Origin: Candidatus Latescibacterota bacterium
GTDB taxonomy: Bacteria; Latescibacterota; UBA2968; UBA8231
Direction: 5' to 3'
Length of the DNA: 64,000 bases
NCBI GenBank assembly: GCA_965221775.1
Contig: CBDCSU010000006.1
Span: 384,001-448,000, forward strand
The notes below the pieces were generated by a model. The model ran no database searches. It saw only the letters and a program-made list of their open reading frames with translations, and was not told the origin of the DNA. The position numbers were made by a program, and so were the translations under genes. Shown in pieces: positions 1-64,000 of this stretch. How positions within the stretch are numbered: position 1 is the first letter of the stretch; each line of letters opens with the position of its first letter.

Positions 1-610
1 TGTCGAGGACAGCGCCGTCCCAGCGGTAGTCGGCGCACCAGATGTCCTCGCACAGCTGCGCCCCGAAGCGGAAGCGCCCGCCCCCGCGGCGCGGCACCTC
101 GAAGGGCACCGTCCAGTCGGAGAGGGGCCGCCCCTGCTCGTCGGCCAGCTTGCGCACCGAGTAGAAGTGCCGGTCGTCGTCGAAGAACCGGTAGTTGGGG
201 TGCAGGGTCTTGGGCTGGCAGCCGGCCGGCAGCCCCGGCGGCAGGCCCGGGCGCTCGACCCAGCGGCCGTCGTGGCAGACGCGCGCCGTGTTGTACTTGC
301 GCGGGCGCCCGTCCTCCCCGAGGGCGCCGGGGTCGCGGACGACGTTGCCGAAGAGGACGGTCACGCCGTCGCCGGCGGCGCGCACCTCCTCGCTGAAGGC
401 GGCCCAGTCCTCGACGAGGGCGTCCACCTCCCAGAGGTCGCCGACGATGTACCCGGAGAGGCACATCTCCGGGAAGGCGACGATCTCGGCGCCGCCCTCC
501 CGGGCCTGGGCGATCAGCCTTTGAACGCGGCGGGCGTTGGCCTCCGGCCGCCCCGGCAGCACCTCCATCTGCGCCAGGGCGATGCGCGGCAGCTGATGGA
601 GGCGGGACAT
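1..610 (-). CDS. nadE: Glutamine-dependent NAD+ synthetase, N-terminal carbon-nitrogen hydrolase domain (partial, runs off window start)
   Basis: Own translation from ATG 610: MSRLHQLPRIALAQMEVLPGRPEAN...IVAFPEMCLSGY...KTLHPNYRFFDDDRHF...QLCEDIW; nitrilase E/K/C triad motifs; downstream of pncA/pncB. Confidence 0.85.
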   Translation of the reverse strand, partial: MSRLHQLPRIALAQMEVLPGRPEANARRVQRLIAQAREGGAEIVAFPEMCLSGYIVGDLWEVDALVEDWAAFSEEVRAAGDGVTVLFGNVVRDPGALGEDGRPRKYNTARVCHDGRWVERPGLPPGLPAGCQPKTLHPNYRFFDDDRHFYSVRKLADEQGRPLSDWTVPFEVPRRGGGRFRFGAQLCEDIWCADYRWDGAVLD

Positions 611-626
611 GCCGCGGCCGGTCCGC

Positions 627-1766
627 CTAGCCGGCGGCCACCGCCTCGCTGCGGCGGGCGGCGCGGATGCACTCGCCGAGCAGCAGGATGCCCTCGCGGA
701 CGCTGTCCGCCGGCGCCTGTCCGAAGGCGAGACGGATGTTCGGCACGTCCTCGCCGCGCACGTGGAAGCCGCGGCCCCGGGCGAAGCGGACGCCGCGCTC
801 GTCGGCCAGCTCCTGCAGGCGGTCGAGGTCGATGTCGTCGGGCAGCTTCACCCAGATGAACAGCCCGCCCACGGGACGCGACCACGTGCAGATGTCGCCG
901 ACGCTCTCCTGCAGGCCGGCGAAGACGTCGTCCCGCTTGCGCTTGAGGGCGGCGTTGGTGCGCTCGCAGTGCTCCCAGAGACGACCGCGGAAGAACTCGG
1001 CCAGCACCGACGCGGCGAGCAGGCTGTTGCCGCCGTCGTAGCGCCGGTCGAGGACGCGCTGCAGCATCGGCGGCTGCGCCAGGATGTAGCCCATGCGCAC
1101 GCCGGGGCCCAGGATCTTGGAGAGGGAGCAGATGTAGATGTGGTCGGCCTCGGGGTCGAGGGCGTAGAGGGCGGGCGGCTTCGGCCCCTCGAAGTGGACG
1201 TCGCCGTAGCAGTTGTCCTCCACCAGGGGCACCCCGTGGCGGCGGGCCACCTCGATCAGCTCCAGGCGGCGGGCCCTCGGCATGACCGCCCCGGTGGGGT
1301 TCTGGTAGGTGGGCAGGGTGTAGACGAAGCACGCCGGCGTGCCGGCCCGCTCCAGCTCGTGCAGCCTGTCGTCGAGGGCGTCGGCGCGCAGGCCCTCCTC
1401 GTCGAGGGCGACGCCCTCCAGGCGCAGGCCGAGGCGGCGGTAGGCGCCGATCGTGCCCGAGTAGGTCAACTCCTCGCAGACGACCACGTTGTCGCCGCCG
1501 CCGGTGAGGGCCTCGGCCACCAGGGTCACCGCCTGCATGGAGCCGTTCATGAGGGAGATGTGGTCGGGCGATACCTCGATCCCCTCGCGGTCGGACTCGC
1601 GGGCCGCCATGACCTCGCGCAGACCGGGGTGGCCCAGATCGCCGGGGTACAGGGTGAAGCCCTCGCCCACGCCGGAGATCCCCCGGGCGGCGGCCTCGGC
1701 CAGCTCCGCCACGGGGAAGGTCTCGGGGTTCGTGCAGCCGCCGCCGAAGTCGTAAACGCCACTCAT
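627..1766 (-). CDS. PLP-dependent aminotransferase, class I/II (MocR/LysN-like)
   Basis: YTLPTYQNPTG, LVEDNCYG, SLSKILGPGVRMG (PLP lysine), PVGGLFIW. Confidence 0.9.
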   Translation of the reverse strand: MSGVYDFGGGCTNPETFPVAELAEAAARGISGVGEGFTLYPGDLGHPGLREVMAARESDREGIEVSPDHISLMNGSMQAVTLVAEALTGGGDNVVVCEELTYSGTIGAYRRLGLRLEGVALDEEGLRADALDDRLHELERAGTPACFVYTLPTYQNPTGAVMPRARRLELIEVARRHGVPLVEDNCYGDVHFEGPKPPALYALDPEADHIYICSLSKILGPGVRMGYILAQPPMLQRVLDRRYDGGNSLLAASVLAEFFRGRLWEHCERTNAALKRKRDDVFAGLQESVGDICTWSRPVGGLFIWVKLPDDIDLDRLQELADERGVRFARGRGFHVRGEDVPNIRLAFGQAPADSVREGILLLGECIRAARRSEAVAAG

Positions 1767-1782
1767 CTGGAGATCTCCTGTC

Positions 1783-2796
1783 TCAGGTCAGCTCGAGCAA
1801 CTCGAGCCGTGGATTGTCGGTGCGGCCGGGGCGCCGGCCGCGCTTGGCCACGGGGAGGCCGTCCACCTCCTTCACGTCGGCGGTGAAGTCGACGGCCGGG
1901 GCGCCGCTGATGGCGCTGCCGACGCCGTACCCGTCCACCGGGGCGCCGGCCTCCCGGAAGGCGCGGATGCGCTCCGGCGTGATGCCGCCGGAGACGAGGA
2001 TCCTCACGCCGCCGTGACCGCCGGCGTCGAGCCGCGACCGCACGCGGGCCACCAGCTCGGGCGTGACCCCGCCCAACTCGGAGGGCGTGTCGAGACGCAC
2101 CGCCCACAGCCGCTCCCCCATCGCCTCGGCGACCCTGACGCTCTCCTCGGCCTCGTCGAGGAAGGTGTCCACCAGGACGGTGCGCCCCACCGCCGGATCG
2201 ATGTGCCGGTCGAAGGCGAAGGCCGCCTCAAGGGTGTCGCCGAAGAGCAGCACCAGGGCGTGGGGCAGGGTGCCCGTCGCCTCCAGGCCGGACAGGGCGG
2301 CGCCGGCCGGGGTGGCGCAGCCGCTGCAGCCGCCGACGACGGCGGCGTACTCCAGGCGCGGGCTGACGTCGGGATGGACGTGGCGGGCCCCGAAGTGGAC
2401 CACGGCCACCCCCCCGGCCTCGGCGACGCAGGCCGCCGCCGCCGTGGCCCATCCCGTCTCGCTGGCCAGGGCGCCGAGGAGGGCCGTCTCGTAGAGACCG
2501 AAGGCGCGGTACGGACCGGCGACGCGCAGCACCACCTCTCCCGGCTCGAACCAACAACCCTCCGGCAGTCGCTCCACGGAAGCCGCCGCGGCCCCGGCCA
2601 GGGCGCTGCGCAGCAACTGCTCCACCTCGCGCATGCCGCACAGCAGCGCCCGCCGGCGGGCGAAGACCTCGACCACCGCCGCCGGGTCCCGGCCCTCGGC
2701 CTCGAGGACCTGGCGCGAGCGCAGGAAGTAGACGTCGGCGTTCTCTCCCGTCAGAGTCGCCGGGGACGGCTCGAACCCCGGGGGAGCGGCCGGCAT
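1783..2796 (-). CDS. pncB: Nicotinate phosphoribosyltransferase (short type)
   Basis: DVYFLR, HFGARH, GTLPHAL, LVDTF, VRLDTP, VSGGI, YGVGS, KRGR; start moved to ATG 2796 just after the pncA stop. Confidence 0.88.
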   Translation of the reverse strand: MPAAPPGFEPSPATLTGENADVYFLRSRQVLEAEGRDPAAVVEVFARRRALLCGMREVEQLLRSALAGAAAASVERLPEGCWFEPGEVVLRVAGPYRAFGLYETALLGALASETGWATAAAACVAEAGGVAVVHFGARHVHPDVSPRLEYAAVVGGCSGCATPAGAALSGLEATGTLPHALVLLFGDTLEAAFAFDRHIDPAVGRTVLVDTFLDEAEESVRVAEAMGERLWAVRLDTPSELGGVTPELVARVRSRLDAGGHGGVRILVSGGITPERIRAFREAGAPVDGYGVGSAISGAPAVDFTADVKEVDGLPVAKRGRRPGRTDNPRLELLELT

Positions 2797-2798
2797 GG

Positions 2799-3326
2799 TC
2801 AGCGGTTGGTGACCCGGGCGCCGAGGATCTTCTCCATGTGATCCAGGGCCCACTCGTGCTGCCGCGGGTCGAAGCTGGCCACGCAGTCGGCGGGCACCTC
2901 GACCTCGTAGTCGCGGTTGCGCAGCCCGGCCACCGTGTGCAGCACGCAGATGTCGGTGCAGTCCCCCATGACCACCACCCGCTCGGGGCCCAGCTGTTCG
3001 AGCTGCTCGGCCAGGTCGGTCTCGAAGAACGCGGAGTAGCGGCGCTTGACCACGCGCCTCGCTTCGGAGGCCAGGTCGGCGAGCTCGTCGATGATCTCTT
3101 CCTCGCCCGAGCCGGCCACGCAGTGGGGCGGGAACATCTTGAACTCGGCGTCGTCGGGCTCGTGGGTGTCCTGGGTGAAGAACAGGGCGGCGCCGGCGGC
3201 CTTCTCGCGCTCGACGCGGGAGCGCACCGGCGAGATGATCTGCCGCGCTCCCTCACCGCAGAACAGGGTGCCTCCGGGCTCCATGAAGCCCTTCTGCATG
3301 TCGACGATGATCACCGCGTTGGCCAT
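2799..3326 (-). CDS. pncA: Nicotinamidase / isochorismatase-family cysteine hydrolase
   Basis: IIVDMQKGF, DTH, FPPHC, KRRYSAF, GDCTDICV; adjacent to pncB; AGGAGG RBS upstream. Confidence 0.85.
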   Translation of the reverse strand: MANAVIIVDMQKGFMEPGGTLFCGEGARQIISPVRSRVEREKAAGAALFFTQDTHEPDDAEFKMFPPHCVAGSGEEEIIDELADLASEARRVVKRRYSAFFETDLAEQLEQLGPERVVVMGDCTDICVLHTVAGLRNRDYEVEVPADCVASFDPRQHEWALDHMEKILGARVTNR

Positions 3327-3472
3327 GGGTGGTTCCTCCTGCGCCGCTAAGTTACGGCGGCCCTGCCCGGAGGGAAACGCAGTCGCGGGGCCGGTCCTCC
3401 CGCCCGGCGTCTTGACCGGTCGACCCGAAGGGCGCCGATTACGGCGGACACGACCGCGCTCGCAGCGAGGGG

Positions 3473-4951
3473 ATGGCGATGAGCACCGAGTTGTATCCCG
3501 GCAAGCACCTCTTCGTCGACGACTTCCGCATCCAGGAGATGCGCGCCGCCCGCCGCGTGTTGCACCAGCCGGTGAAGCACGCGGACAACCCGGTCCTGGG
3601 GACGGAGCGCCCCTGGGAGGAAACGGCGGTCCACGCCGGTCACTTCCTCCACGACGGGGACCGCGGCTGTTTCCGCCTGTGGTACACCTCCCAAGCCGGC
3701 ACCGTCATCGGCACGCGCGTGCTGGTCCGCGACAATCCTCCCAAGGAGGTCCGGGAGTCCCACATCTGCTACGCCGAGTCCGCCGACGGCGTCCACTGGG
3801 ACCGCCCGGACCTGGGGATCACCGCCCAACAGAGGTATCCCGGCAACAACATCGTCATCCCCTCCATGCGCCCGCCCGGCCGCGCCGAGTTGTCGCACTT
3901 GGTGGACGACCCCGCCGACCCCGACCCGGAGCAGCGCTTCCGCATGATCTACCTCGACCAGGCCGAGGACGGAGCCCCCGGCGGCGGCCTGGCGCCGGAT
4001 CAGAAGCTCCGCCTCCACGCCCACTCGGCCGACGGCATCCACTGGACCCGCACGCCGCGGCAGCAGGGAGGTCCCTCCCGTCTCTTCGGCGTCCTCGCCT
4101 ACCTCGACGAGGAGCCGCGGGGAGAGCTGCGGCCCGAGGCCCGCTACATCCTCTACGGCCAGCGCGGCTCCCCCTGGAAGACGCGCCAGATCGGGCGGCG
4201 GGACAGCGACGACTTCGTCCACTGGAGCGGCAACCGCCCCGTCCTGGAGAGCCGCCCCGGCGACACCCCCGGCCTGGAGTTCTACTACCTGCAGGGAGCG
4301 GTGCGGAACCAGACCTACGCCGGCCTTCACCTCGGCATGCTCGGCGCCTACCACGCCGACCTGCGGCGCAAGTACGACCCGGCGCGCAACGACGGCGTCA
4401 CCGACTGCCAGCTGGCCTGGAGCCGCGACTCGGTCCGCTGGGAGCGCTGGCCCGAGCCCTTCATCCCGCGCGGCGAGCCGGGCGCCTTCGACTGGGGCGG
4501 CGTCTACTGCGAGTACCCCGCCATCGCGGAGGACCGTCTCTACTTCCTGTACACCGGCGGCAGCACCTGGCACGGACAGCGGGGCACGTCCACCCTCGGC
4601 CTGGCCACGCTGCGGCTGGACGGCTTCGTCTCCGTGCAGAGCGAGGGTTTCACGGAAGGGGTGGTGGTCACGCGCCCCCATCACTGGCGGGCCCTCGAGC
4701 TGCGGGTCAACGTGCAGTCGCTGACCGGCGGCCTCAAGGCGCAGCTCGAGGACGAGACGGGCCGCGCCTTCGAGGGCTTCTCCACCGGGGACGTGGAGCC
4801 CGTCCGCGCCGACGCCGTGGACGCAGCAGTGAGCTGGAAGGGAAAGGCCCGCGACCTGCGCGAGCTGAAGGGCCGCATGGTGGCCCTGCGGTTCACCCTG
4901 GGACCGGAGGACCGGCTCTATTCCTACACGCTGGTGCCGGCCTGTACATGA
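3473..4951 (+). CDS. Hypothetical protein; probable five-bladed beta-propeller (GH32/43-clan-like) plus C-terminal beta-sandwich
   Basis: HLFVDD start, repeated S-x-DG-x-x-W boxes (ESADGVHWDRPDLG, HSADGIHW, WSRDSVRW), LRLDGFVS. Confidence 0.75.
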   Translation: MAMSTELYPGKHLFVDDFRIQEMRAARRVLHQPVKHADNPVLGTERPWEETAVHAGHFLHDGDRGCFRLWYTSQAGTVIGTRVLVRDNPPKEVRESHICYAESADGVHWDRPDLGITAQQRYPGNNIVIPSMRPPGRAELSHLVDDPADPDPEQRFRMIYLDQAEDGAPGGGLAPDQKLRLHAHSADGIHWTRTPRQQGGPSRLFGVLAYLDEEPRGELRPEARYILYGQRGSPWKTRQIGRRDSDDFVHWSGNRPVLESRPGDTPGLEFYYLQGAVRNQTYAGLHLGMLGAYHADLRRKYDPARNDGVTDCQLAWSRDSVRWERWPEPFIPRGEPGAFDWGGVYCEYPAIAEDRLYFLYTGGSTWHGQRGTSTLGLATLRLDGFVSVQSEGFTEGVVVTRPHHWRALELRVNVQSLTGGLKAQLEDETGRAFEGFSTGDVEPVRADAVDAAVSWKGKARDLRELKGRMVALRFTLGPEDRLYSYTLVPACT

Positions 4952-4954
4952 AGA

Positions 4955-4980
4955 AGGGCCCGGGAGTTGTCCCGGGCCCT
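4955..4980. terminator. Hairpin terminator between convergent genes
   Basis: AGGGCCCGGGA-GTTG-TCCCGGGCCCT, perfect 11-bp stem; short U-rich run (TCTT) follows on the minus strand. Confidence 0.65.
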
Positions 4981-5093
4981 CCGAGCGACCGGCCCCGCCT
5001 CGATTGACGGCGTCGCGCCGCTATGCGGCCGGCCGATGGCCCCCAAGGAAAGAGGAAGAATCTTCCTCTGTCAAGGGACATGCAGGCCGCCGT

Positions 5094-5315
5094 TCAATCT
5101 TCCCGCCTGCTCTCGAAGTTGACCTCGTATCTCTCTGCGTCGATCTGATCGTGCGGCGGCTCGAGTCCGACCTCGAACAGGGTGGCGCGTCCATTGCCGA
5201 GAATGCCGTACCGCGTGGTGCTGGCCGAATCCAGGGCCCGGCCCTCCGCATCGAAGACGATGATCGTCATCTTGACGCCTTCATCGCTGTCGAAGCCGTC
5301 CCCGGAATTGCGCAC
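5094..5315 (-). CDS. Small hypothetical protein or C-terminal gene remnant (FxLYD/Ig-like beta strands)
   Basis: AGGAGG then GTG 5315: VRNSGDGFDSDEGVKMTIIVFDAEGRALDSASTT...FEVGLEPPHDQIDAERYEVNFESRRED. Confidence 0.4.
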   Translation of the reverse strand: MRNSGDGFDSDEGVKMTIIVFDAEGRALDSASTTRYGILGNGRATLFEVGLEPPHDQIDAERYEVNFESRRED

Positions 5316-5326
5316 CAGCACTCCTC

Positions 5327-6196
5327 CTAAAGGAACCGGGTGATGCCGAAGCCGGTGCGCCAGTTGTCCGGCGCGGCGTCGTAAGGCGCTCCCACGAGAA
5401 ACTGCGACGGACTGAGGCGCGTGTTGTTGGTGGCGATGAGGTAGAAGGTGTGCCCGCCCGTATCGAGGGAGAGACCCCAGGCCAGCGAGTGGTGGGAGCG
5501 CCCGCTCTCGCCCGGAGACAGGATGCCCTGGTAGCCCGCCAGGGCGGGGCTGTATTCCACCAGGACTCCCCAGGCGTGGTTGAAGAAGTACTGGACATAG
5601 GTGCCCAGGGTGACGGTGTACTGGGGATCGACGCTGAAGATGGCGCTGTTGTAGACGCAGGAAGGCACCAGGCCCAGGCCCAGCCTGTCGTCCACCATCG
5701 TGTTGAGGACGAGCTGGCCGTAGTACTGGAAGTTGTCGGCCGCGAGGGCGCCCCGGTCGACGATGGCCGGGATGTCCGTGTTCCAGGCGGCGCCCGCGTT
5801 CAGGGCGAGGACGGCGGGGAAGCGATCGTGGCGGAACTGCAGCCACCGGTAGCGAAGCTGCAGGTCGTAGTTGTCCAGCACGTTGCTCCGCCCCAGGGTC
5901 AGCATCATGCGGCCGCTGATCCCGTAGCTGACGGACATGCGGATGTTGGCCGGCCCGTCGAAGCCGAAGTTGGCCTTGTAGCCCCTGTCGATGGGCGGCA
6001 GGAAGCGATGGGAGATCTCGTAGTGGAAGGTGCCCCGGTAGAGGGTTTCGGTGGTGGGATGGTTGGGCGTGACGAGGGCGCGGAACAACTCGACACCCGC
6101 CCCGGGAGAGGCGCTCGCCTGCCACGAGGGCTGGGCGCCGGCCAGGGCCGGAAGGAGCCCGAAGACGGCCGCAAGGCGGAGAATACGCAGTCTCAT
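5327..6196 (-). CDS. DUF5777-family outer-membrane beta-barrel protein
   Basis: Signal peptide; FHYEISHRF, NFGFDGPANIR, DTGGHTFYL..TN, GFGITRFL C-terminus; ATG 6196 overlaps the yceI stop. Confidence 0.78.
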   Translation of the reverse strand: MRLRILRLAAVFGLLPALAGAQPSWQASASPGAGVELFRALVTPNHPTTETLYRGTFHYEISHRFLPPIDRGYKANFGFDGPANIRMSVSYGISGRMMLTLGRSNVLDNYDLQLRYRWLQFRHDRFPAVLALNAGAAWNTDIPAIVDRGALAADNFQYYGQLVLNTMVDDRLGLGLVPSCVYNSAIFSVDPQYTVTLGTYVQYFFNHAWGVLVEYSPALAGYQGILSPGESGRSHHSLAWGLSLDTGGHTFYLIATNNTRLSPSQFLVGAPYDAAPDNWRTGFGITRFL

Positions 6197-6774
6197 TCGT
6201 TCACCTCCGGTTCGGCAAGGGAGACCGAGACCTCCAGGTCGATCTTCTGGCTCACCTTGACGAAGGCGGCCAGGGAGGGAGCCTCGATGCCGTAGTCGGC
6301 CAGCTCTATCGAGAAGGCGGCCTCGACCTTGGAGCGCTCCCCTTCCACCACCACGAGGCCGGGCACGCCGATGGCGCGATCGACCCCGTGCAGGGACAGG
6401 GTGCCCCGGGTCTCGACACGAAGGGCGGTCACCGACGAATCGACGGCAGCCAGCCCGGTGATCTCCCCCTTGTACACCGCCTTGGGCCACTTGTCCGTGT
6501 CGAGGACCTCGCGCATGTCGCGGTCCCTCTTGCCTATGCCGCTGTCGAAGCTGGCCAGGTTCACCTCGAAGTGGAGCTGGCTGTTCTCCACCGAGAGGGA
6601 ATCCCCTTCCCAGTAGATGAAGCCGTCTATCTGGTCGGTCTCCCCGGTGAAGGTGAAGGCGGCCACGCTCGAGGTGTACTCGACCTGGTTCCCCCCGGCC
6701 TTCCTGTCCACGTGCCACTCGCCCCCCTCGACCGCGGCAGGAAGGCAGATCAGCAAGACAAGGAACCCGCGCAT
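6193..6774 (-). CDS. YceI-family lipid/polyisoprenoid-binding protein
   Basis: Signal peptide; FDSGIGKRDRDMREVLDTDKWP, GTLSLHGV, LADYGIEAP. Confidence 0.85.
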   Translation of the reverse strand: MRGFLVLLICLPAAVEGGEWHVDRKAGGNQVEYTSSVAAFTFTGETDQIDGFIYWEGDSLSVENSQLHFEVNLASFDSGIGKRDRDMREVLDTDKWPKAVYKGEITGLAAVDSSVTALRVETRGTLSLHGVDRAIGVPGLVVVEGERSKVEAAFSIELADYGIEAPSLAAFVKVSQKIDLEVSVSLAEPEVNE

Positions 6775-6784
6775 CGGTCGGCCC

Positions 6785-7189
6785 TCAGTCCCTCGGGGCT
6801 CCCCTCTCGATCCAGGCGCGCACGATCTCGAGGGAAGCCTCATCCAGGTACGGCCCGCCGAGGGGCATGCGCCCGCCGGAGATCGGGGCCTCAGGCAACA
6901 GCTTGAGATACAGGTAGCTGCTGTCCGGAAGGCCCGGGTACACCAGGGGAAGACCTTGGGTGCTCTCGATGTCGACGATGTTCCCGTACGCCTTGCCGGC
7001 GGACAGGTCGGGCCAGGCGCTGCCGCCATGGCAGCCGCTGGAGGCGCACGAGACATCGAAGATCCGGGTCTGTACCCGCTCGAAGGTCGCCGGCCCTTCG
7101 GGGGCGGAATCGAAGACCATGTCCGTGGTGGTGGTCAGGTCGCAGGCCGCGGCGATCACCGTCAAGGCGAGCAGGAACAGCTTTCTCAT
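6785..7189 (-). CDS. Lipoprotein, mono-heme c-type cytochrome (planctomycete cytochrome C-like)
   Basis: Lipobox IAAAC; CASSGCH heme motif; PGLPDSSYLYLKL; RMPLGG (candidate Met ligand); IVRAWIERGA. Confidence 0.75.
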   Translation of the reverse strand: MRKLFLLALTVIAAACDLTTTTDMVFDSAPEGPATFERVQTRIFDVSCASSGCHGGSAWPDLSAGKAYGNIVDIESTQGLPLVYPGLPDSSYLYLKLLPEAPISGGRMPLGGPYLDEASLEIVRAWIERGAPRD

Positions 7190-7246
7190 TGTCTCTGAGC
7201 CCAGGTGAGGGTTGGGCATTTGCCAGCGGACCCCGGGCTCTCAGAC

Positions 7247-7966
7247 CTATCGGAAATCACTTCGGATCTGCTCCAGGCGGTCAATCCCTGGATCCAAGCC
7301 AAATCTGCGGAAGAGCTCACGCGCCCATGCCAATCCAATCGACCGTGTCTCCGCGACTAGCTCATCCCGCGGGAATTCCTGACCCCTAGGGAATCCATCG
7401 ATATGTGCCGTTGGGGGTTCCTCCCAAGTCGGAATCGGATGGCCGTGATCCAGCCATAGTACCCTTCCACAGAGTCTCGTCGGAGTGATCTCAACCCCGA
7501 TACGACTTGAGCCCGCTTCGCTTAGAGAGAGGGCAGAAGCAAACTCCATGAACTCTGCATATCGACAGACGATGTCCCCAGCACCCAGTAGTGGTTGTCG
7601 GGAAGGATCGGCTGGCGGCTGCTGGGTCCAACTTGAGGTGCTTCTCGTCCAGTCAAGAAGGAACGCTCCAAAGTAGATGAATTGGCCACTCTGACAAAAA
7701 CGCCAGAATTCCTTGATATCCGGGAAGTCGCTGCCGCCCTCCAGATTGACGGCCTGTTCAATGTAGTCGGTACCAAACTTGGGCCCTCTGCTTCGGTCCA
7801 CATGCGGAAAGTCCCAGCCGCCGCGTAGCTGGACCGAAGAGCGCTGGAGTATCCCTTCAAGATCTGTGATACTCGGAACGCGCTCTTTGTGGGGGAATGG
7901 GCGAAGGACGAGCTTCCAATGCCCCTTGGACTTGATCTGTCGGAGCGTCTCTATGGTCTCACTCAT
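7247..7966 (-). CDS. Hypothetical protein, partner of the Schlafen/AlbA_2 protein
   Basis: ATG 7966 overlaps upstream stop (ATGAGTGA); motifs SSVQLRGGWDFPH and EFWRFCQSGQF; lower GC than flanks. Confidence 0.75.
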   Translation of the reverse strand: MSETIETLRQIKSKGHWKLVLRPFPHKERVPSITDLEGILQRSSVQLRGGWDFPHVDRSRGPKFGTDYIEQAVNLEGGSDFPDIKEFWRFCQSGQFIYFGAFLLDWTRSTSSWTQQPPADPSRQPLLGAGDIVCRYAEFMEFASALSLSEAGSSRIGVEITPTRLCGRVLWLDHGHPIPTWEEPPTAHIDGFPRGQEFPRDELVAETRSIGLAWARELFRRFGLDPGIDRLEQIRSDFR

Positions 7967-8546
7967 CGAGATCCCTGATTTCTTGGTCAAAGAGATCGTC
8001 ATCATTGCGAACAGGGACTTCGGCCGCCTGGAGACGTCTGAATCGACGGAGAACCTTTTCTGTAGCCAATTCCAGAAGCTCGCGCATCTCAGCAGAGTTG
8101 GGAATCTCGGAACTCTCGATCCGTCCTCGTCTTCTGACGTAGCATGCCCCGTCCCGTAGGATTCCCTGGTATTCCTTCTTGCACAAGACTGGTACTTCCG
8201 GGAACTCGTCAACCCTGATGACGACGAGGCTCTTCCCGTCGACTGACATCAGTTCGATATGTACGGTGACGAAGGGATCAGCGTAGGCATTGACGCCACC
8301 AGAAACACCTTCCTGACCCCAAGTGCTCAGATCCTCATCATTGACACCGACTAGCTTGAGTGCCCCTCCGTCCTCCTCTACCCCTATCACAACATGCCCC
8401 CCATTTCGACGGTTCGAGAGAGCCAGAACAGCCCGGACAACCTTTGCGAACCCTTTTTTGTTGGTCCGAGGCCCAGACGCCTTGCACTCCACTCCCGGTG
8501 TCTCGTGACCCAGAGACAGCAGCTGTTTCAACTCTTGCTCGGTCAT
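7959..8546 (-). CDS. Schlafen/AlbA_2-domain protein (stand-alone)
   Basis: GHETPGVECKAS, VLALSNRRNGGHVVIGVEED, LVVIRVDEF, GACYVRR. Confidence 0.85.
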   Translation of the reverse strand: MTEQELKQLLSLGHETPGVECKASGPRTNKKGFAKVVRAVLALSNRRNGGHVVIGVEEDGGALKLVGVNDEDLSTWGQEGVSGGVNAYADPFVTVHIELMSVDGKSLVVIRVDEFPEVPVLCKKEYQGILRDGACYVRRRGRIESSEIPNSAEMRELLELATEKVLRRFRRLQAAEVPVRNDDDLFDQEIRDLDE

Positions 8547-8547
8547 C

Positions 8548-9927
8548 TCAATGACCCACAGCCGCCGCGGCCTCCTTCACCACCTCCGACAGACTCGGAT
8601 GCGCATGCACCGTGCGCGCCAGGTCCTCGGCGCTGGCACCGAACTCCAACGCCACGACAGCCTCTGCGATCAGGTGCGAGGCCTGCGCCCCGAGGATGTG
8701 CACGCCGAGAAGGCGGTCACCATCGGCTTCGGCCACCACCTTCGCGAAGCCGTCGGGGGAGTTCATGGTGTGGGCCCGGGCGTTGGCGCGGAAGGAGTGG
8801 CGGCCGGTGCGCACCTCGTGGCCGGCTTCGCGGGCCTGCTCCTCGGTGAGGCCCACGGAGGCGGCCTCGGGGTGGGTGTAGACGACGTTGGGGATGGCCC
8901 CGTAGTTGACGCTCGATCCCATGCCGGCCATGCGCTCCACGGCGGCGACGCCCTCGGCCTCGGCCTTGTGCGCAAGCATCGGGCCGGGGGTGACGTCGCC
9001 GATGGCGTAGATCCCGTCGACGCTGGTGCGGTAGTCCTCGTCGACGGTGACGAATCCGGAGCGGTCGCGCTCGACGCCGGCCTCCTCCAGGCCGAGGCCA
9101 TCCGTGTGCGGCCGGCGGCCCACGGCCACGAGCACGCAGTCGCACTCGACGTCCGAGGCCTTCTGGTTCTTCCTGGACTCCAGGTGAAGGCGCACCCCGT
9201 CGGCGGAGAGTTCGGCCCCCGTGGCCCGCGTCGACAGGTGGCACTTCAGGCCCTGGCGCTTGAGGGTGCGCTCCAGCTGCCTGGAGACCTCGCCGTCGGC
9301 GCCGGGCAGCACGGCGTCCAGGTACTCCACCACCTCCACCTCGGCGCCGAGGCGGCTCCAGACCGAGCCCATCTCTAGGCCGATGGCGCCGCCGCCGATG
9401 ACCGCCATTCGCTCAGGGACGGCGTCGAGGGACAGGGCCTCCTCGGAGCCGAGGATGCGCTGCCCGTCGAAGGGCAGGTCGGGCAGCTCCGCCGGCGAGG
9501 AGCCGGTGGCCAGCAGCACCCGGGCGGCCTCGATCTCCCCGGCGCCCTCCACCGAGACCCGTCCGGCGGCGGCGAGACGGGCCTCGCCCTCGACGTACTC
9601 GACGCCCTTGCTCTTGAAGAGGGTGGCCACGCCCTTGGTCATGCGGCCGACGATGCCCTGCTTGTGCTTCATCATCGCCGCCAGGTCGAGGCGCAGATCG
9701 CCGGCGAGGATGCCGTGGTCGTCGAGGCCTTCCTTCAGCTCCGCCCAGCGGTGGCTGGCTTCCAGCAGGGCCTTGCTCGGGATGCAGCCGGCCTGCAGGC
9801 AGGTCCCGCCGAGCCAGCCGCGGTCGACGCAGACGACCTTCATGCCCAGGTCGGCGGCTCTCGCCGCCGCCGCGTAGCCGCCGGGGCCGGCGCCGATGAC
9901 GACGAGGTCGCAGGAGCGGCCGGCCAA
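8548..9927 (-). CDS. lpdA: Dihydrolipoyl dehydrogenase (E3)
   Basis: GAGPGGY, GGTCLQAGCIPSK redox disulfide, GGGAIGLE, HAHPSLSE. Confidence 0.96.
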   Translation of the reverse strand: MAGRSCDLVVIGAGPGGYAAAARAADLGMKVVCVDRGWLGGTCLQAGCIPSKALLEASHRWAELKEGLDDHGILAGDLRLDLAAMMKHKQGIVGRMTKGVATLFKSKGVEYVEGEARLAAAGRVSVEGAGEIEAARVLLATGSSPAELPDLPFDGQRILGSEEALSLDAVPERMAVIGGGAIGLEMGSVWSRLGAEVEVVEYLDAVLPGADGEVSRQLERTLKRQGLKCHLSTRATGAELSADGVRLHLESRKNQKASDVECDCVLVAVGRRPHTDGLGLEEAGVERDRSGFVTVDEDYRTSVDGIYAIGDVTPGPMLAHKAEAEGVAAVERMAGMGSSVNYGAIPNVVYTHPEAASVGLTEEQAREAGHEVRTGRHSFRANARAHTMNSPDGFAKVVAEADGDRLLGVHILGAQASHLIAEAVVALEFGASAEDLARTVHAHPSLSEVVKEAAAAVGH

Positions 9928-9929
9928 GG

Positions 9930-11360
9930 TCAGATCTCCAGGGCCAGGCGGGCCGGGTCTTCGAGAAGCTCCTTGACGCGCACCAGGAAGCGCACCGACT
10001 GCTCGCCGTCGACGAGGCGGTGGTCGTAGGTCAGGGCCAGGTACATCATCGGACGGACGGCGACCTGGCCGTCGACGGCGACGGGCCGGTCCTTGATGGC
10101 GTGCATGCCGAGGATGCCGGTCTGGGGCGGGGTCAGGATCGGCGTCGACATCATCGAGCCGAAGAGGCCGCCGTTGGTGATGGTGAAGGTCCCCCCCGAC
10201 AGGTCGTCGAGAGCGAGCCCTCCCTCCCGGGCGGCGGCGGCGAGGCGCTTGATCTCGGACTCGATGCCGGCCATGGAGAGGCTCTCGGCGCCGCGGACCA
10301 CGGGCACCAGGAGGCCGCGCTCGGTGGAGACGGCGATGCCGAGGTTGACGAACTCCTGGTAGACGATGTCGTCGCCGTCGATGCGGGCGTTGAGGGCGGG
10401 GATCTCGCGCAGGGCGACGACGGAGGCCCGCGAGAAGAAGGACATCAGTCCCAGTGAGACGCCGTGCTTTGCCTGGAAGCGCTCCTTGTGGCGCGCCCGC
10501 AGGGCCATCACCTCGGTCAGGTCGACCTCGTTGAAGGTGGTGAGCATGGCCGCCACCCGCTGCGCCTCGGTGAGCCTCTCGGCGATGCGCCTGCGGATGC
10601 GGGACATGGGCTCGCGGCGCTCGCCCGGGGCCTCGGCGGCCGGGGCGGGACTCGCTGGTGCGGGCGCGGGCGCCGGCGGCGGCGAGGGTTCTGCCTGCGC
10701 CGGGCGCGCGGGGGCGGCGTCGGGCGCGGCAGGGGCTGCGGGCGCCGGGGCCGCCGCGAGAGGCGCGGCTGCGGCATCGGGCGCCGTGGAGGGCTCAGGC
10801 GCCGAGTCGCTGGGTTCCTCGACCCTGGCGGGCTCCCCGTCCCCGTCGGCCCCCCGGCTCTTCAGGTAGTTCAGCACGTCCTGCTTGATCAGCCGTCCGC
10901 CGCGGCCGGTGCCCTCGATGCGCGACGGGTCGACGCCGCTCTCCTGCACCAGGCGGCGCACCGCCGGACTCAGGGCCGACCGCCCGGCGGCGGGCGCGGC
11001 CGGGGCCTCGGGCGCGGGATCAGCGGGCGCGGGTCGGGGCGGTTCCTGCGAGCGTGTCTCAGCCTCCGGGGCGGGCCCGACCTGCGCCTCGACGGACACC
11101 CCCGCTTCGGCGGCGGACGGCCTCTCCCCCGCCTCGATGCGGGCGATCACCTCTCCCACGGAGATCGCCGCGTCGACCTCCTTCAACGGATGCAACACCC
11201 CGGCCTCCAGCGCCGGCAGGTCGACGTTGGCCTTGTCCGTCTCGAGGATGCAGATCGGCTCGCCCTTCTCCACGTACTCGCCGCCGGCCTTGAGCCACTC
11301 CAGGAGCACGACCTCGCTGATCGATTCCCCCATCTCGGGCACGACGACCTCGAATGCCAT
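9930..11360 (-). CDS. sucB: 2-oxoglutarate dehydrogenase E2, dihydrolipoamide succinyltransferase
   Basis: Lipoyl ETDKA, E3-binding [26 protein letters not shown]. Confidence 0.95.
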
Positions 11361-11369
11361 CACCGATCC

Positions 11370-14264
11370 TCAACTGCCGGCGTCGGCGCCCGCGGCCCTG
11401 CGGGCGGAGGGGGCCGCGTCGATGCGCAGCTCCTTGCCCGCCGGGTCGAGGGCCTGCTCGACGATCTCGTGTTGCTCGGTCTGGTGCTGGCCGGCGTCGC
11501 CCACGGCCGGGCTGGCGGCCTCGTCGCGGCCGACGTAGCCCAGCTCCGCCGACTCCGGGAGCAGCTCGTCGAGGAGTGGCTGCACGAAGTACCAGGCGCC
11601 CATGTTGAGGGCCTCCTCCTGCACCCACAGGAACTTCTCGGCCTTGGGGTAGCGGCCGATGGCCTCGGCCACCTCGGCCTCCGGGAAGGGGTAGAGCTGC
11701 TCGAGGCGCACCAGGGCGACCTCGTCGAGCCCCTTCTCGTCGCGCTCGGCGAGCAGGTCGTAGTAGATCTTGCCCGTGCACAGGATGAGGCGGCGGACGG
11801 AGCCGGGCTCGGCGCGGCCGTCGTCGATGACGTTGCGGAAGCCGCCGGAAGCGAGCTCGTCGATATCGGAGACGCAGCTCTTGTGGCGCAGCAGGCTCTT
11901 GGGGGTCATGACCACCAGGGGCTTGCGGAAGTTGCGGTGCATCTGCCGGCGCAGGACGTGGAAGATCTGCCCCGGCGTGGTGGGATGGACGACCTGCATG
12001 TTGTTCTTGGCGCACAGCTGCAGGTAGCGCTCCAGGCGGGCGCTGGAGTGCTCGGGCCCCATGCCCTCGTAGCCGTGGGGCAACAGCAGCACGAGGCCGC
12101 ACATGCGGTGCCACTTGGCCTCGGCGCTGGAGATGTACTGGTCGATGACGAGCTGGGCGCCGTTGGCGAAGTCGCCGAACTGGGCCTCCCACATGACCAG
12201 CCGCCGCGGGTCGGCGGAGCTGACGCCGTACTCGAAGCCGAGGACGGCGAGCTCGGAGAGCATCGTGTTGAGGGCGACGAACTCCCCCTGGCGCGGGGAC
12301 AGGTGCGCCAGGGGCACGTGCCGGGCGCCGGTCCCGGTGTCGTGCCAGACGGCGTGGCGGTGGGCGAAGGTGCCGCGCTGGGAGTCCTGCCCGGCGAGGC
12401 GCACGGGCACACCTTCGAGGAGCAGGCTGCCCCAGGCGAGCATCTCGGCGGCGCCCCAGTCGACGGGGCGCTCGCCGGCGGCCATCTCGCGGCGGGCGGC
12501 GTTGATCCGCGCCACCGTGCGGTGCACCTGGAAACCTTCGGGCACCCGGGCCGCCCGTTCGCCGATGCGCTGGAGGGTGCGGCGGCTGACGCCGGTCTCG
12601 GCATGCCAGTCGGGACCGGCCCAGGTCATGCCCTGCCAGATGCCGCCGAAGGTGTTGGTCCGCGGCTTCACCTTGAGGCGGCGGGCCTTCTCCTGGCAGC
12701 GCTCCATCGCCTCCTGCACGTGGACCCGCATCTCCTCCATCTCGCCGGCGGTGATCACGCCGGCCTCGATCAGCTGCCTGGCGTAGAGGACCGTCGCCGT
12801 GGGGTGGGCGGCGATCTTCTGGTACATGCGCGGCGAGGTGAGGGTGGGGTCGTCGGCGACGTTGTGACCGTGGCGGCGGTAGCACTTGAGGTCGATGAGG
12901 ACGTCGCGCTTGTACTCCTGGCGGAAGCCGATGGCCAGGCGCGCGGCGTGGACCACCTGCTCCGGGTCGTCGGCGTTGACGTGGAAGACCGGCGCCTCGA
13001 TCTGGCGGGCGATGTCGGTGGCGTAGCGGGTGAAGCGGGTCTCGCGGGGGGTGGCGGTGTAGCCCAGCTGGTTGTCGATGATGACGTGGATGGTGCCGCC
13101 GTTCCAGTAGCCCTCGAGCTGGGCGAGGTTGAGGGTCTCGGCCACCGTGCCCTGACCGGTGAAGGCGGCCTCCCCGTGGATCTGCAAAGGCACGACGCGG
13201 CCGCGCTCCTCCTGGTCCTGCAGGTAGTCCTGCTTGGCCAGCACCATGCCCTCGATGACCGGGTTCACCAGCTCCAGGTGGCTGGGGTTCGGGCTCAGGG
13301 AGAGGTGCATCTTGCGGCCGTGGGAGGTGACGAAGTCGTACGAGTAGCCCTGGTGGTACTTGACGTCGCCCTCGTCCTCGGCCCCCTCGGCCCGGGAGGC
13401 GCCCTCGAACTCGGCGAGGATCACCTCGTAGGGCTTGTGCAGGAGGTGGGCGAGGACGTTGAGCCGCCCGCGGTGGGCCATGCCGATGACCATCTCCTCG
13501 ACGCCGAGGCCGCTGCCGGTCTCCACGAGGGCGTCGAGGAGGGGGAGCAGGGCGTCGCCGCCCTCGATGGAGAACCGTTTCTGGCCCACGTAGCGGGTGT
13601 GCAGAAAGAGCTCGAACTCCTCCGCCTCGATCAGCAGGAAGAGGATGCGGCGGCGCTCTTCGGGGCTGAAGTCGAGGCGGCCGAGGATCGGCTCGACGCG
13701 CTCCTCGAGCCAGGCTTCCTGCTCCTTGTCGGAGGTCGACATGGTGTCGATGCCGAGGCTGCCGCAGTAGGTCCGGCGCAGCAGGCGGATCAGGCCGCCG
13801 AGGGTGCCGTCGGTCTCGTGGCCGAAGGTGCTGGCGCCGGCGCCTTTCTCCAGGTCCTCCTCGGTGAGGCCGAACTCGGAGAGCTCCAGCAGCGGATGGG
13901 AGGCCGGGTCCTGGCCGAGGGGGTCGAGGCGGGCCATGTAGTGGCCCCACTGGCGGTAGGCGCGCACCAGGGCGATGACGTCCCGGTCGCCGCGGTCCAG
14001 GTGGCCGGCTGGCCCGGCGACGGCCGGCGGCGGCGGGACGGGCTCGGGCGGCGGCGCGGCGGGCTCGGCTGTCCGGGCGGCGGGAGCCGCCGCCGAGGTG
14101 GAGCCCTCCCCTTCCTCCTCTTCCTCGGCGCGCAGATAGCCGTAGTCGAAGCCGCGGAAGAAGGCGACCCACTCGGGATCGACCGACGCGGGATCGGCCT
14201 GGTAGCGCTGGTAGAGGGCCTCGACGTAGTCGGCGTTCGAGCTGTTCAGATCGATGGGAGACAT
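11370..14264 (-). CDS. sucA: 2-oxoglutarate dehydrogenase E1
   Basis: NADYVEALYQRY..DP.SVDPEW, GQKRFSIEG, GMAHRGRLN, GDVKYH, NPSHLE, WEAQFGDFANGAQ, GPEHSSAR, QEEALNMGAW; start ATG 14264. Confidence 0.95.
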   Translation of the reverse strand: MSPIDLNSSNADYVEALYQRYQADPASVDPEWVAFFRGFDYGYLRAEEEEEGEGSTSAAAPAARTAEPAAPPPEPVPPPPAVAGPAGHLDRGDRDVIALVRAYRQWGHYMARLDPLGQDPASHPLLELSEFGLTEEDLEKGAGASTFGHETDGTLGGLIRLLRRTYCGSLGIDTMSTSDKEQEAWLEERVEPILGRLDFSPEERRRILFLLIEAEEFELFLHTRYVGQKRFSIEGGDALLPLLDALVETGSGLGVEEMVIGMAHRGRLNVLAHLLHKPYEVILAEFEGASRAEGAEDEGDVKYHQGYSYDFVTSHGRKMHLSLSPNPSHLELVNPVIEGMVLAKQDYLQDQEERGRVVPLQIHGEAAFTGQGTVAETLNLAQLEGYWNGGTIHVIIDNQLGYTATPRETRFTRYATDIARQIEAPVFHVNADDPEQVVHAARLAIGFRQEYKRDVLIDLKCYRRHGHNVADDPTLTSPRMYQKIAAHPTATVLYARQLIEAGVITAGEMEEMRVHVQEAMERCQEKARRLKVKPRTNTFGGIWQGMTWAGPDWHAETGVSRRTLQRIGERAARVPEGFQVHRTVARINAARREMAAGERPVDWGAAEMLAWGSLLLEGVPVRLAGQDSQRGTFAHRHAVWHDTGTGARHVPLAHLSPRQGEFVALNTMLSELAVLGFEYGVSSADPRRLVMWEAQFGDFANGAQLVIDQYISSAEAKWHRMCGLVLLLPHGYEGMGPEHSSARLERYLQLCAKNNMQVVHPTTPGQIFHVLRRQMHRNFRKPLVVMTPKSLLRHKSCVSDIDELASGGFRNVIDDGRAEPGSVRRLILCTGKIYYDLLAERDEKGLDEVALVRLEQLYPFPEAEVAEAIGRYPKAEKFLWVQEEALNMGAWYFVQPLLDELLPESAELGYVGRDEAASPAVGDAGQHQTEQHEIVEQALDPAGKELRIDAAPSARRAAGADAGS

Positions 14265-14323
14265 CGCTGCCGGAGGGCGCCGCCCGGGAGTGCGCGGTGA
14301 GCGTAACTGCAAGAAAGCACTGG

Positions 14324-14352
14324 AAGATACTGGCGCGCGGATATGGGGTAAA
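14324..14352 (-). promoter_or_regulatory. Candidate sigma70 promoter for sucA-sucB-lpdA
   Basis: Minus strand TTTACC-17 nt-TATCTT upstream of sucA. Confidence 0.4.
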
Positions 14353-14369
14353 GAGACCCATCCGGCGCC

Positions 14370-14398
14370 TTGAGCCGGTCTTCCGGCCCCCGTAGCTT
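14370..14398 (+). promoter_or_regulatory. Candidate sigma70 promoter for purL
   Basis: TTGAGC-17 nt-TAGCTT, 42 nt before the purL ATG. Confidence 0.4.
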
Positions 14399-14440
14399 CT
14401 GGGCTCGCCTCCCCGCCCCGCCTTCCTCCCGGGAACACGG

Positions 14441-17400
14441 ATGCCGCTGCAGCTCTTCGACGGCCCGCCGGCGTTGTCCCCCTTCCGGCGGGCGGCCCTG
14501 CTCGAACGCTGTCGGGAGAGCGCCCCCGGCGTACGCGCCCTCGACGCCCGCTTCCTCTACATGGCCTGGTTCGACGAGCCGCCGGCGGCCGGGGCCATCC
14601 GCCGCCTGGGCGAGGTCCTCGGCGCCGAGGAACGGCGCGACTCCCTCGATCTCTCGACCGACCTGTCGACCTCCTCCCTCCTCGTGACCCCGCGGCCGGG
14701 GACGATCTCGCCCTGGTCGAGCAAGGCCACCGACATCGCCGCCAACTGCGGCGCTGCCGTGGACCGCATCGAGCGCGGCACCCGCTACACCTTCGCGGGC
14801 GTCGGCGTCCCGGACCTCGACCCCCTGCTCCCGCTGCTGCACGACCGCATGACGGAAGCGGTGATCGACGCCCCGGAGAGCCTCTTCGCGCGCCACGAGC
14901 CCCGTCCCCTGCAGTCCGTCCCCCTCGGCCGCGACGGACACGCCGCCCTGGTCGAGGCCGACACCCGCTGGGGGCTGGCCCTCTCCGCCGAGGAAATCGA
15001 CTACCTGGCCGACACCTACCTCCGCCTCGGCCGCGATCCCACCGACGTCGAGCTGGTGATGTTCGCCAACGTCAACTCCGAGCACTGCCGGCACAAGATC
15101 TTCAACGCCGCGTGGATCGTCGACGGCCAGCGCCAGGAGCGCTCCCTCTTCGACATGATCCGCCACACCCACGCCCGCCACCCCGAGCACACGGTGAAGG
15201 CCTACTCCGACAACTCCGGGGTCATCGAGGGCTTTCCCGCCGAGGTCTTCCGGCCCGACGGCGACGGCTTCCGCTACCGCTACCACGCCCGGGACACCCA
15301 CATCCTCTGCAAGGTGGAGACCCACAACCACCCCACGGCGATCTCCCCCTGGCCCGGGGCCTCCACCGGCGTCGGCGGCGAGATCCGCGACGAGGGCGCC
15401 ACCGGCGCCGGGGCGCGCTCCCAGGCGGGGCTGTGCGCGTTCTATGTCTCCCACCTGCGCATCCCCGGCTGGGAGCAGCCCTGGGAGGCCCCCGTGGCCG
15501 AGCCTCCCGCGCGGCTGGCCTCGCCCCTGCAGATCATGACCGACGGCCCCCTCGGCGGCGCCGCCTTCGGCAACGAGTTCGGCCGGCCCAACGTCCTCGG
15601 CCTGTTCCGCACCTTCGAGCAGGTCGTCGACGGCCGCCACCGCGGCTACCACAAGCCGATCATGGTCGCCGGCGGCAGCGGCCTCATCGACGCCGACCAG
15701 GTGGAGAAGGCCGCTCCCGAGGCCGGCGACGCGGTGGTGCAGATCGGCGGCCCGGCCCTGCTCATCGGCCTCGGCGGCAGCTACGCCTCCTCCATGGACA
15801 CGGGGAGCAACCTCGAGGAGCTGGACTTCGCCTCGGTGCAGCGCGACAACCCCGAGATGCAGCGCCGCTGCCAGGAGCTGATCGACCGCTGCGCCGCCCT
15901 CGGACCGGAGAACCCCATCCGCTCCATCCACGACGTCGGCGCCGGCGGCCTGTCCAACGCCTGCCCGGAGCTGGTGGAGGGCGCCGGGGCCGCCTTCGAC
16001 CTGCGCGCCATCCCCAACGACGAGCCGGGCATGAGCCCCATGGAGCTGTGGAGCAACGAGGCCCAGGAGCGCTACGTCCTCGTCGTCGGCGCCGCCCGCC
16101 TGGAGCGCTTCCGCGAGATCGCCGGCCGCGAGCGCTGCCCCATCGCCGTCATCGGGCGGGTCACCGGCGACGGCCGCCTCACCCTGGAGGACCCGCTCTT
16201 CGGCAACCGCCCCGTGGACGGCCTGCCCCTGGAGGCCCTCCTCGGCAAGCCCCCGCGCATGGTGCGCGACGTCAGCCGGCGGCCCGGGGGCGGCGGCGGC
16301 TTCGCCCTCGACGACATCGACCTGGCCGAGGCGGCGGAACGCGTGCTGCGCTTCCCGGCGGTGGCGGCCAAGAGCTTCCTCATCTCCATCGCCGACCGCA
16401 CCGTGGGCGGCTGCATCGCCCGCGACCAGATGGTCGGCCGCTGGCAGGTGCCGGTCTCGGACTGCGCCGCCACCCTCACCGGGTTCCGCGGCCACACGGG
16501 CGCCGTCATGGCCATGGGCGAGCGCACCCCGGTGGCCGTGGTGGACGGTCCGGCGGCGGCGCGGCTGGCCGTGGCCGAGGCGGTGACCAACCTCGCCGCC
16601 ACGCCGGTGGGCGCCATAGAGAAGGTGAAGCTGTCGGCCAACTGGATGTGCGCCTGCGGCGAGGAGGGGGAGGACGCCGCCCTCTTCGACACGGTGCGCG
16701 CCGTGGGCCTGGAGTTCGGCCCCGCCCTCGGCGTGTCGATCCCCGTGGGCAAGGACAGCCTCTCCATGCGCGCCGTGTGGAGCGACAGCGGCGGCGAGGA
16801 GCACACCGTGGCCGCGCCCCTGAGCCTGGTGGTCTCCGCCTTCGCGCCGGTCACCGACGTGCGCGGCATCGTCACCCCGGAGCTGAAGCCGCAGGCAGAG
16901 ACGCGGCTGCTCCTCGTCGACCTCGGGCGCGGCCGCGACCGCCTCGGCGGATCCTGCCTGGCTCAGACGTTCGGCCGCCTCGGCGAGGAGGTCCCCGACG
17001 TGGAGCCCGCCGACGTGCGCGGACTCTTCGCCGCCCTGCAGGCGCTGCTGGCCGAGGGCCTGCTGCTGGCCTGCCACGACCGCTCCGACGGCGGCCTCTT
17101 CGCCTGCGCCGCGGAGATGGCCTTCGCCGGGAGGCGGGGGGTGCGCCTGCGCCTGGCCGAGGGGGCGGAGCCGCTGGCGGCGCTGTTCAGCGAGGAGATC
17201 GGCGTCCTGCTCCAGGTTCGCGCCGCCCACGCGGACCGCGTGCGGGAGGAGTTCGCCGCCCATGGAGTCGGCGAGTGCGTGCGCGACATCGGATCCCCGG
17301 TCGAGGCCGACACCTTCGAGGTCTGCCTGGGCGCCGGTGAAACCCCTGTCTACCGCGAGGACCTGGGCGCCCTGGAGCAGGCCTGGGCCGAACTGAGCTA

Positions 17401-18484
17401 CCGCATGGCGGAGCAGCGCGACGACCCGGACTGCGCCCGCGAGGAGTTCGAGGCGATCGCCGACCGCGCCGACCCCGGGCTCACCTGCCGCGTCCCCTTC
17501 GAGTTCGGGGCCCCAGGCCACGCGCGGGAGAAGCCCGGGAGCACCGGCGACACCGGCGGCCCCGGGAGGACGCGCGGCGTCCCCTTCGAGTTTGGCGCCC
17601 CAGTCGGCGCGCGCGAGAAACTGCGAGGCGCGGGGGGCCCCGGCGACACCAGCCGGACGGGCGGCGTCCCTCTGGAGTCCGGCGCCCCGGCCGTCGTCGA
17701 GGCCCGGCCCCCCGTGGCCATCCTGCGCGAGCAGGGCGTCAACGGCCAGGTGGAGATGGCCGCCGCCTTCGACGCCGCCGGCTGCCGCTCGGTGGACGTG
17801 ACCATGACCGACCTGCTCGCCGGCCGCGCCGACCTGGCCGACTTCGCGGGCTTGGCCGCCTGCGGCGGATTCAGCTACGGCGATGTCCTCGGCGCCGGCG
17901 CCGGCTGGGCGCGCACCATCCTCTTCCACGACGGCCTGCGCCGCATGTTCGAGGCCTTCTTCGCCCGCGGCGAGACCTTCGCCCTCGGGGTCTGCAACGG
18001 CTGCCAGATGCTCTCCCTCCTCCGCGAGCTGATCCCCGGCGCCGAGGGCTGGCCGCGCTTCACCCACAACCGCTCCGGCCAGTTCGAGGCGCGGCTGTCG
18101 TCGGTGGAGATCCTGCCCTCGACGTCGGTGCTGCTGCGCGGCATGGAGGGCGCCCGCCTGCCGGTGCCCGTGGCCCACGGCGAGGGCCGCGCCGAGTTCG
18201 ACGACCCCGCCGACCTGGGGCGCCTGGCCGCCGGGAGCCGCGTCAGCGCCCGATTCGTCGACGGCCGCGGGGCCGCGGCCTCCGCCTATCCGGCCAACCC
18301 GAACGGCTCGCCGGAAGGGGTCACCGCCCTGTCCAGCGCCGACGGCCGGGTGACGATCATGATGCCCCACCCCGAGCGCGTCTTCCGCGTCGTGCAGCTG
18401 AGCTGGCGCCCGCCCGAGTGGGAGGACCGCGAGTTCAGCCCCTGGCTCAGGATGTTCGAAAACGCAAAGGAGTTCGCCACATGA
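14441..18484 (+). CDS. purL: Phosphoribosylformylglycinamidine synthase (large single-chain form)
   Basis: PRPGTISPWSSKATDI, NSEHCRHKIFN, KVETHNHPT, HDVGAGG, GKDSLSM, GVCNGCQM, MMPHPER. Confidence 0.97.
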   Translation: MPLQLFDGPPALSPFRRAALLERCRESAPGVRALDARFLYMAWFDEPPAAGAIRRLGEVLGAEERRDSLDLSTDLSTSSLLVTPRPGTISPWSSKATDIAANCGAAVDRIERGTRYTFAGVGVPDLDPLLPLLHDRMTEAVIDAPESLFARHEPRPLQSVPLGRDGHAALVEADTRWGLALSAEEIDYLADTYLRLGRDPTDVELVMFANVNSEHCRHKIFNAAWIVDGQRQERSLFDMIRHTHARHPEHTVKAYSDNSGVIEGFPAEVFRPDGDGFRYRYHARDTHILCKVETHNHPTAISPWPGASTGVGGEIRDEGATGAGARSQAGLCAFYVSHLRIPGWEQPWEAPVAEPPARLASPLQIMTDGPLGGAAFGNEFGRPNVLGLFRTFEQVVDGRHRGYHKPIMVAGGSGLIDADQVEKAAPEAGDAVVQIGGPALLIGLGGSYASSMDTGSNLEELDFASVQRDNPEMQRRCQELIDRCAALGPENPIRSIHDVGAGGLSNACPELVEGAGAAFDLRAIPNDEPGMSPMELWSNEAQERYVLVVGAARLERFREIAGRERCPIAVIGRVTGDGRLTLEDPLFGNRPVDGLPLEALLGKPPRMVRDVSRRPGGGGGFALDDIDLAEAAERVLRFPAVAAKSFLISIADRTVGGCIARDQMVGRWQVPVSDCAATLTGFRGHTGAVMAMGERTPVAVVDGPAAARLAVAEAVTNLAATPVGAIEKVKLSANWMCACGEEGEDAALFDTVRAVGLEFGPALGVSIPVGKDSLSMRAVWSDSGGEEHTVAAPLSLVVSAFAPVTDVRGIVTPELKPQAETRLLLVDLGRGRDRLGGSCLAQTFGRLGEEVPDVEPADVRGLFAALQALLAEGLLLACHDRSDGGLFACAAEMAFAGRRGVRLRLAEGAEPLAALFSEEIGVLLQVRAAHADRVREEFAAHGVGECVRDIGSPVEADTFEVCLGAGETPVYREDLGALEQAWAELSYRMAEQRDDPDCAREEFEAIADRADPGLTCRVPFEFGAPGHAREKPGSTGDTGGPGRTRGVPFEFGAPVGAREKLRGAGGPGDTSRTGGVPLESGAPAVVEARPPVAILREQGVNGQVEMAAAFDAAGCRSVDVTMTDLLAGRADLADFAGLAACGGFSYGDVLGAGAGWARTILFHDGLRRMFEAFFARGETFALGVCNGCQMLSLLRELIPGAEGWPRFTHNRSGQFEARLSSVEILPSTSVLLRGMEGARLPVPVAHGEGRAEFDDPADLGRLAAGSRVSARFVDGRGAAASAYPANPNGSPEGVTALSSADGRVTIMMPHPERVFRVVQLSWRPPEWEDREFSPWLRMFENAKEFAT
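17491..17690 (+). repeat. In-frame 87-bp tandem repeat (about 2.3 units) inside purL
   Basis: cgtccccttcgag at 17491 and 17578, cgtccctctggag at 17665; VPFEFGAP / VPFEFGAP / VPLESGAP. Confidence 0.85.
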
Positions 18485-37033: not shown

Positions 37034-38292
37034 AGCGTCCGGCCGAAACGCCGCGCCACTTCGAGGGCGCTGACCACGCCGTCCTCGTGGAAGCCGAAAC
37101 CCCAGTAGGCCCCGCAGTAGTGGATGCGGTCGGTCCCGTCGATCCGCGGCCTGTGCTTCTTCGCCGCCACCGAGGCCGGCGAGCAGACCGGGTGATGGTA
37201 GGTCATGCGCGCCAGGACCCGCTCCGGGGCGATCTCGGCGGTGCGGTTGAGGCTGACGCAGAAGGGCCGCCGGCTCTCCAGGCCCTGGAGCCGGTTCATG
37301 TTGTAGGTGACGGTGGCGGGGCTCCCCTTGTCGGGCGGGATGTGGTAGTTCCAGCTGGCCCAGGCGCGCCGGCGCCGCGGCAGCACCGTGGCGTCGGTGT
37401 GCAGCACCACGTCGTTGGCCTGGTACGGCATCGCCCCCAGGACCTGGCGCTCGGCGGGGGTGGGCTCGGCCAGCAGCCGCAGGGCCTGGTCGCTGTGCAC
37501 GGCGAGGACGACCTCGTCGAAGCGCTCGGCCGCTCCGCCCCGGGTGCGCACTTCCACCCCCTGGCGCAGACGCCGCACCGAGGACACCGGACAGTCGAGG
37601 CGGATGCGCTCCCGGAAGGGGCGGACGAGGGCCTCCACGTAGCGCCGCGAGCCTCCCTCGATCACTCGCCAGGGAGTCCGCCCGCGCAACTGCAGGAAAC
37701 CGTGCCTGGCGAGGAACTGGACGAGGTAGCGCGCCGGGAACTCGTACATGCGGTCGGGCGGCATCGACCACAGGGCCGACCCCAGGGGGACGATGTGGTG
37801 CTCGACGAAGGCCCTGGAATAGGCGTGGTCGTCCAGGTACGCCCCCAGGGTGGTCAGGTCACCGGGATCGCGCAGGAGGTCCGCCGCGGACCGGTTGAAG
37901 CGGTGGATGTCGGCGAGCATGCGATGGAAGGAGGGCCGCAGCAGATTGCGGCGCTGGGCGAAGAGGCGGCCCGGGGGCGTGCTGGCGTATTCCAGGCCGG
38001 TGCGGGCGCACTTGACGCTGAAGCTCATCTCCGTCGGCCGGGACGCCACCCCGAGGCGGCGCAGGAGGCGGCAGAACCACGGGTAGTTGGGCTCGTTGAA
38101 GACGATGAAGCCCGTGTCCACGGAGAACGGACGGCCTTCCTGCTCGACCTCCAGGGTGTGGACGTGGCCGCCGATGTAGTCGTCGGCCTCGAAGAGCGTG
38201 ACATCGTGCTCGGGGTGCAGCAGGTAGGACGCCACCAGGCCGGAGACGCCGCTGCCCACCACCGCGATGCGCCGTCCCCGGGCAGGTTCCAT
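37030..38292 (-). CDS. FAD-dependent oxidoreductase (UfaD-like fatty acid desaturase/isomerase)
   Basis: VVGSGVSGL, GGHVHT, VDTGFIVFN..NYP, AWASWNY, YNMNRLQ, GAYWGFGFHEDG. Confidence 0.9.
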   Translation of the reverse strand: MEPARGRRIAVVGSGVSGLVASYLLHPEHDVTLFEADDYIGGHVHTLEVEQEGRPFSVDTGFIVFNEPNYPWFCRLLRRLGVASRPTEMSFSVKCARTGLEYASTPPGRLFAQRRNLLRPSFHRMLADIHRFNRSAADLLRDPGDLTTLGAYLDDHAYSRAFVEHHIVPLGSALWSMPPDRMYEFPARYLVQFLARHGFLQLRGRTPWRVIEGGSRRYVEALVRPFRERIRLDCPVSSVRRLRQGVEVRTRGGAAERFDEVVLAVHSDQALRLLAEPTPAERQVLGAMPYQANDVVLHTDATVLPRRRRAWASWNYHIPPDKGSPATVTYNMNRLQGLESRRPFCVSLNRTAEIAPERVLARMTYHHPVCSPASVAAKKHRPRIDGTDRIHYCGAYWGFGFHEDGVVSALEVARRFGRTL

Positions 38293-38307
38293 CGTCGGCC
38301 GGCGCTT

Positions 38308-39252
38308 TCAGCCCTCGACCGGCGCGGTCTCCCGGCGCAGCAGGCGCAGGGAGTCGCGCAGGTCGTCCAGGGTGGCCGGGGTGAGAGCGCCGGCGCGCTC
38401 GAGAAAGGGCGCGTACTGCGGGGCGGCCCGGCCGCCGGCCAGCAGGGCGACCTCGTCGCCGAGCAGACCGCGCAGCCGGACGAGCTCGGCGCCGAGATGG
38501 GGGTCGTCGCCCGGATAGACGATGCTGAGGAGGACGGCCCGGGCCCCCGTGGCGGCCGCGGCGCCGGCGATCTCCTCGGCCGGCAGATCGGGTCCCAGGT
38601 AGGTCGAGTTCCACCCCTCGGAGGTGGCCGCGAGGGAGGCGATCAGGGCCCCCAGCTCGTGCATCTGCCCCGCCGGCGTGGTCGCCACGACCCGGGGCGC
38701 CGCCCCGTTTCCGGCCCGGCCCGGGCGCAGGCCGGCGATGAAGCCGCGCACCACCGCCGTGGCCATGTGCTCGGCCGCCACCCGCAGGGCGCCTTCCTGC
38801 CACATCCGGCCGATGCGCTCCATCAGCGGCTGCACCACCTCTTCGAGAAGGGCCCGCTGGCTCAGGGCCACGGAGGCGCGGGCCAAGTGGTCCTGCAGGG
38901 ACTCCGCATCGAGGTCCCGCACGGCGGCCAGGGATCCTTCGAGGAACTCGCCGCCGCGGCCGTCCCCCGCGGTCGGCCCCGGGGCCGACGGTGCGGCCTC
39001 CCGCCCGGCGCCGGCCAGCTTCACCAGCTGGTCCGTGGGCAGGCGGGCGATGCGGCCGATGCTCTGGCCGGCCTGCACCGCCCGCTGCAACCACTGCAGG
39101 CGGGCGATGTCGTCGTCCGAATAGAGCCGTCGGTTGGTCTCGGTCCGGGCCGGCGCCACGGCCCCGTAGCGCTTCTCCCAGACACGGATCACGTGGGCCG
39201 ACAGCCCGGTCCGCCGAACGGCCACCTTGATGGGGTGTCCCGGGGGTTCCAT
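38308..39252 (-). CDS. MerR-family regulator with cobalamin-binding domain (CarH/LitR-like photoreceptor)
   Basis: MerR HTH IRVWEKRY..P.RT...RRLY; W-x9-EH (WQEGALRVAAEH); GQMHELG; YLGPDLP; LAGG. Confidence 0.9.
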   Translation of the reverse strand: MEPPGHPIKVAVRRTGLSAHVIRVWEKRYGAVAPARTETNRRLYSDDDIARLQWLQRAVQAGQSIGRIARLPTDQLVKLAGAGREAAPSAPGPTAGDGRGGEFLEGSLAAVRDLDAESLQDHLARASVALSQRALLEEVVQPLMERIGRMWQEGALRVAAEHMATAVVRGFIAGLRPGRAGNGAAPRVVATTPAGQMHELGALIASLAATSEGWNSTYLGPDLPAEEIAGAAAATGARAVLLSIVYPGDDPHLGAELVRLRGLLGDEVALLAGGRAAPQYAPFLERAGALTPATLDDLRDSLRLLRRETAPVEG

Positions 39253-39269
39253 GCCCGGAATATGGCGAC

Positions 39270-39312
39270 TGTCTATGATTTGTCAACATTATAAGTCGAC
39301 ATGCCATAGACA
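39270..39312. promoter_or_regulatory. CarH/LitR-type operator overlapping the regulator's promoter
   Basis: TGTCTA-n5-TGTCAA-n9-TCGACA-n5-TAGACA: two pairs of TnGACA at 11-bp period in dyad symmetry; minus-strand TTGACA (-35) with CATATT (-10) 6 nt before the ATG. Confidence 0.7.
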
Positions 39313-39431
39313 AATCAGAGTCCCGAGCAGGGCGCAGACGTGAGCGCGGATGCGAGTGCGGGCGCTGTTCCTCGAGCCTGCGCAGGATGCCGGGCCGCCT
39401 TCGCCCGGCCTGGTGTGCCAGCTCCTCCCTG

Positions 39432-41651
39432 TCACGGGTCTCCCGTTCGAGGCAGCCGGCCGGCCAGGAGGTACCGGTAGAGCTCGAGGGCCAGCCCCTC
39501 GTCGTCCCTCTCCAGCCGGCCCAGGGCTTCCGGCGTCAGCGCCGCCGTCCGGCAGGGTCCGTCGGCCACCACGGAGGCCGGTCTTCCCTTCCCCCCGTCG
39601 GCCGGCCAGATCGCATCGCCGGGGCCCAGCTGGTGGAGGCGGGCGCCCGTGGAATCGCCGGCGGAGGCGCGGCCGGACAGCAGCAGTTGCAGCCCGGCCT
39701 GCGGCGCATCCGGCCCCGACATCGCTTCGCCTGCGGAGTACCGGCGAGGACCGAGCCACGGCTGCAGATCCGCCACCAGGCTCTCGAAGTCGATCTGCCG
39801 GTCGAGGTAGCTCTCGAGGTCGGCGGCGGTCTCCTCCAGCAGTGAGGAGCGCCGCTCGCCCTCCCCGTCGTCCGCCGTCCAGGCCTCGATGATGATCTCC
39901 TCGCAGCGCTCGAGGGCCCGGTCCGCGTCCGGCTCCAGCCGCAACCGGGCGTACTCGGCAGGCGGCAGGTTTCGCTCGAGACCGTCCCTCAGACCCTCCG
40001 GCACGGAGCCCAGGACCACCCGCACCCCGGCGGCGTTCGCCGTCTGCAAAAACCGCGAGATGACGCTCACCGCCGAGAAGTCGAAGCCGGAGACGGCGCC
40101 GAAGTCGAGCATCAGGCAGGCCGGAGGCGAAGAGCCGCGCAGCGACTGCCGGAGATGCCCGGCCAGGGGAGAGACGCTGCCGAAGAACAGGTAGCCGCGC
40201 AGGCGGTAGGCGTGGACCCGCCCCCCCTCCTCCCGGAGGATGGCTCGGTCGGGTACGGAGCGGGCCCGGTTGCTTTGCCGGTCCCGGGCGCTGAAGCGCT
40301 CCTGGATCGGGTCGACGCGGCTGAGGCGCACGGCGAAGAACACGAGGGTGGCGAGGATCCCGACGCCCACGCCTGGGATCAGCCCGAAGGAGGTGATGGT
40401 GACGAAGATCAGGAGGATGATGCCGTACTCCGGCCAGGGGAGCCGCCGCAGGCTCTTCAGGAGGCCCTCGTCGAGCATGCCGAGGCCGGCGAAGACCAGG
40501 ATGCCGCCCACGAGCGGAGCCGGCACGAGTTCCAGCATGCCGTCGCCCAGGACCACGCCGCTGCCGATGACGAGGGCGGCGACCACGCCGGTGAGGCGCG
40601 TGGTGGCTCCGAAGAGCTTGCTGCGCAGGGACGCCGGCACCACCAGGGTCGCCACCGTGCCGCCGCCCAGACCGGCGGCCAGGCTCGCCGCCCCCGTGAC
40701 CTTGAACTCCCGGTCCCAGTCCAGCTCCTGGTTCGCCGCCAGCTCGAGGCCGGCGAGATTCATGACGACGCAGATGAAGGCGACGGCGGCCAGCGTCAGC
40801 ATGTGGGGGTACAGGGCGCCCATGGCGGTCCACTCCACCCGGGCCAGGTCGGCGGGACCCACCGACGGCCACAGGTTCCCCTCCGTCGTGCTCGTCAGCA
40901 GCAGACCCGAGGCCCGGGCCTCGGCGGCCGGGATGCCGAGCTGGGCCAGGGCGAGGTGGCAGGCCCCCACGGCGAGGACGACGCTCACGGGCAGGATCAG
41001 CGGGTTGCCCCAGCATCTGATCGCCAGGTAGAGGCCGATCCCGTACGCCGCGCCCGAGCCCCACTTCCACAGCACCGAGGGCTCCAGGAGGGCGGGAATC
41101 GTCCGCCAGCCGGGTTCCGCGCCCATGAGCGACAGGGCCGCCAGGCACACGGCGGCCCCGATGCCGGAGACGAACCCGGCCGCCACCGGATAGGGGATGA
41201 AGCGCAGCAGGTTGGCCAGCCGGAAGCGGCCGATCATCAGACAGCCCAGGCCGGTGGCCACGGCGCTGATCATCAGGGCCGCCGCCGTGGTGACGAAGAG
41301 CGCCTCGCCCTCGGCCTCCATGGTGAATCCGATGGCGGCCATGACGATCACCAGCGCCGGGGAGAGCCCCGCGATCGCCCCGCGGAAGCCGCCCGCCAGA
41401 GCGAAGACCAGGCACGCCGCGAAGTTCCCGAACAGGATCAGCCCGATGCCTTGGGAGGAGTAGGGGGCCAGCGGCCCCGAGAAGATGAGGCTCCCGAAGG
41501 CGATCTGGGAGACCAGCAGGCCGAGACCCGAGGTGAGTCCGGCCGACACCGCCGGGAGGACCTTCGCGGAGGGGATCCCGGCGCCGAGGCGGGAGGTGAG
41601 ATCCCGCAGATTTGGGGTTCGAATGCCTGTCATGCTGTGCAGCTGCGGCAT
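39432..41651 (-). CDS. SulP-family anion transporter with STAS and cyclic-nucleotide-binding domains
   Basis: LIFSGPL, LRFIPYPVAAGF, YRLRGYLFFGS, DFGAVSGFDFSA, DRALERCEE, RPASVVA; start uncertain (41633-41708). Confidence 0.88.
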   Translation of the reverse strand: MPQLHSMTGIRTPNLRDLTSRLGAGIPSAKVLPAVSAGLTSGLGLLVSQIAFGSLIFSGPLAPYSSQGIGLILFGNFAACLVFALAGGFRGAIAGLSPALVIVMAAIGFTMEAEGEALFVTTAAALMISAVATGLGCLMIGRFRLANLLRFIPYPVAAGFVSGIGAAVCLAALSLMGAEPGWRTIPALLEPSVLWKWGSGAAYGIGLYLAIRCWGNPLILPVSVVLAVGACHLALAQLGIPAAEARASGLLLTSTTEGNLWPSVGPADLARVEWTAMGALYPHMLTLAAVAFICVVMNLAGLELAANQELDWDREFKVTGAASLAAGLGGGTVATLVVPASLRSKLFGATTRLTGVVAALVIGSGVVLGDGMLELVPAPLVGGILVFAGLGMLDEGLLKSLRRLPWPEYGIILLIFVTITSFGLIPGVGVGILATLVFFAVRLSRVDPIQERFSARDRQSNRARSVPDRAILREEGGRVHAYRLRGYLFFGSVSPLAGHLRQSLRGSSPPACLMLDFGAVSGFDFSAVSVISRFLQTANAAGVRVVLGSVPEGLRDGLERNLPPAEYARLRLEPDADRALERCEEIIIEAWTADDGEGERRSSLLEETAADLESYLDRQIDFESLVADLQPWLGPRRYSAGEAMSGPDAPQAGLQLLLSGRASAGDSTGARLHQLGPGDAIWPADGGKGRPASVVADGPCRTAALTPEALGRLERDDEGLALELYRYLLAGRLPRTGDP

Positions 41652-41730
41652 GCTCGGCGGTGCACCCCGGCCACGGCATCCGGTGGAGAGCCGCCTCAAG
41701 GGCGGCACATGGCGGGGTGGGCGCCGGAGG

Positions 41731-41890
41731 GTCAGCTACTTCTGCGACGCATCCGTGCTCACCCCGGCCCCTCGGCGCGCCGACCCTGATCTTCGGGCCG
41801 GGCGACGAGGGCTGGCGCACCAGGTGGACGAGCACACGACCCTGGGCGCGGTGGCGGACGCGGCGGTTCTACACCGGGCTGGCGCTGGCG
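41731..41890 (+). pseudogene. Frameshifted C-terminal remnant of an M20-family (ArgE/DapE-like) hydrolase
   Basis: Across three frameshifts: VSYFCDASVLTPA/LGAPTLIFGPGDEG/LAHQVDEHTTLGAVADAA/FYTGLALA. Confidence 0.7.
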
Positions 41891-41903
41891 CCCGGGCCGG
41901 CGG

Positions 41904-42956
41904 TCAGCGGCTCTTGAGCTGTCCCCAGGACTCTCCCTCGACCGCGGTAAGGGCCTTCCCGTAGATCCCGGCGCCGACGACGATCTCGCGGCCGCCTCTG
42001 GCGGTAAAGGACTCGGCGTAGCTGATCTTCGGCGAGCCGGTGTCCTCGTCTCCCTCTACGGCCGGATCGTTGTAGTAGTACTCGACGTAGCCGCCCCCGG
42101 CCCTGGCCGCCGCGATGAGGGCTTCCACCATCCGGAACCCGTTGATGTCCTCGGAGTCGAGCACGTTCCGGGCTTCAAGGGTCCGGTCCGCGCCGTGGAA
42201 GATCACGTATCCGTTGGTAGTGAAGATGAACAGGTAGATGGAACCATGCCGCCAGTCTCCTTCTTCCGCCCGGAAGACGTTCAGGATATCCCGGTAGCGC
42301 TCGGCGCCATGCTCCTGCACGGCGGTGACATAGGCCTGAAGCCCCCCGATCACGAAGAGCCGGAGGCTCTCCAGGTCCTTGACGTCGGCGGCCGTCACCT
42401 CCGGACGGGGGATGAGGGAGAGGTCGTATACGGGCGGCGGGACATCCGACAGATCCCGATAGTATCCACCGACGAGGATGACCGTGTTGCCGTAGGCCGA
42501 GCCGGAGAACTGGGTGGCATAGGCGATCTTGGGAGTCTCCTCGTCGCCTTCCTGCGCGGGATCGTCCCAGTAATACTCGACGTGGCCGCCGGTGCCCGAG
42601 GCGGCGATGAGGTCCTGCACGACCGTGTTCCCACGATCGTCTTCGAGGGCAAAGAGGCTCTTGTCCCCCGCATGCTTATCGTCCGAGTGGAACAGGACGA
42701 TCCCTTCGTCGCTCAGGAAAATGACGTAGGTGTTCCCGTGCTTCCAGTCGCCTTCTTCCGCGAGACTGGAGATGAACGGCGTCAGCAGTTCGTTCCCCTC
42801 GTCTATCTCCTCGATGCGCGATTTCACGCCTTCCACGAAGGCCTTCAGCGTCTCCGCGTCGACGACCTCGCTGGCTTTTGTCTGGGCCATGGACGGCTCC
42901 GCGGTGGGCAGGAGGCTGGCCAGCCCCAGAGTCAGTACTGCGATCATGCGTTGCAT
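41904..42956 (-). CDS. Secreted protein with two tandem Cache (sCache_2-like) domains, no output domain
   Basis: Signal peptide; two copies of EGDW(K/R)HG..Y.F...G...FH...GG.VEYY..DPA.EGDE...PKI.YA; C-terminal TAVEGESWGQLKSR. Confidence 0.82.
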   Translation of the reverse strand: MQRMIAVLTLGLASLLPTAEPSMAQTKASEVVDAETLKAFVEGVKSRIEEIDEGNELLTPFISSLAEEGDWKHGNTYVIFLSDEGIVLFHSDDKHAGDKSLFALEDDRGNTVVQDLIAASGTGGHVEYYWDDPAQEGDEETPKIAYATQFSGSAYGNTVILVGGYYRDLSDVPPPVYDLSLIPRPEVTAADVKDLESLRLFVIGGLQAYVTAVQEHGAERYRDILNVFRAEEGDWRHGSIYLFIFTTNGYVIFHGADRTLEARNVLDSEDINGFRMVEALIAAARAGGGYVEYYYNDPAVEGDEDTGSPKISYAESFTARGGREIVVGAGIYGKALTAVEGESWGQLKSR

Positions 42957-43129
42957 TACGATCCCCCTTGTGAGACGGTTTGCATACTTTGAAGATAGCC
43001 CTCCAACTGCAAAGGGGCACCCCTTGTGTGAACTCCATGGGCGCGGCGGCCCGGTTCACCGCCTCCTTGGCCCCGGCCCTGGACTGAGGGACGGCGGCGA
43101 CAGTTCGCCGGGGCCGTACGAGGGTTGGG

Positions 43130-43254
43130 GTTCCGCCTGCGGCTACCCGGGCGTCGTGCGGCTGGCGGACGGTCGGCTGCTGTGCGTGTTCCACACGGAC
43201 TTCGTCGACGGCGACTGCGAGATCCGCGCCGTCCGCCCGCGGGAGGAGGAGTGA
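43130..43254 (+). pseudogene. C-terminal remnant of a sialidase/BNR-type propeller protein
   Basis: SACGYPGVVRLADGRLLCVFHTDFVDGDCEIRAVR; its TGA still overlaps the ATG of the next gene; upstream frame is degraded. Confidence 0.55.
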
Positions 43255-44660
43255 TGCCGCGCGCCATCGATCTGACCGGCTACGGCCTGCCCTACTGGCT
43301 GGACATCGAGCGTCCGCGCTACCCGGCCCTGGACGCCGACACCCGCGCCGACGCGGTGGTCATCGGCGCCGGCATCGCCGGCCTCAAGCTCGCCGACTAC
43401 CTCTCCGAGCAGGGGCTGAGCTGCGTGGTGCTGGAGGCGAAGGGCGTTGGCGAAGGCGCCTCCTCCCGCAACCAGGGCTGCATCGTCACCGGCCTGCCGG
43501 TCTCCTACGCCGACCTCGCCGGCGCCCGTTCCCGCGCCGTGGCCCGCGGCCTCGTCGACCTCTGCCACCACAACCAGGAGCTGCTGGAGCAGCAGATCGA
43601 GCGCCACGGGATCGACTGCGACTACGAGGTCCTCGGCGAGGTCCTGCTGGTGCGGGGCGACGAGGCGGACCACGAGCAGACGCTGGCGGGGCTGCGGCGC
43701 GACGCCGCCATGATGGCGGAGGACGGCTTCGCCGTCGACTGCCCGGACGCGGCGGAGGTGCGCGCCGTCACCGGCAACCCCCTCTTCGCCGGCGGCATCC
43801 GCCACCAGCGCGACGCCCAGTTCCACTCCGGCCGCTTCGTGGTCGGCCTGGGAGCCGCGGTGGCCCGTTCCCCGAGGGTGCGGATCTTCGAGGAGTCGCC
43901 GGTGGAGTCGATCAAGTCGCCGGACGGGGGCGGCGCCCACCGGGTGCGCACGCCGCGCGGCAGCGTGACCGCCGACCACCTGTGCGTGGCCACCAACGCC
44001 CTGGTGCCGCAGCTCCTGCCCGAGCTGACCCCCGCCTTCCGCGCCGAGCGCGGGCAGGTCCTGGTCACCGCGCCCCTGGACGAGCGCCCCTGCCGCGGCT
44101 GCTTCGCCGCCGGCGCCGCGTGGTGGCGCGAGATCCGCGAGGCCGACGGCCGCTACCGCCTGCTCTTCGGCGGCTGCCGCGACCGCGACGAGCCGGACAG
44201 CCTGTTCCCCCAGTACGGGGCCGACGGCCGCCGCAGCGGGCGCATCGCCGGCGCCGGCTTCCGCCCCACGGTGGCCCACCAGCGCCGCATCCACGCGCGC
44301 CTCGGCGAGATCTTCCCCCACCTGGCCGACGCGCCCGTGACCCACCGGTGGGGCGGCCTGCAGTCGTTCACCTTCGACGGCCTGCCCGCCATCGGCCTCT
44401 TCGACCCGGAGCGCCGCGTCCACGGCATGGCCGGGTTCTCGGGGTACGGCAACTCCTACAGCAACGTGGGGGCCGCCCACCTGGCGGCGCGCATCTCGGG
44501 GGCCGGCGATGGCCTGGCACCGCCCTTCGCGGAGAGCCTGAAGCTGCTGATGGCCCCGGCGCGCCCCGGCTCCCGCTGGCCCGGCGGCGAGCCGACCCGG
44601 GCGCGCTGCGACTCCCTCGCCGGCCAGCGCGGGAGCGGGGAGTCGCCGGACCGGCAGTGA
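43254..44660 (+). CDS. FAD-dependent oxidoreductase (DAO/PuuB-like)
   Basis: PYW, VIGAGIAGL, GASSRNQG, VATNA, WGGLQSFTFDGLPAIG, GFSGYG; GGAGG RBS. Confidence 0.88.
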   Translation: MPRAIDLTGYGLPYWLDIERPRYPALDADTRADAVVIGAGIAGLKLADYLSEQGLSCVVLEAKGVGEGASSRNQGCIVTGLPVSYADLAGARSRAVARGLVDLCHHNQELLEQQIERHGIDCDYEVLGEVLLVRGDEADHEQTLAGLRRDAAMMAEDGFAVDCPDAAEVRAVTGNPLFAGGIRHQRDAQFHSGRFVVGLGAAVARSPRVRIFEESPVESIKSPDGGGAHRVRTPRGSVTADHLCVATNALVPQLLPELTPAFRAERGQVLVTAPLDERPCRGCFAAGAAWWREIREADGRYRLLFGGCRDRDEPDSLFPQYGADGRRSGRIAGAGFRPTVAHQRRIHARLGEIFPHLADAPVTHRWGGLQSFTFDGLPAIGLFDPERRVHGMAGFSGYGNSYSNVGAAHLAARISGAGDGLAPPFAESLKLLMAPARPGSRWPGGEPTRARCDSLAGQRGSGESPDRQ

Positions 44661-44707
44661 ACAGCCGCCGGCCAGCGGGAGACCGCCCCCCGACAGGAGC
44701 CTGAAGA

Positions 44708-44825
44708 ATGGCGACGAGTCCGGATTCCGCAGAGTTGCGCGGCGTCGACAGCGGCGCCGTGATCAGGGGCGTGGTGACGCTCCTGTTCACGCCGTTCACC
44801 GACGACGGCAAGCGGTTCGACGCCG
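44708..44825 (+). pseudogene. N-terminal remnant of a dihydrodipicolinate synthase (DapA)-family gene
   Basis: AGGAG RBS, ATG 44708, IRGVVTLLFTPFTDDGKRFD, then similarity ends. Confidence 0.6.
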
Positions 44826-44888
44826 CGATGACCTCGCCGCTTCGGGCCGACTCGTACCCCGCCTGCACGATGGCCAGGCTCCGGCCCT
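44826..44888 (-). pseudogene. C-terminal remnant of a Gfo/Idh/MocA oxidoreductase
   Basis: Minus strand GRSLAIVQAGYESARSGEVI immediately after the sulfatase stop. Confidence 0.5.
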
Positions 44889-46274
44889 TCAGCGGCCGAA
44901 GGGCTTTCTCAACTGCGTCTGCACCAGCCGCTCCAGGGTCCGCAGCCGCAGGGCCGTCTCGATCTCCGCCACCTCGGGCCTGCCGGCGAGATTCCGCCTC
45001 TCCTCCGGGTCCTCCCGCACGTCGAACAGGAGGTAGACCTCCCCCTCCGCGTTGATCGCCGCCTTCCACTCGCGGTCGAGCAGCATGATCTCGCCGTCGA
45101 TCTCGGAGATGGCGAAGTCGCGGTGCGTCGTCCCCGGCTCTTCCAGCACCCCGCACAACGACTGCCCGAACTGGCGGTGCGCCAGCTCGCCGCCGGCCAT
45201 CTCCACGAGGGTCGGGCCGATGTCGATCCACTCCACCGGGCTGTCACAGACGCTCCCCGCGTGGGTGCTGTCAGGGGTCCTCACCAACAGCGGGATGCGC
45301 ACGGCTCCGTCGAGGAAGTTGCTCTTGTAGAGGAGGCCGTGGTCGCCGTTCATCTCGCCGTGGTCGGATGTGTGGACGATGACCGTGTCGTCCAGCTCGC
45401 CTCGCGCCTCGACCGCGTCGAGGATCTCGCCGATCTGGTCGTCGATGAGGGTGACGTTGCCGGCGTAGTCGGCGCGGAGTCTGCCGACCTCGCCCGGCTC
45501 GAAGGCCGGGTTCAACCGCTCCATGAGTCGGTCCAGCTGTCCGCGGGGGCGCTCGCCGGCCGGTGGGCGCGGGATCGCCGGCGGCATCTCCTCCGGGTCG
45601 TACATGCTGGCGTACGGTTCCGGTGTGTCCCACGGCTCATGGGGTCCGCCGAAGCTGACCCAGCAGCACCACGGCTCCGGCCGGTCGTAGCCCTGGAGGT
45701 ACCGCTTCGCCTGCTGTCCCACATAGACGTCGGCGTAGTCCTCCAGCCCCAGGGTCGACGGGCGCACGAGATGCGGTTTGGTGCGGAACCGCTCGCGGTA
45801 GTCGGCGCGGTAGTCATCCCACAGCCCCTTCGCCTCCCATCCGGCCGTCATGTGCGACAGCACCTGGGCGCTGGCCCGGGGACCGCCGATCTCGTCCACG
45901 TCGTCCAGCCCGCAGGCGTGCATCAGGCCCTCGCCCTCGCGCAGGTCGCCCTGGTGCGGGTGGAGGTGGGTCTTGCCGAAGAGGCTGGTACGGTAACCGG
46001 CGCCGCGCACCGCCTGCATCCACGTCGGCGCGTCGGCGGGCATCCGGTGCTGCATGTTGTTCCAGACGCCGGTGTTGTGTGGATACAGGCCCGTGGCCAG
46101 GCTGAGGCGCGTGGGGATGCAGACCGGGGAGGTGGCGACGCAGTTGGTGAAGCGGACCCCTTCCGCGGCGATGCGGTCCAGGTTCGGGGTCCGCACCCAG
46201 CCGCCGCTGCAGCCCATGGCGTCCCAGCGCTGCTGGTCCGTCATCAGAAGCAGGATGTTGGGGGGCTTGGTCAT
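44889..46274 (-). CDS. Sulfatase (Cys-type, choline-sulfatase-like)
   Basis: PNILLLMTDQQR, TPNLDRIA, CIPTR (CxPxR), GKTH, PHEPW, SDHGEM. Confidence 0.92.
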   Translation of the reverse strand: MTKPPNILLLMTDQQRWDAMGCSGGWVRTPNLDRIAAEGVRFTNCVATSPVCIPTRLSLATGLYPHNTGVWNNMQHRMPADAPTWMQAVRGAGYRTSLFGKTHLHPHQGDLREGEGLMHACGLDDVDEIGGPRASAQVLSHMTAGWEAKGLWDDYRADYRERFRTKPHLVRPSTLGLEDYADVYVGQQAKRYLQGYDRPEPWCCWVSFGGPHEPWDTPEPYASMYDPEEMPPAIPRPPAGERPRGQLDRLMERLNPAFEPGEVGRLRADYAGNVTLIDDQIGEILDAVEARGELDDTVIVHTSDHGEMNGDHGLLYKSNFLDGAVRIPLLVRTPDSTHAGSVCDSPVEWIDIGPTLVEMAGGELAHRQFGQSLCGVLEEPGTTHRDFAISEIDGEIMLLDREWKAAINAEGEVYLLFDVREDPEERRNLAGRPEVAEIETALRLRTLERLVQTQLRKPFGR

Positions 46275-46332
46275 GGCCCGGTCAAGGTAGGGCGGTTTGT
46301 CCGGTGGATCGACGGCCCTATCTTGGGCCCCC

Positions 46333-47634
46333 ATGGCACGCGGAGACATCCTTCCATCGGAGAGGCGCGAGTTCACCCAGCCGGAGACCGGCGTCCGCGC
46401 CATCCAGCTCACCAGCGCGGCCTGCGCCAACGTCAACGCCTACTACAACTACGAGCAGTTCATCGGCGACAGTCTGGTCTTCTACTCCGACCGCAGCGGC
46501 GTGCGGCAGATCTACAAGGTGGAGATCGACTCGGGGAAGATCGTCCAGCTCACCGACGCCCCGGTCGATGTCGGCAACTTCGCCGCCGTGCCGGACCTGG
46601 GCCGGGTCTACTACGCCTGCGGCGACGAGGTGCGGGCCGTGGACGCGGAGACCCTGAGCGACGAGCCGGTGGCCGGCCGCCTGCCGGGCTGCGGACGGCC
46701 GGGGCTGGAGGACGTCTCCTCCTGCGGGCGCTATCTCGTGCTCAGCGCCCGGCCGGAGCGGGTGGTCGCCGAGACCAGCCCGGAGACCTCCTTTCGCATC
46801 GGCAGCGAGAACCGCGTCGTCCTGTGCGACGCCGAGCGGGGCGAGCAGGCCGTGGTCTACGAGGGGCCCTCGACGGAGGCGCCGGCGGCCGCCGACAGCC
46901 ATCTCTTCATCAGCCGCGACGACCCCTCCTACGTCTGGTGGGGCAGCTATACCCGCCTGCCGCCGGCGGGCTTCAAGACCGCCTGGGCCCTCGAGTGCGA
47001 CACCGACGTCCTGGCGGCGCGCCGCCACCCCCGGCCCCTCTTCAACCAGCAGCCCTGGGAGTTCATCAACCACTACTACCCGGCCCCGGACGCCCACGCC
47101 GAGATGCTCCTCTACCAGTACTCCGGGTACGAGCGCGACGGCATGCCCCTGGCCGACCTGTGGAAGGGGTTCGTCAGCCGCAAGGGCGAGTACCTCGGCT
47201 TCATGCTCGACGCCGATCTGCGGACCGGGACGGCGCGCCGCTGGCTGTTCCCCGGTCAGCCGCCGCTGCACTTCCAGCGCAACAAGGCCGGCGACCTGTG
47301 GGCGGGCGACTGCGCCGACCCGGGGTTCCTGTGGTTCGAGGGGCGCCGGGACGAGGCGCGCCGCCTCGAGGAGGTCGATCCCGAGGGCTGTCCCCCCCTC
47401 CCGGAGAACCACGACTACCACTGGCTGGGATCGGGCGCCTGGATCGGCGTCTTCCAGAAGCGCGGCGCCTTCCTCGAAATGCGGCCCCTGGTGCGCCACG
47501 GCACGCAGTGGGCCCATGTCCATCCCCATCCCTCGTTCTCGCCGGACGGCCGCTGGATCGTCTATGCCTCGGGGGACCGGACGCAGTCGCAGGTCTTCGT
47601 GGCCGAGGCCGTCTGGCCCCGCTGGTTCGCCTGA
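46333..47634 (+). CDS. Oligogalacturonate lyase-family / TolB-like beta-propeller protein
   Basis: PETGVRAIQLT, YYNYEQF, FYSDRSG, HPHPSFSPDGRWIVY.S. Confidence 0.75.
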   Translation: MARGDILPSERREFTQPETGVRAIQLTSAACANVNAYYNYEQFIGDSLVFYSDRSGVRQIYKVEIDSGKIVQLTDAPVDVGNFAAVPDLGRVYYACGDEVRAVDAETLSDEPVAGRLPGCGRPGLEDVSSCGRYLVLSARPERVVAETSPETSFRIGSENRVVLCDAERGEQAVVYEGPSTEAPAAADSHLFISRDDPSYVWWGSYTRLPPAGFKTAWALECDTDVLAARRHPRPLFNQQPWEFINHYYPAPDAHAEMLLYQYSGYERDGMPLADLWKGFVSRKGEYLGFMLDADLRTGTARRWLFPGQPPLHFQRNKAGDLWAGDCADPGFLWFEGRRDEARRLEEVDPEGCPPLPENHDYHWLGSGAWIGVFQKRGAFLEMRPLVRHGTQWAHVHPHPSFSPDGRWIVYASGDRTQSQVFVAEAVWPRWFA

Positions 47635-47666
47635 CGCTGCCGCCGCCGGCGCGGCCCGGGTGACGC

Positions 47667-48320
47667 ATGCCCTTCGAGATCGCCGCCGATCCCGGCACCG
47701 ACTACCGCGAGCTGGTCCGAACCGCCTATGACCGCTGCGCCGATGCTTATGCCGGACAGCGGCGCGCCACGGCCGGCCCCGAGCTGGGCTGGATCACCGG
47801 CCGCCTGACGGCGGGTTCGAAGATCCTCGACGTCGGCTGCGGCGCCGGTGTTCCGGTGGCGCGGCAGCTGGCGACCTCCTTCCGCGTCACCGGCATCGAC
47901 ATCTCCGCGAAGATGACCGCCCTGGCCAGGAGAAACGTCCCGGCCGCCAGGTTCGTCACCGCCGACGCCACGGAGATCGAGTTCCCTGCCGGCGGCTTCG
48001 ATGCGATCGTCAGCTTCTACGCCATCTTCCACGTGCCGAGGGAGGACCACCCGGACCTCTTTCGAGGCTTCGCCCGGTGGCTGCGGCCCGGCGGACTCCT
48101 GCTGCTCACCGTCGCCGCCAAGGACGACGGCCCCGGATACACCGAGGACGGCTTCTTCGGCCAGACCATGTACTGGAGCAACTTCGGCCCCGAGAGGTAC
48201 CGGCGGTTGCTGGCCGAGACGGGATTCCGGATCGAGCGGGAAGGCGTGGTGGGCGGCGGCTTTGCCGGCGCCGAGGCGGACGAGGAGATCCATCCGATAC
48301 TTCTTGCCGGGCGACTGTAA
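47667..48320 (+). CDS. Class I SAM-dependent methyltransferase
   Basis: ILDVGCGAGVP, GIDIS, SFYAIFHVP, WLRPGG, MYWS. Confidence 0.9.
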   Translation: MPFEIAADPGTDYRELVRTAYDRCADAYAGQRRATAGPELGWITGRLTAGSKILDVGCGAGVPVARQLATSFRVTGIDISAKMTALARRNVPAARFVTADATEIEFPAGGFDAIVSFYAIFHVPREDHPDLFRGFARWLRPGGLLLLTVAAKDDGPGYTEDGFFGQTMYWSNFGPERYRRLLAETGFRIEREGVVGGGFAGAEADEEIHPILLAGRL

Positions 48321-48337
48321 CCGAGAGGAGAGAGTCA

Positions 48338-49270
48338 ATGGAGCGTCGACCGATGGCCGGCATGCCCGAGGGCGTGTCGGTGATCACCCTGGGGACCATG
48401 CTCTTCGGCCGGCCCGTGCCGCGGGCGGACGCCATGGACCTGGTGCACGCGGCCCTCGACCTGGGCGTGAACCTCTTCGACACGGCCGACATCTACGAGG
48501 GCTACGACCGCTTCCTGGGCTCGCCCGGAGGCGTGGCCGAGACGATCCTCGGCGAGGCCCTGCGCGGGCGGCGGGACCGGGCCTGGATCACCACCAAGGT
48601 GGGCAACCCCGTCGGCAGCGGCCCCGCCGGAGACCATCCCGCCGGCGCCGACTACTCGGGGACCGGGCTGGGGCCGGCCCACGTGGGGCAGCAGATCGAC
48701 GCCAGCCTGCGCCGCCTGCAGACCGACTACGTGGACTACTACCTGCTGCACATCGCCGACGCGGAGACGCCGCTGGAGGAAACCCTCGCCGCCGTCGACC
48801 GGCTGATCACCGCCGGCAAGGTGCGGCACTGGGGGTTCTCCAACTTCGACGCGGACCAGATCGAGACGATGCTCAGCTTGTCCCGCGACGGTGCCGCCCC
48901 GCCGCCGGTGATGGCCCAGCCCCAGTACAACTGGCTGGAGCGGGATCTCGAGTCCGGGTACCTGCCCGTCTGTCAGCGGGCCGGCATCGCCATCACCCCC
49001 TACCGGCCGCTGGCGGGAGGCCTGCTGAGCGGCAAGTACCGGCGAGACAGCGCGCCCCCCGCCGGCAGCCGCGCCTCGGAGTCGGCCTGGATCGACGAGG
49101 GCGAGATCCCCTACCAGGAGCTGGAGCCGTTCCACGACGAGGCCGCCGCCGCCGGTGTCCCGCCGACCTGCTACGCCCTCCGCTGGCTGCTCTCCCGGGA
49201 GGGGGTCACGTCGGTGGTGGCGGGGGTCAAGTCGCCGGCGCAACTCCAGGAGCTGGCGGCGTGCGCGTAG
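48338..49270 (+). CDS. Aldo/keto reductase
   Basis: LGTMLFG, FDTADIY, TKVG, SLRRLQTDYVD, GKVRHWGFSN, PLAGGLLSGKY; AGGAG RBS. Confidence 0.9.
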   Translation: MERRPMAGMPEGVSVITLGTMLFGRPVPRADAMDLVHAALDLGVNLFDTADIYEGYDRFLGSPGGVAETILGEALRGRRDRAWITTKVGNPVGSGPAGDHPAGADYSGTGLGPAHVGQQIDASLRRLQTDYVDYYLLHIADAETPLEETLAAVDRLITAGKVRHWGFSNFDADQIETMLSLSRDGAAPPPVMAQPQYNWLERDLESGYLPVCQRAGIAITPYRPLAGGLLSGKYRRDSAPPAGSRASESAWIDEGEIPYQELEPFHDEAAAAGVPPTCYALRWLLSREGVTSVVAGVKSPAQLQELAACA

Positions 49271-50232
49271 ACTGCCAGACCCACGTCTTCCCCGCCGGGT
49301 ACGCGGAAGTGCTGGCGGGGAATCCCGAGTGGCCGCGGACCGTGATCGAGGGCGGCCGCTACGTCCTCACCTACGGCGACGCCCAGACCTTCGTCATGGA
49401 GGCCGAGGCGTACAGCATCGAGCGCAAGCTGCGCGACATGGACTCGGCCCGCGTCGACGTGAGCGCCATCAGCGTCAACATGCCCGGGCCGGAGAACCTG
49501 GCGGCGGAGCTGGCCGTGCCCGCCGCCCGCGCCGCCAACGACGCCCTGGCCGAAGCGGCGGCGAGCCATCCCGACCGCTTCGTCGGCCTCGCCTGCCTTC
49601 CCTGGCAGGACCCGGCGGAGGCCCTGGCCGAGCTGGAGCGCGCCGTCGTCAGCCTCGGCCACCGGGGGGTCATGCTCTACTCGCACATCGCCGGCGGCGC
49701 GGTGGACGCCCCGGCCCTGGACCCGCTCTACGCGCGTATCGCCGAGCTGGGGGTGCCCTTGGTCCTGCATCCCAGCGTCCCCACCTGGGGCGGCGCCATC
49801 AAGCAGTACTCCATGATCCCCATGGCGGGCCTCATGGTGCACCAGAGCTTCGCCACCCTGCGGTTGATCCTCGGCGGCGTCCTCGAGCGCCATCCCCGCC
49901 TCAAGGTGGTGCAGCCCCACTGCGGCGGCGTGCTGCCCTACCTGTGGGGGCGGGTCGAGCACCAGACCGGCACCATGGGCCGCGGCCGGGAGAACATCAG
50001 CCAGCCCGTGGGCGCCTACTACGACCGCGTCTACCTGGACGTCGTCTCCCCCTCGCCGCTGGCGCTGCAACTGGCGTACGACTTCGCCGGCAGCAGCCGC
50101 CTGCTCTTCGCCAGCGACCACCCGTGGGTGGAGATCGAGGTGCTTAGCCGGCTGGTTGAGGAGCTGGAGATTCCCGGCGACGAGAAGGACAGGATCTTCG
50201 GCGGCAACGCCCGCGCCCTCTTCGGCCTCTGA
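49261..50232 (+). CDS. Amidohydrolase_2-family protein (ACMSD-like decarboxylase/hydrolase)
   Basis: VDCQTHVFP, ANDALA, VLHP, HCGGVLP, LFASDHPW, IFGGNARALF. Confidence 0.88.
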   Translation: MRVDCQTHVFPAGYAEVLAGNPEWPRTVIEGGRYVLTYGDAQTFVMEAEAYSIERKLRDMDSARVDVSAISVNMPGPENLAAELAVPAARAANDALAEAAASHPDRFVGLACLPWQDPAEALAELERAVVSLGHRGVMLYSHIAGGAVDAPALDPLYARIAELGVPLVLHPSVPTWGGAIKQYSMIPMAGLMVHQSFATLRLILGGVLERHPRLKVVQPHCGGVLPYLWGRVEHQTGTMGRGRENISQPVGAYYDRVYLDVVSPSPLALQLAYDFAGSSRLLFASDHPWVEIEVLSRLVEELEIPGDEKDRIFGGNARALFGL

Positions 50233-51245
50233 TGCATATCCAGGACCAGCTCACCATCGACCAGCTCGACGACGGGCGCCTGGACTTCTTCCGCGCCATC
50301 GGGGTCGACTGCATCCATCTGGATCTGCGCGGGGGCAGGCCCCGCCCCGGGCGCCGTGGAGGCACCGGGTCGGCGAACACGTCGCTGGCCCAGGAGCTGC
50401 GGGCCGGCAGGGACTGCACCGACGCCCTGGCGCAGGCGCGGGAGCAGGTCGAGGCCCGCGGCATGAAGCTGAACAACATCTTCATGCCCGCCTGGGAGGA
50501 GATCACCCTCGCCGAGGCGCAGATGGACGAGAACATCGGCCACTGGTGCGATATGCTGGGGTGCGTCGGCCGCGCCGGCATTCCCTGGGTGGGCTGGAAC
50601 TTCAAGCCCATGGGCAACTTCCGCACCCCCTCGGACACCGGCCGGGGCGGCGTGAGCTACAGCACCTTCGACTACGCCGTCTTCGACGCGGACCGCCCCG
50701 AGCCCCACGAGCCCCCGGTGGACGAGGCGCAGATGTGGGAGCGCATGGAGCGGTTCCTGGCGGCGGCGGTCCCCGCGGCGGAGAAGGCGGGGGTGCGCCT
50801 GGCCCTGCACCCGGACGACCCGCCGATCCCCGAGCCGCTGGCGGGCGTGGCGCAGATCTGCTCCACCCTGGAGCAGTTCCGCCGGATCTTCTTCGACATC
50901 GCCCCGAGCCCCAGCAACTGCATGCTGTTCTGCCAGGGCTGCATGACCGAGCTGCTGGGGCCGGAGAAGGTCTACGGCGCCATCGCCGAGATGGCCTCGC
51001 AGGGGAAGATCGGCTGGGTCCACTTCCGCAACGTGCGGGGCCAGTTGCCCCGGTTCACCGAGGTCTTCCTGGACGAGGGCGAGGTCGACATGCGGCGGGC
51101 CATGGAGGTCTACCGGGACAACGGCTTCGACGGGCCGTACATGATGGACCACACGACTTCCTTCCCGCACGGGTACGGCGCCCTGTACGGCAAGGCCTAC
51201 GCCATCGGTTACATCCGGGCGCTGATTCAGACGGTGTACGGGTGA
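50232..51245 (+). CDS. uxuA: Mannonate dehydratase-family protein
   Basis: ALHPDDPP, FCQGC, VHFRNV, FLDEG, MMDHT, AIGYIRA. Confidence 0.8.
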   Translation: MHIQDQLTIDQLDDGRLDFFRAIGVDCIHLDLRGGRPRPGRRGGTGSANTSLAQELRAGRDCTDALAQAREQVEARGMKLNNIFMPAWEEITLAEAQMDENIGHWCDMLGCVGRAGIPWVGWNFKPMGNFRTPSDTGRGGVSYSTFDYAVFDADRPEPHEPPVDEAQMWERMERFLAAAVPAAEKAGVRLALHPDDPPIPEPLAGVAQICSTLEQFRRIFFDIAPSPSNCMLFCQGCMTELLGPEKVYGAIAEMASQGKIGWVHFRNVRGQLPRFTEVFLDEGEVDMRRAMEVYRDNGFDGPYMMDHTTSFPHGYGALYGKAYAIGYIRALIQTVYG

Positions 51246-52063
51246 GCAAACGCCGGAAACTGCTGCGAGACGGGTTCTGCCTCTTCGAGCAGGTCCTCGA
51301 CGGCGACCTGCTCCAGCAGACCCGGAGGATCTCCGACGCTCTGCTCGACCGGCAGCCGCCGGAGCACTTCGAGCAGCAGAAGTCGACGGGCAGCATGATC
51401 TCCGTGTACGACGATCCCGCCTTCGCCGAGCTGGTGCGCTGCCCCGCCGCCCTCGACGCGCTGGGCCGCCTCGGCTTCCCGCGGCCGAAGTGGTGGTCGG
51501 GGTTCGTCATCAGCAAGCCGGCCCACAGCCCGCCGCTGTTCTGGCACCAGGACTGGTGGGGCTGGAACCACCCCGTCAGCTACGGAGACCCGGTGCCGCA
51601 GCAGCTCTTCCTGATGTACTACACGGTCGATACCGCCCCGGCCAACGGCTGCCTGCGCCTGATCCCCGGATCGCACCTGGAGCGCCATCGCCTGCACGAC
51701 GCGGTTCCCAACGCCCATACGAACGCCCTGCGGGAGATGGAGGATCCTCGCAGCCCGGTCTACCAGGCCGCGGAGGAAGCCGTCGACGTACCGGTGCGGG
51801 CCGGCGACCTCGTCATCGGGGACTCGCGGCTGCTGCACTCGGCCCACGCCAACGATTCCGACGAACGCCGCACCGTCATCACCTTGTGGTACTTCCCCGC
51901 CTTCGAGCAGCTTCCCGAGCCGATCCGGTCCTACATCGCCGCCCAACGGATGATCGACGCCTGGCCGGAAGAGACGCGCCGGCGCATCGCCCACCTCCTT
52001 CCCCAGTACGACGGCGGTGCCGCGCCGATCGAGTGGAACCGCGTTCCCGGTCCCGCCCTGTGA
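51242..52063 (+). CDS. Phytanoyl-CoA dioxygenase (PhyH)-family protein
   Basis: WHQD (HxD), NGCLRLIPGSH, AGDLVI...LHSAHAN.SDERR. Confidence 0.88.
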   Translation: MSKRRKLLRDGFCLFEQVLDGDLLQQTRRISDALLDRQPPEHFEQQKSTGSMISVYDDPAFAELVRCPAALDALGRLGFPRPKWWSGFVISKPAHSPPLFWHQDWWGWNHPVSYGDPVPQQLFLMYYTVDTAPANGCLRLIPGSHLERHRLHDAVPNAHTNALREMEDPRSPVYQAAEEAVDVPVRAGDLVIGDSRLLHSAHANDSDERRTVITLWYFPAFEQLPEPIRSYIAAQRMIDAWPEETRRRIAHLLPQYDGGAAPIEWNRVPGPAL

Positions 52064-53133
52064 ACTCGATCCCCGAGCGCGCCCGCCGCTTTCACCGCGG
52101 CCACCCCATCGCCGACCTCCTCGGACTCAACCTCTCCCACCCCCGGTTCACCATCGCCGACATCGACCTCGGCCGGAGGGACGAGACCTCCTGCCGCGGC
52201 GACTTCCCCAAGTTCCGGGACTGGGGCCTGAAGGTGGTCATGTGCAAGGGAGGGGCCGCGCCGCCGGAGATGAACTTCACGCCGAAGTGGTTGGAGGATC
52301 CCACCTTTCGGCCCGGCCGCCCCGACAGCGAGCCGATGTACCTCAGCCTCGCCATCAACAGCCCGACCCTGCTCTGCCTCGCGGTGCTCGACCGCTTTTT
52401 GTGCAACGTCGAGGAGAACCCGGACAAGGTGATCCTGGTGCGCACCGTGGCCGACCTCGACCGCGCGCTAAGGGACCCCGAACGCATCGCCGTGCTCATG
52501 GGGGCCAACCGCAGCGACTGGTTCGGCGACAGCCCGGGGGCCCTGCGCCAGTTCGCCCGCCTCGGGCTGCGCATGGTCACCATCGGCCAGTCGACGCGCG
52601 AGTTGGGCTGGGACGTCTCGGACGAGCTGCGCTCCGGGGGCCGCATGACCGCCCTCGGGGTGCGCATGATCGAGGAGATGAACCGCCGCGGCATCCTCAT
52701 CGACCTGGCCCACACCAACGACCCCTGCGCCCTCGACGCCATCGAGGTCTCCGAGAAACCGGTGATCGACACCCACTCGGGCCCGCGCGCCCTCGAGGAG
52801 GACCCGAGTCCGCGCAGCACCTCCGACGAAGTCATGAGGGCCATGGCGGAAAAGGGGGGTCTCCTCGGCATCATGCCGCCCATCGGGCGGCCTCACGGTG
52901 ACGCTCCATACGAGTCGGTCGACGACGGAGAGATGGAGCAGACCCTGAAGCAGATCCGCTACGCCGTCGACCTGATGGGCGCCGCCCACGTCGGCATCGG
53001 CACGCACTTCAATTCCGCGGTCATGCCCTGGATCACCGAGGCGCTGCTCGAGGACGGCTTTTCCGAGGAGGACACGGCGAGCATCATGGGAGGCAACTAC
53101 CTGCGCGTGCTCCGCGAGGTGCTGCCGCCGTGA
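52060..53133 (+). CDS. Membrane dipeptidase (M19)-family protein, divergent active site
   Basis: GVRMIEEMNRRGILIDLAH, PVIDTHS, SDEVMRAMAEKGG, HVGIGT, IMGGNYLRV. Confidence 0.8.
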   Translation: MNSIPERARRFHRGHPIADLLGLNLSHPRFTIADIDLGRRDETSCRGDFPKFRDWGLKVVMCKGGAAPPEMNFTPKWLEDPTFRPGRPDSEPMYLSLAINSPTLLCLAVLDRFLCNVEENPDKVILVRTVADLDRALRDPERIAVLMGANRSDWFGDSPGALRQFARLGLRMVTIGQSTRELGWDVSDELRSGGRMTALGVRMIEEMNRRGILIDLAHTNDPCALDAIEVSEKPVIDTHSGPRALEEDPSPRSTSDEVMRAMAEKGGLLGIMPPIGRPHGDAPYESVDDGEMEQTLKQIRYAVDLMGAAHVGIGTHFNSAVMPWITEALLEDGFSEEDTASIMGGNYLRVLREVLPP

Positions 53134-53861
53134 AGAAGGACTGGCGCGCCGACGAGTTCCGCTGTCTCGTGGCCCTCGGCGAGAGCACCACCGCGGGCGG
53201 CTGGAGCACCTCCCCCGAGCGCTGCTGGGTCGCCGTCCTCGGCGCCCTCATCAACGACTTCCAGAAGACCCCGGCGCGGGTGGTCAACTCCGGGATCGGC
53301 GCCAACGTCATCTCCACCCGCAGCCCCTCCTACGACGCCAGCGGCAAGCCGGCCGCCTCCGAGCGCCTGGAGAAGCACGTCCTCGCCCACGACCCCGACC
53401 TGCTGATCATCTCCTACGGCCTCAACGACGCCCGCGGCGGCACGCCGCTGCCGCAGTTCCGCGAAGACCTCGCCCTGCTGGTGAAGCGCGTACGCGAGCA
53501 GGTGGACCCGCTCATCGTGCTGCCCGGTCCCTACTTCATGACCGACTTCACCCTCGGGGGGCGGGACTGGAGCCACGCGGACCTGCCGCTCTTCCGGAGC
53601 TTCAACACCGCCACCGCCGAAGTCGCAAGGGAGCTGGGCTGTCTCTACGTCGACCTGCTCGAGGCCAGCGGCGAGGCGCCGTGGACCGTCCACCACGACG
53701 GGGTGCACCAGAACGACCTCGGCCACCGCCTGGCGGCCAACCGCATCTTCGAGGTCCTGGCGCAGCACTGCTCCTGCCTTGCGAAGAAGACCCGGGAGGC
53801 CGAGCGGCATAGCCCGAGGTGGCGGGACGAGTCGACATTGCAGTCCGACTACGGGGACTGA
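53130..53861 (+). CDS. SGNH/GDSL hydrolase-family protein
   Basis: ALGESTT, NSGIG, YGLND, DGVH. Confidence 0.88.
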   Translation: MKKDWRADEFRCLVALGESTTAGGWSTSPERCWVAVLGALINDFQKTPARVVNSGIGANVISTRSPSYDASGKPAASERLEKHVLAHDPDLLIISYGLNDARGGTPLPQFREDLALLVKRVREQVDPLIVLPGPYFMTDFTLGGRDWSHADLPLFRSFNTATAEVARELGCLYVDLLEASGEAPWTVHHDGVHQNDLGHRLAANRIFEVLAQHCSCLAKKTREAERHSPRWRDESTLQSDYGD

Positions 53862-53864
53862 CCG

Positions 53865-55370
53865 ATGTACCGGATCCTCGTGGCCGAGTGCATGCAGGAG
53901 GTCTCCTCCTTCAATCCGGTGGAGACCCGGTACGAGGACTTTCGCATCCGCCGTGGGCAGGAGCTGTTCGCCCTTCACCGCGGCGTCGAGTCCTACGTGA
54001 GCGGCGCCCTCCAGGTCTTCGAGGCGCGCCCCGACGTGGAGGCGGTACCGCTTCTCGGCGCCGACGCCTGCTCCTCCGGCCTCCTGAGGCAGGACGACTT
54101 CGAGCGGCTGGCCGCGGAGTTAATCGATGTCGTGGAGCGGCACCGCCACGGCGCCGACGGTTTCTACTTCGTCCTCCACGGCGCCATGGGGGCCACCGGC
54201 GACCTCGACCCCGAGGGGTTCCTGCTGCAGGAAGTGCGTCGCCTCGTGGGGCCCGACCTCCCCCTGGTCATCTCCCTCGACCTCCACGGCATCCTCACGC
54301 GGCGCATGCTGGAGCACTGCGACGCCCTCACCCTGCTGCACACCTACCCCCACGTCGACTTCGCCGACACCGGCGCCAGGGCCGCCCGCCTGCTGCTGCG
54401 CATCCTCGACGAGGGTCTGCGCCCCGTCACCGCCCGCGTGGTGGTGCCGGCGCTGGTCCGCGGCGACGAGCTGATCACGGAGACCGGCATCTACGGCGAG
54501 TCGATCCGCCGGGCGCAGGAACTGGAGCGCTCGGGGGCGGCCCTGGCCGCGGGCATGATGATCGGCAACCCCTTCACCGACGTGCCCGAGCTGTGCTCGC
54601 AGAGCGTGGTGATCACCGACGGCGACCCGGAGGCAGCGGAACGGGAGGCGCTGGAACTGGCCCGCGGCTTCTGGCCTCACCGCGCCCGCATGCAGGCGCC
54701 GCTCGTGAAGGTGGAAGAGGCGATCGCACAGGCCCGCGGTCTCGAAGGCACGGCGATCTTCGCCGATGCCGCCGACGCCACCAGCTCCGGGGCCAGCGGC
54801 GACAGCAACTTCATCCTCGCGGCGCTGCTCGAGGCCGGGTACGAGGGCAGGGTGCTCGCCCCCCTCGTCGATCCACCAGCGGTGAGGCGCGCCTTCGAGG
54901 TCGGCGTCGGCAACCGCGGCCGCTTCTCCCTGGGCGGCACCCTCGACCCACGCTTCACCCCTCTGCAGCTCGCAGCCACCGTCACCATGCTGCGCACCGG
55001 CGACTACCACTTCGAGTCCTGGGGTACCCGCCAGGACGCCGGCGACACGGCCCTCCTCCAGGCCGGCGCCATGACCCTCGTCGTCACCTCGCGGCCGGTC
55101 TATCTCTTCGACCGCTCCCTCTTCCTCGCCCACGGCTGCGATCCGCAACTCTTCGATCTGGTGGTGGTGAAGTCCCCTCACTGCCAGGAGCGCTTCTTCA
55201 CCGCCTGGGCCGCGGCGAACTTCAATATCGACGCCCCCGGATCGACGAGCGCCAACCTGCCGAGCCTTGGGCACACCGTCTGCCGGCGGCCCATGTATCC
55301 CCTCGACGAGGATGCTCGCTTCGAGCCGCGGGCCGAGGTGTTCTCGCGCCGGGGCCGGAGACTCATGTGA
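53865..55370 (+). CDS. M81-family metallopeptidase (MlrC-like)
   Basis: QEVSSFNP, LHGAM, DPEG, SLDLHG, TYPHVD, VVVKS, RRPMYPLD. Confidence 0.9.
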   Translation: MYRILVAECMQEVSSFNPVETRYEDFRIRRGQELFALHRGVESYVSGALQVFEARPDVEAVPLLGADACSSGLLRQDDFERLAAELIDVVERHRHGADGFYFVLHGAMGATGDLDPEGFLLQEVRRLVGPDLPLVISLDLHGILTRRMLEHCDALTLLHTYPHVDFADTGARAARLLLRILDEGLRPVTARVVVPALVRGDELITETGIYGESIRRAQELERSGAALAAGMMIGNPFTDVPELCSQSVVITDGDPEAAEREALELARGFWPHRARMQAPLVKVEEAIAQARGLEGTAIFADAADATSSGASGDSNFILAALLEAGYEGRVLAPLVDPPAVRRAFEVGVGNRGRFSLGGTLDPRFTPLQLAATVTMLRTGDYHFESWGTRQDAGDTALLQAGAMTLVVTSRPVYLFDRSLFLAHGCDPQLFDLVVVKSPHCQERFFTAWAAANFNIDAPGSTSANLPSLGHTVCRRPMYPLDEDARFEPRAEVFSRRGRRLM

Positions 55371-55507
55371 AGGTCAAATACGCCGTAGGCAACCTCGCCC
55401 TGACGTTTAGGACCGGAAACAAGACATGAAGCTCAGGTGCCTCACACGTAAGCTCACACCGACGTTCGAACCCAATGCCGGGCGCCCCGCCAAGGGAGGG
55501 TGAACCC

Positions 55508-56539
55508 ATGCTGCGCGTCGCCATCGCCGGCTGCCACCGGCAGCTCCTGAGAGAACCGGGGAGCCACAACTTCGCCTCCGCCTTCTGCGACAACCCCGGG
55601 ACCGCCGTCGCCGGCGTCTTCGACTACGGCGCGGAGGAACGCGCCGGTTTCGTCGAGTGCTGGCGGGATGTGTGGGGAGAGGTGCCGGCCTTCGACGACT
55701 ACGAGCGGCTCCTCGACGAGGTCCGCCCCGACATCGTCTGCATCGCCACGCGGCAGACGATGCACGCCGACCAGATCGAGAGAGCGGTCGCCGCCGGGGC
55801 GCGCGGGATCCTGTGCGACAAGCCGCTGGTGACGAGCCTCGCCGAGCTGGACCGCGTCGCCGCCGCCTGCGAGAGCACGCCCCTCGCCTTCGCCCTCGAC
55901 CGGCGCTGGAACCCCGCCTACCACGCCCTCCGCTCCGCCCTCGCCGCTGAACCGATCGGCGAGATCACCAGCATTTCAGCCTACGGCCTCCCCAACACGA
56001 TCAACCACGGCTGTCACTGGTACGACGCCCTGCTCATGCTCCTCGGCGATCCCGAACCCGCCTGGGTCAGCGGCTTCCTCGACCCCGGCGATCCCCACGA
56101 CGAGCGCCGCCGCAGCGATCCGCCCTGCCGGGCGCAGATCGGCCTGGCTGACGGCGTCCACGCGTACGTCACCTGCGACGGGCCGAAGGGCCTCGCCTTC
56201 GAGCTCGCCGCCGAGGGCGGGCGGATCTCCGTGCACTCCGACGCCGAGGCCGCCCGCATCCACGGTGACGCATCGGAAGAGGCGATCCCCCTGCCGCCGA
56301 AGGCCGAGGGCTGGACCGCCGGCACGGGCATGGTCGCCGACCTCGTGCGGGCCGTGAAGGAGGGGGGCCGCACGGCCTGCGACGTTCCGCAGGCGAGGCG
56401 CGCCACCGAGATCGGCTTCGCCATCTGGTCCTCCTCGCAGCGGGACGGGGCGCGGGTGCAGCTGCCGGCGGACGACCGCCGCCTGCGGGTGGAGTCGTAT
56501 CCTTGGGGGAACGAGGCACCGGAGCAGCCCGGACCATGA
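55508..56539 (+). CDS. Gfo/Idh/MocA-family oxidoreductase
   Basis: LRVAIAGC, PDIVCIAT, ILCDKPL, GCHWYD; GGAGG RBS. Confidence 0.85.
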   Translation: MLRVAIAGCHRQLLREPGSHNFASAFCDNPGTAVAGVFDYGAEERAGFVECWRDVWGEVPAFDDYERLLDEVRPDIVCIATRQTMHADQIERAVAAGARGILCDKPLVTSLAELDRVAAACESTPLAFALDRRWNPAYHALRSALAAEPIGEITSISAYGLPNTINHGCHWYDALLMLLGDPEPAWVSGFLDPGDPHDERRRSDPPCRAQIGLADGVHAYVTCDGPKGLAFELAAEGGRISVHSDAEAARIHGDASEEAIPLPPKAEGWTAGTGMVADLVRAVKEGGRTACDVPQARRATEIGFAIWSSSQRDGARVQLPADDRRLRVESYPWGNEAPEQPGP

Positions 56540-57423
56540 CAGAGATCGCACCGCTGGATCGCGACCATCTTCCCCAGGTCCTGGAGCTCGTCAACGGTCA
56601 TCTCGGCGCCATGATGCCCGGGTGGAGCCTGACGCCCGACTACCTCTGGGGGCGCCTGCACAGGGAGCCCCAGGAAAGCGTGACCGATCCCTGGGTCGTG
56701 GAGAGAAGGTCGATTGTCGGGAGCGTCAAAGACCGCGTCTGCGCGGCGGCGCATCTCCTCCGATACGGCGAGGAGACGCCCTGGAAGGGAACCGGGTACA
56801 TCGCCTGGATCCTGTACTGGCCCGAAGAACGAGAGGCGGGGGTAGCGGTCATGACCGAGTGCCGGCGCCAGATGAAGGCCTGGCAGGTGACGGACGAGCG
56901 GGTTTCCGGTTCCCTGCCGGTTCCTACCAGCACCGGGATTCCCCATGTCTGGCCACACATAGACGGCCTGCTGGAGCAATGCGGCTATTCGGCAAACGAC
57001 GAAGTCGACGAGTCGCTCTATGCCGGCACGCTGGATGGGATCCCCGCTCCCGGGGAGCCACCGGTGGAAGGTGTGACGATCCACCGCCAGATGGGGAATT
57101 TCGACGCACGGTTCGTGGCCCGCCTCGATGGAGAGGGCATCTCGGCGTGTGAGTGTATTGCCGATCTGACCGAAGGCGGCCAGTTGCCTGCCCTGTCAGG
57201 ATGGGCCGAGCTGTCGGAGATGGGAACGCGCGAAGCGATGAGGAGCCAAGGGGTCGGCTCGTGGGTGGTCCGGCACGCCGTCGAATGGCTGCGGCTGGCC
57301 AGGTGCGACCGCATCGTGATGACTGTTGCACGTGAGGACGAGGAGGCCGGCGCCGGGAGGTTCTACAGGCGGTTCGGATGGATGCCGCTGGTCCGGCAGA
57401 GGCGGGGCTGGAAACGAGCATGA
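56536..57423 (+). CDS. GNAT-family N-acetyltransferase (two-domain)
   Basis: REAMRSQGVGSW acetyl-CoA motif, RFYRRFGW. Confidence 0.8.
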   Translation: MTEIAPLDRDHLPQVLELVNGHLGAMMPGWSLTPDYLWGRLHREPQESVTDPWVVERRSIVGSVKDRVCAAAHLLRYGEETPWKGTGYIAWILYWPEEREAGVAVMTECRRQMKAWQVTDERVSGSLPVPTSTGIPHVWPHIDGLLEQCGYSANDEVDESLYAGTLDGIPAPGEPPVEGVTIHRQMGNFDARFVARLDGEGISACECIADLTEGGQLPALSGWAELSEMGTREAMRSQGVGSWVVRHAVEWLRLARCDRIVMTVAREDEEAGAGRFYRRFGWMPLVRQRRGWKRA

Positions 57424-58274
57424 GAATCGACAAGCTCAGCGACCACATCGGCGCCGAGGTCCGCGGCGTCGACATCGGCTCCCCCATCGACGGCGGCACC
57501 TTCTCCCTCCTTCGCGAGGCCTTCCACCGGCACTCGGTCCTCGTCTTCCGCGGCCAGGAGATCACCGACGAGCAGCAGGTCGCCTTCAGCGAGGGCTTCG
57601 GCCCCCTCGAGATGACGATCCCCAGCGACCCGATCGGCGACGGCGGACCCGTCGGCGTCATCAGCAACGTCGACGGCAAGGGGCACGTCATCCCCCCGGA
57701 TGACTGGCGCATGCTGTATCAGAAGGGGAACAGCCTGTGGCACTCGGACGGCTCCTTCCGCAAGGTGCCGCTGCGGGGATCCCTGCTGTCGGCGAGGGAG
57801 GTTCCGCCCACCGGCGGCGAGACCGAGTACGCCAGCCTGCGCGCGGCGTACGCGGGCTTGTCCGACGAGCGCATGGCCCTCATCGAGGACCTGGCGGCCG
57901 AGCACAGCATCGCCTGGTCGCGGCAGCAGATCGCCCCCGGGCTGATGGACGATGCCTTCCTCGATGACACGCCGCCGGCACCCCATCCGCTGGTGCGGAC
58001 CATTCCCGAGACCGGCGAGAAGGCCCTCCTCGTCGGCTCCTACGCCACCCACGTCGTCGGCTGGCCTCTGGAGAAGGGCCGCGCCCTGCTGGCGGAGCTG
58101 CTCGATTGGGCGACGCAGCCGCGCTTCGTCTACCGCCACGAGTGGCAGCGGCACGACCTGGTCATGTGGGACAACGTCGGCTGCCTGCACCGCGGCCGGC
58201 CCTGGGACGGCCGTCATCGCCGGGTCATGCACCGGACCACCCTTTCCATGGCGGGCTTGGTAGACGCACAATGA
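57420..58274 (+). CDS. TauD/TfdA-family Fe(II)/2OG dioxygenase
   Basis: IGAEVRGVD, WHSDGSF, GGETEYA, HPLVRT, WDNVGCLHRG...RVMHRTT. Confidence 0.92.
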   Translation: MRIDKLSDHIGAEVRGVDIGSPIDGGTFSLLREAFHRHSVLVFRGQEITDEQQVAFSEGFGPLEMTIPSDPIGDGGPVGVISNVDGKGHVIPPDDWRMLYQKGNSLWHSDGSFRKVPLRGSLLSAREVPPTGGETEYASLRAAYAGLSDERMALIEDLAAEHSIAWSRQQIAPGLMDDAFLDDTPPAPHPLVRTIPETGEKALLVGSYATHVVGWPLEKGRALLAELLDWATQPRFVYRHEWQRHDLVMWDNVGCLHRGRPWDGRHRRVMHRTTLSMAGLVDAQ

Positions 58275-61200
58275 CGACGAACATGGCGACCGACTGGGGG
58301 GCCATCGACTGTGCGGTCCGGAGCCTGGAACCGCCCGCACCCGAGGAGCTGGGCATCGACCCATTGTCGTTTGCAGAGATGGACTGGACTCCCATGGCAC
58401 ACAACAGACGATCTCGTTGGAACTGGTCACCCTTCCCGTTTCCTGGGACACGGGCCAGGGCCATCGTTGCACGAGTGGTACCGCTGTTCCTCCTCTTCCA
58501 TCCGCATGTAGCCGATGCAGTCCCTCCCCCTCCCCCTGTCGGCAAACGCTGGGTCCTGGTGTGGAGTGATGACTTCAACGGTACCACCCTTGATGCGTCG
58601 AAGTGGAATCACAGGAGTGAGGCGTTTCGATCCGAGCGCCGGCAGAGCGGACACCGAATCAGGTGGAGATATGAGCACGACAACGTCAGCCTGAGAGACA
58701 GCTATCTGGTGTTGCGCAATACCCGCGATCCTCTGATCACTGATGGCGCTGATCTGGTCAAGGCCGCTGCGATCGATTCAAAGGGAAAGTTCGAGCAGAC
58801 GTACGGATACTTCGAGGCCAGCGTCCGGATCGCGCCTACCGCAGACGGCATGCACAGTGCCTTCTGGCTGCAGAACGACAATCGATACAGAACGGCTGCA
58901 GATGGAGGTATCGATGGACCCTCCGATGGAGCCGAAATCGACATCCTCGAGTCGGTGTACACCAGCGATCGCTATGTCTGGGCCGTGCATTGGGAAGGCA
59001 ATTCGATCCATGCCGATGAGGAGTTCGCTCCGATGCACGACGGTCAGTTTCACGTCTTCGCGGTGGCGTGGACACCGGACAGTTACACCTTTTACGCGGA
59101 CGGGCAGCGCATGGCGCAAACGTCTCAGGGCGTATCGCACAGTGATGGATACGTCATTCTGTCCACCGGCGTGAGTTGGCAACAAGGCAACGCTCGTGCC
59201 GGCACGTTTCCCAATGAGGCCCTGGTGGACTGGGTCCGGGTATACGAGCTTCAGGATATTCCTGCCGATCCGCCGCAGGAGAGTACCGTCGTGCTGGAGC
59301 CACCCGACCCGCGCGGCACTCGCGACATAGGAAGGATCACCCTGGTCAGCTCTCAGCCGGGTACGATCCAGGCCAGTTGGGAGGCCCCCAGCGAAGCACC
59401 GGCCAACTACCGCTTATCCTGGGCCAAGGCAGGCGAGGAGTTCAAGACCTGGACCGACCAGTCAGGCAACGCTTTTCCGACGGCCACATCCCATACCATC
59501 ACCGGTCTGGAGGAGGGTGAGGAGTACAAGGCGATGGTCCGCGCCTCATATAACGGCACCGCCGGCGACTGGAGCGATCAGGTGAGCATCACGGTCGCGG
59601 CTTCTCCTCCTGCCAACGACGCGCCGACGGCCGACGCCGGATCCGACCAGACCGTCCAGGAAGGCTCTGCGGTGACGCTGTCCGGAACGGCCTACGACGC
59701 CGACAACGATACTCTGACCTACCAGTGGACCCACGACCGGGATGAGTTGGACATCTCGCTGAGTGATCCGGCATCCCTCTCGACCACGTTTGCTGCGCCC
59801 CAGGTGGGCTCTGATGCCACCATCACCTTTACGCTTGCTGCCACCGACGAGCACGGCGACACGGGCTCTGATTTCGTTGCCATCACAGTGCAGGACACTT
59901 CTTCCGAGCCGCCGCAGGGGAATACTGTCGTGCTGGAGCCGCCCGACCCGCGTGACTCTCGCGACATAGGGAGGATCACGCTGGTCAGCTCCCAGCCGGG
60001 AACGATCCAGGCCCGTTGGGAGGCCCCCAGAGAAGCGCCCGCCAACTACCGCATTTCCTGGGCCAAGGCAGGCGAGGAGTTCAAGACTTGGACCGACCGA
60101 TCAGGCAACGCTTTTCCCACTGCCACATCCCAAACCATCACCGGCCTGGAGGAGGGTGAGGAGTACAAGGTGATGGTCCTCGCCTCATATAGCGGCACCG
60201 CCGGCGACTGGAGCGGTCAGGTGAGCATCACCATCGCGGCTTCTTCTGCCAACGACGCGCCGACGGCCGACGCCGGAGCCGACCAGACCGTCCAGGAAGG
60301 CTCTGCGGTGACGCTGTCCGGAACGGCCTCCGACCCCGACAACGATACTCTGACCTACCAGTGGACCCACGACCGGGACGACTTGGGCATCTCGCTTGGA
60401 GACCCGGCGGCCCTCTCGACCGCGTTTACTGCGCCCCAGGTGGGCTCTGATGCCACCATCACCTTCACGCTTACTGCCACCGACGAGCACGGCGACACGG
60501 GCGCTGATTTCGTTGCCATCACGGTGCAGGACACTTCTTCCGGCCCGCCGCAGGTGAATACTGTCGTGCTGGAGCCGCCCGACCCGCGTGGCACTCGCGA
60601 CATAGGAAGGATCACCCTGGTCAGCTTCCAGCCGGGAACGATCCAGGCCAGTTGGGAGGCCCCCAGTGAAGCGCCCGCCAACTACCGCATTTCCTGGGCC
60701 AAGGCAGGCGAGGAGTTCAAGACCTGGACCGATCGGTCAGGCAACGCTTTTCCGACGGCCACATCCCAAACCATCACCGGTCTGGAGGAGGGTGAGGAGT
60801 ACAAGGTGATGGTCCGCGCCTCATATAGCGGCACCGCCGGCGACTGGAGCAGCCAGGTAGTCATCACGGTCCCAGGGCATGCTGCCAACGACGCGCCGAC
60901 TGCCGACGCCGGAGCCGACCAGACCGTCCAGGAAGGCTCTGCGGTGACGCTGTCCGGAACGGCCTCCGACCCCGACAACGATACTCTGACCTACCAGTGG
61001 ACCCACGACCGGGATGAGCTGGACATCTCGCTGGATGACCCGGCGGCCCTCTCGACCACGTTTACTGCGCCCCAGGTGGACTCTGATACCACCATCACCC
61101 TTACGCTTACTGCCACCGACGAGCACGGCGCGACGGGCTCTGATGCCGCTGCCATCACAGTGCAGGACACTTCTTCCGACCCGCCACAGGGGAATACTGT

Positions 61201-61822
61201 CGTGCTGGAGCCGCCCGACCCGCGTGACTCTCGCGACATAGGGAGGATCACCCTGGTCAGCTCCCAGCCAGGAATGATCCAGGCCAGTTGGGAGGCACCC
61301 ACGGAGGAGCCCGCCGACTACCGCATCTCATGGGCCAAGGAGAGCGAGAGTTTCAAGACCTGGACCGACAACACCGGCAACGCCTTCCCCACCGAACCTT
61401 CCTACACCATCACCGGCTTGGAGGGGGGCGAGAGGCACAAAGCCATGGTGCGCGCCCGATTTGGCGGCTCCTCAGGGGATTGGAGTGGGGAGGCCGTCAT
61501 CACCGTCATGGAGTCGCAGACGTCCAAGCCCGTGGTGCCACGTCTGCCCTTCGGGCTGGGGGAGAACTATCCCAATCCGTTCAATCCCGAAACCCGGATC
61601 GCCTATACCCTGTCCACGGCCGGTCCTGTGGAGTTGGCCATTTACAATGTCCTGGGACAGCGGGTACGCATCCTGGTGAGGGAGATACAGGCCGCAGGCA
61701 GCTATCAGGTTGCCTGGAATGGGCGCAAGGACAGCGGTGCACCTGTTGCCAGTGGGGTGTATCTGTATCGGTTGTCCAGTACACAGGAGGTGCAGACGCG
61801 GCGTCTGTTGCTTCTGAAATAG
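58271..61822 (+). CDS. Secreted GH16 glycoside hydrolase with four FN3 + three PKD/REJ-like Ig modules and FlgD-Ig C-terminal domain
   Basis: WVLVWSDDFNG, YGYFEA, AFWL, EIDILE catalytic motif, FHVFAVAWT, VDWVRVY; NYPNPFNP...ASGVYLYRL...RRLLLLK; start uncertain (58271, 58379 or 58394). Confidence 0.88.
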   Translation: MTTNMATDWGAIDCAVRSLEPPAPEELGIDPLSFAEMDWTPMAHNRRSRWNWSPFPFPGTRARAIVARVVPLFLLFHPHVADAVPPPPPVGKRWVLVWSDDFNGTTLDASKWNHRSEAFRSERRQSGHRIRWRYEHDNVSLRDSYLVLRNTRDPLITDGADLVKAAAIDSKGKFEQTYGYFEASVRIAPTADGMHSAFWLQNDNRYRTAADGGIDGPSDGAEIDILESVYTSDRYVWAVHWEGNSIHADEEFAPMHDGQFHVFAVAWTPDSYTFYADGQRMAQTSQGVSHSDGYVILSTGVSWQQGNARAGTFPNEALVDWVRVYELQDIPADPPQESTVVLEPPDPRGTRDIGRITLVSSQPGTIQASWEAPSEAPANYRLSWAKAGEEFKTWTDQSGNAFPTATSHTITGLEEGEEYKAMVRASYNGTAGDWSDQVSITVAASPPANDAPTADAGSDQTVQEGSAVTLSGTAYDADNDTLTYQWTHDRDELDISLSDPASLSTTFAAPQVGSDATITFTLAATDEHGDTGSDFVAITVQDTSSEPPQGNTVVLEPPDPRDSRDIGRITLVSSQPGTIQARWEAPREAPANYRISWAKAGEEFKTWTDRSGNAFPTATSQTITGLEEGEEYKVMVLASYSGTAGDWSGQVSITIAASSANDAPTADAGADQTVQEGSAVTLSGTASDPDNDTLTYQWTHDRDDLGISLGDPAALSTAFTAPQVGSDATITFTLTATDEHGDTGADFVAITVQDTSSGPPQVNTVVLEPPDPRGTRDIGRITLVSFQPGTIQASWEAPSEAPANYRISWAKAGEEFKTWTDRSGNAFPTATSQTITGLEEGEEYKVMVRASYSGTAGDWSSQVVITVPGHAANDAPTADAGADQTVQEGSAVTLSGTASDPDNDTLTYQWTHDRDELDISLDDPAALSTTFTAPQVDSDTTITLTLTATDEHGATGSDAAAITVQDTSSDPPQGNTVVLEPPDPRDSRDIGRITLVSSQPGMIQASWEAPTEEPADYRISWAKESESFKTWTDNTGNAFPTEPSYTITGLEGGERHKAMVRARFGGSSGDWSGEAVITVMESQTSKPVVPRLPFGLGENYPNPFNPETRIAYTLSTAGPVELAIYNVLGQRVRILVREIQAAGSYQVAWNGRKDSGAPVASGVYLYRLSSTQEVQTRRLLLLK
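59288..61505 (+). repeat. Intragenic tandem repeat, 636-639 bp units (about 3.5 copies)
   Basis: gtcgtgctggagcc unit starts at 59288, 59927, 60563 and 61199; near-identical DNA. Confidence 0.95.
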
Positions 61823-61904
61823 CGCGTCCGAAGCGGACATACTACCGCCCGCAGCATACGGACAGTAACGTCCGGGCGGCCGGACCCAGGCATCGGAGCG
61901 ACTC

Positions 61905-63398
61905 ATGATCGAGGTACAGAACGGCCTACCCCATCCGAGGGTGGACGAAGCGGTGCTGTTCCCCTTCGACAGGGACAGCATCCCCTTCACGGCGGGGCTG
62001 CGGCTGCACATGATGAGCGGCAAGGCCAGGGGGCCCGAAACGCTGGTCGTGAAGCCGGGGCCCGAGGGCGCCCACGACGACATGCGGGTCCGGTTCTACG
62101 GGTCGGTGATCCCCTTCGGCGACGAGCTGCGCATGTGGTACCTGGGCAGCGGCCGCCGCGACGGGTTCCGCTCCCATCGCGTCTGCTACGCCGTCAGCCG
62201 CGACGGGCTCCACTGGGAGAAGCCGGACCTCGGCCTGGTGGACTACCACGGCAGCACGAGAAACAACATGGTCGACCTGCGGGGCGGCGCCCCCGACGTG
62301 CTCGCCATGCCCGTGCTCCACGACCCGGACGACCCCGACCCGGAGCGGCGCTTCAAGCTCGCCTTCGAGTGCCGCGGCTACGAGAACAAGAGCCTCGCCG
62401 TGGCCTTCAGTCCCGACGGTCTGCGCTGGACGGAATCGCCGCGCAACCCGGTGGGACCGATGCTCGAGCTGAGCGGCATCATCCGCTTCAACGGCTGCTA
62501 CTACGTCAACGGCCACGGCGGCTTCCACTTCGGCACCCCCCGCGATCTGGTGACCTGCGCCTCGTACGACTTCGAGCACTGGACCGAAGCCACCGCCCTC
62601 GGCTTCCAGAAAGACCGCCTGCCCCTGCTCGACATGGCCGGCATCGCCACCGGCGGCAACTCCGGCGAGCAGGTCCACCTCGGCGCCGGCCTGTGGGACC
62701 GCGGCAACGTCATCCTCGGCGTCTACGACATCTGGCACGGCCACCCGTCGGGCGACCGCAAGCTGGTAGCCATGGACCTCGGCCTGGTGATAAGCCACAA
62801 CGCCATGCACTACCACGAGCCCATCCCCGACTTCCGGCTGGTGCCCGCCGCCGAGGAGCAGGGCGGCGACGGCGCCCTCTTCCCGCAGGAAGGCATGCCG
62901 CCGATCATCGGCGGACCGGCGCTGACTCGCGGCCAGGGGATGTGCAACTGGGGCGACGAGACCTTCCTCTACTACAGCGTCTGGACCACCGGCGGCGTGC
63001 GCCTGGCGCGCTGGCCGCGCGACCGCCTCGGCTGCTTCCGCGCCTTCGAGCCGGAGGAGTTGGGCCGGCGCCCTCCGGCGCGATGGGAGAACGCCGCCCG
63101 CCACTGCATCACCTGTCCCATACGCGCCGGCGACGGGCCGGCGCGGGTCCACGCCAACGTCGACGGTGTGGGCGAGCACGCCGCGATCACGGTGGAGATT
63201 CTGGACGAGCGCTTCCGGCCGCTGTCCGGCTGGTCCGGCGACGCCTGCATCCCCCTGCGGGAGCCGGGTCTGCGGCAGCCGGTGCTCTGGAAGGACCGGG
63301 ATTCCGCGAGCGGGATCGACGGCCCCTTCCGCCTGCGCGTCACCTTCGACGGGCTGCGGCGCCACGACGCCCGGCTGTACGCGCTCTACGTGGGCTGA
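61905..63398 (+). CDS. Hypothetical beta-propeller protein, same family as 3473..4951
   Basis: FYGSV, RMWY, CYAVSRDGLHWEKPDLG, DPDPERRFK, FSPDGLRW, ARLYALYV. Confidence 0.75.
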   Translation: MIEVQNGLPHPRVDEAVLFPFDRDSIPFTAGLRLHMMSGKARGPETLVVKPGPEGAHDDMRVRFYGSVIPFGDELRMWYLGSGRRDGFRSHRVCYAVSRDGLHWEKPDLGLVDYHGSTRNNMVDLRGGAPDVLAMPVLHDPDDPDPERRFKLAFECRGYENKSLAVAFSPDGLRWTESPRNPVGPMLELSGIIRFNGCYYVNGHGGFHFGTPRDLVTCASYDFEHWTEATALGFQKDRLPLLDMAGIATGGNSGEQVHLGAGLWDRGNVILGVYDIWHGHPSGDRKLVAMDLGLVISHNAMHYHEPIPDFRLVPAAEEQGGDGALFPQEGMPPIIGGPALTRGQGMCNWGDETFLYYSVWTTGGVRLARWPRDRLGCFRAFEPEELGRRPPARWENAARHCITCPIRAGDGPARVHANVDGVGEHAAITVEILDERFRPLSGWSGDACIPLREPGLRQPVLWKDRDSASGIDGPFRLRVTFDGLRRHDARLYALYVG

Positions 63399-63446
63399 GG
63401 CGTGCGCCAGTTGAGCGTCGGAGCCAGGCAACCGAGGATTCTCCTC

Positions 63447-64000
63447 ATGCGCTCGACGATCCTGCGATCAGGAATGCTCCTGGTACTGGCTTCCGCAGTC
63501 ATGGCGGAGACCGAACTCTTCTTCGCCGCCGGCGTCGATAGCACAGGCTGGGCACAGGCGCAGAGCAACGCCGACGGCCACGTGCTGATCGAGTCGCCGG
63601 AGTATCCGCGCGGCCTGTGGCTGCACCTGGTTGATGAAGCAGGGGATGCGCTGGCCGGCATTCAGGTCGAGTACCAAGGCCGACCCGACAGCTTGGTGGC
63701 GATGCGCTGCGTCGATTCGGCCGGAGATGTGCAGGAGACGCTGGTGTGGACCCGGCCCGATGACATCCCCTTGCGCCTGACATTGAGACCCGGAGAAGCC
63801 ACTGACCTGCCAGCGGGACTTGCCGCCGTTGATTGGCAGATTGCCCCGGCCGCTGCATCTCTACTGAAGCCAACGGATGAGACCCGGCTGACCGGCTGGG
63901 AAGCCGTGGCGGCTTTTCTACGGGAGCGCTGGCAGGGACGGAGCGGGCGAGCAACCGTTCAATTCGAGGCCGAGGTCCTGGCGGTTGAACTGGATCACCC
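63447..64000 (+). CDS. Hypothetical exported protein (partial, runs off window end)
   Basis: GAGGA RBS; own translation MRSTILRSGMLLVLASAVMAETELFFAAGVDSTGWAQAQSNADGHVLIESPEYPRGLW..., open to the window end. Confidence 0.7.
   Translation, partial: MRSTILRSGMLLVLASAVMAETELFFAAGVDSTGWAQAQSNADGHVLIESPEYPRGLWLHLVDEAGDALAGIQVEYQGRPDSLVAMRCVDSAGDVQETLVWTRPDDIPLRLTLRPGEATDLPAGLAAVDWQIAPAAASLLKPTDETRLTGWEAVAAFLRERWQGRSGRATVQFEAEVLAVELDH

Follow-up and report, generated by a model that had tools for sequence, protein, structure and literature searches.

A Schlafen-type nuclease gene coupled to a widespread partner gene behind lpdA in a Latescibacterota bacterium: a candidate split phage defence module

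It was not until 2026 that antiviral activity was demonstrated for the Schlafen nucleases of bacteria, and the characterized ones, as far as the available part of the source goes, are each a single chain with its own sensor (PMC13552941). Among the prokaryotic Schlafens (pSlfn), RorSlfn5 is composed of a Schlafen domain and an Ig-like sensor, and EcoSlfn7 of a DUF262 domain and a Schlafen domain, as given in the available part of Perez Taboada et al. (Nat Microbiol 2026, PMC13056530). That part defines the catalytic motif of the family as Ex4(E/D)xK and finds 97.1% of the surveyed Schlafen domains to be fused, and a two-gene form is not described in it. According to the portions at hand of both reports, tRNA cleavage and protection against phage are properties of prokaryotic Schlafens that have this motif (PMC13056530, PMC13552941). 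One subgroup, pSlfn8 (pSlfn.TBP-like), is listed there with 89 proteins, whose Schlafen domain precedes an alpha/beta domain classed as TBP-like (PMC13056530). A further combination, Cash, joins a Schlafen domain to Csx15 and belongs to type III CRISPR, again from the accessible part of its source (PMC13462974).

The locus presented here resembles pSlfn, as portrayed in the part of that report available to us, in having an Ex4(E/D)xK nuclease, a variable second domain with a supposed role in phage sensing and a patchy distribution in prokaryotes. It differs in that two genes encode the effector and its presumed sensor, their products being joined by a predicted adaptor helix, and in that the second domain belongs to a different family, for which there is no Pfam model. 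With regard to the features of pSlfn membership, the nuclease (gene A) has the domain score, the catalytic motif and the fold, whereas the single-chain fusion is absent.

The window, that is, the whole stretch of DNA analyzed, comprises 64,000 nt of Candidatus Latescibacterota bacterium (GCA_965221775.1, contig CBDCSU010000006.1, positions 384,001-448,000, forward strand), and all features described below lie on its reverse strand. The identities of sucA, sucB and lpdA were confirmed, that of lpdA through Pfam. The last gene of this series, lpdA (8548..9927), encodes dihydrolipoyl dehydrogenase (Pyr_redox_2, 8.9e-73; Pyr_redox_dim, 2.2e-39) and shares 92% identity with the lpdA of three genomes of the same genus. 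Gene A (7959..8546), the presumed effector, encodes 195 aa, and its ATG (8546-8544) is located one base beyond the lpdA TGA (8550-8548); gene B (7247..7966), the presumed sensor or regulator, encodes 239 aa, and its ATG (7966-7964) overlaps the stop codon of gene A (7961-7959), the two genes sharing 8 nt. Both spacings had been reported in the initial annotation and agree with these coordinates. On the 3' side of the module, and outside it, lies a lipoprotein-like gene with a CxxxxCH motif (6785..7189), an open reading frame with no Pfam match at E <= 0.01, which had earlier been called a cytochrome. A sigma-70 promoter scan of the locus gave 0 sites against 0.3 expected, a scan too weak to inform. 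The search for terminators, likewise uninformative, found no terminator-like site between lpdA and gene A, the sole such site being on the opposite strand. The pair might, as suggested earlier, lack its own promoter and be read from the suc operon.

Gene A matches PF04326 (SLFN_AlbA_2) over residues 16-143 with an E value of 2.7e-12 and 47.7 bits (gathering cut-off, 25.3), in agreement with its previous assignment as an AlbA_2/Schlafen protein that reads HETPGVECK and IGVEED. The segment from E15 to K22 (ETPGVECK; 8481..8504) corresponds to the catalytic motif, and in a 70-sequence family alignment (A3) E15 and K22 are present in 70/70 sequences, while position 20 is E in 59, D in 10 and K in 1, acidic in 69/70. 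The suggestion that the acidic residues of the Schlafen site are kept is borne out for HETPGVECK, through E15, E20 and K22; the acids of VEED are only partly conserved (E/D in 43/70 at position 57 and in 55/70 at position 58). The structure model of gene A (pLDDT 93.8) retrieved 20 chains at E <= 1e-3 with Foldseek, including the tRNase domain of SAMD9 and the structures of SLFN14 and of SLFN11, SLFN13, SLFN12, SLFN5 and bacterial 3lmm and 2kyy, the last six with a probability of 1.00. By its sequence and modelled fold, gene A is a Schlafen-type nuclease with an intact Ex4ExK site, and by analogy with the prokaryotic Schlafens it may cleave tRNA or other RNA.

The partner encoded by gene B belongs to a family that is large and nameless. 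No match was obtained in Pfam at E <= 0.1 or in NCBIfam, PHROGs or PADLOC, and its profile gave 0 matches at E <= 10 against PDB sequences. Nevertheless, 968 representatives were found at E <= 1e-3, scattered across many bacterial phyla and archaea. In the ESM Atlas the partner falls only among unnamed clusters, the nearest named one being a cluster of 368 aa with PF04326 in 16% of its members (score 0.85). Although the model of gene B is of high confidence (pLDDT 94.3, pTM 0.92), Foldseek returned nothing at E <= 1e-3 against PDB and BFVD; the weak top matches were TBP (E 0.05-0.3, probability <= 0.30), and this is at most a possible likeness to pSlfn8, as that subgroup is described in the available text. 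With VIA, TBP was aligned at a Z of only 3.4-3.6, and the best values, 6.1 and 6.4, were obtained with AdoMetDC-like domains and the N-domain of spermine synthase. A function based on the fold was considered and dropped, because even the best Z of 6.4 is inside the stated noise range of the tool. Both motifs attributed to the partner by the initial annotation, LRGGWDFPH and EFWRFCQSGQF, can be read in gene B. The most conserved one is G50-W-D-F-P-H55 (7802..7819): its six residues are invariant in a 15-sequence alignment (A1), and all 130 sequences of a larger alignment (A2) keep P54, while G50 and W51 each occur in at least 90% of them. The second, W88-R-F-C-Q-S-G-Q-F96 (7679..7705), is a conserved strand pair in which W88, R89, S93, G94 and F96 each reach at least 90% in A2.

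The linkage between the two genes is conserved well beyond this window. With the partner as the query, we surveyed the best 80 of 150 genome loci and the best 80 of at least 482 metagenome loci. In 77/80 of the former and 72/80 of the latter, the partner is immediately preceded by a gene A homolog on its own strand; in six of the eight metagenome exceptions, fewer than 360 nt are available upstream. The two genes overlap by 4 nt in 57 of the 77 genome loci and by 1 nt in 8. The co-occurrence of partner homologs with AlbA_2, which had been raised as a point to check, is found in both collections, and in many phyla nuclease and partner have been retained as one unit.

The complex model of the two proteins suggests how they may be held together. 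It reached an ipSAE of 0.75, against 0.29 for the best control; this is a measure of model confidence and not of measured binding. A value of 0.75 was attained by 116/157 solved complexes and by 2/215 mismatched pairs, counts that hold only roughly for the present pair because our own alignments were used. The contacts agreed by at least 85% among three runs, with a partner pLDDT of at least 87. On the nuclease side, the predicted interface is formed by residues 181-183, 185-186, 189-190 and 193, which belong to a C-terminal adaptor helix (residues 181-193; 7968..8006); on the partner side it is formed by residues 87, 89, 91, 93, 95, 97 and 99, so that alternate residues of the conserved strand pair would touch the helix. 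GWDFPH lies outside this predicted interface. The helix has a consensus of about D-x3-F-x2-[QE]-L-[GE]-D-L (F186 in 55/70, Q or E at 189 in 68/70, L193 in 50/70) and is predicted to dock onto the partner. The same motif is found at the end of a separate TIR protein (in L043), and it is the linker in TIR, HNH and Schlafen fusions.

We propose that the module corresponds to a prokaryotic Schlafen defence protein of the single-chain kind that has been split in two, with gene A as the effector and gene B as the sensor or regulatory subunit, a role that is presumed for the latter. Both proteins would be made together through translational coupling and would stay attached because of the short C-terminal helix of the nuclease, which would plug into the beta-sheet in the N-terminal half of the gene B product. 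This helix is also carried by the other types of effector that are combined with the partner domain. In the resting state the partner would silence the nuclease, until an infection cue, most likely a phage protein, releases it or switches it on, after which the active enzyme would cut host and phage RNA and phage growth would stop in the manner of abortive infection. We infer RNA cleavage, toxicity and phage protection from relatives that have only the Schlafen domain in common with this pair, and silencing and activation by the partner are likewise inferred. That the pair serves phage defence as a horizontally acquired split Schlafen effector with its sensor or regulator is in our judgment the probable explanation, and a two-gene anti-phage module is favored because elsewhere the two domains are fused, or the partner is found on other immune effector domains.

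Such fusions are frequent. Among the best 150 representatives, the long relatives (423-459 aa) all carry PF04326 ahead of the partner domain (16/16), and two further loci, L059 and L062, also encode Schlafen-partner fusions, so that a fusion of this kind, which had previously been suggested, does occur. Compared by coordinates only, these fusions are longer than two examples of pSlfn8 in the available text, which have about 355 and 387 aa. Other effectors on the partner domain are few: TIR in two cases, one split and one fused, HNH in one, and one that is unassigned. In L043 the partner directly adjoins an independent TIR gene (TIR_2, 3.9e-9), and in L091 TIR and partner form a single chain (TIR_2, 1.8e-11). 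In P0053 a Cap5-like HNH domain, with a match of 9.7e-27 to the CBASS SAVED-HNH, is followed by the partner domain. The partner domain of P0229 is preceded by an N-terminal domain that has no family name and no match in Pfam, PADLOC or PDB sequences, and which by eye may resemble a TIR domain. Together with the joint conservation of the two genes, these fusions and the exchange for TIR and HNH support the earlier proposal of a split effector and a sensor or inhibitor, possibly an unnamed conflict system. They also allow a bolder reading, which we advance tentatively, that the partner is a widespread, unnamed immune sensor domain of bacteria and archaea and a universal socket for effectors ending in the helix, here taken as D-x3-F-x2-[QE]-L-x-D-L, with GWDFPH reading the infection cue. 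If so, the effector might be a Schlafen RNase, a TIR, an HNH or another domain, fused or encoded by a separate gene; effector exchange and gene fission would take place at one defined joint, and the cue at GWDFPH might be a phage protein or a small molecule.

The tight organization of the pair would also fit another possibility, namely an addiction module resembling a toxin-antitoxin system, in which a Schlafen toxin would be kept in check by a protein antitoxin that does nothing other than bind it, a selfish element lacking dedicated phage sensing. The pair shares with type II systems two small co-translated genes (here with the 8-nt overlap) and a predicted binding between their products, and at most loci it is a lone insert amid housekeeping genes. 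Genes of the toxin-antitoxin type neighbour the pair at L016, L022 and L032, and at L133 a gene for a CopG antitoxin is located upstream. A broken nuclease next to an intact partner, which fits a costly toxin, is seen as in-frame stops in L035 and L047, as a pair of matches that overlap but are read in different frames in L067 and as a deletion remnant in L011/L133; however, these counts are biased because the loci were found through the partner, and in L034 it is the partner that is truncated, next to an IS, with the nuclease gene left intact. The permanent fusion of a toxin to its antitoxin would be unusual, whereas single chains are common here, making up the 16 among the best 150 representatives. 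Compared with a typical antitoxin, the partner is also large and better conserved, and it is joined to TIR and CBASS-type HNH domains in the way that sensor domains are. No DNA-binding domain was detected in it by Pfam or NCBIfam, and its model has no obvious HTH, although it may nevertheless bind DNA. Taken together, we consider an addiction module unlikely.

A split defence module in which the partner senses a phage protein also differs from one in which it receives a small molecule, acting in the manner of SAVED, CARF or Csx15 and activating the nuclease upon binding a nucleotide messenger made elsewhere. Like Cap5 (HNH-SAVED), TIR-SAVED and Cash, the fusions have an N-terminal effector and a C-terminal regulatory domain, and Schlafen, TIR and Cap5-like HNH are the effector set of CBASS and type III CRISPR sensors. 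The invariant GWDFPH, being outside the predicted interface, could line a pocket, and there is a weak resemblance to nucleotide- and SAM-binding folds (AdoMetDC, Z 6.0-6.4; SAM lyase, Z 4.7-4.9). However, these structural matches are within the noise range of the tool, and by sequence the partner is neither SAVED nor Csx15; the lack of similarity to SAVED or CARF is in itself weak evidence. We scanned 38 loci, with two ORFs per side (142 of 284 selected ORFs), and found no cyclase, CD-NTase, ThsB-type TIR partner or Cas10 gene near the pair in 141 neighbouring ORFs; nor is there a signal-producing enzyme beside the pair in the window. A receptor for a small signalling molecule seems improbable.

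The same scan bears on the defence context of the pair. Restriction-modification, Hma or Uma2 genes were found beside it in 7 of the 38 loci, and about 22 have only metabolic or unknown neighbours, so that the association with defence islands is modest; the figure reported for pSlfn is 69.6%. PADLOC made no system call on the pair. Its hits to mad2 in L010 and L014 were set aside as generic (tRNA and other methyltransferases), as was PDC-M51B in L024, a generic thymidylate kinase. The PADLOC candidate closest to the pair is the single-gene PDC-S50 (387 positions), to whose Schlafen part, positions 7-145, gene A has a weak match (E 9.5e-4). Of two fusions compared with it, P0255 matches at 3.5e-8 over positions 8-149 and P0039 does not match, and the rest of the profile is not matched by the partner domain. 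PDC-S50 was sought in 3 genomes and, with a limit of E <= 1e-20, in the phylum of L039 (401 genomes); neither search gave a match, and in the second the control genomes were also silent. In the archaeal survey, 401 genomes of the phylum of L043 yielded two strong partner matches (G061 and G321), and a weaker match in that phylum (L093) is a divergent Schlafen fusion. L094 was rejected as a relative, its match being a spurious one inside a glycoside hydrolase, and no partner relative was confirmed in viral_contigs (64 pattern matches, 0 confirmed).

To our knowledge, the question of how the human Schlafen enzymes are silenced and switched on is still open. The locus offers a two-gene Schlafen form together with a second-domain family of 968 representative clusters that lacks a Pfam model, has a scattered occurrence in archaea and numerous phyla and also serves TIR and HNH effectors, and it points to a concrete coupling element, a predicted adaptor helix of roughly 13 residues. 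If confirmed, the family would represent a new class of sensor or regulator in prokaryotic immunity, and the pair would be a simple system for understanding how a Schlafen nuclease stays silent and is then switched on.

The position of the pair in a housekeeping operon raises a last alternative, a role outside defence, in which an AlbA_2 nucleic-acid-binding or RNA-processing factor and its accessory subunit would have been co-opted to the 2-oxoglutarate dehydrogenase operon. The start of gene A 1 nt past the lpdA stop codon, with no terminator-like site between them, would suit such a role, and the immediate neighbours of the module in the window are housekeeping genes. The flanks in other genomes are also mostly metabolic genes, and 30.4% of the surveyed prokaryotic Schlafen genes have no defence neighbour, a figure from the accessible part of PMC13056530. 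However, the composition of the cassette is foreign. It spans 7175..8547 (1373 nt) with both genes inside, its left border being the lpdA stop codon and its right border the start region of the lipoprotein-like gene. The GC content is 55.9%, compared with 72.0% for 1-7174 plus 8548-20000, which bears out the remark that both genes are more AT-rich than their flanks; across 7201-8600 it is 0.55-0.58, compared with 0.63-0.82 in the adjoining intervals. At other loci the GC content of the pair is below that of its flanks in 48/52 cases, the median difference being 7.7 points. A search of 60 relatives that retain the suc operon region, among them 9 of the same genus, did not find the partner, and the vertical conservation at this site that had been named as a refuting observation was not seen. 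The flanking genes vary among the 38 loci scanned, and the partner is combined elsewhere with TIR and HNH effectors. A function tied to 2-oxoglutarate dehydrogenase thus appears very improbable, and we regard the cassette as foreign and probably horizontally acquired, as part of the split defence module proposed above.

Relatives of the same bacterium show what else this site can hold. The nucleotide similarity to G007, G002 and G006 ends at 8548, 8547 and 8555, respectively, and returns at 7174, and all three carry other cargo at the lpdA site; the empty lpdA-cytochrome site that had been suggested for checking was not encountered among them. In G006, of the same genus, the cargo is Septu (PtuA, 1.7e-145; PtuB, 1.1e-41), which is also GC-poor (about 54% GC); its proteins are unrelated to those of the pair, and the link is positional only. 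The foreignness of the pair to the lineage and the presence of Septu at the same site further support the conflict-system interpretation and speak against a housekeeping role, and the site downstream of lpdA is a small defence hotspot in a housekeeping operon. No tRNA genes were found in 1-20000 and no repeats at the cassette borders. The assembly at the cassette is not chimeric: in runs X1 and X2, which are possibly from the source sample, single contigs span 6800-9000 with no difference. Run X4, from another sample, has a 1459-nt contig over 7113-8571 with 2 differences, reaching 61 nt past the right junction but only 24 nt past the left, and one contig joint in the same run may represent a form without the cassette.

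The genes run on the minus strand in the order sucA (11370–14438), sucB (9930–11363), lpdA (8548–9927), gene A (7959–8546), and gene B (7247–7966). The first was recognized by phmmer (E = 5e-259 to the E. coli 2-oxoglutarate dehydrogenase E1), and sucB and lpdA by Pfam. Gene A encodes a 195-aa protein that matches the Schlafen/AlbA_2 family PF04326 with an E value of 2.7e-12, in agreement with the initial annotation, and its ATG is one base past the lpdA stop. The partner, gene B, is the 239-aa frame whose ATG overlaps the end of gene A by 8 nt. This start position and overlap, both read earlier from the sequence, were confirmed, and the protein motifs quoted for the two genes were all found in the translated frames. 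The AT-richness of the pair also held: the GC content is 0.55–0.58 over the gene pair and 55.9% over the cassette that contains it (1373 nt, 7175–8547), compared with 72.0% in the flanks. Contigs of public sequencing runs span this stretch, including one from a second sample (run X4, 1459 nt) that corresponds to 7113–8571 with two differences, so the arrangement does not stem from a chimeric assembly. The downstream genes in 4800–7200 encode a lipoprotein with a CxxxxCH motif, a YceI protein, and a DUF5777 barrel. Their GC content (0.63–0.68) is below the 0.70–0.76 found upstream (1–4800) and beyond lpdA; nevertheless, they have 88–91% nucleotide identity to same-genus genomes.

By domain, motif, and fold, gene A is a prokaryotic Schlafen. 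Its product carries E15-x4-E20-x-K22, that is, the Ex4(E/D)xK motif that Perez Taboada et al. (PMC13056530, main text) name as the catalytic signature in prokaryotic Schlafens. All 70 aligned family members have E15 and K22; at position 20, 59 have E, 10 have D, and one has K. The AlphaFold model (pLDDT 93.8) matched bacterial AlbA_2 structures (3lmm and 2kyy), mammalian SLFN11, 13, 12, 5, and 14, and the tRNase domain of SAMD9. Past the nuclease core, it has a long helix (151–175) followed by a short terminal helix (182–194).

Gene B had no match in Pfam, NCBIfam, PHROGs, or PADLOC, nor among PDB sequences. Its product is nevertheless a real, conserved protein, with relatives that form 968 representative clusters at E ≤ 1e-3 and 483 at E ≤ 1e-10. 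Two motifs, R-G-W-D-F-P-H and W-R-x-Y-Q-S-G-Q-F, hardly vary in the family alignments, and the model is confident (pLDDT 94.3, pTM 0.92). The structural resemblances of this model are weak: the top Foldseek matches were TBP (E = 0.05–0.3), and the best Z with VIA was 6.1–6.4, for AdoMetDC-like domains, a level that this tool rates as common between unrelated folds. The fold was left unassigned. An archaeal genome (G429; locus L093, 422–1846) encodes a 474-aa protein with AlbA_2 and a C-terminal part that resembles the partner only very distantly (profile E = 1.1e-6), given which the partner family probably extends further than searches reveal.

The two genes behave as a unit. The partner is directly preceded, on the same strand, by a gene A homolog in 77 of the 80 loci surveyed in species-representative genomes (from 150 relatives) and in 72 of 80 metagenome loci (from at least 482 relatives); in six of the eight metagenome exceptions, the sequence available before the partner is shorter than 360 nt. 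The co-occurrence with AlbA_2 on which the proposed pairing depended is thus borne out. Within the 77 genome loci, the genes overlap by 4 nt in 57 and by 1 nt in 8. The initial annotation had also pointed to partner-type domains fused to AlbA_2, and such fusions exist: nuclease and partner form a single reading frame in two loci (L059 and L062), and PF04326 precedes the partner domain in all 16 representatives of 423–459 aa among the 150 listed relatives.

Phage defence by prokaryotic Schlafens (pSlfn) was demonstrated in 2026, as reported in PMC13056530, in PMC13552941, and, for Cash, in PMC13462974. According to the main text of PMC13056530, 97.1% of the surveyed Schlafen domains are fused, whereas the nuclease and partner of the window are two genes. 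Fused relatives of the pair may belong in its "TBP-like" pSlfn8 class (89 proteins) or among its unannotated fusions (1,020). A full-text literature search found no paper on the two-gene form, the partner family, its use with TIR or HNH, or the adaptor helix discussed below; none of these is described in the main text of PMC13056530, and the supplementary tables of that paper may bear on the point.

Other effector heads also occur with the partner. One archaeal locus (L043) has a TIR gene (TIR_2, E = 3.9e-9) abutting the partner, and in another archaeal genome (L091) TIR is fused to the partner domain in a 401-aa protein. In the 358-aa protein P0053, the partner domain is combined with an HNH nuclease domain matching CBASS SAVED-HNH effector profiles (E = 9.7e-27), and in P0229 (401 aa, locus L081) with an N-terminal domain of 170 aa that is unassigned. 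The partner domain is thus modular and accepts different effectors, as sensor or regulatory domains of immune systems do. At L081 (1288–3901), a 471-aa AlbA_2-HATPase_c_4-Fic_C protein, a second kind of Schlafen neighbour, overlaps the start of P0229. If the partner were a second-messenger receptor, the CBASS-like effector set would be accounted for. However, no signal-producing gene was found in a scan of two ORFs on each side at 38 loci (142 ORFs), and we consider a receptor role unlikely.

The model of the complex between the two proteins reached an ipSAE of 0.75, against 0.29 for the best control. A score this high was seen in 116 of 157 solved complexes and 2 of 215 mismatched pairs; these counts apply only approximately, own alignments having been used. 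The runs share at least 85% of contacts, with a partner pLDDT of at least 87. In the predicted interface, the terminal helix of the nuclease (181–193) docks on the beta-sheet of the N-terminal half of the partner (20–26, 67–68, and 87–99). Sequence comparison supports helix-based coupling independently of the model: F186 is conserved in 55, Q/E189 in 68, and L193 in 50 of 70 nuclease family members, the separate TIR protein of L043 has the same motif at its end, and the fusions with TIR, HNH, and Schlafen have it as the linker directly before the partner domain. It follows that the helix behaves like a portable adaptor, with the point of gene fission exactly after it.

The best-supported reading, which we regard as reasonably probable, is that the gene pair is a split sensor-effector defence module. 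The partner would hold the Schlafen nuclease via the adaptor helix and silence it, and an infection cue would cause the partner to let the nuclease act on RNA. The split effector and sensor/inhibitor pair suggested by the initial annotation is supported by the conserved pairing, fusions, effector exchange, foreign origin, and variable site. Most of this anatomy would be shared by a toxin-antitoxin-like addiction module, which is compatible with abortive infection, but sensor logic is favoured by how often single-chain fusions occur and by the combinations with TIR and HNH, and we think an addiction module rather improbable. In a few loci the nuclease gene looks damaged beside an intact partner, as would be expected of a costly nuclease: in-frame stops interrupt it in L047 and in L035, where the stop is at the position of the first catalytic Glu; L067 has two overlapping matches that differ in frame (likely a frameshift), L011/L133 keep a remnant of a near-complete deletion, and L138 has a rearranged copy. 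These counts are biased, since the survey was made via the partner, and errors in metagenome-assembled genomes are possible.

The partner was not found in the 60 relatives searched, of which 9 belong to the same genus, another 27 to the family, and 24 to the class, and no relative of it was found in the viral contigs searched. In three same-genus genomes, the match to the window runs to the lpdA stop and resumes at 7174, the start of the next gene, with other DNA between. Two of them (G007 and G002) carry about 2.6 kb encoding small PEGA, YidD-like, and TPR proteins (L088, 228–2870, and L089), which may be the older occupant of the site. The third (G006; L090, 1880–4136, contig G006:C1) carries a 2.3-kb cassette of about 54% GC with the known defence system Septu (PtuA, 430 aa, E = 1.7e-145; PtuB, 269 aa, E = 1.1e-41). 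The intergenic slot after lpdA is therefore a variable spot, and it is a small defence hotspot. In run X4, the depth of the cassette contig is about 3, against summed flank depths of 12–190, and one contig passes directly from 7142 to 8564, leaving out 1421 nt, with one side of only 30 letters; this is a weak hint that the cassette is polymorphic in nature and carried by part of the natural population. The GC content of the pair is below its surroundings in 48 of 52 other loci with full flanks (median gap, 7.7 points), and the family is found in Chloroflexota, Acidobacteriota, Planctomycetota, Actinomycetota, Patescibacteria, Elusimicrobia, Gemmatimonadota, Nitrospirota, Firmicutes, and archaea. 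Low GC and scattered distribution fit repeated horizontal transfer. Both the foreign origin of the cassette and the variability of the site contradict a housekeeping function linked to the suc operon, and we regard such a role as very improbable.

The neighbour scan found RM, Hma, or Uma2 genes beside the pair in 7 of 38 loci (L004, L008, L014, L015, L021, L023, and L040) and ambiguous defence neighbours in two more (L003 and L031). Integrases or transposases occur in four (L012, L020, L033, and L034), TA-type genes in three (L016, L022, and L032), and only metabolic or unknown neighbours in about 22. The link to defence genes is genuine, if moderate. In four Dehalococcoidia loci (L008, L015, L021, and L023), a fused N6_N4 DNA methylase-Mrr_cat/NA-iREase1 gene lies directly downstream, at about 6720–8480, which may reflect an orthologous site or a recurrent third neighbour. 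In an Acidobacteria metagenome-assembled genome (L014, 6929–12616), an Hma system adjoins the pair, with HmaB and an HmaC that has an N-terminal HEPN_Swt1 domain.
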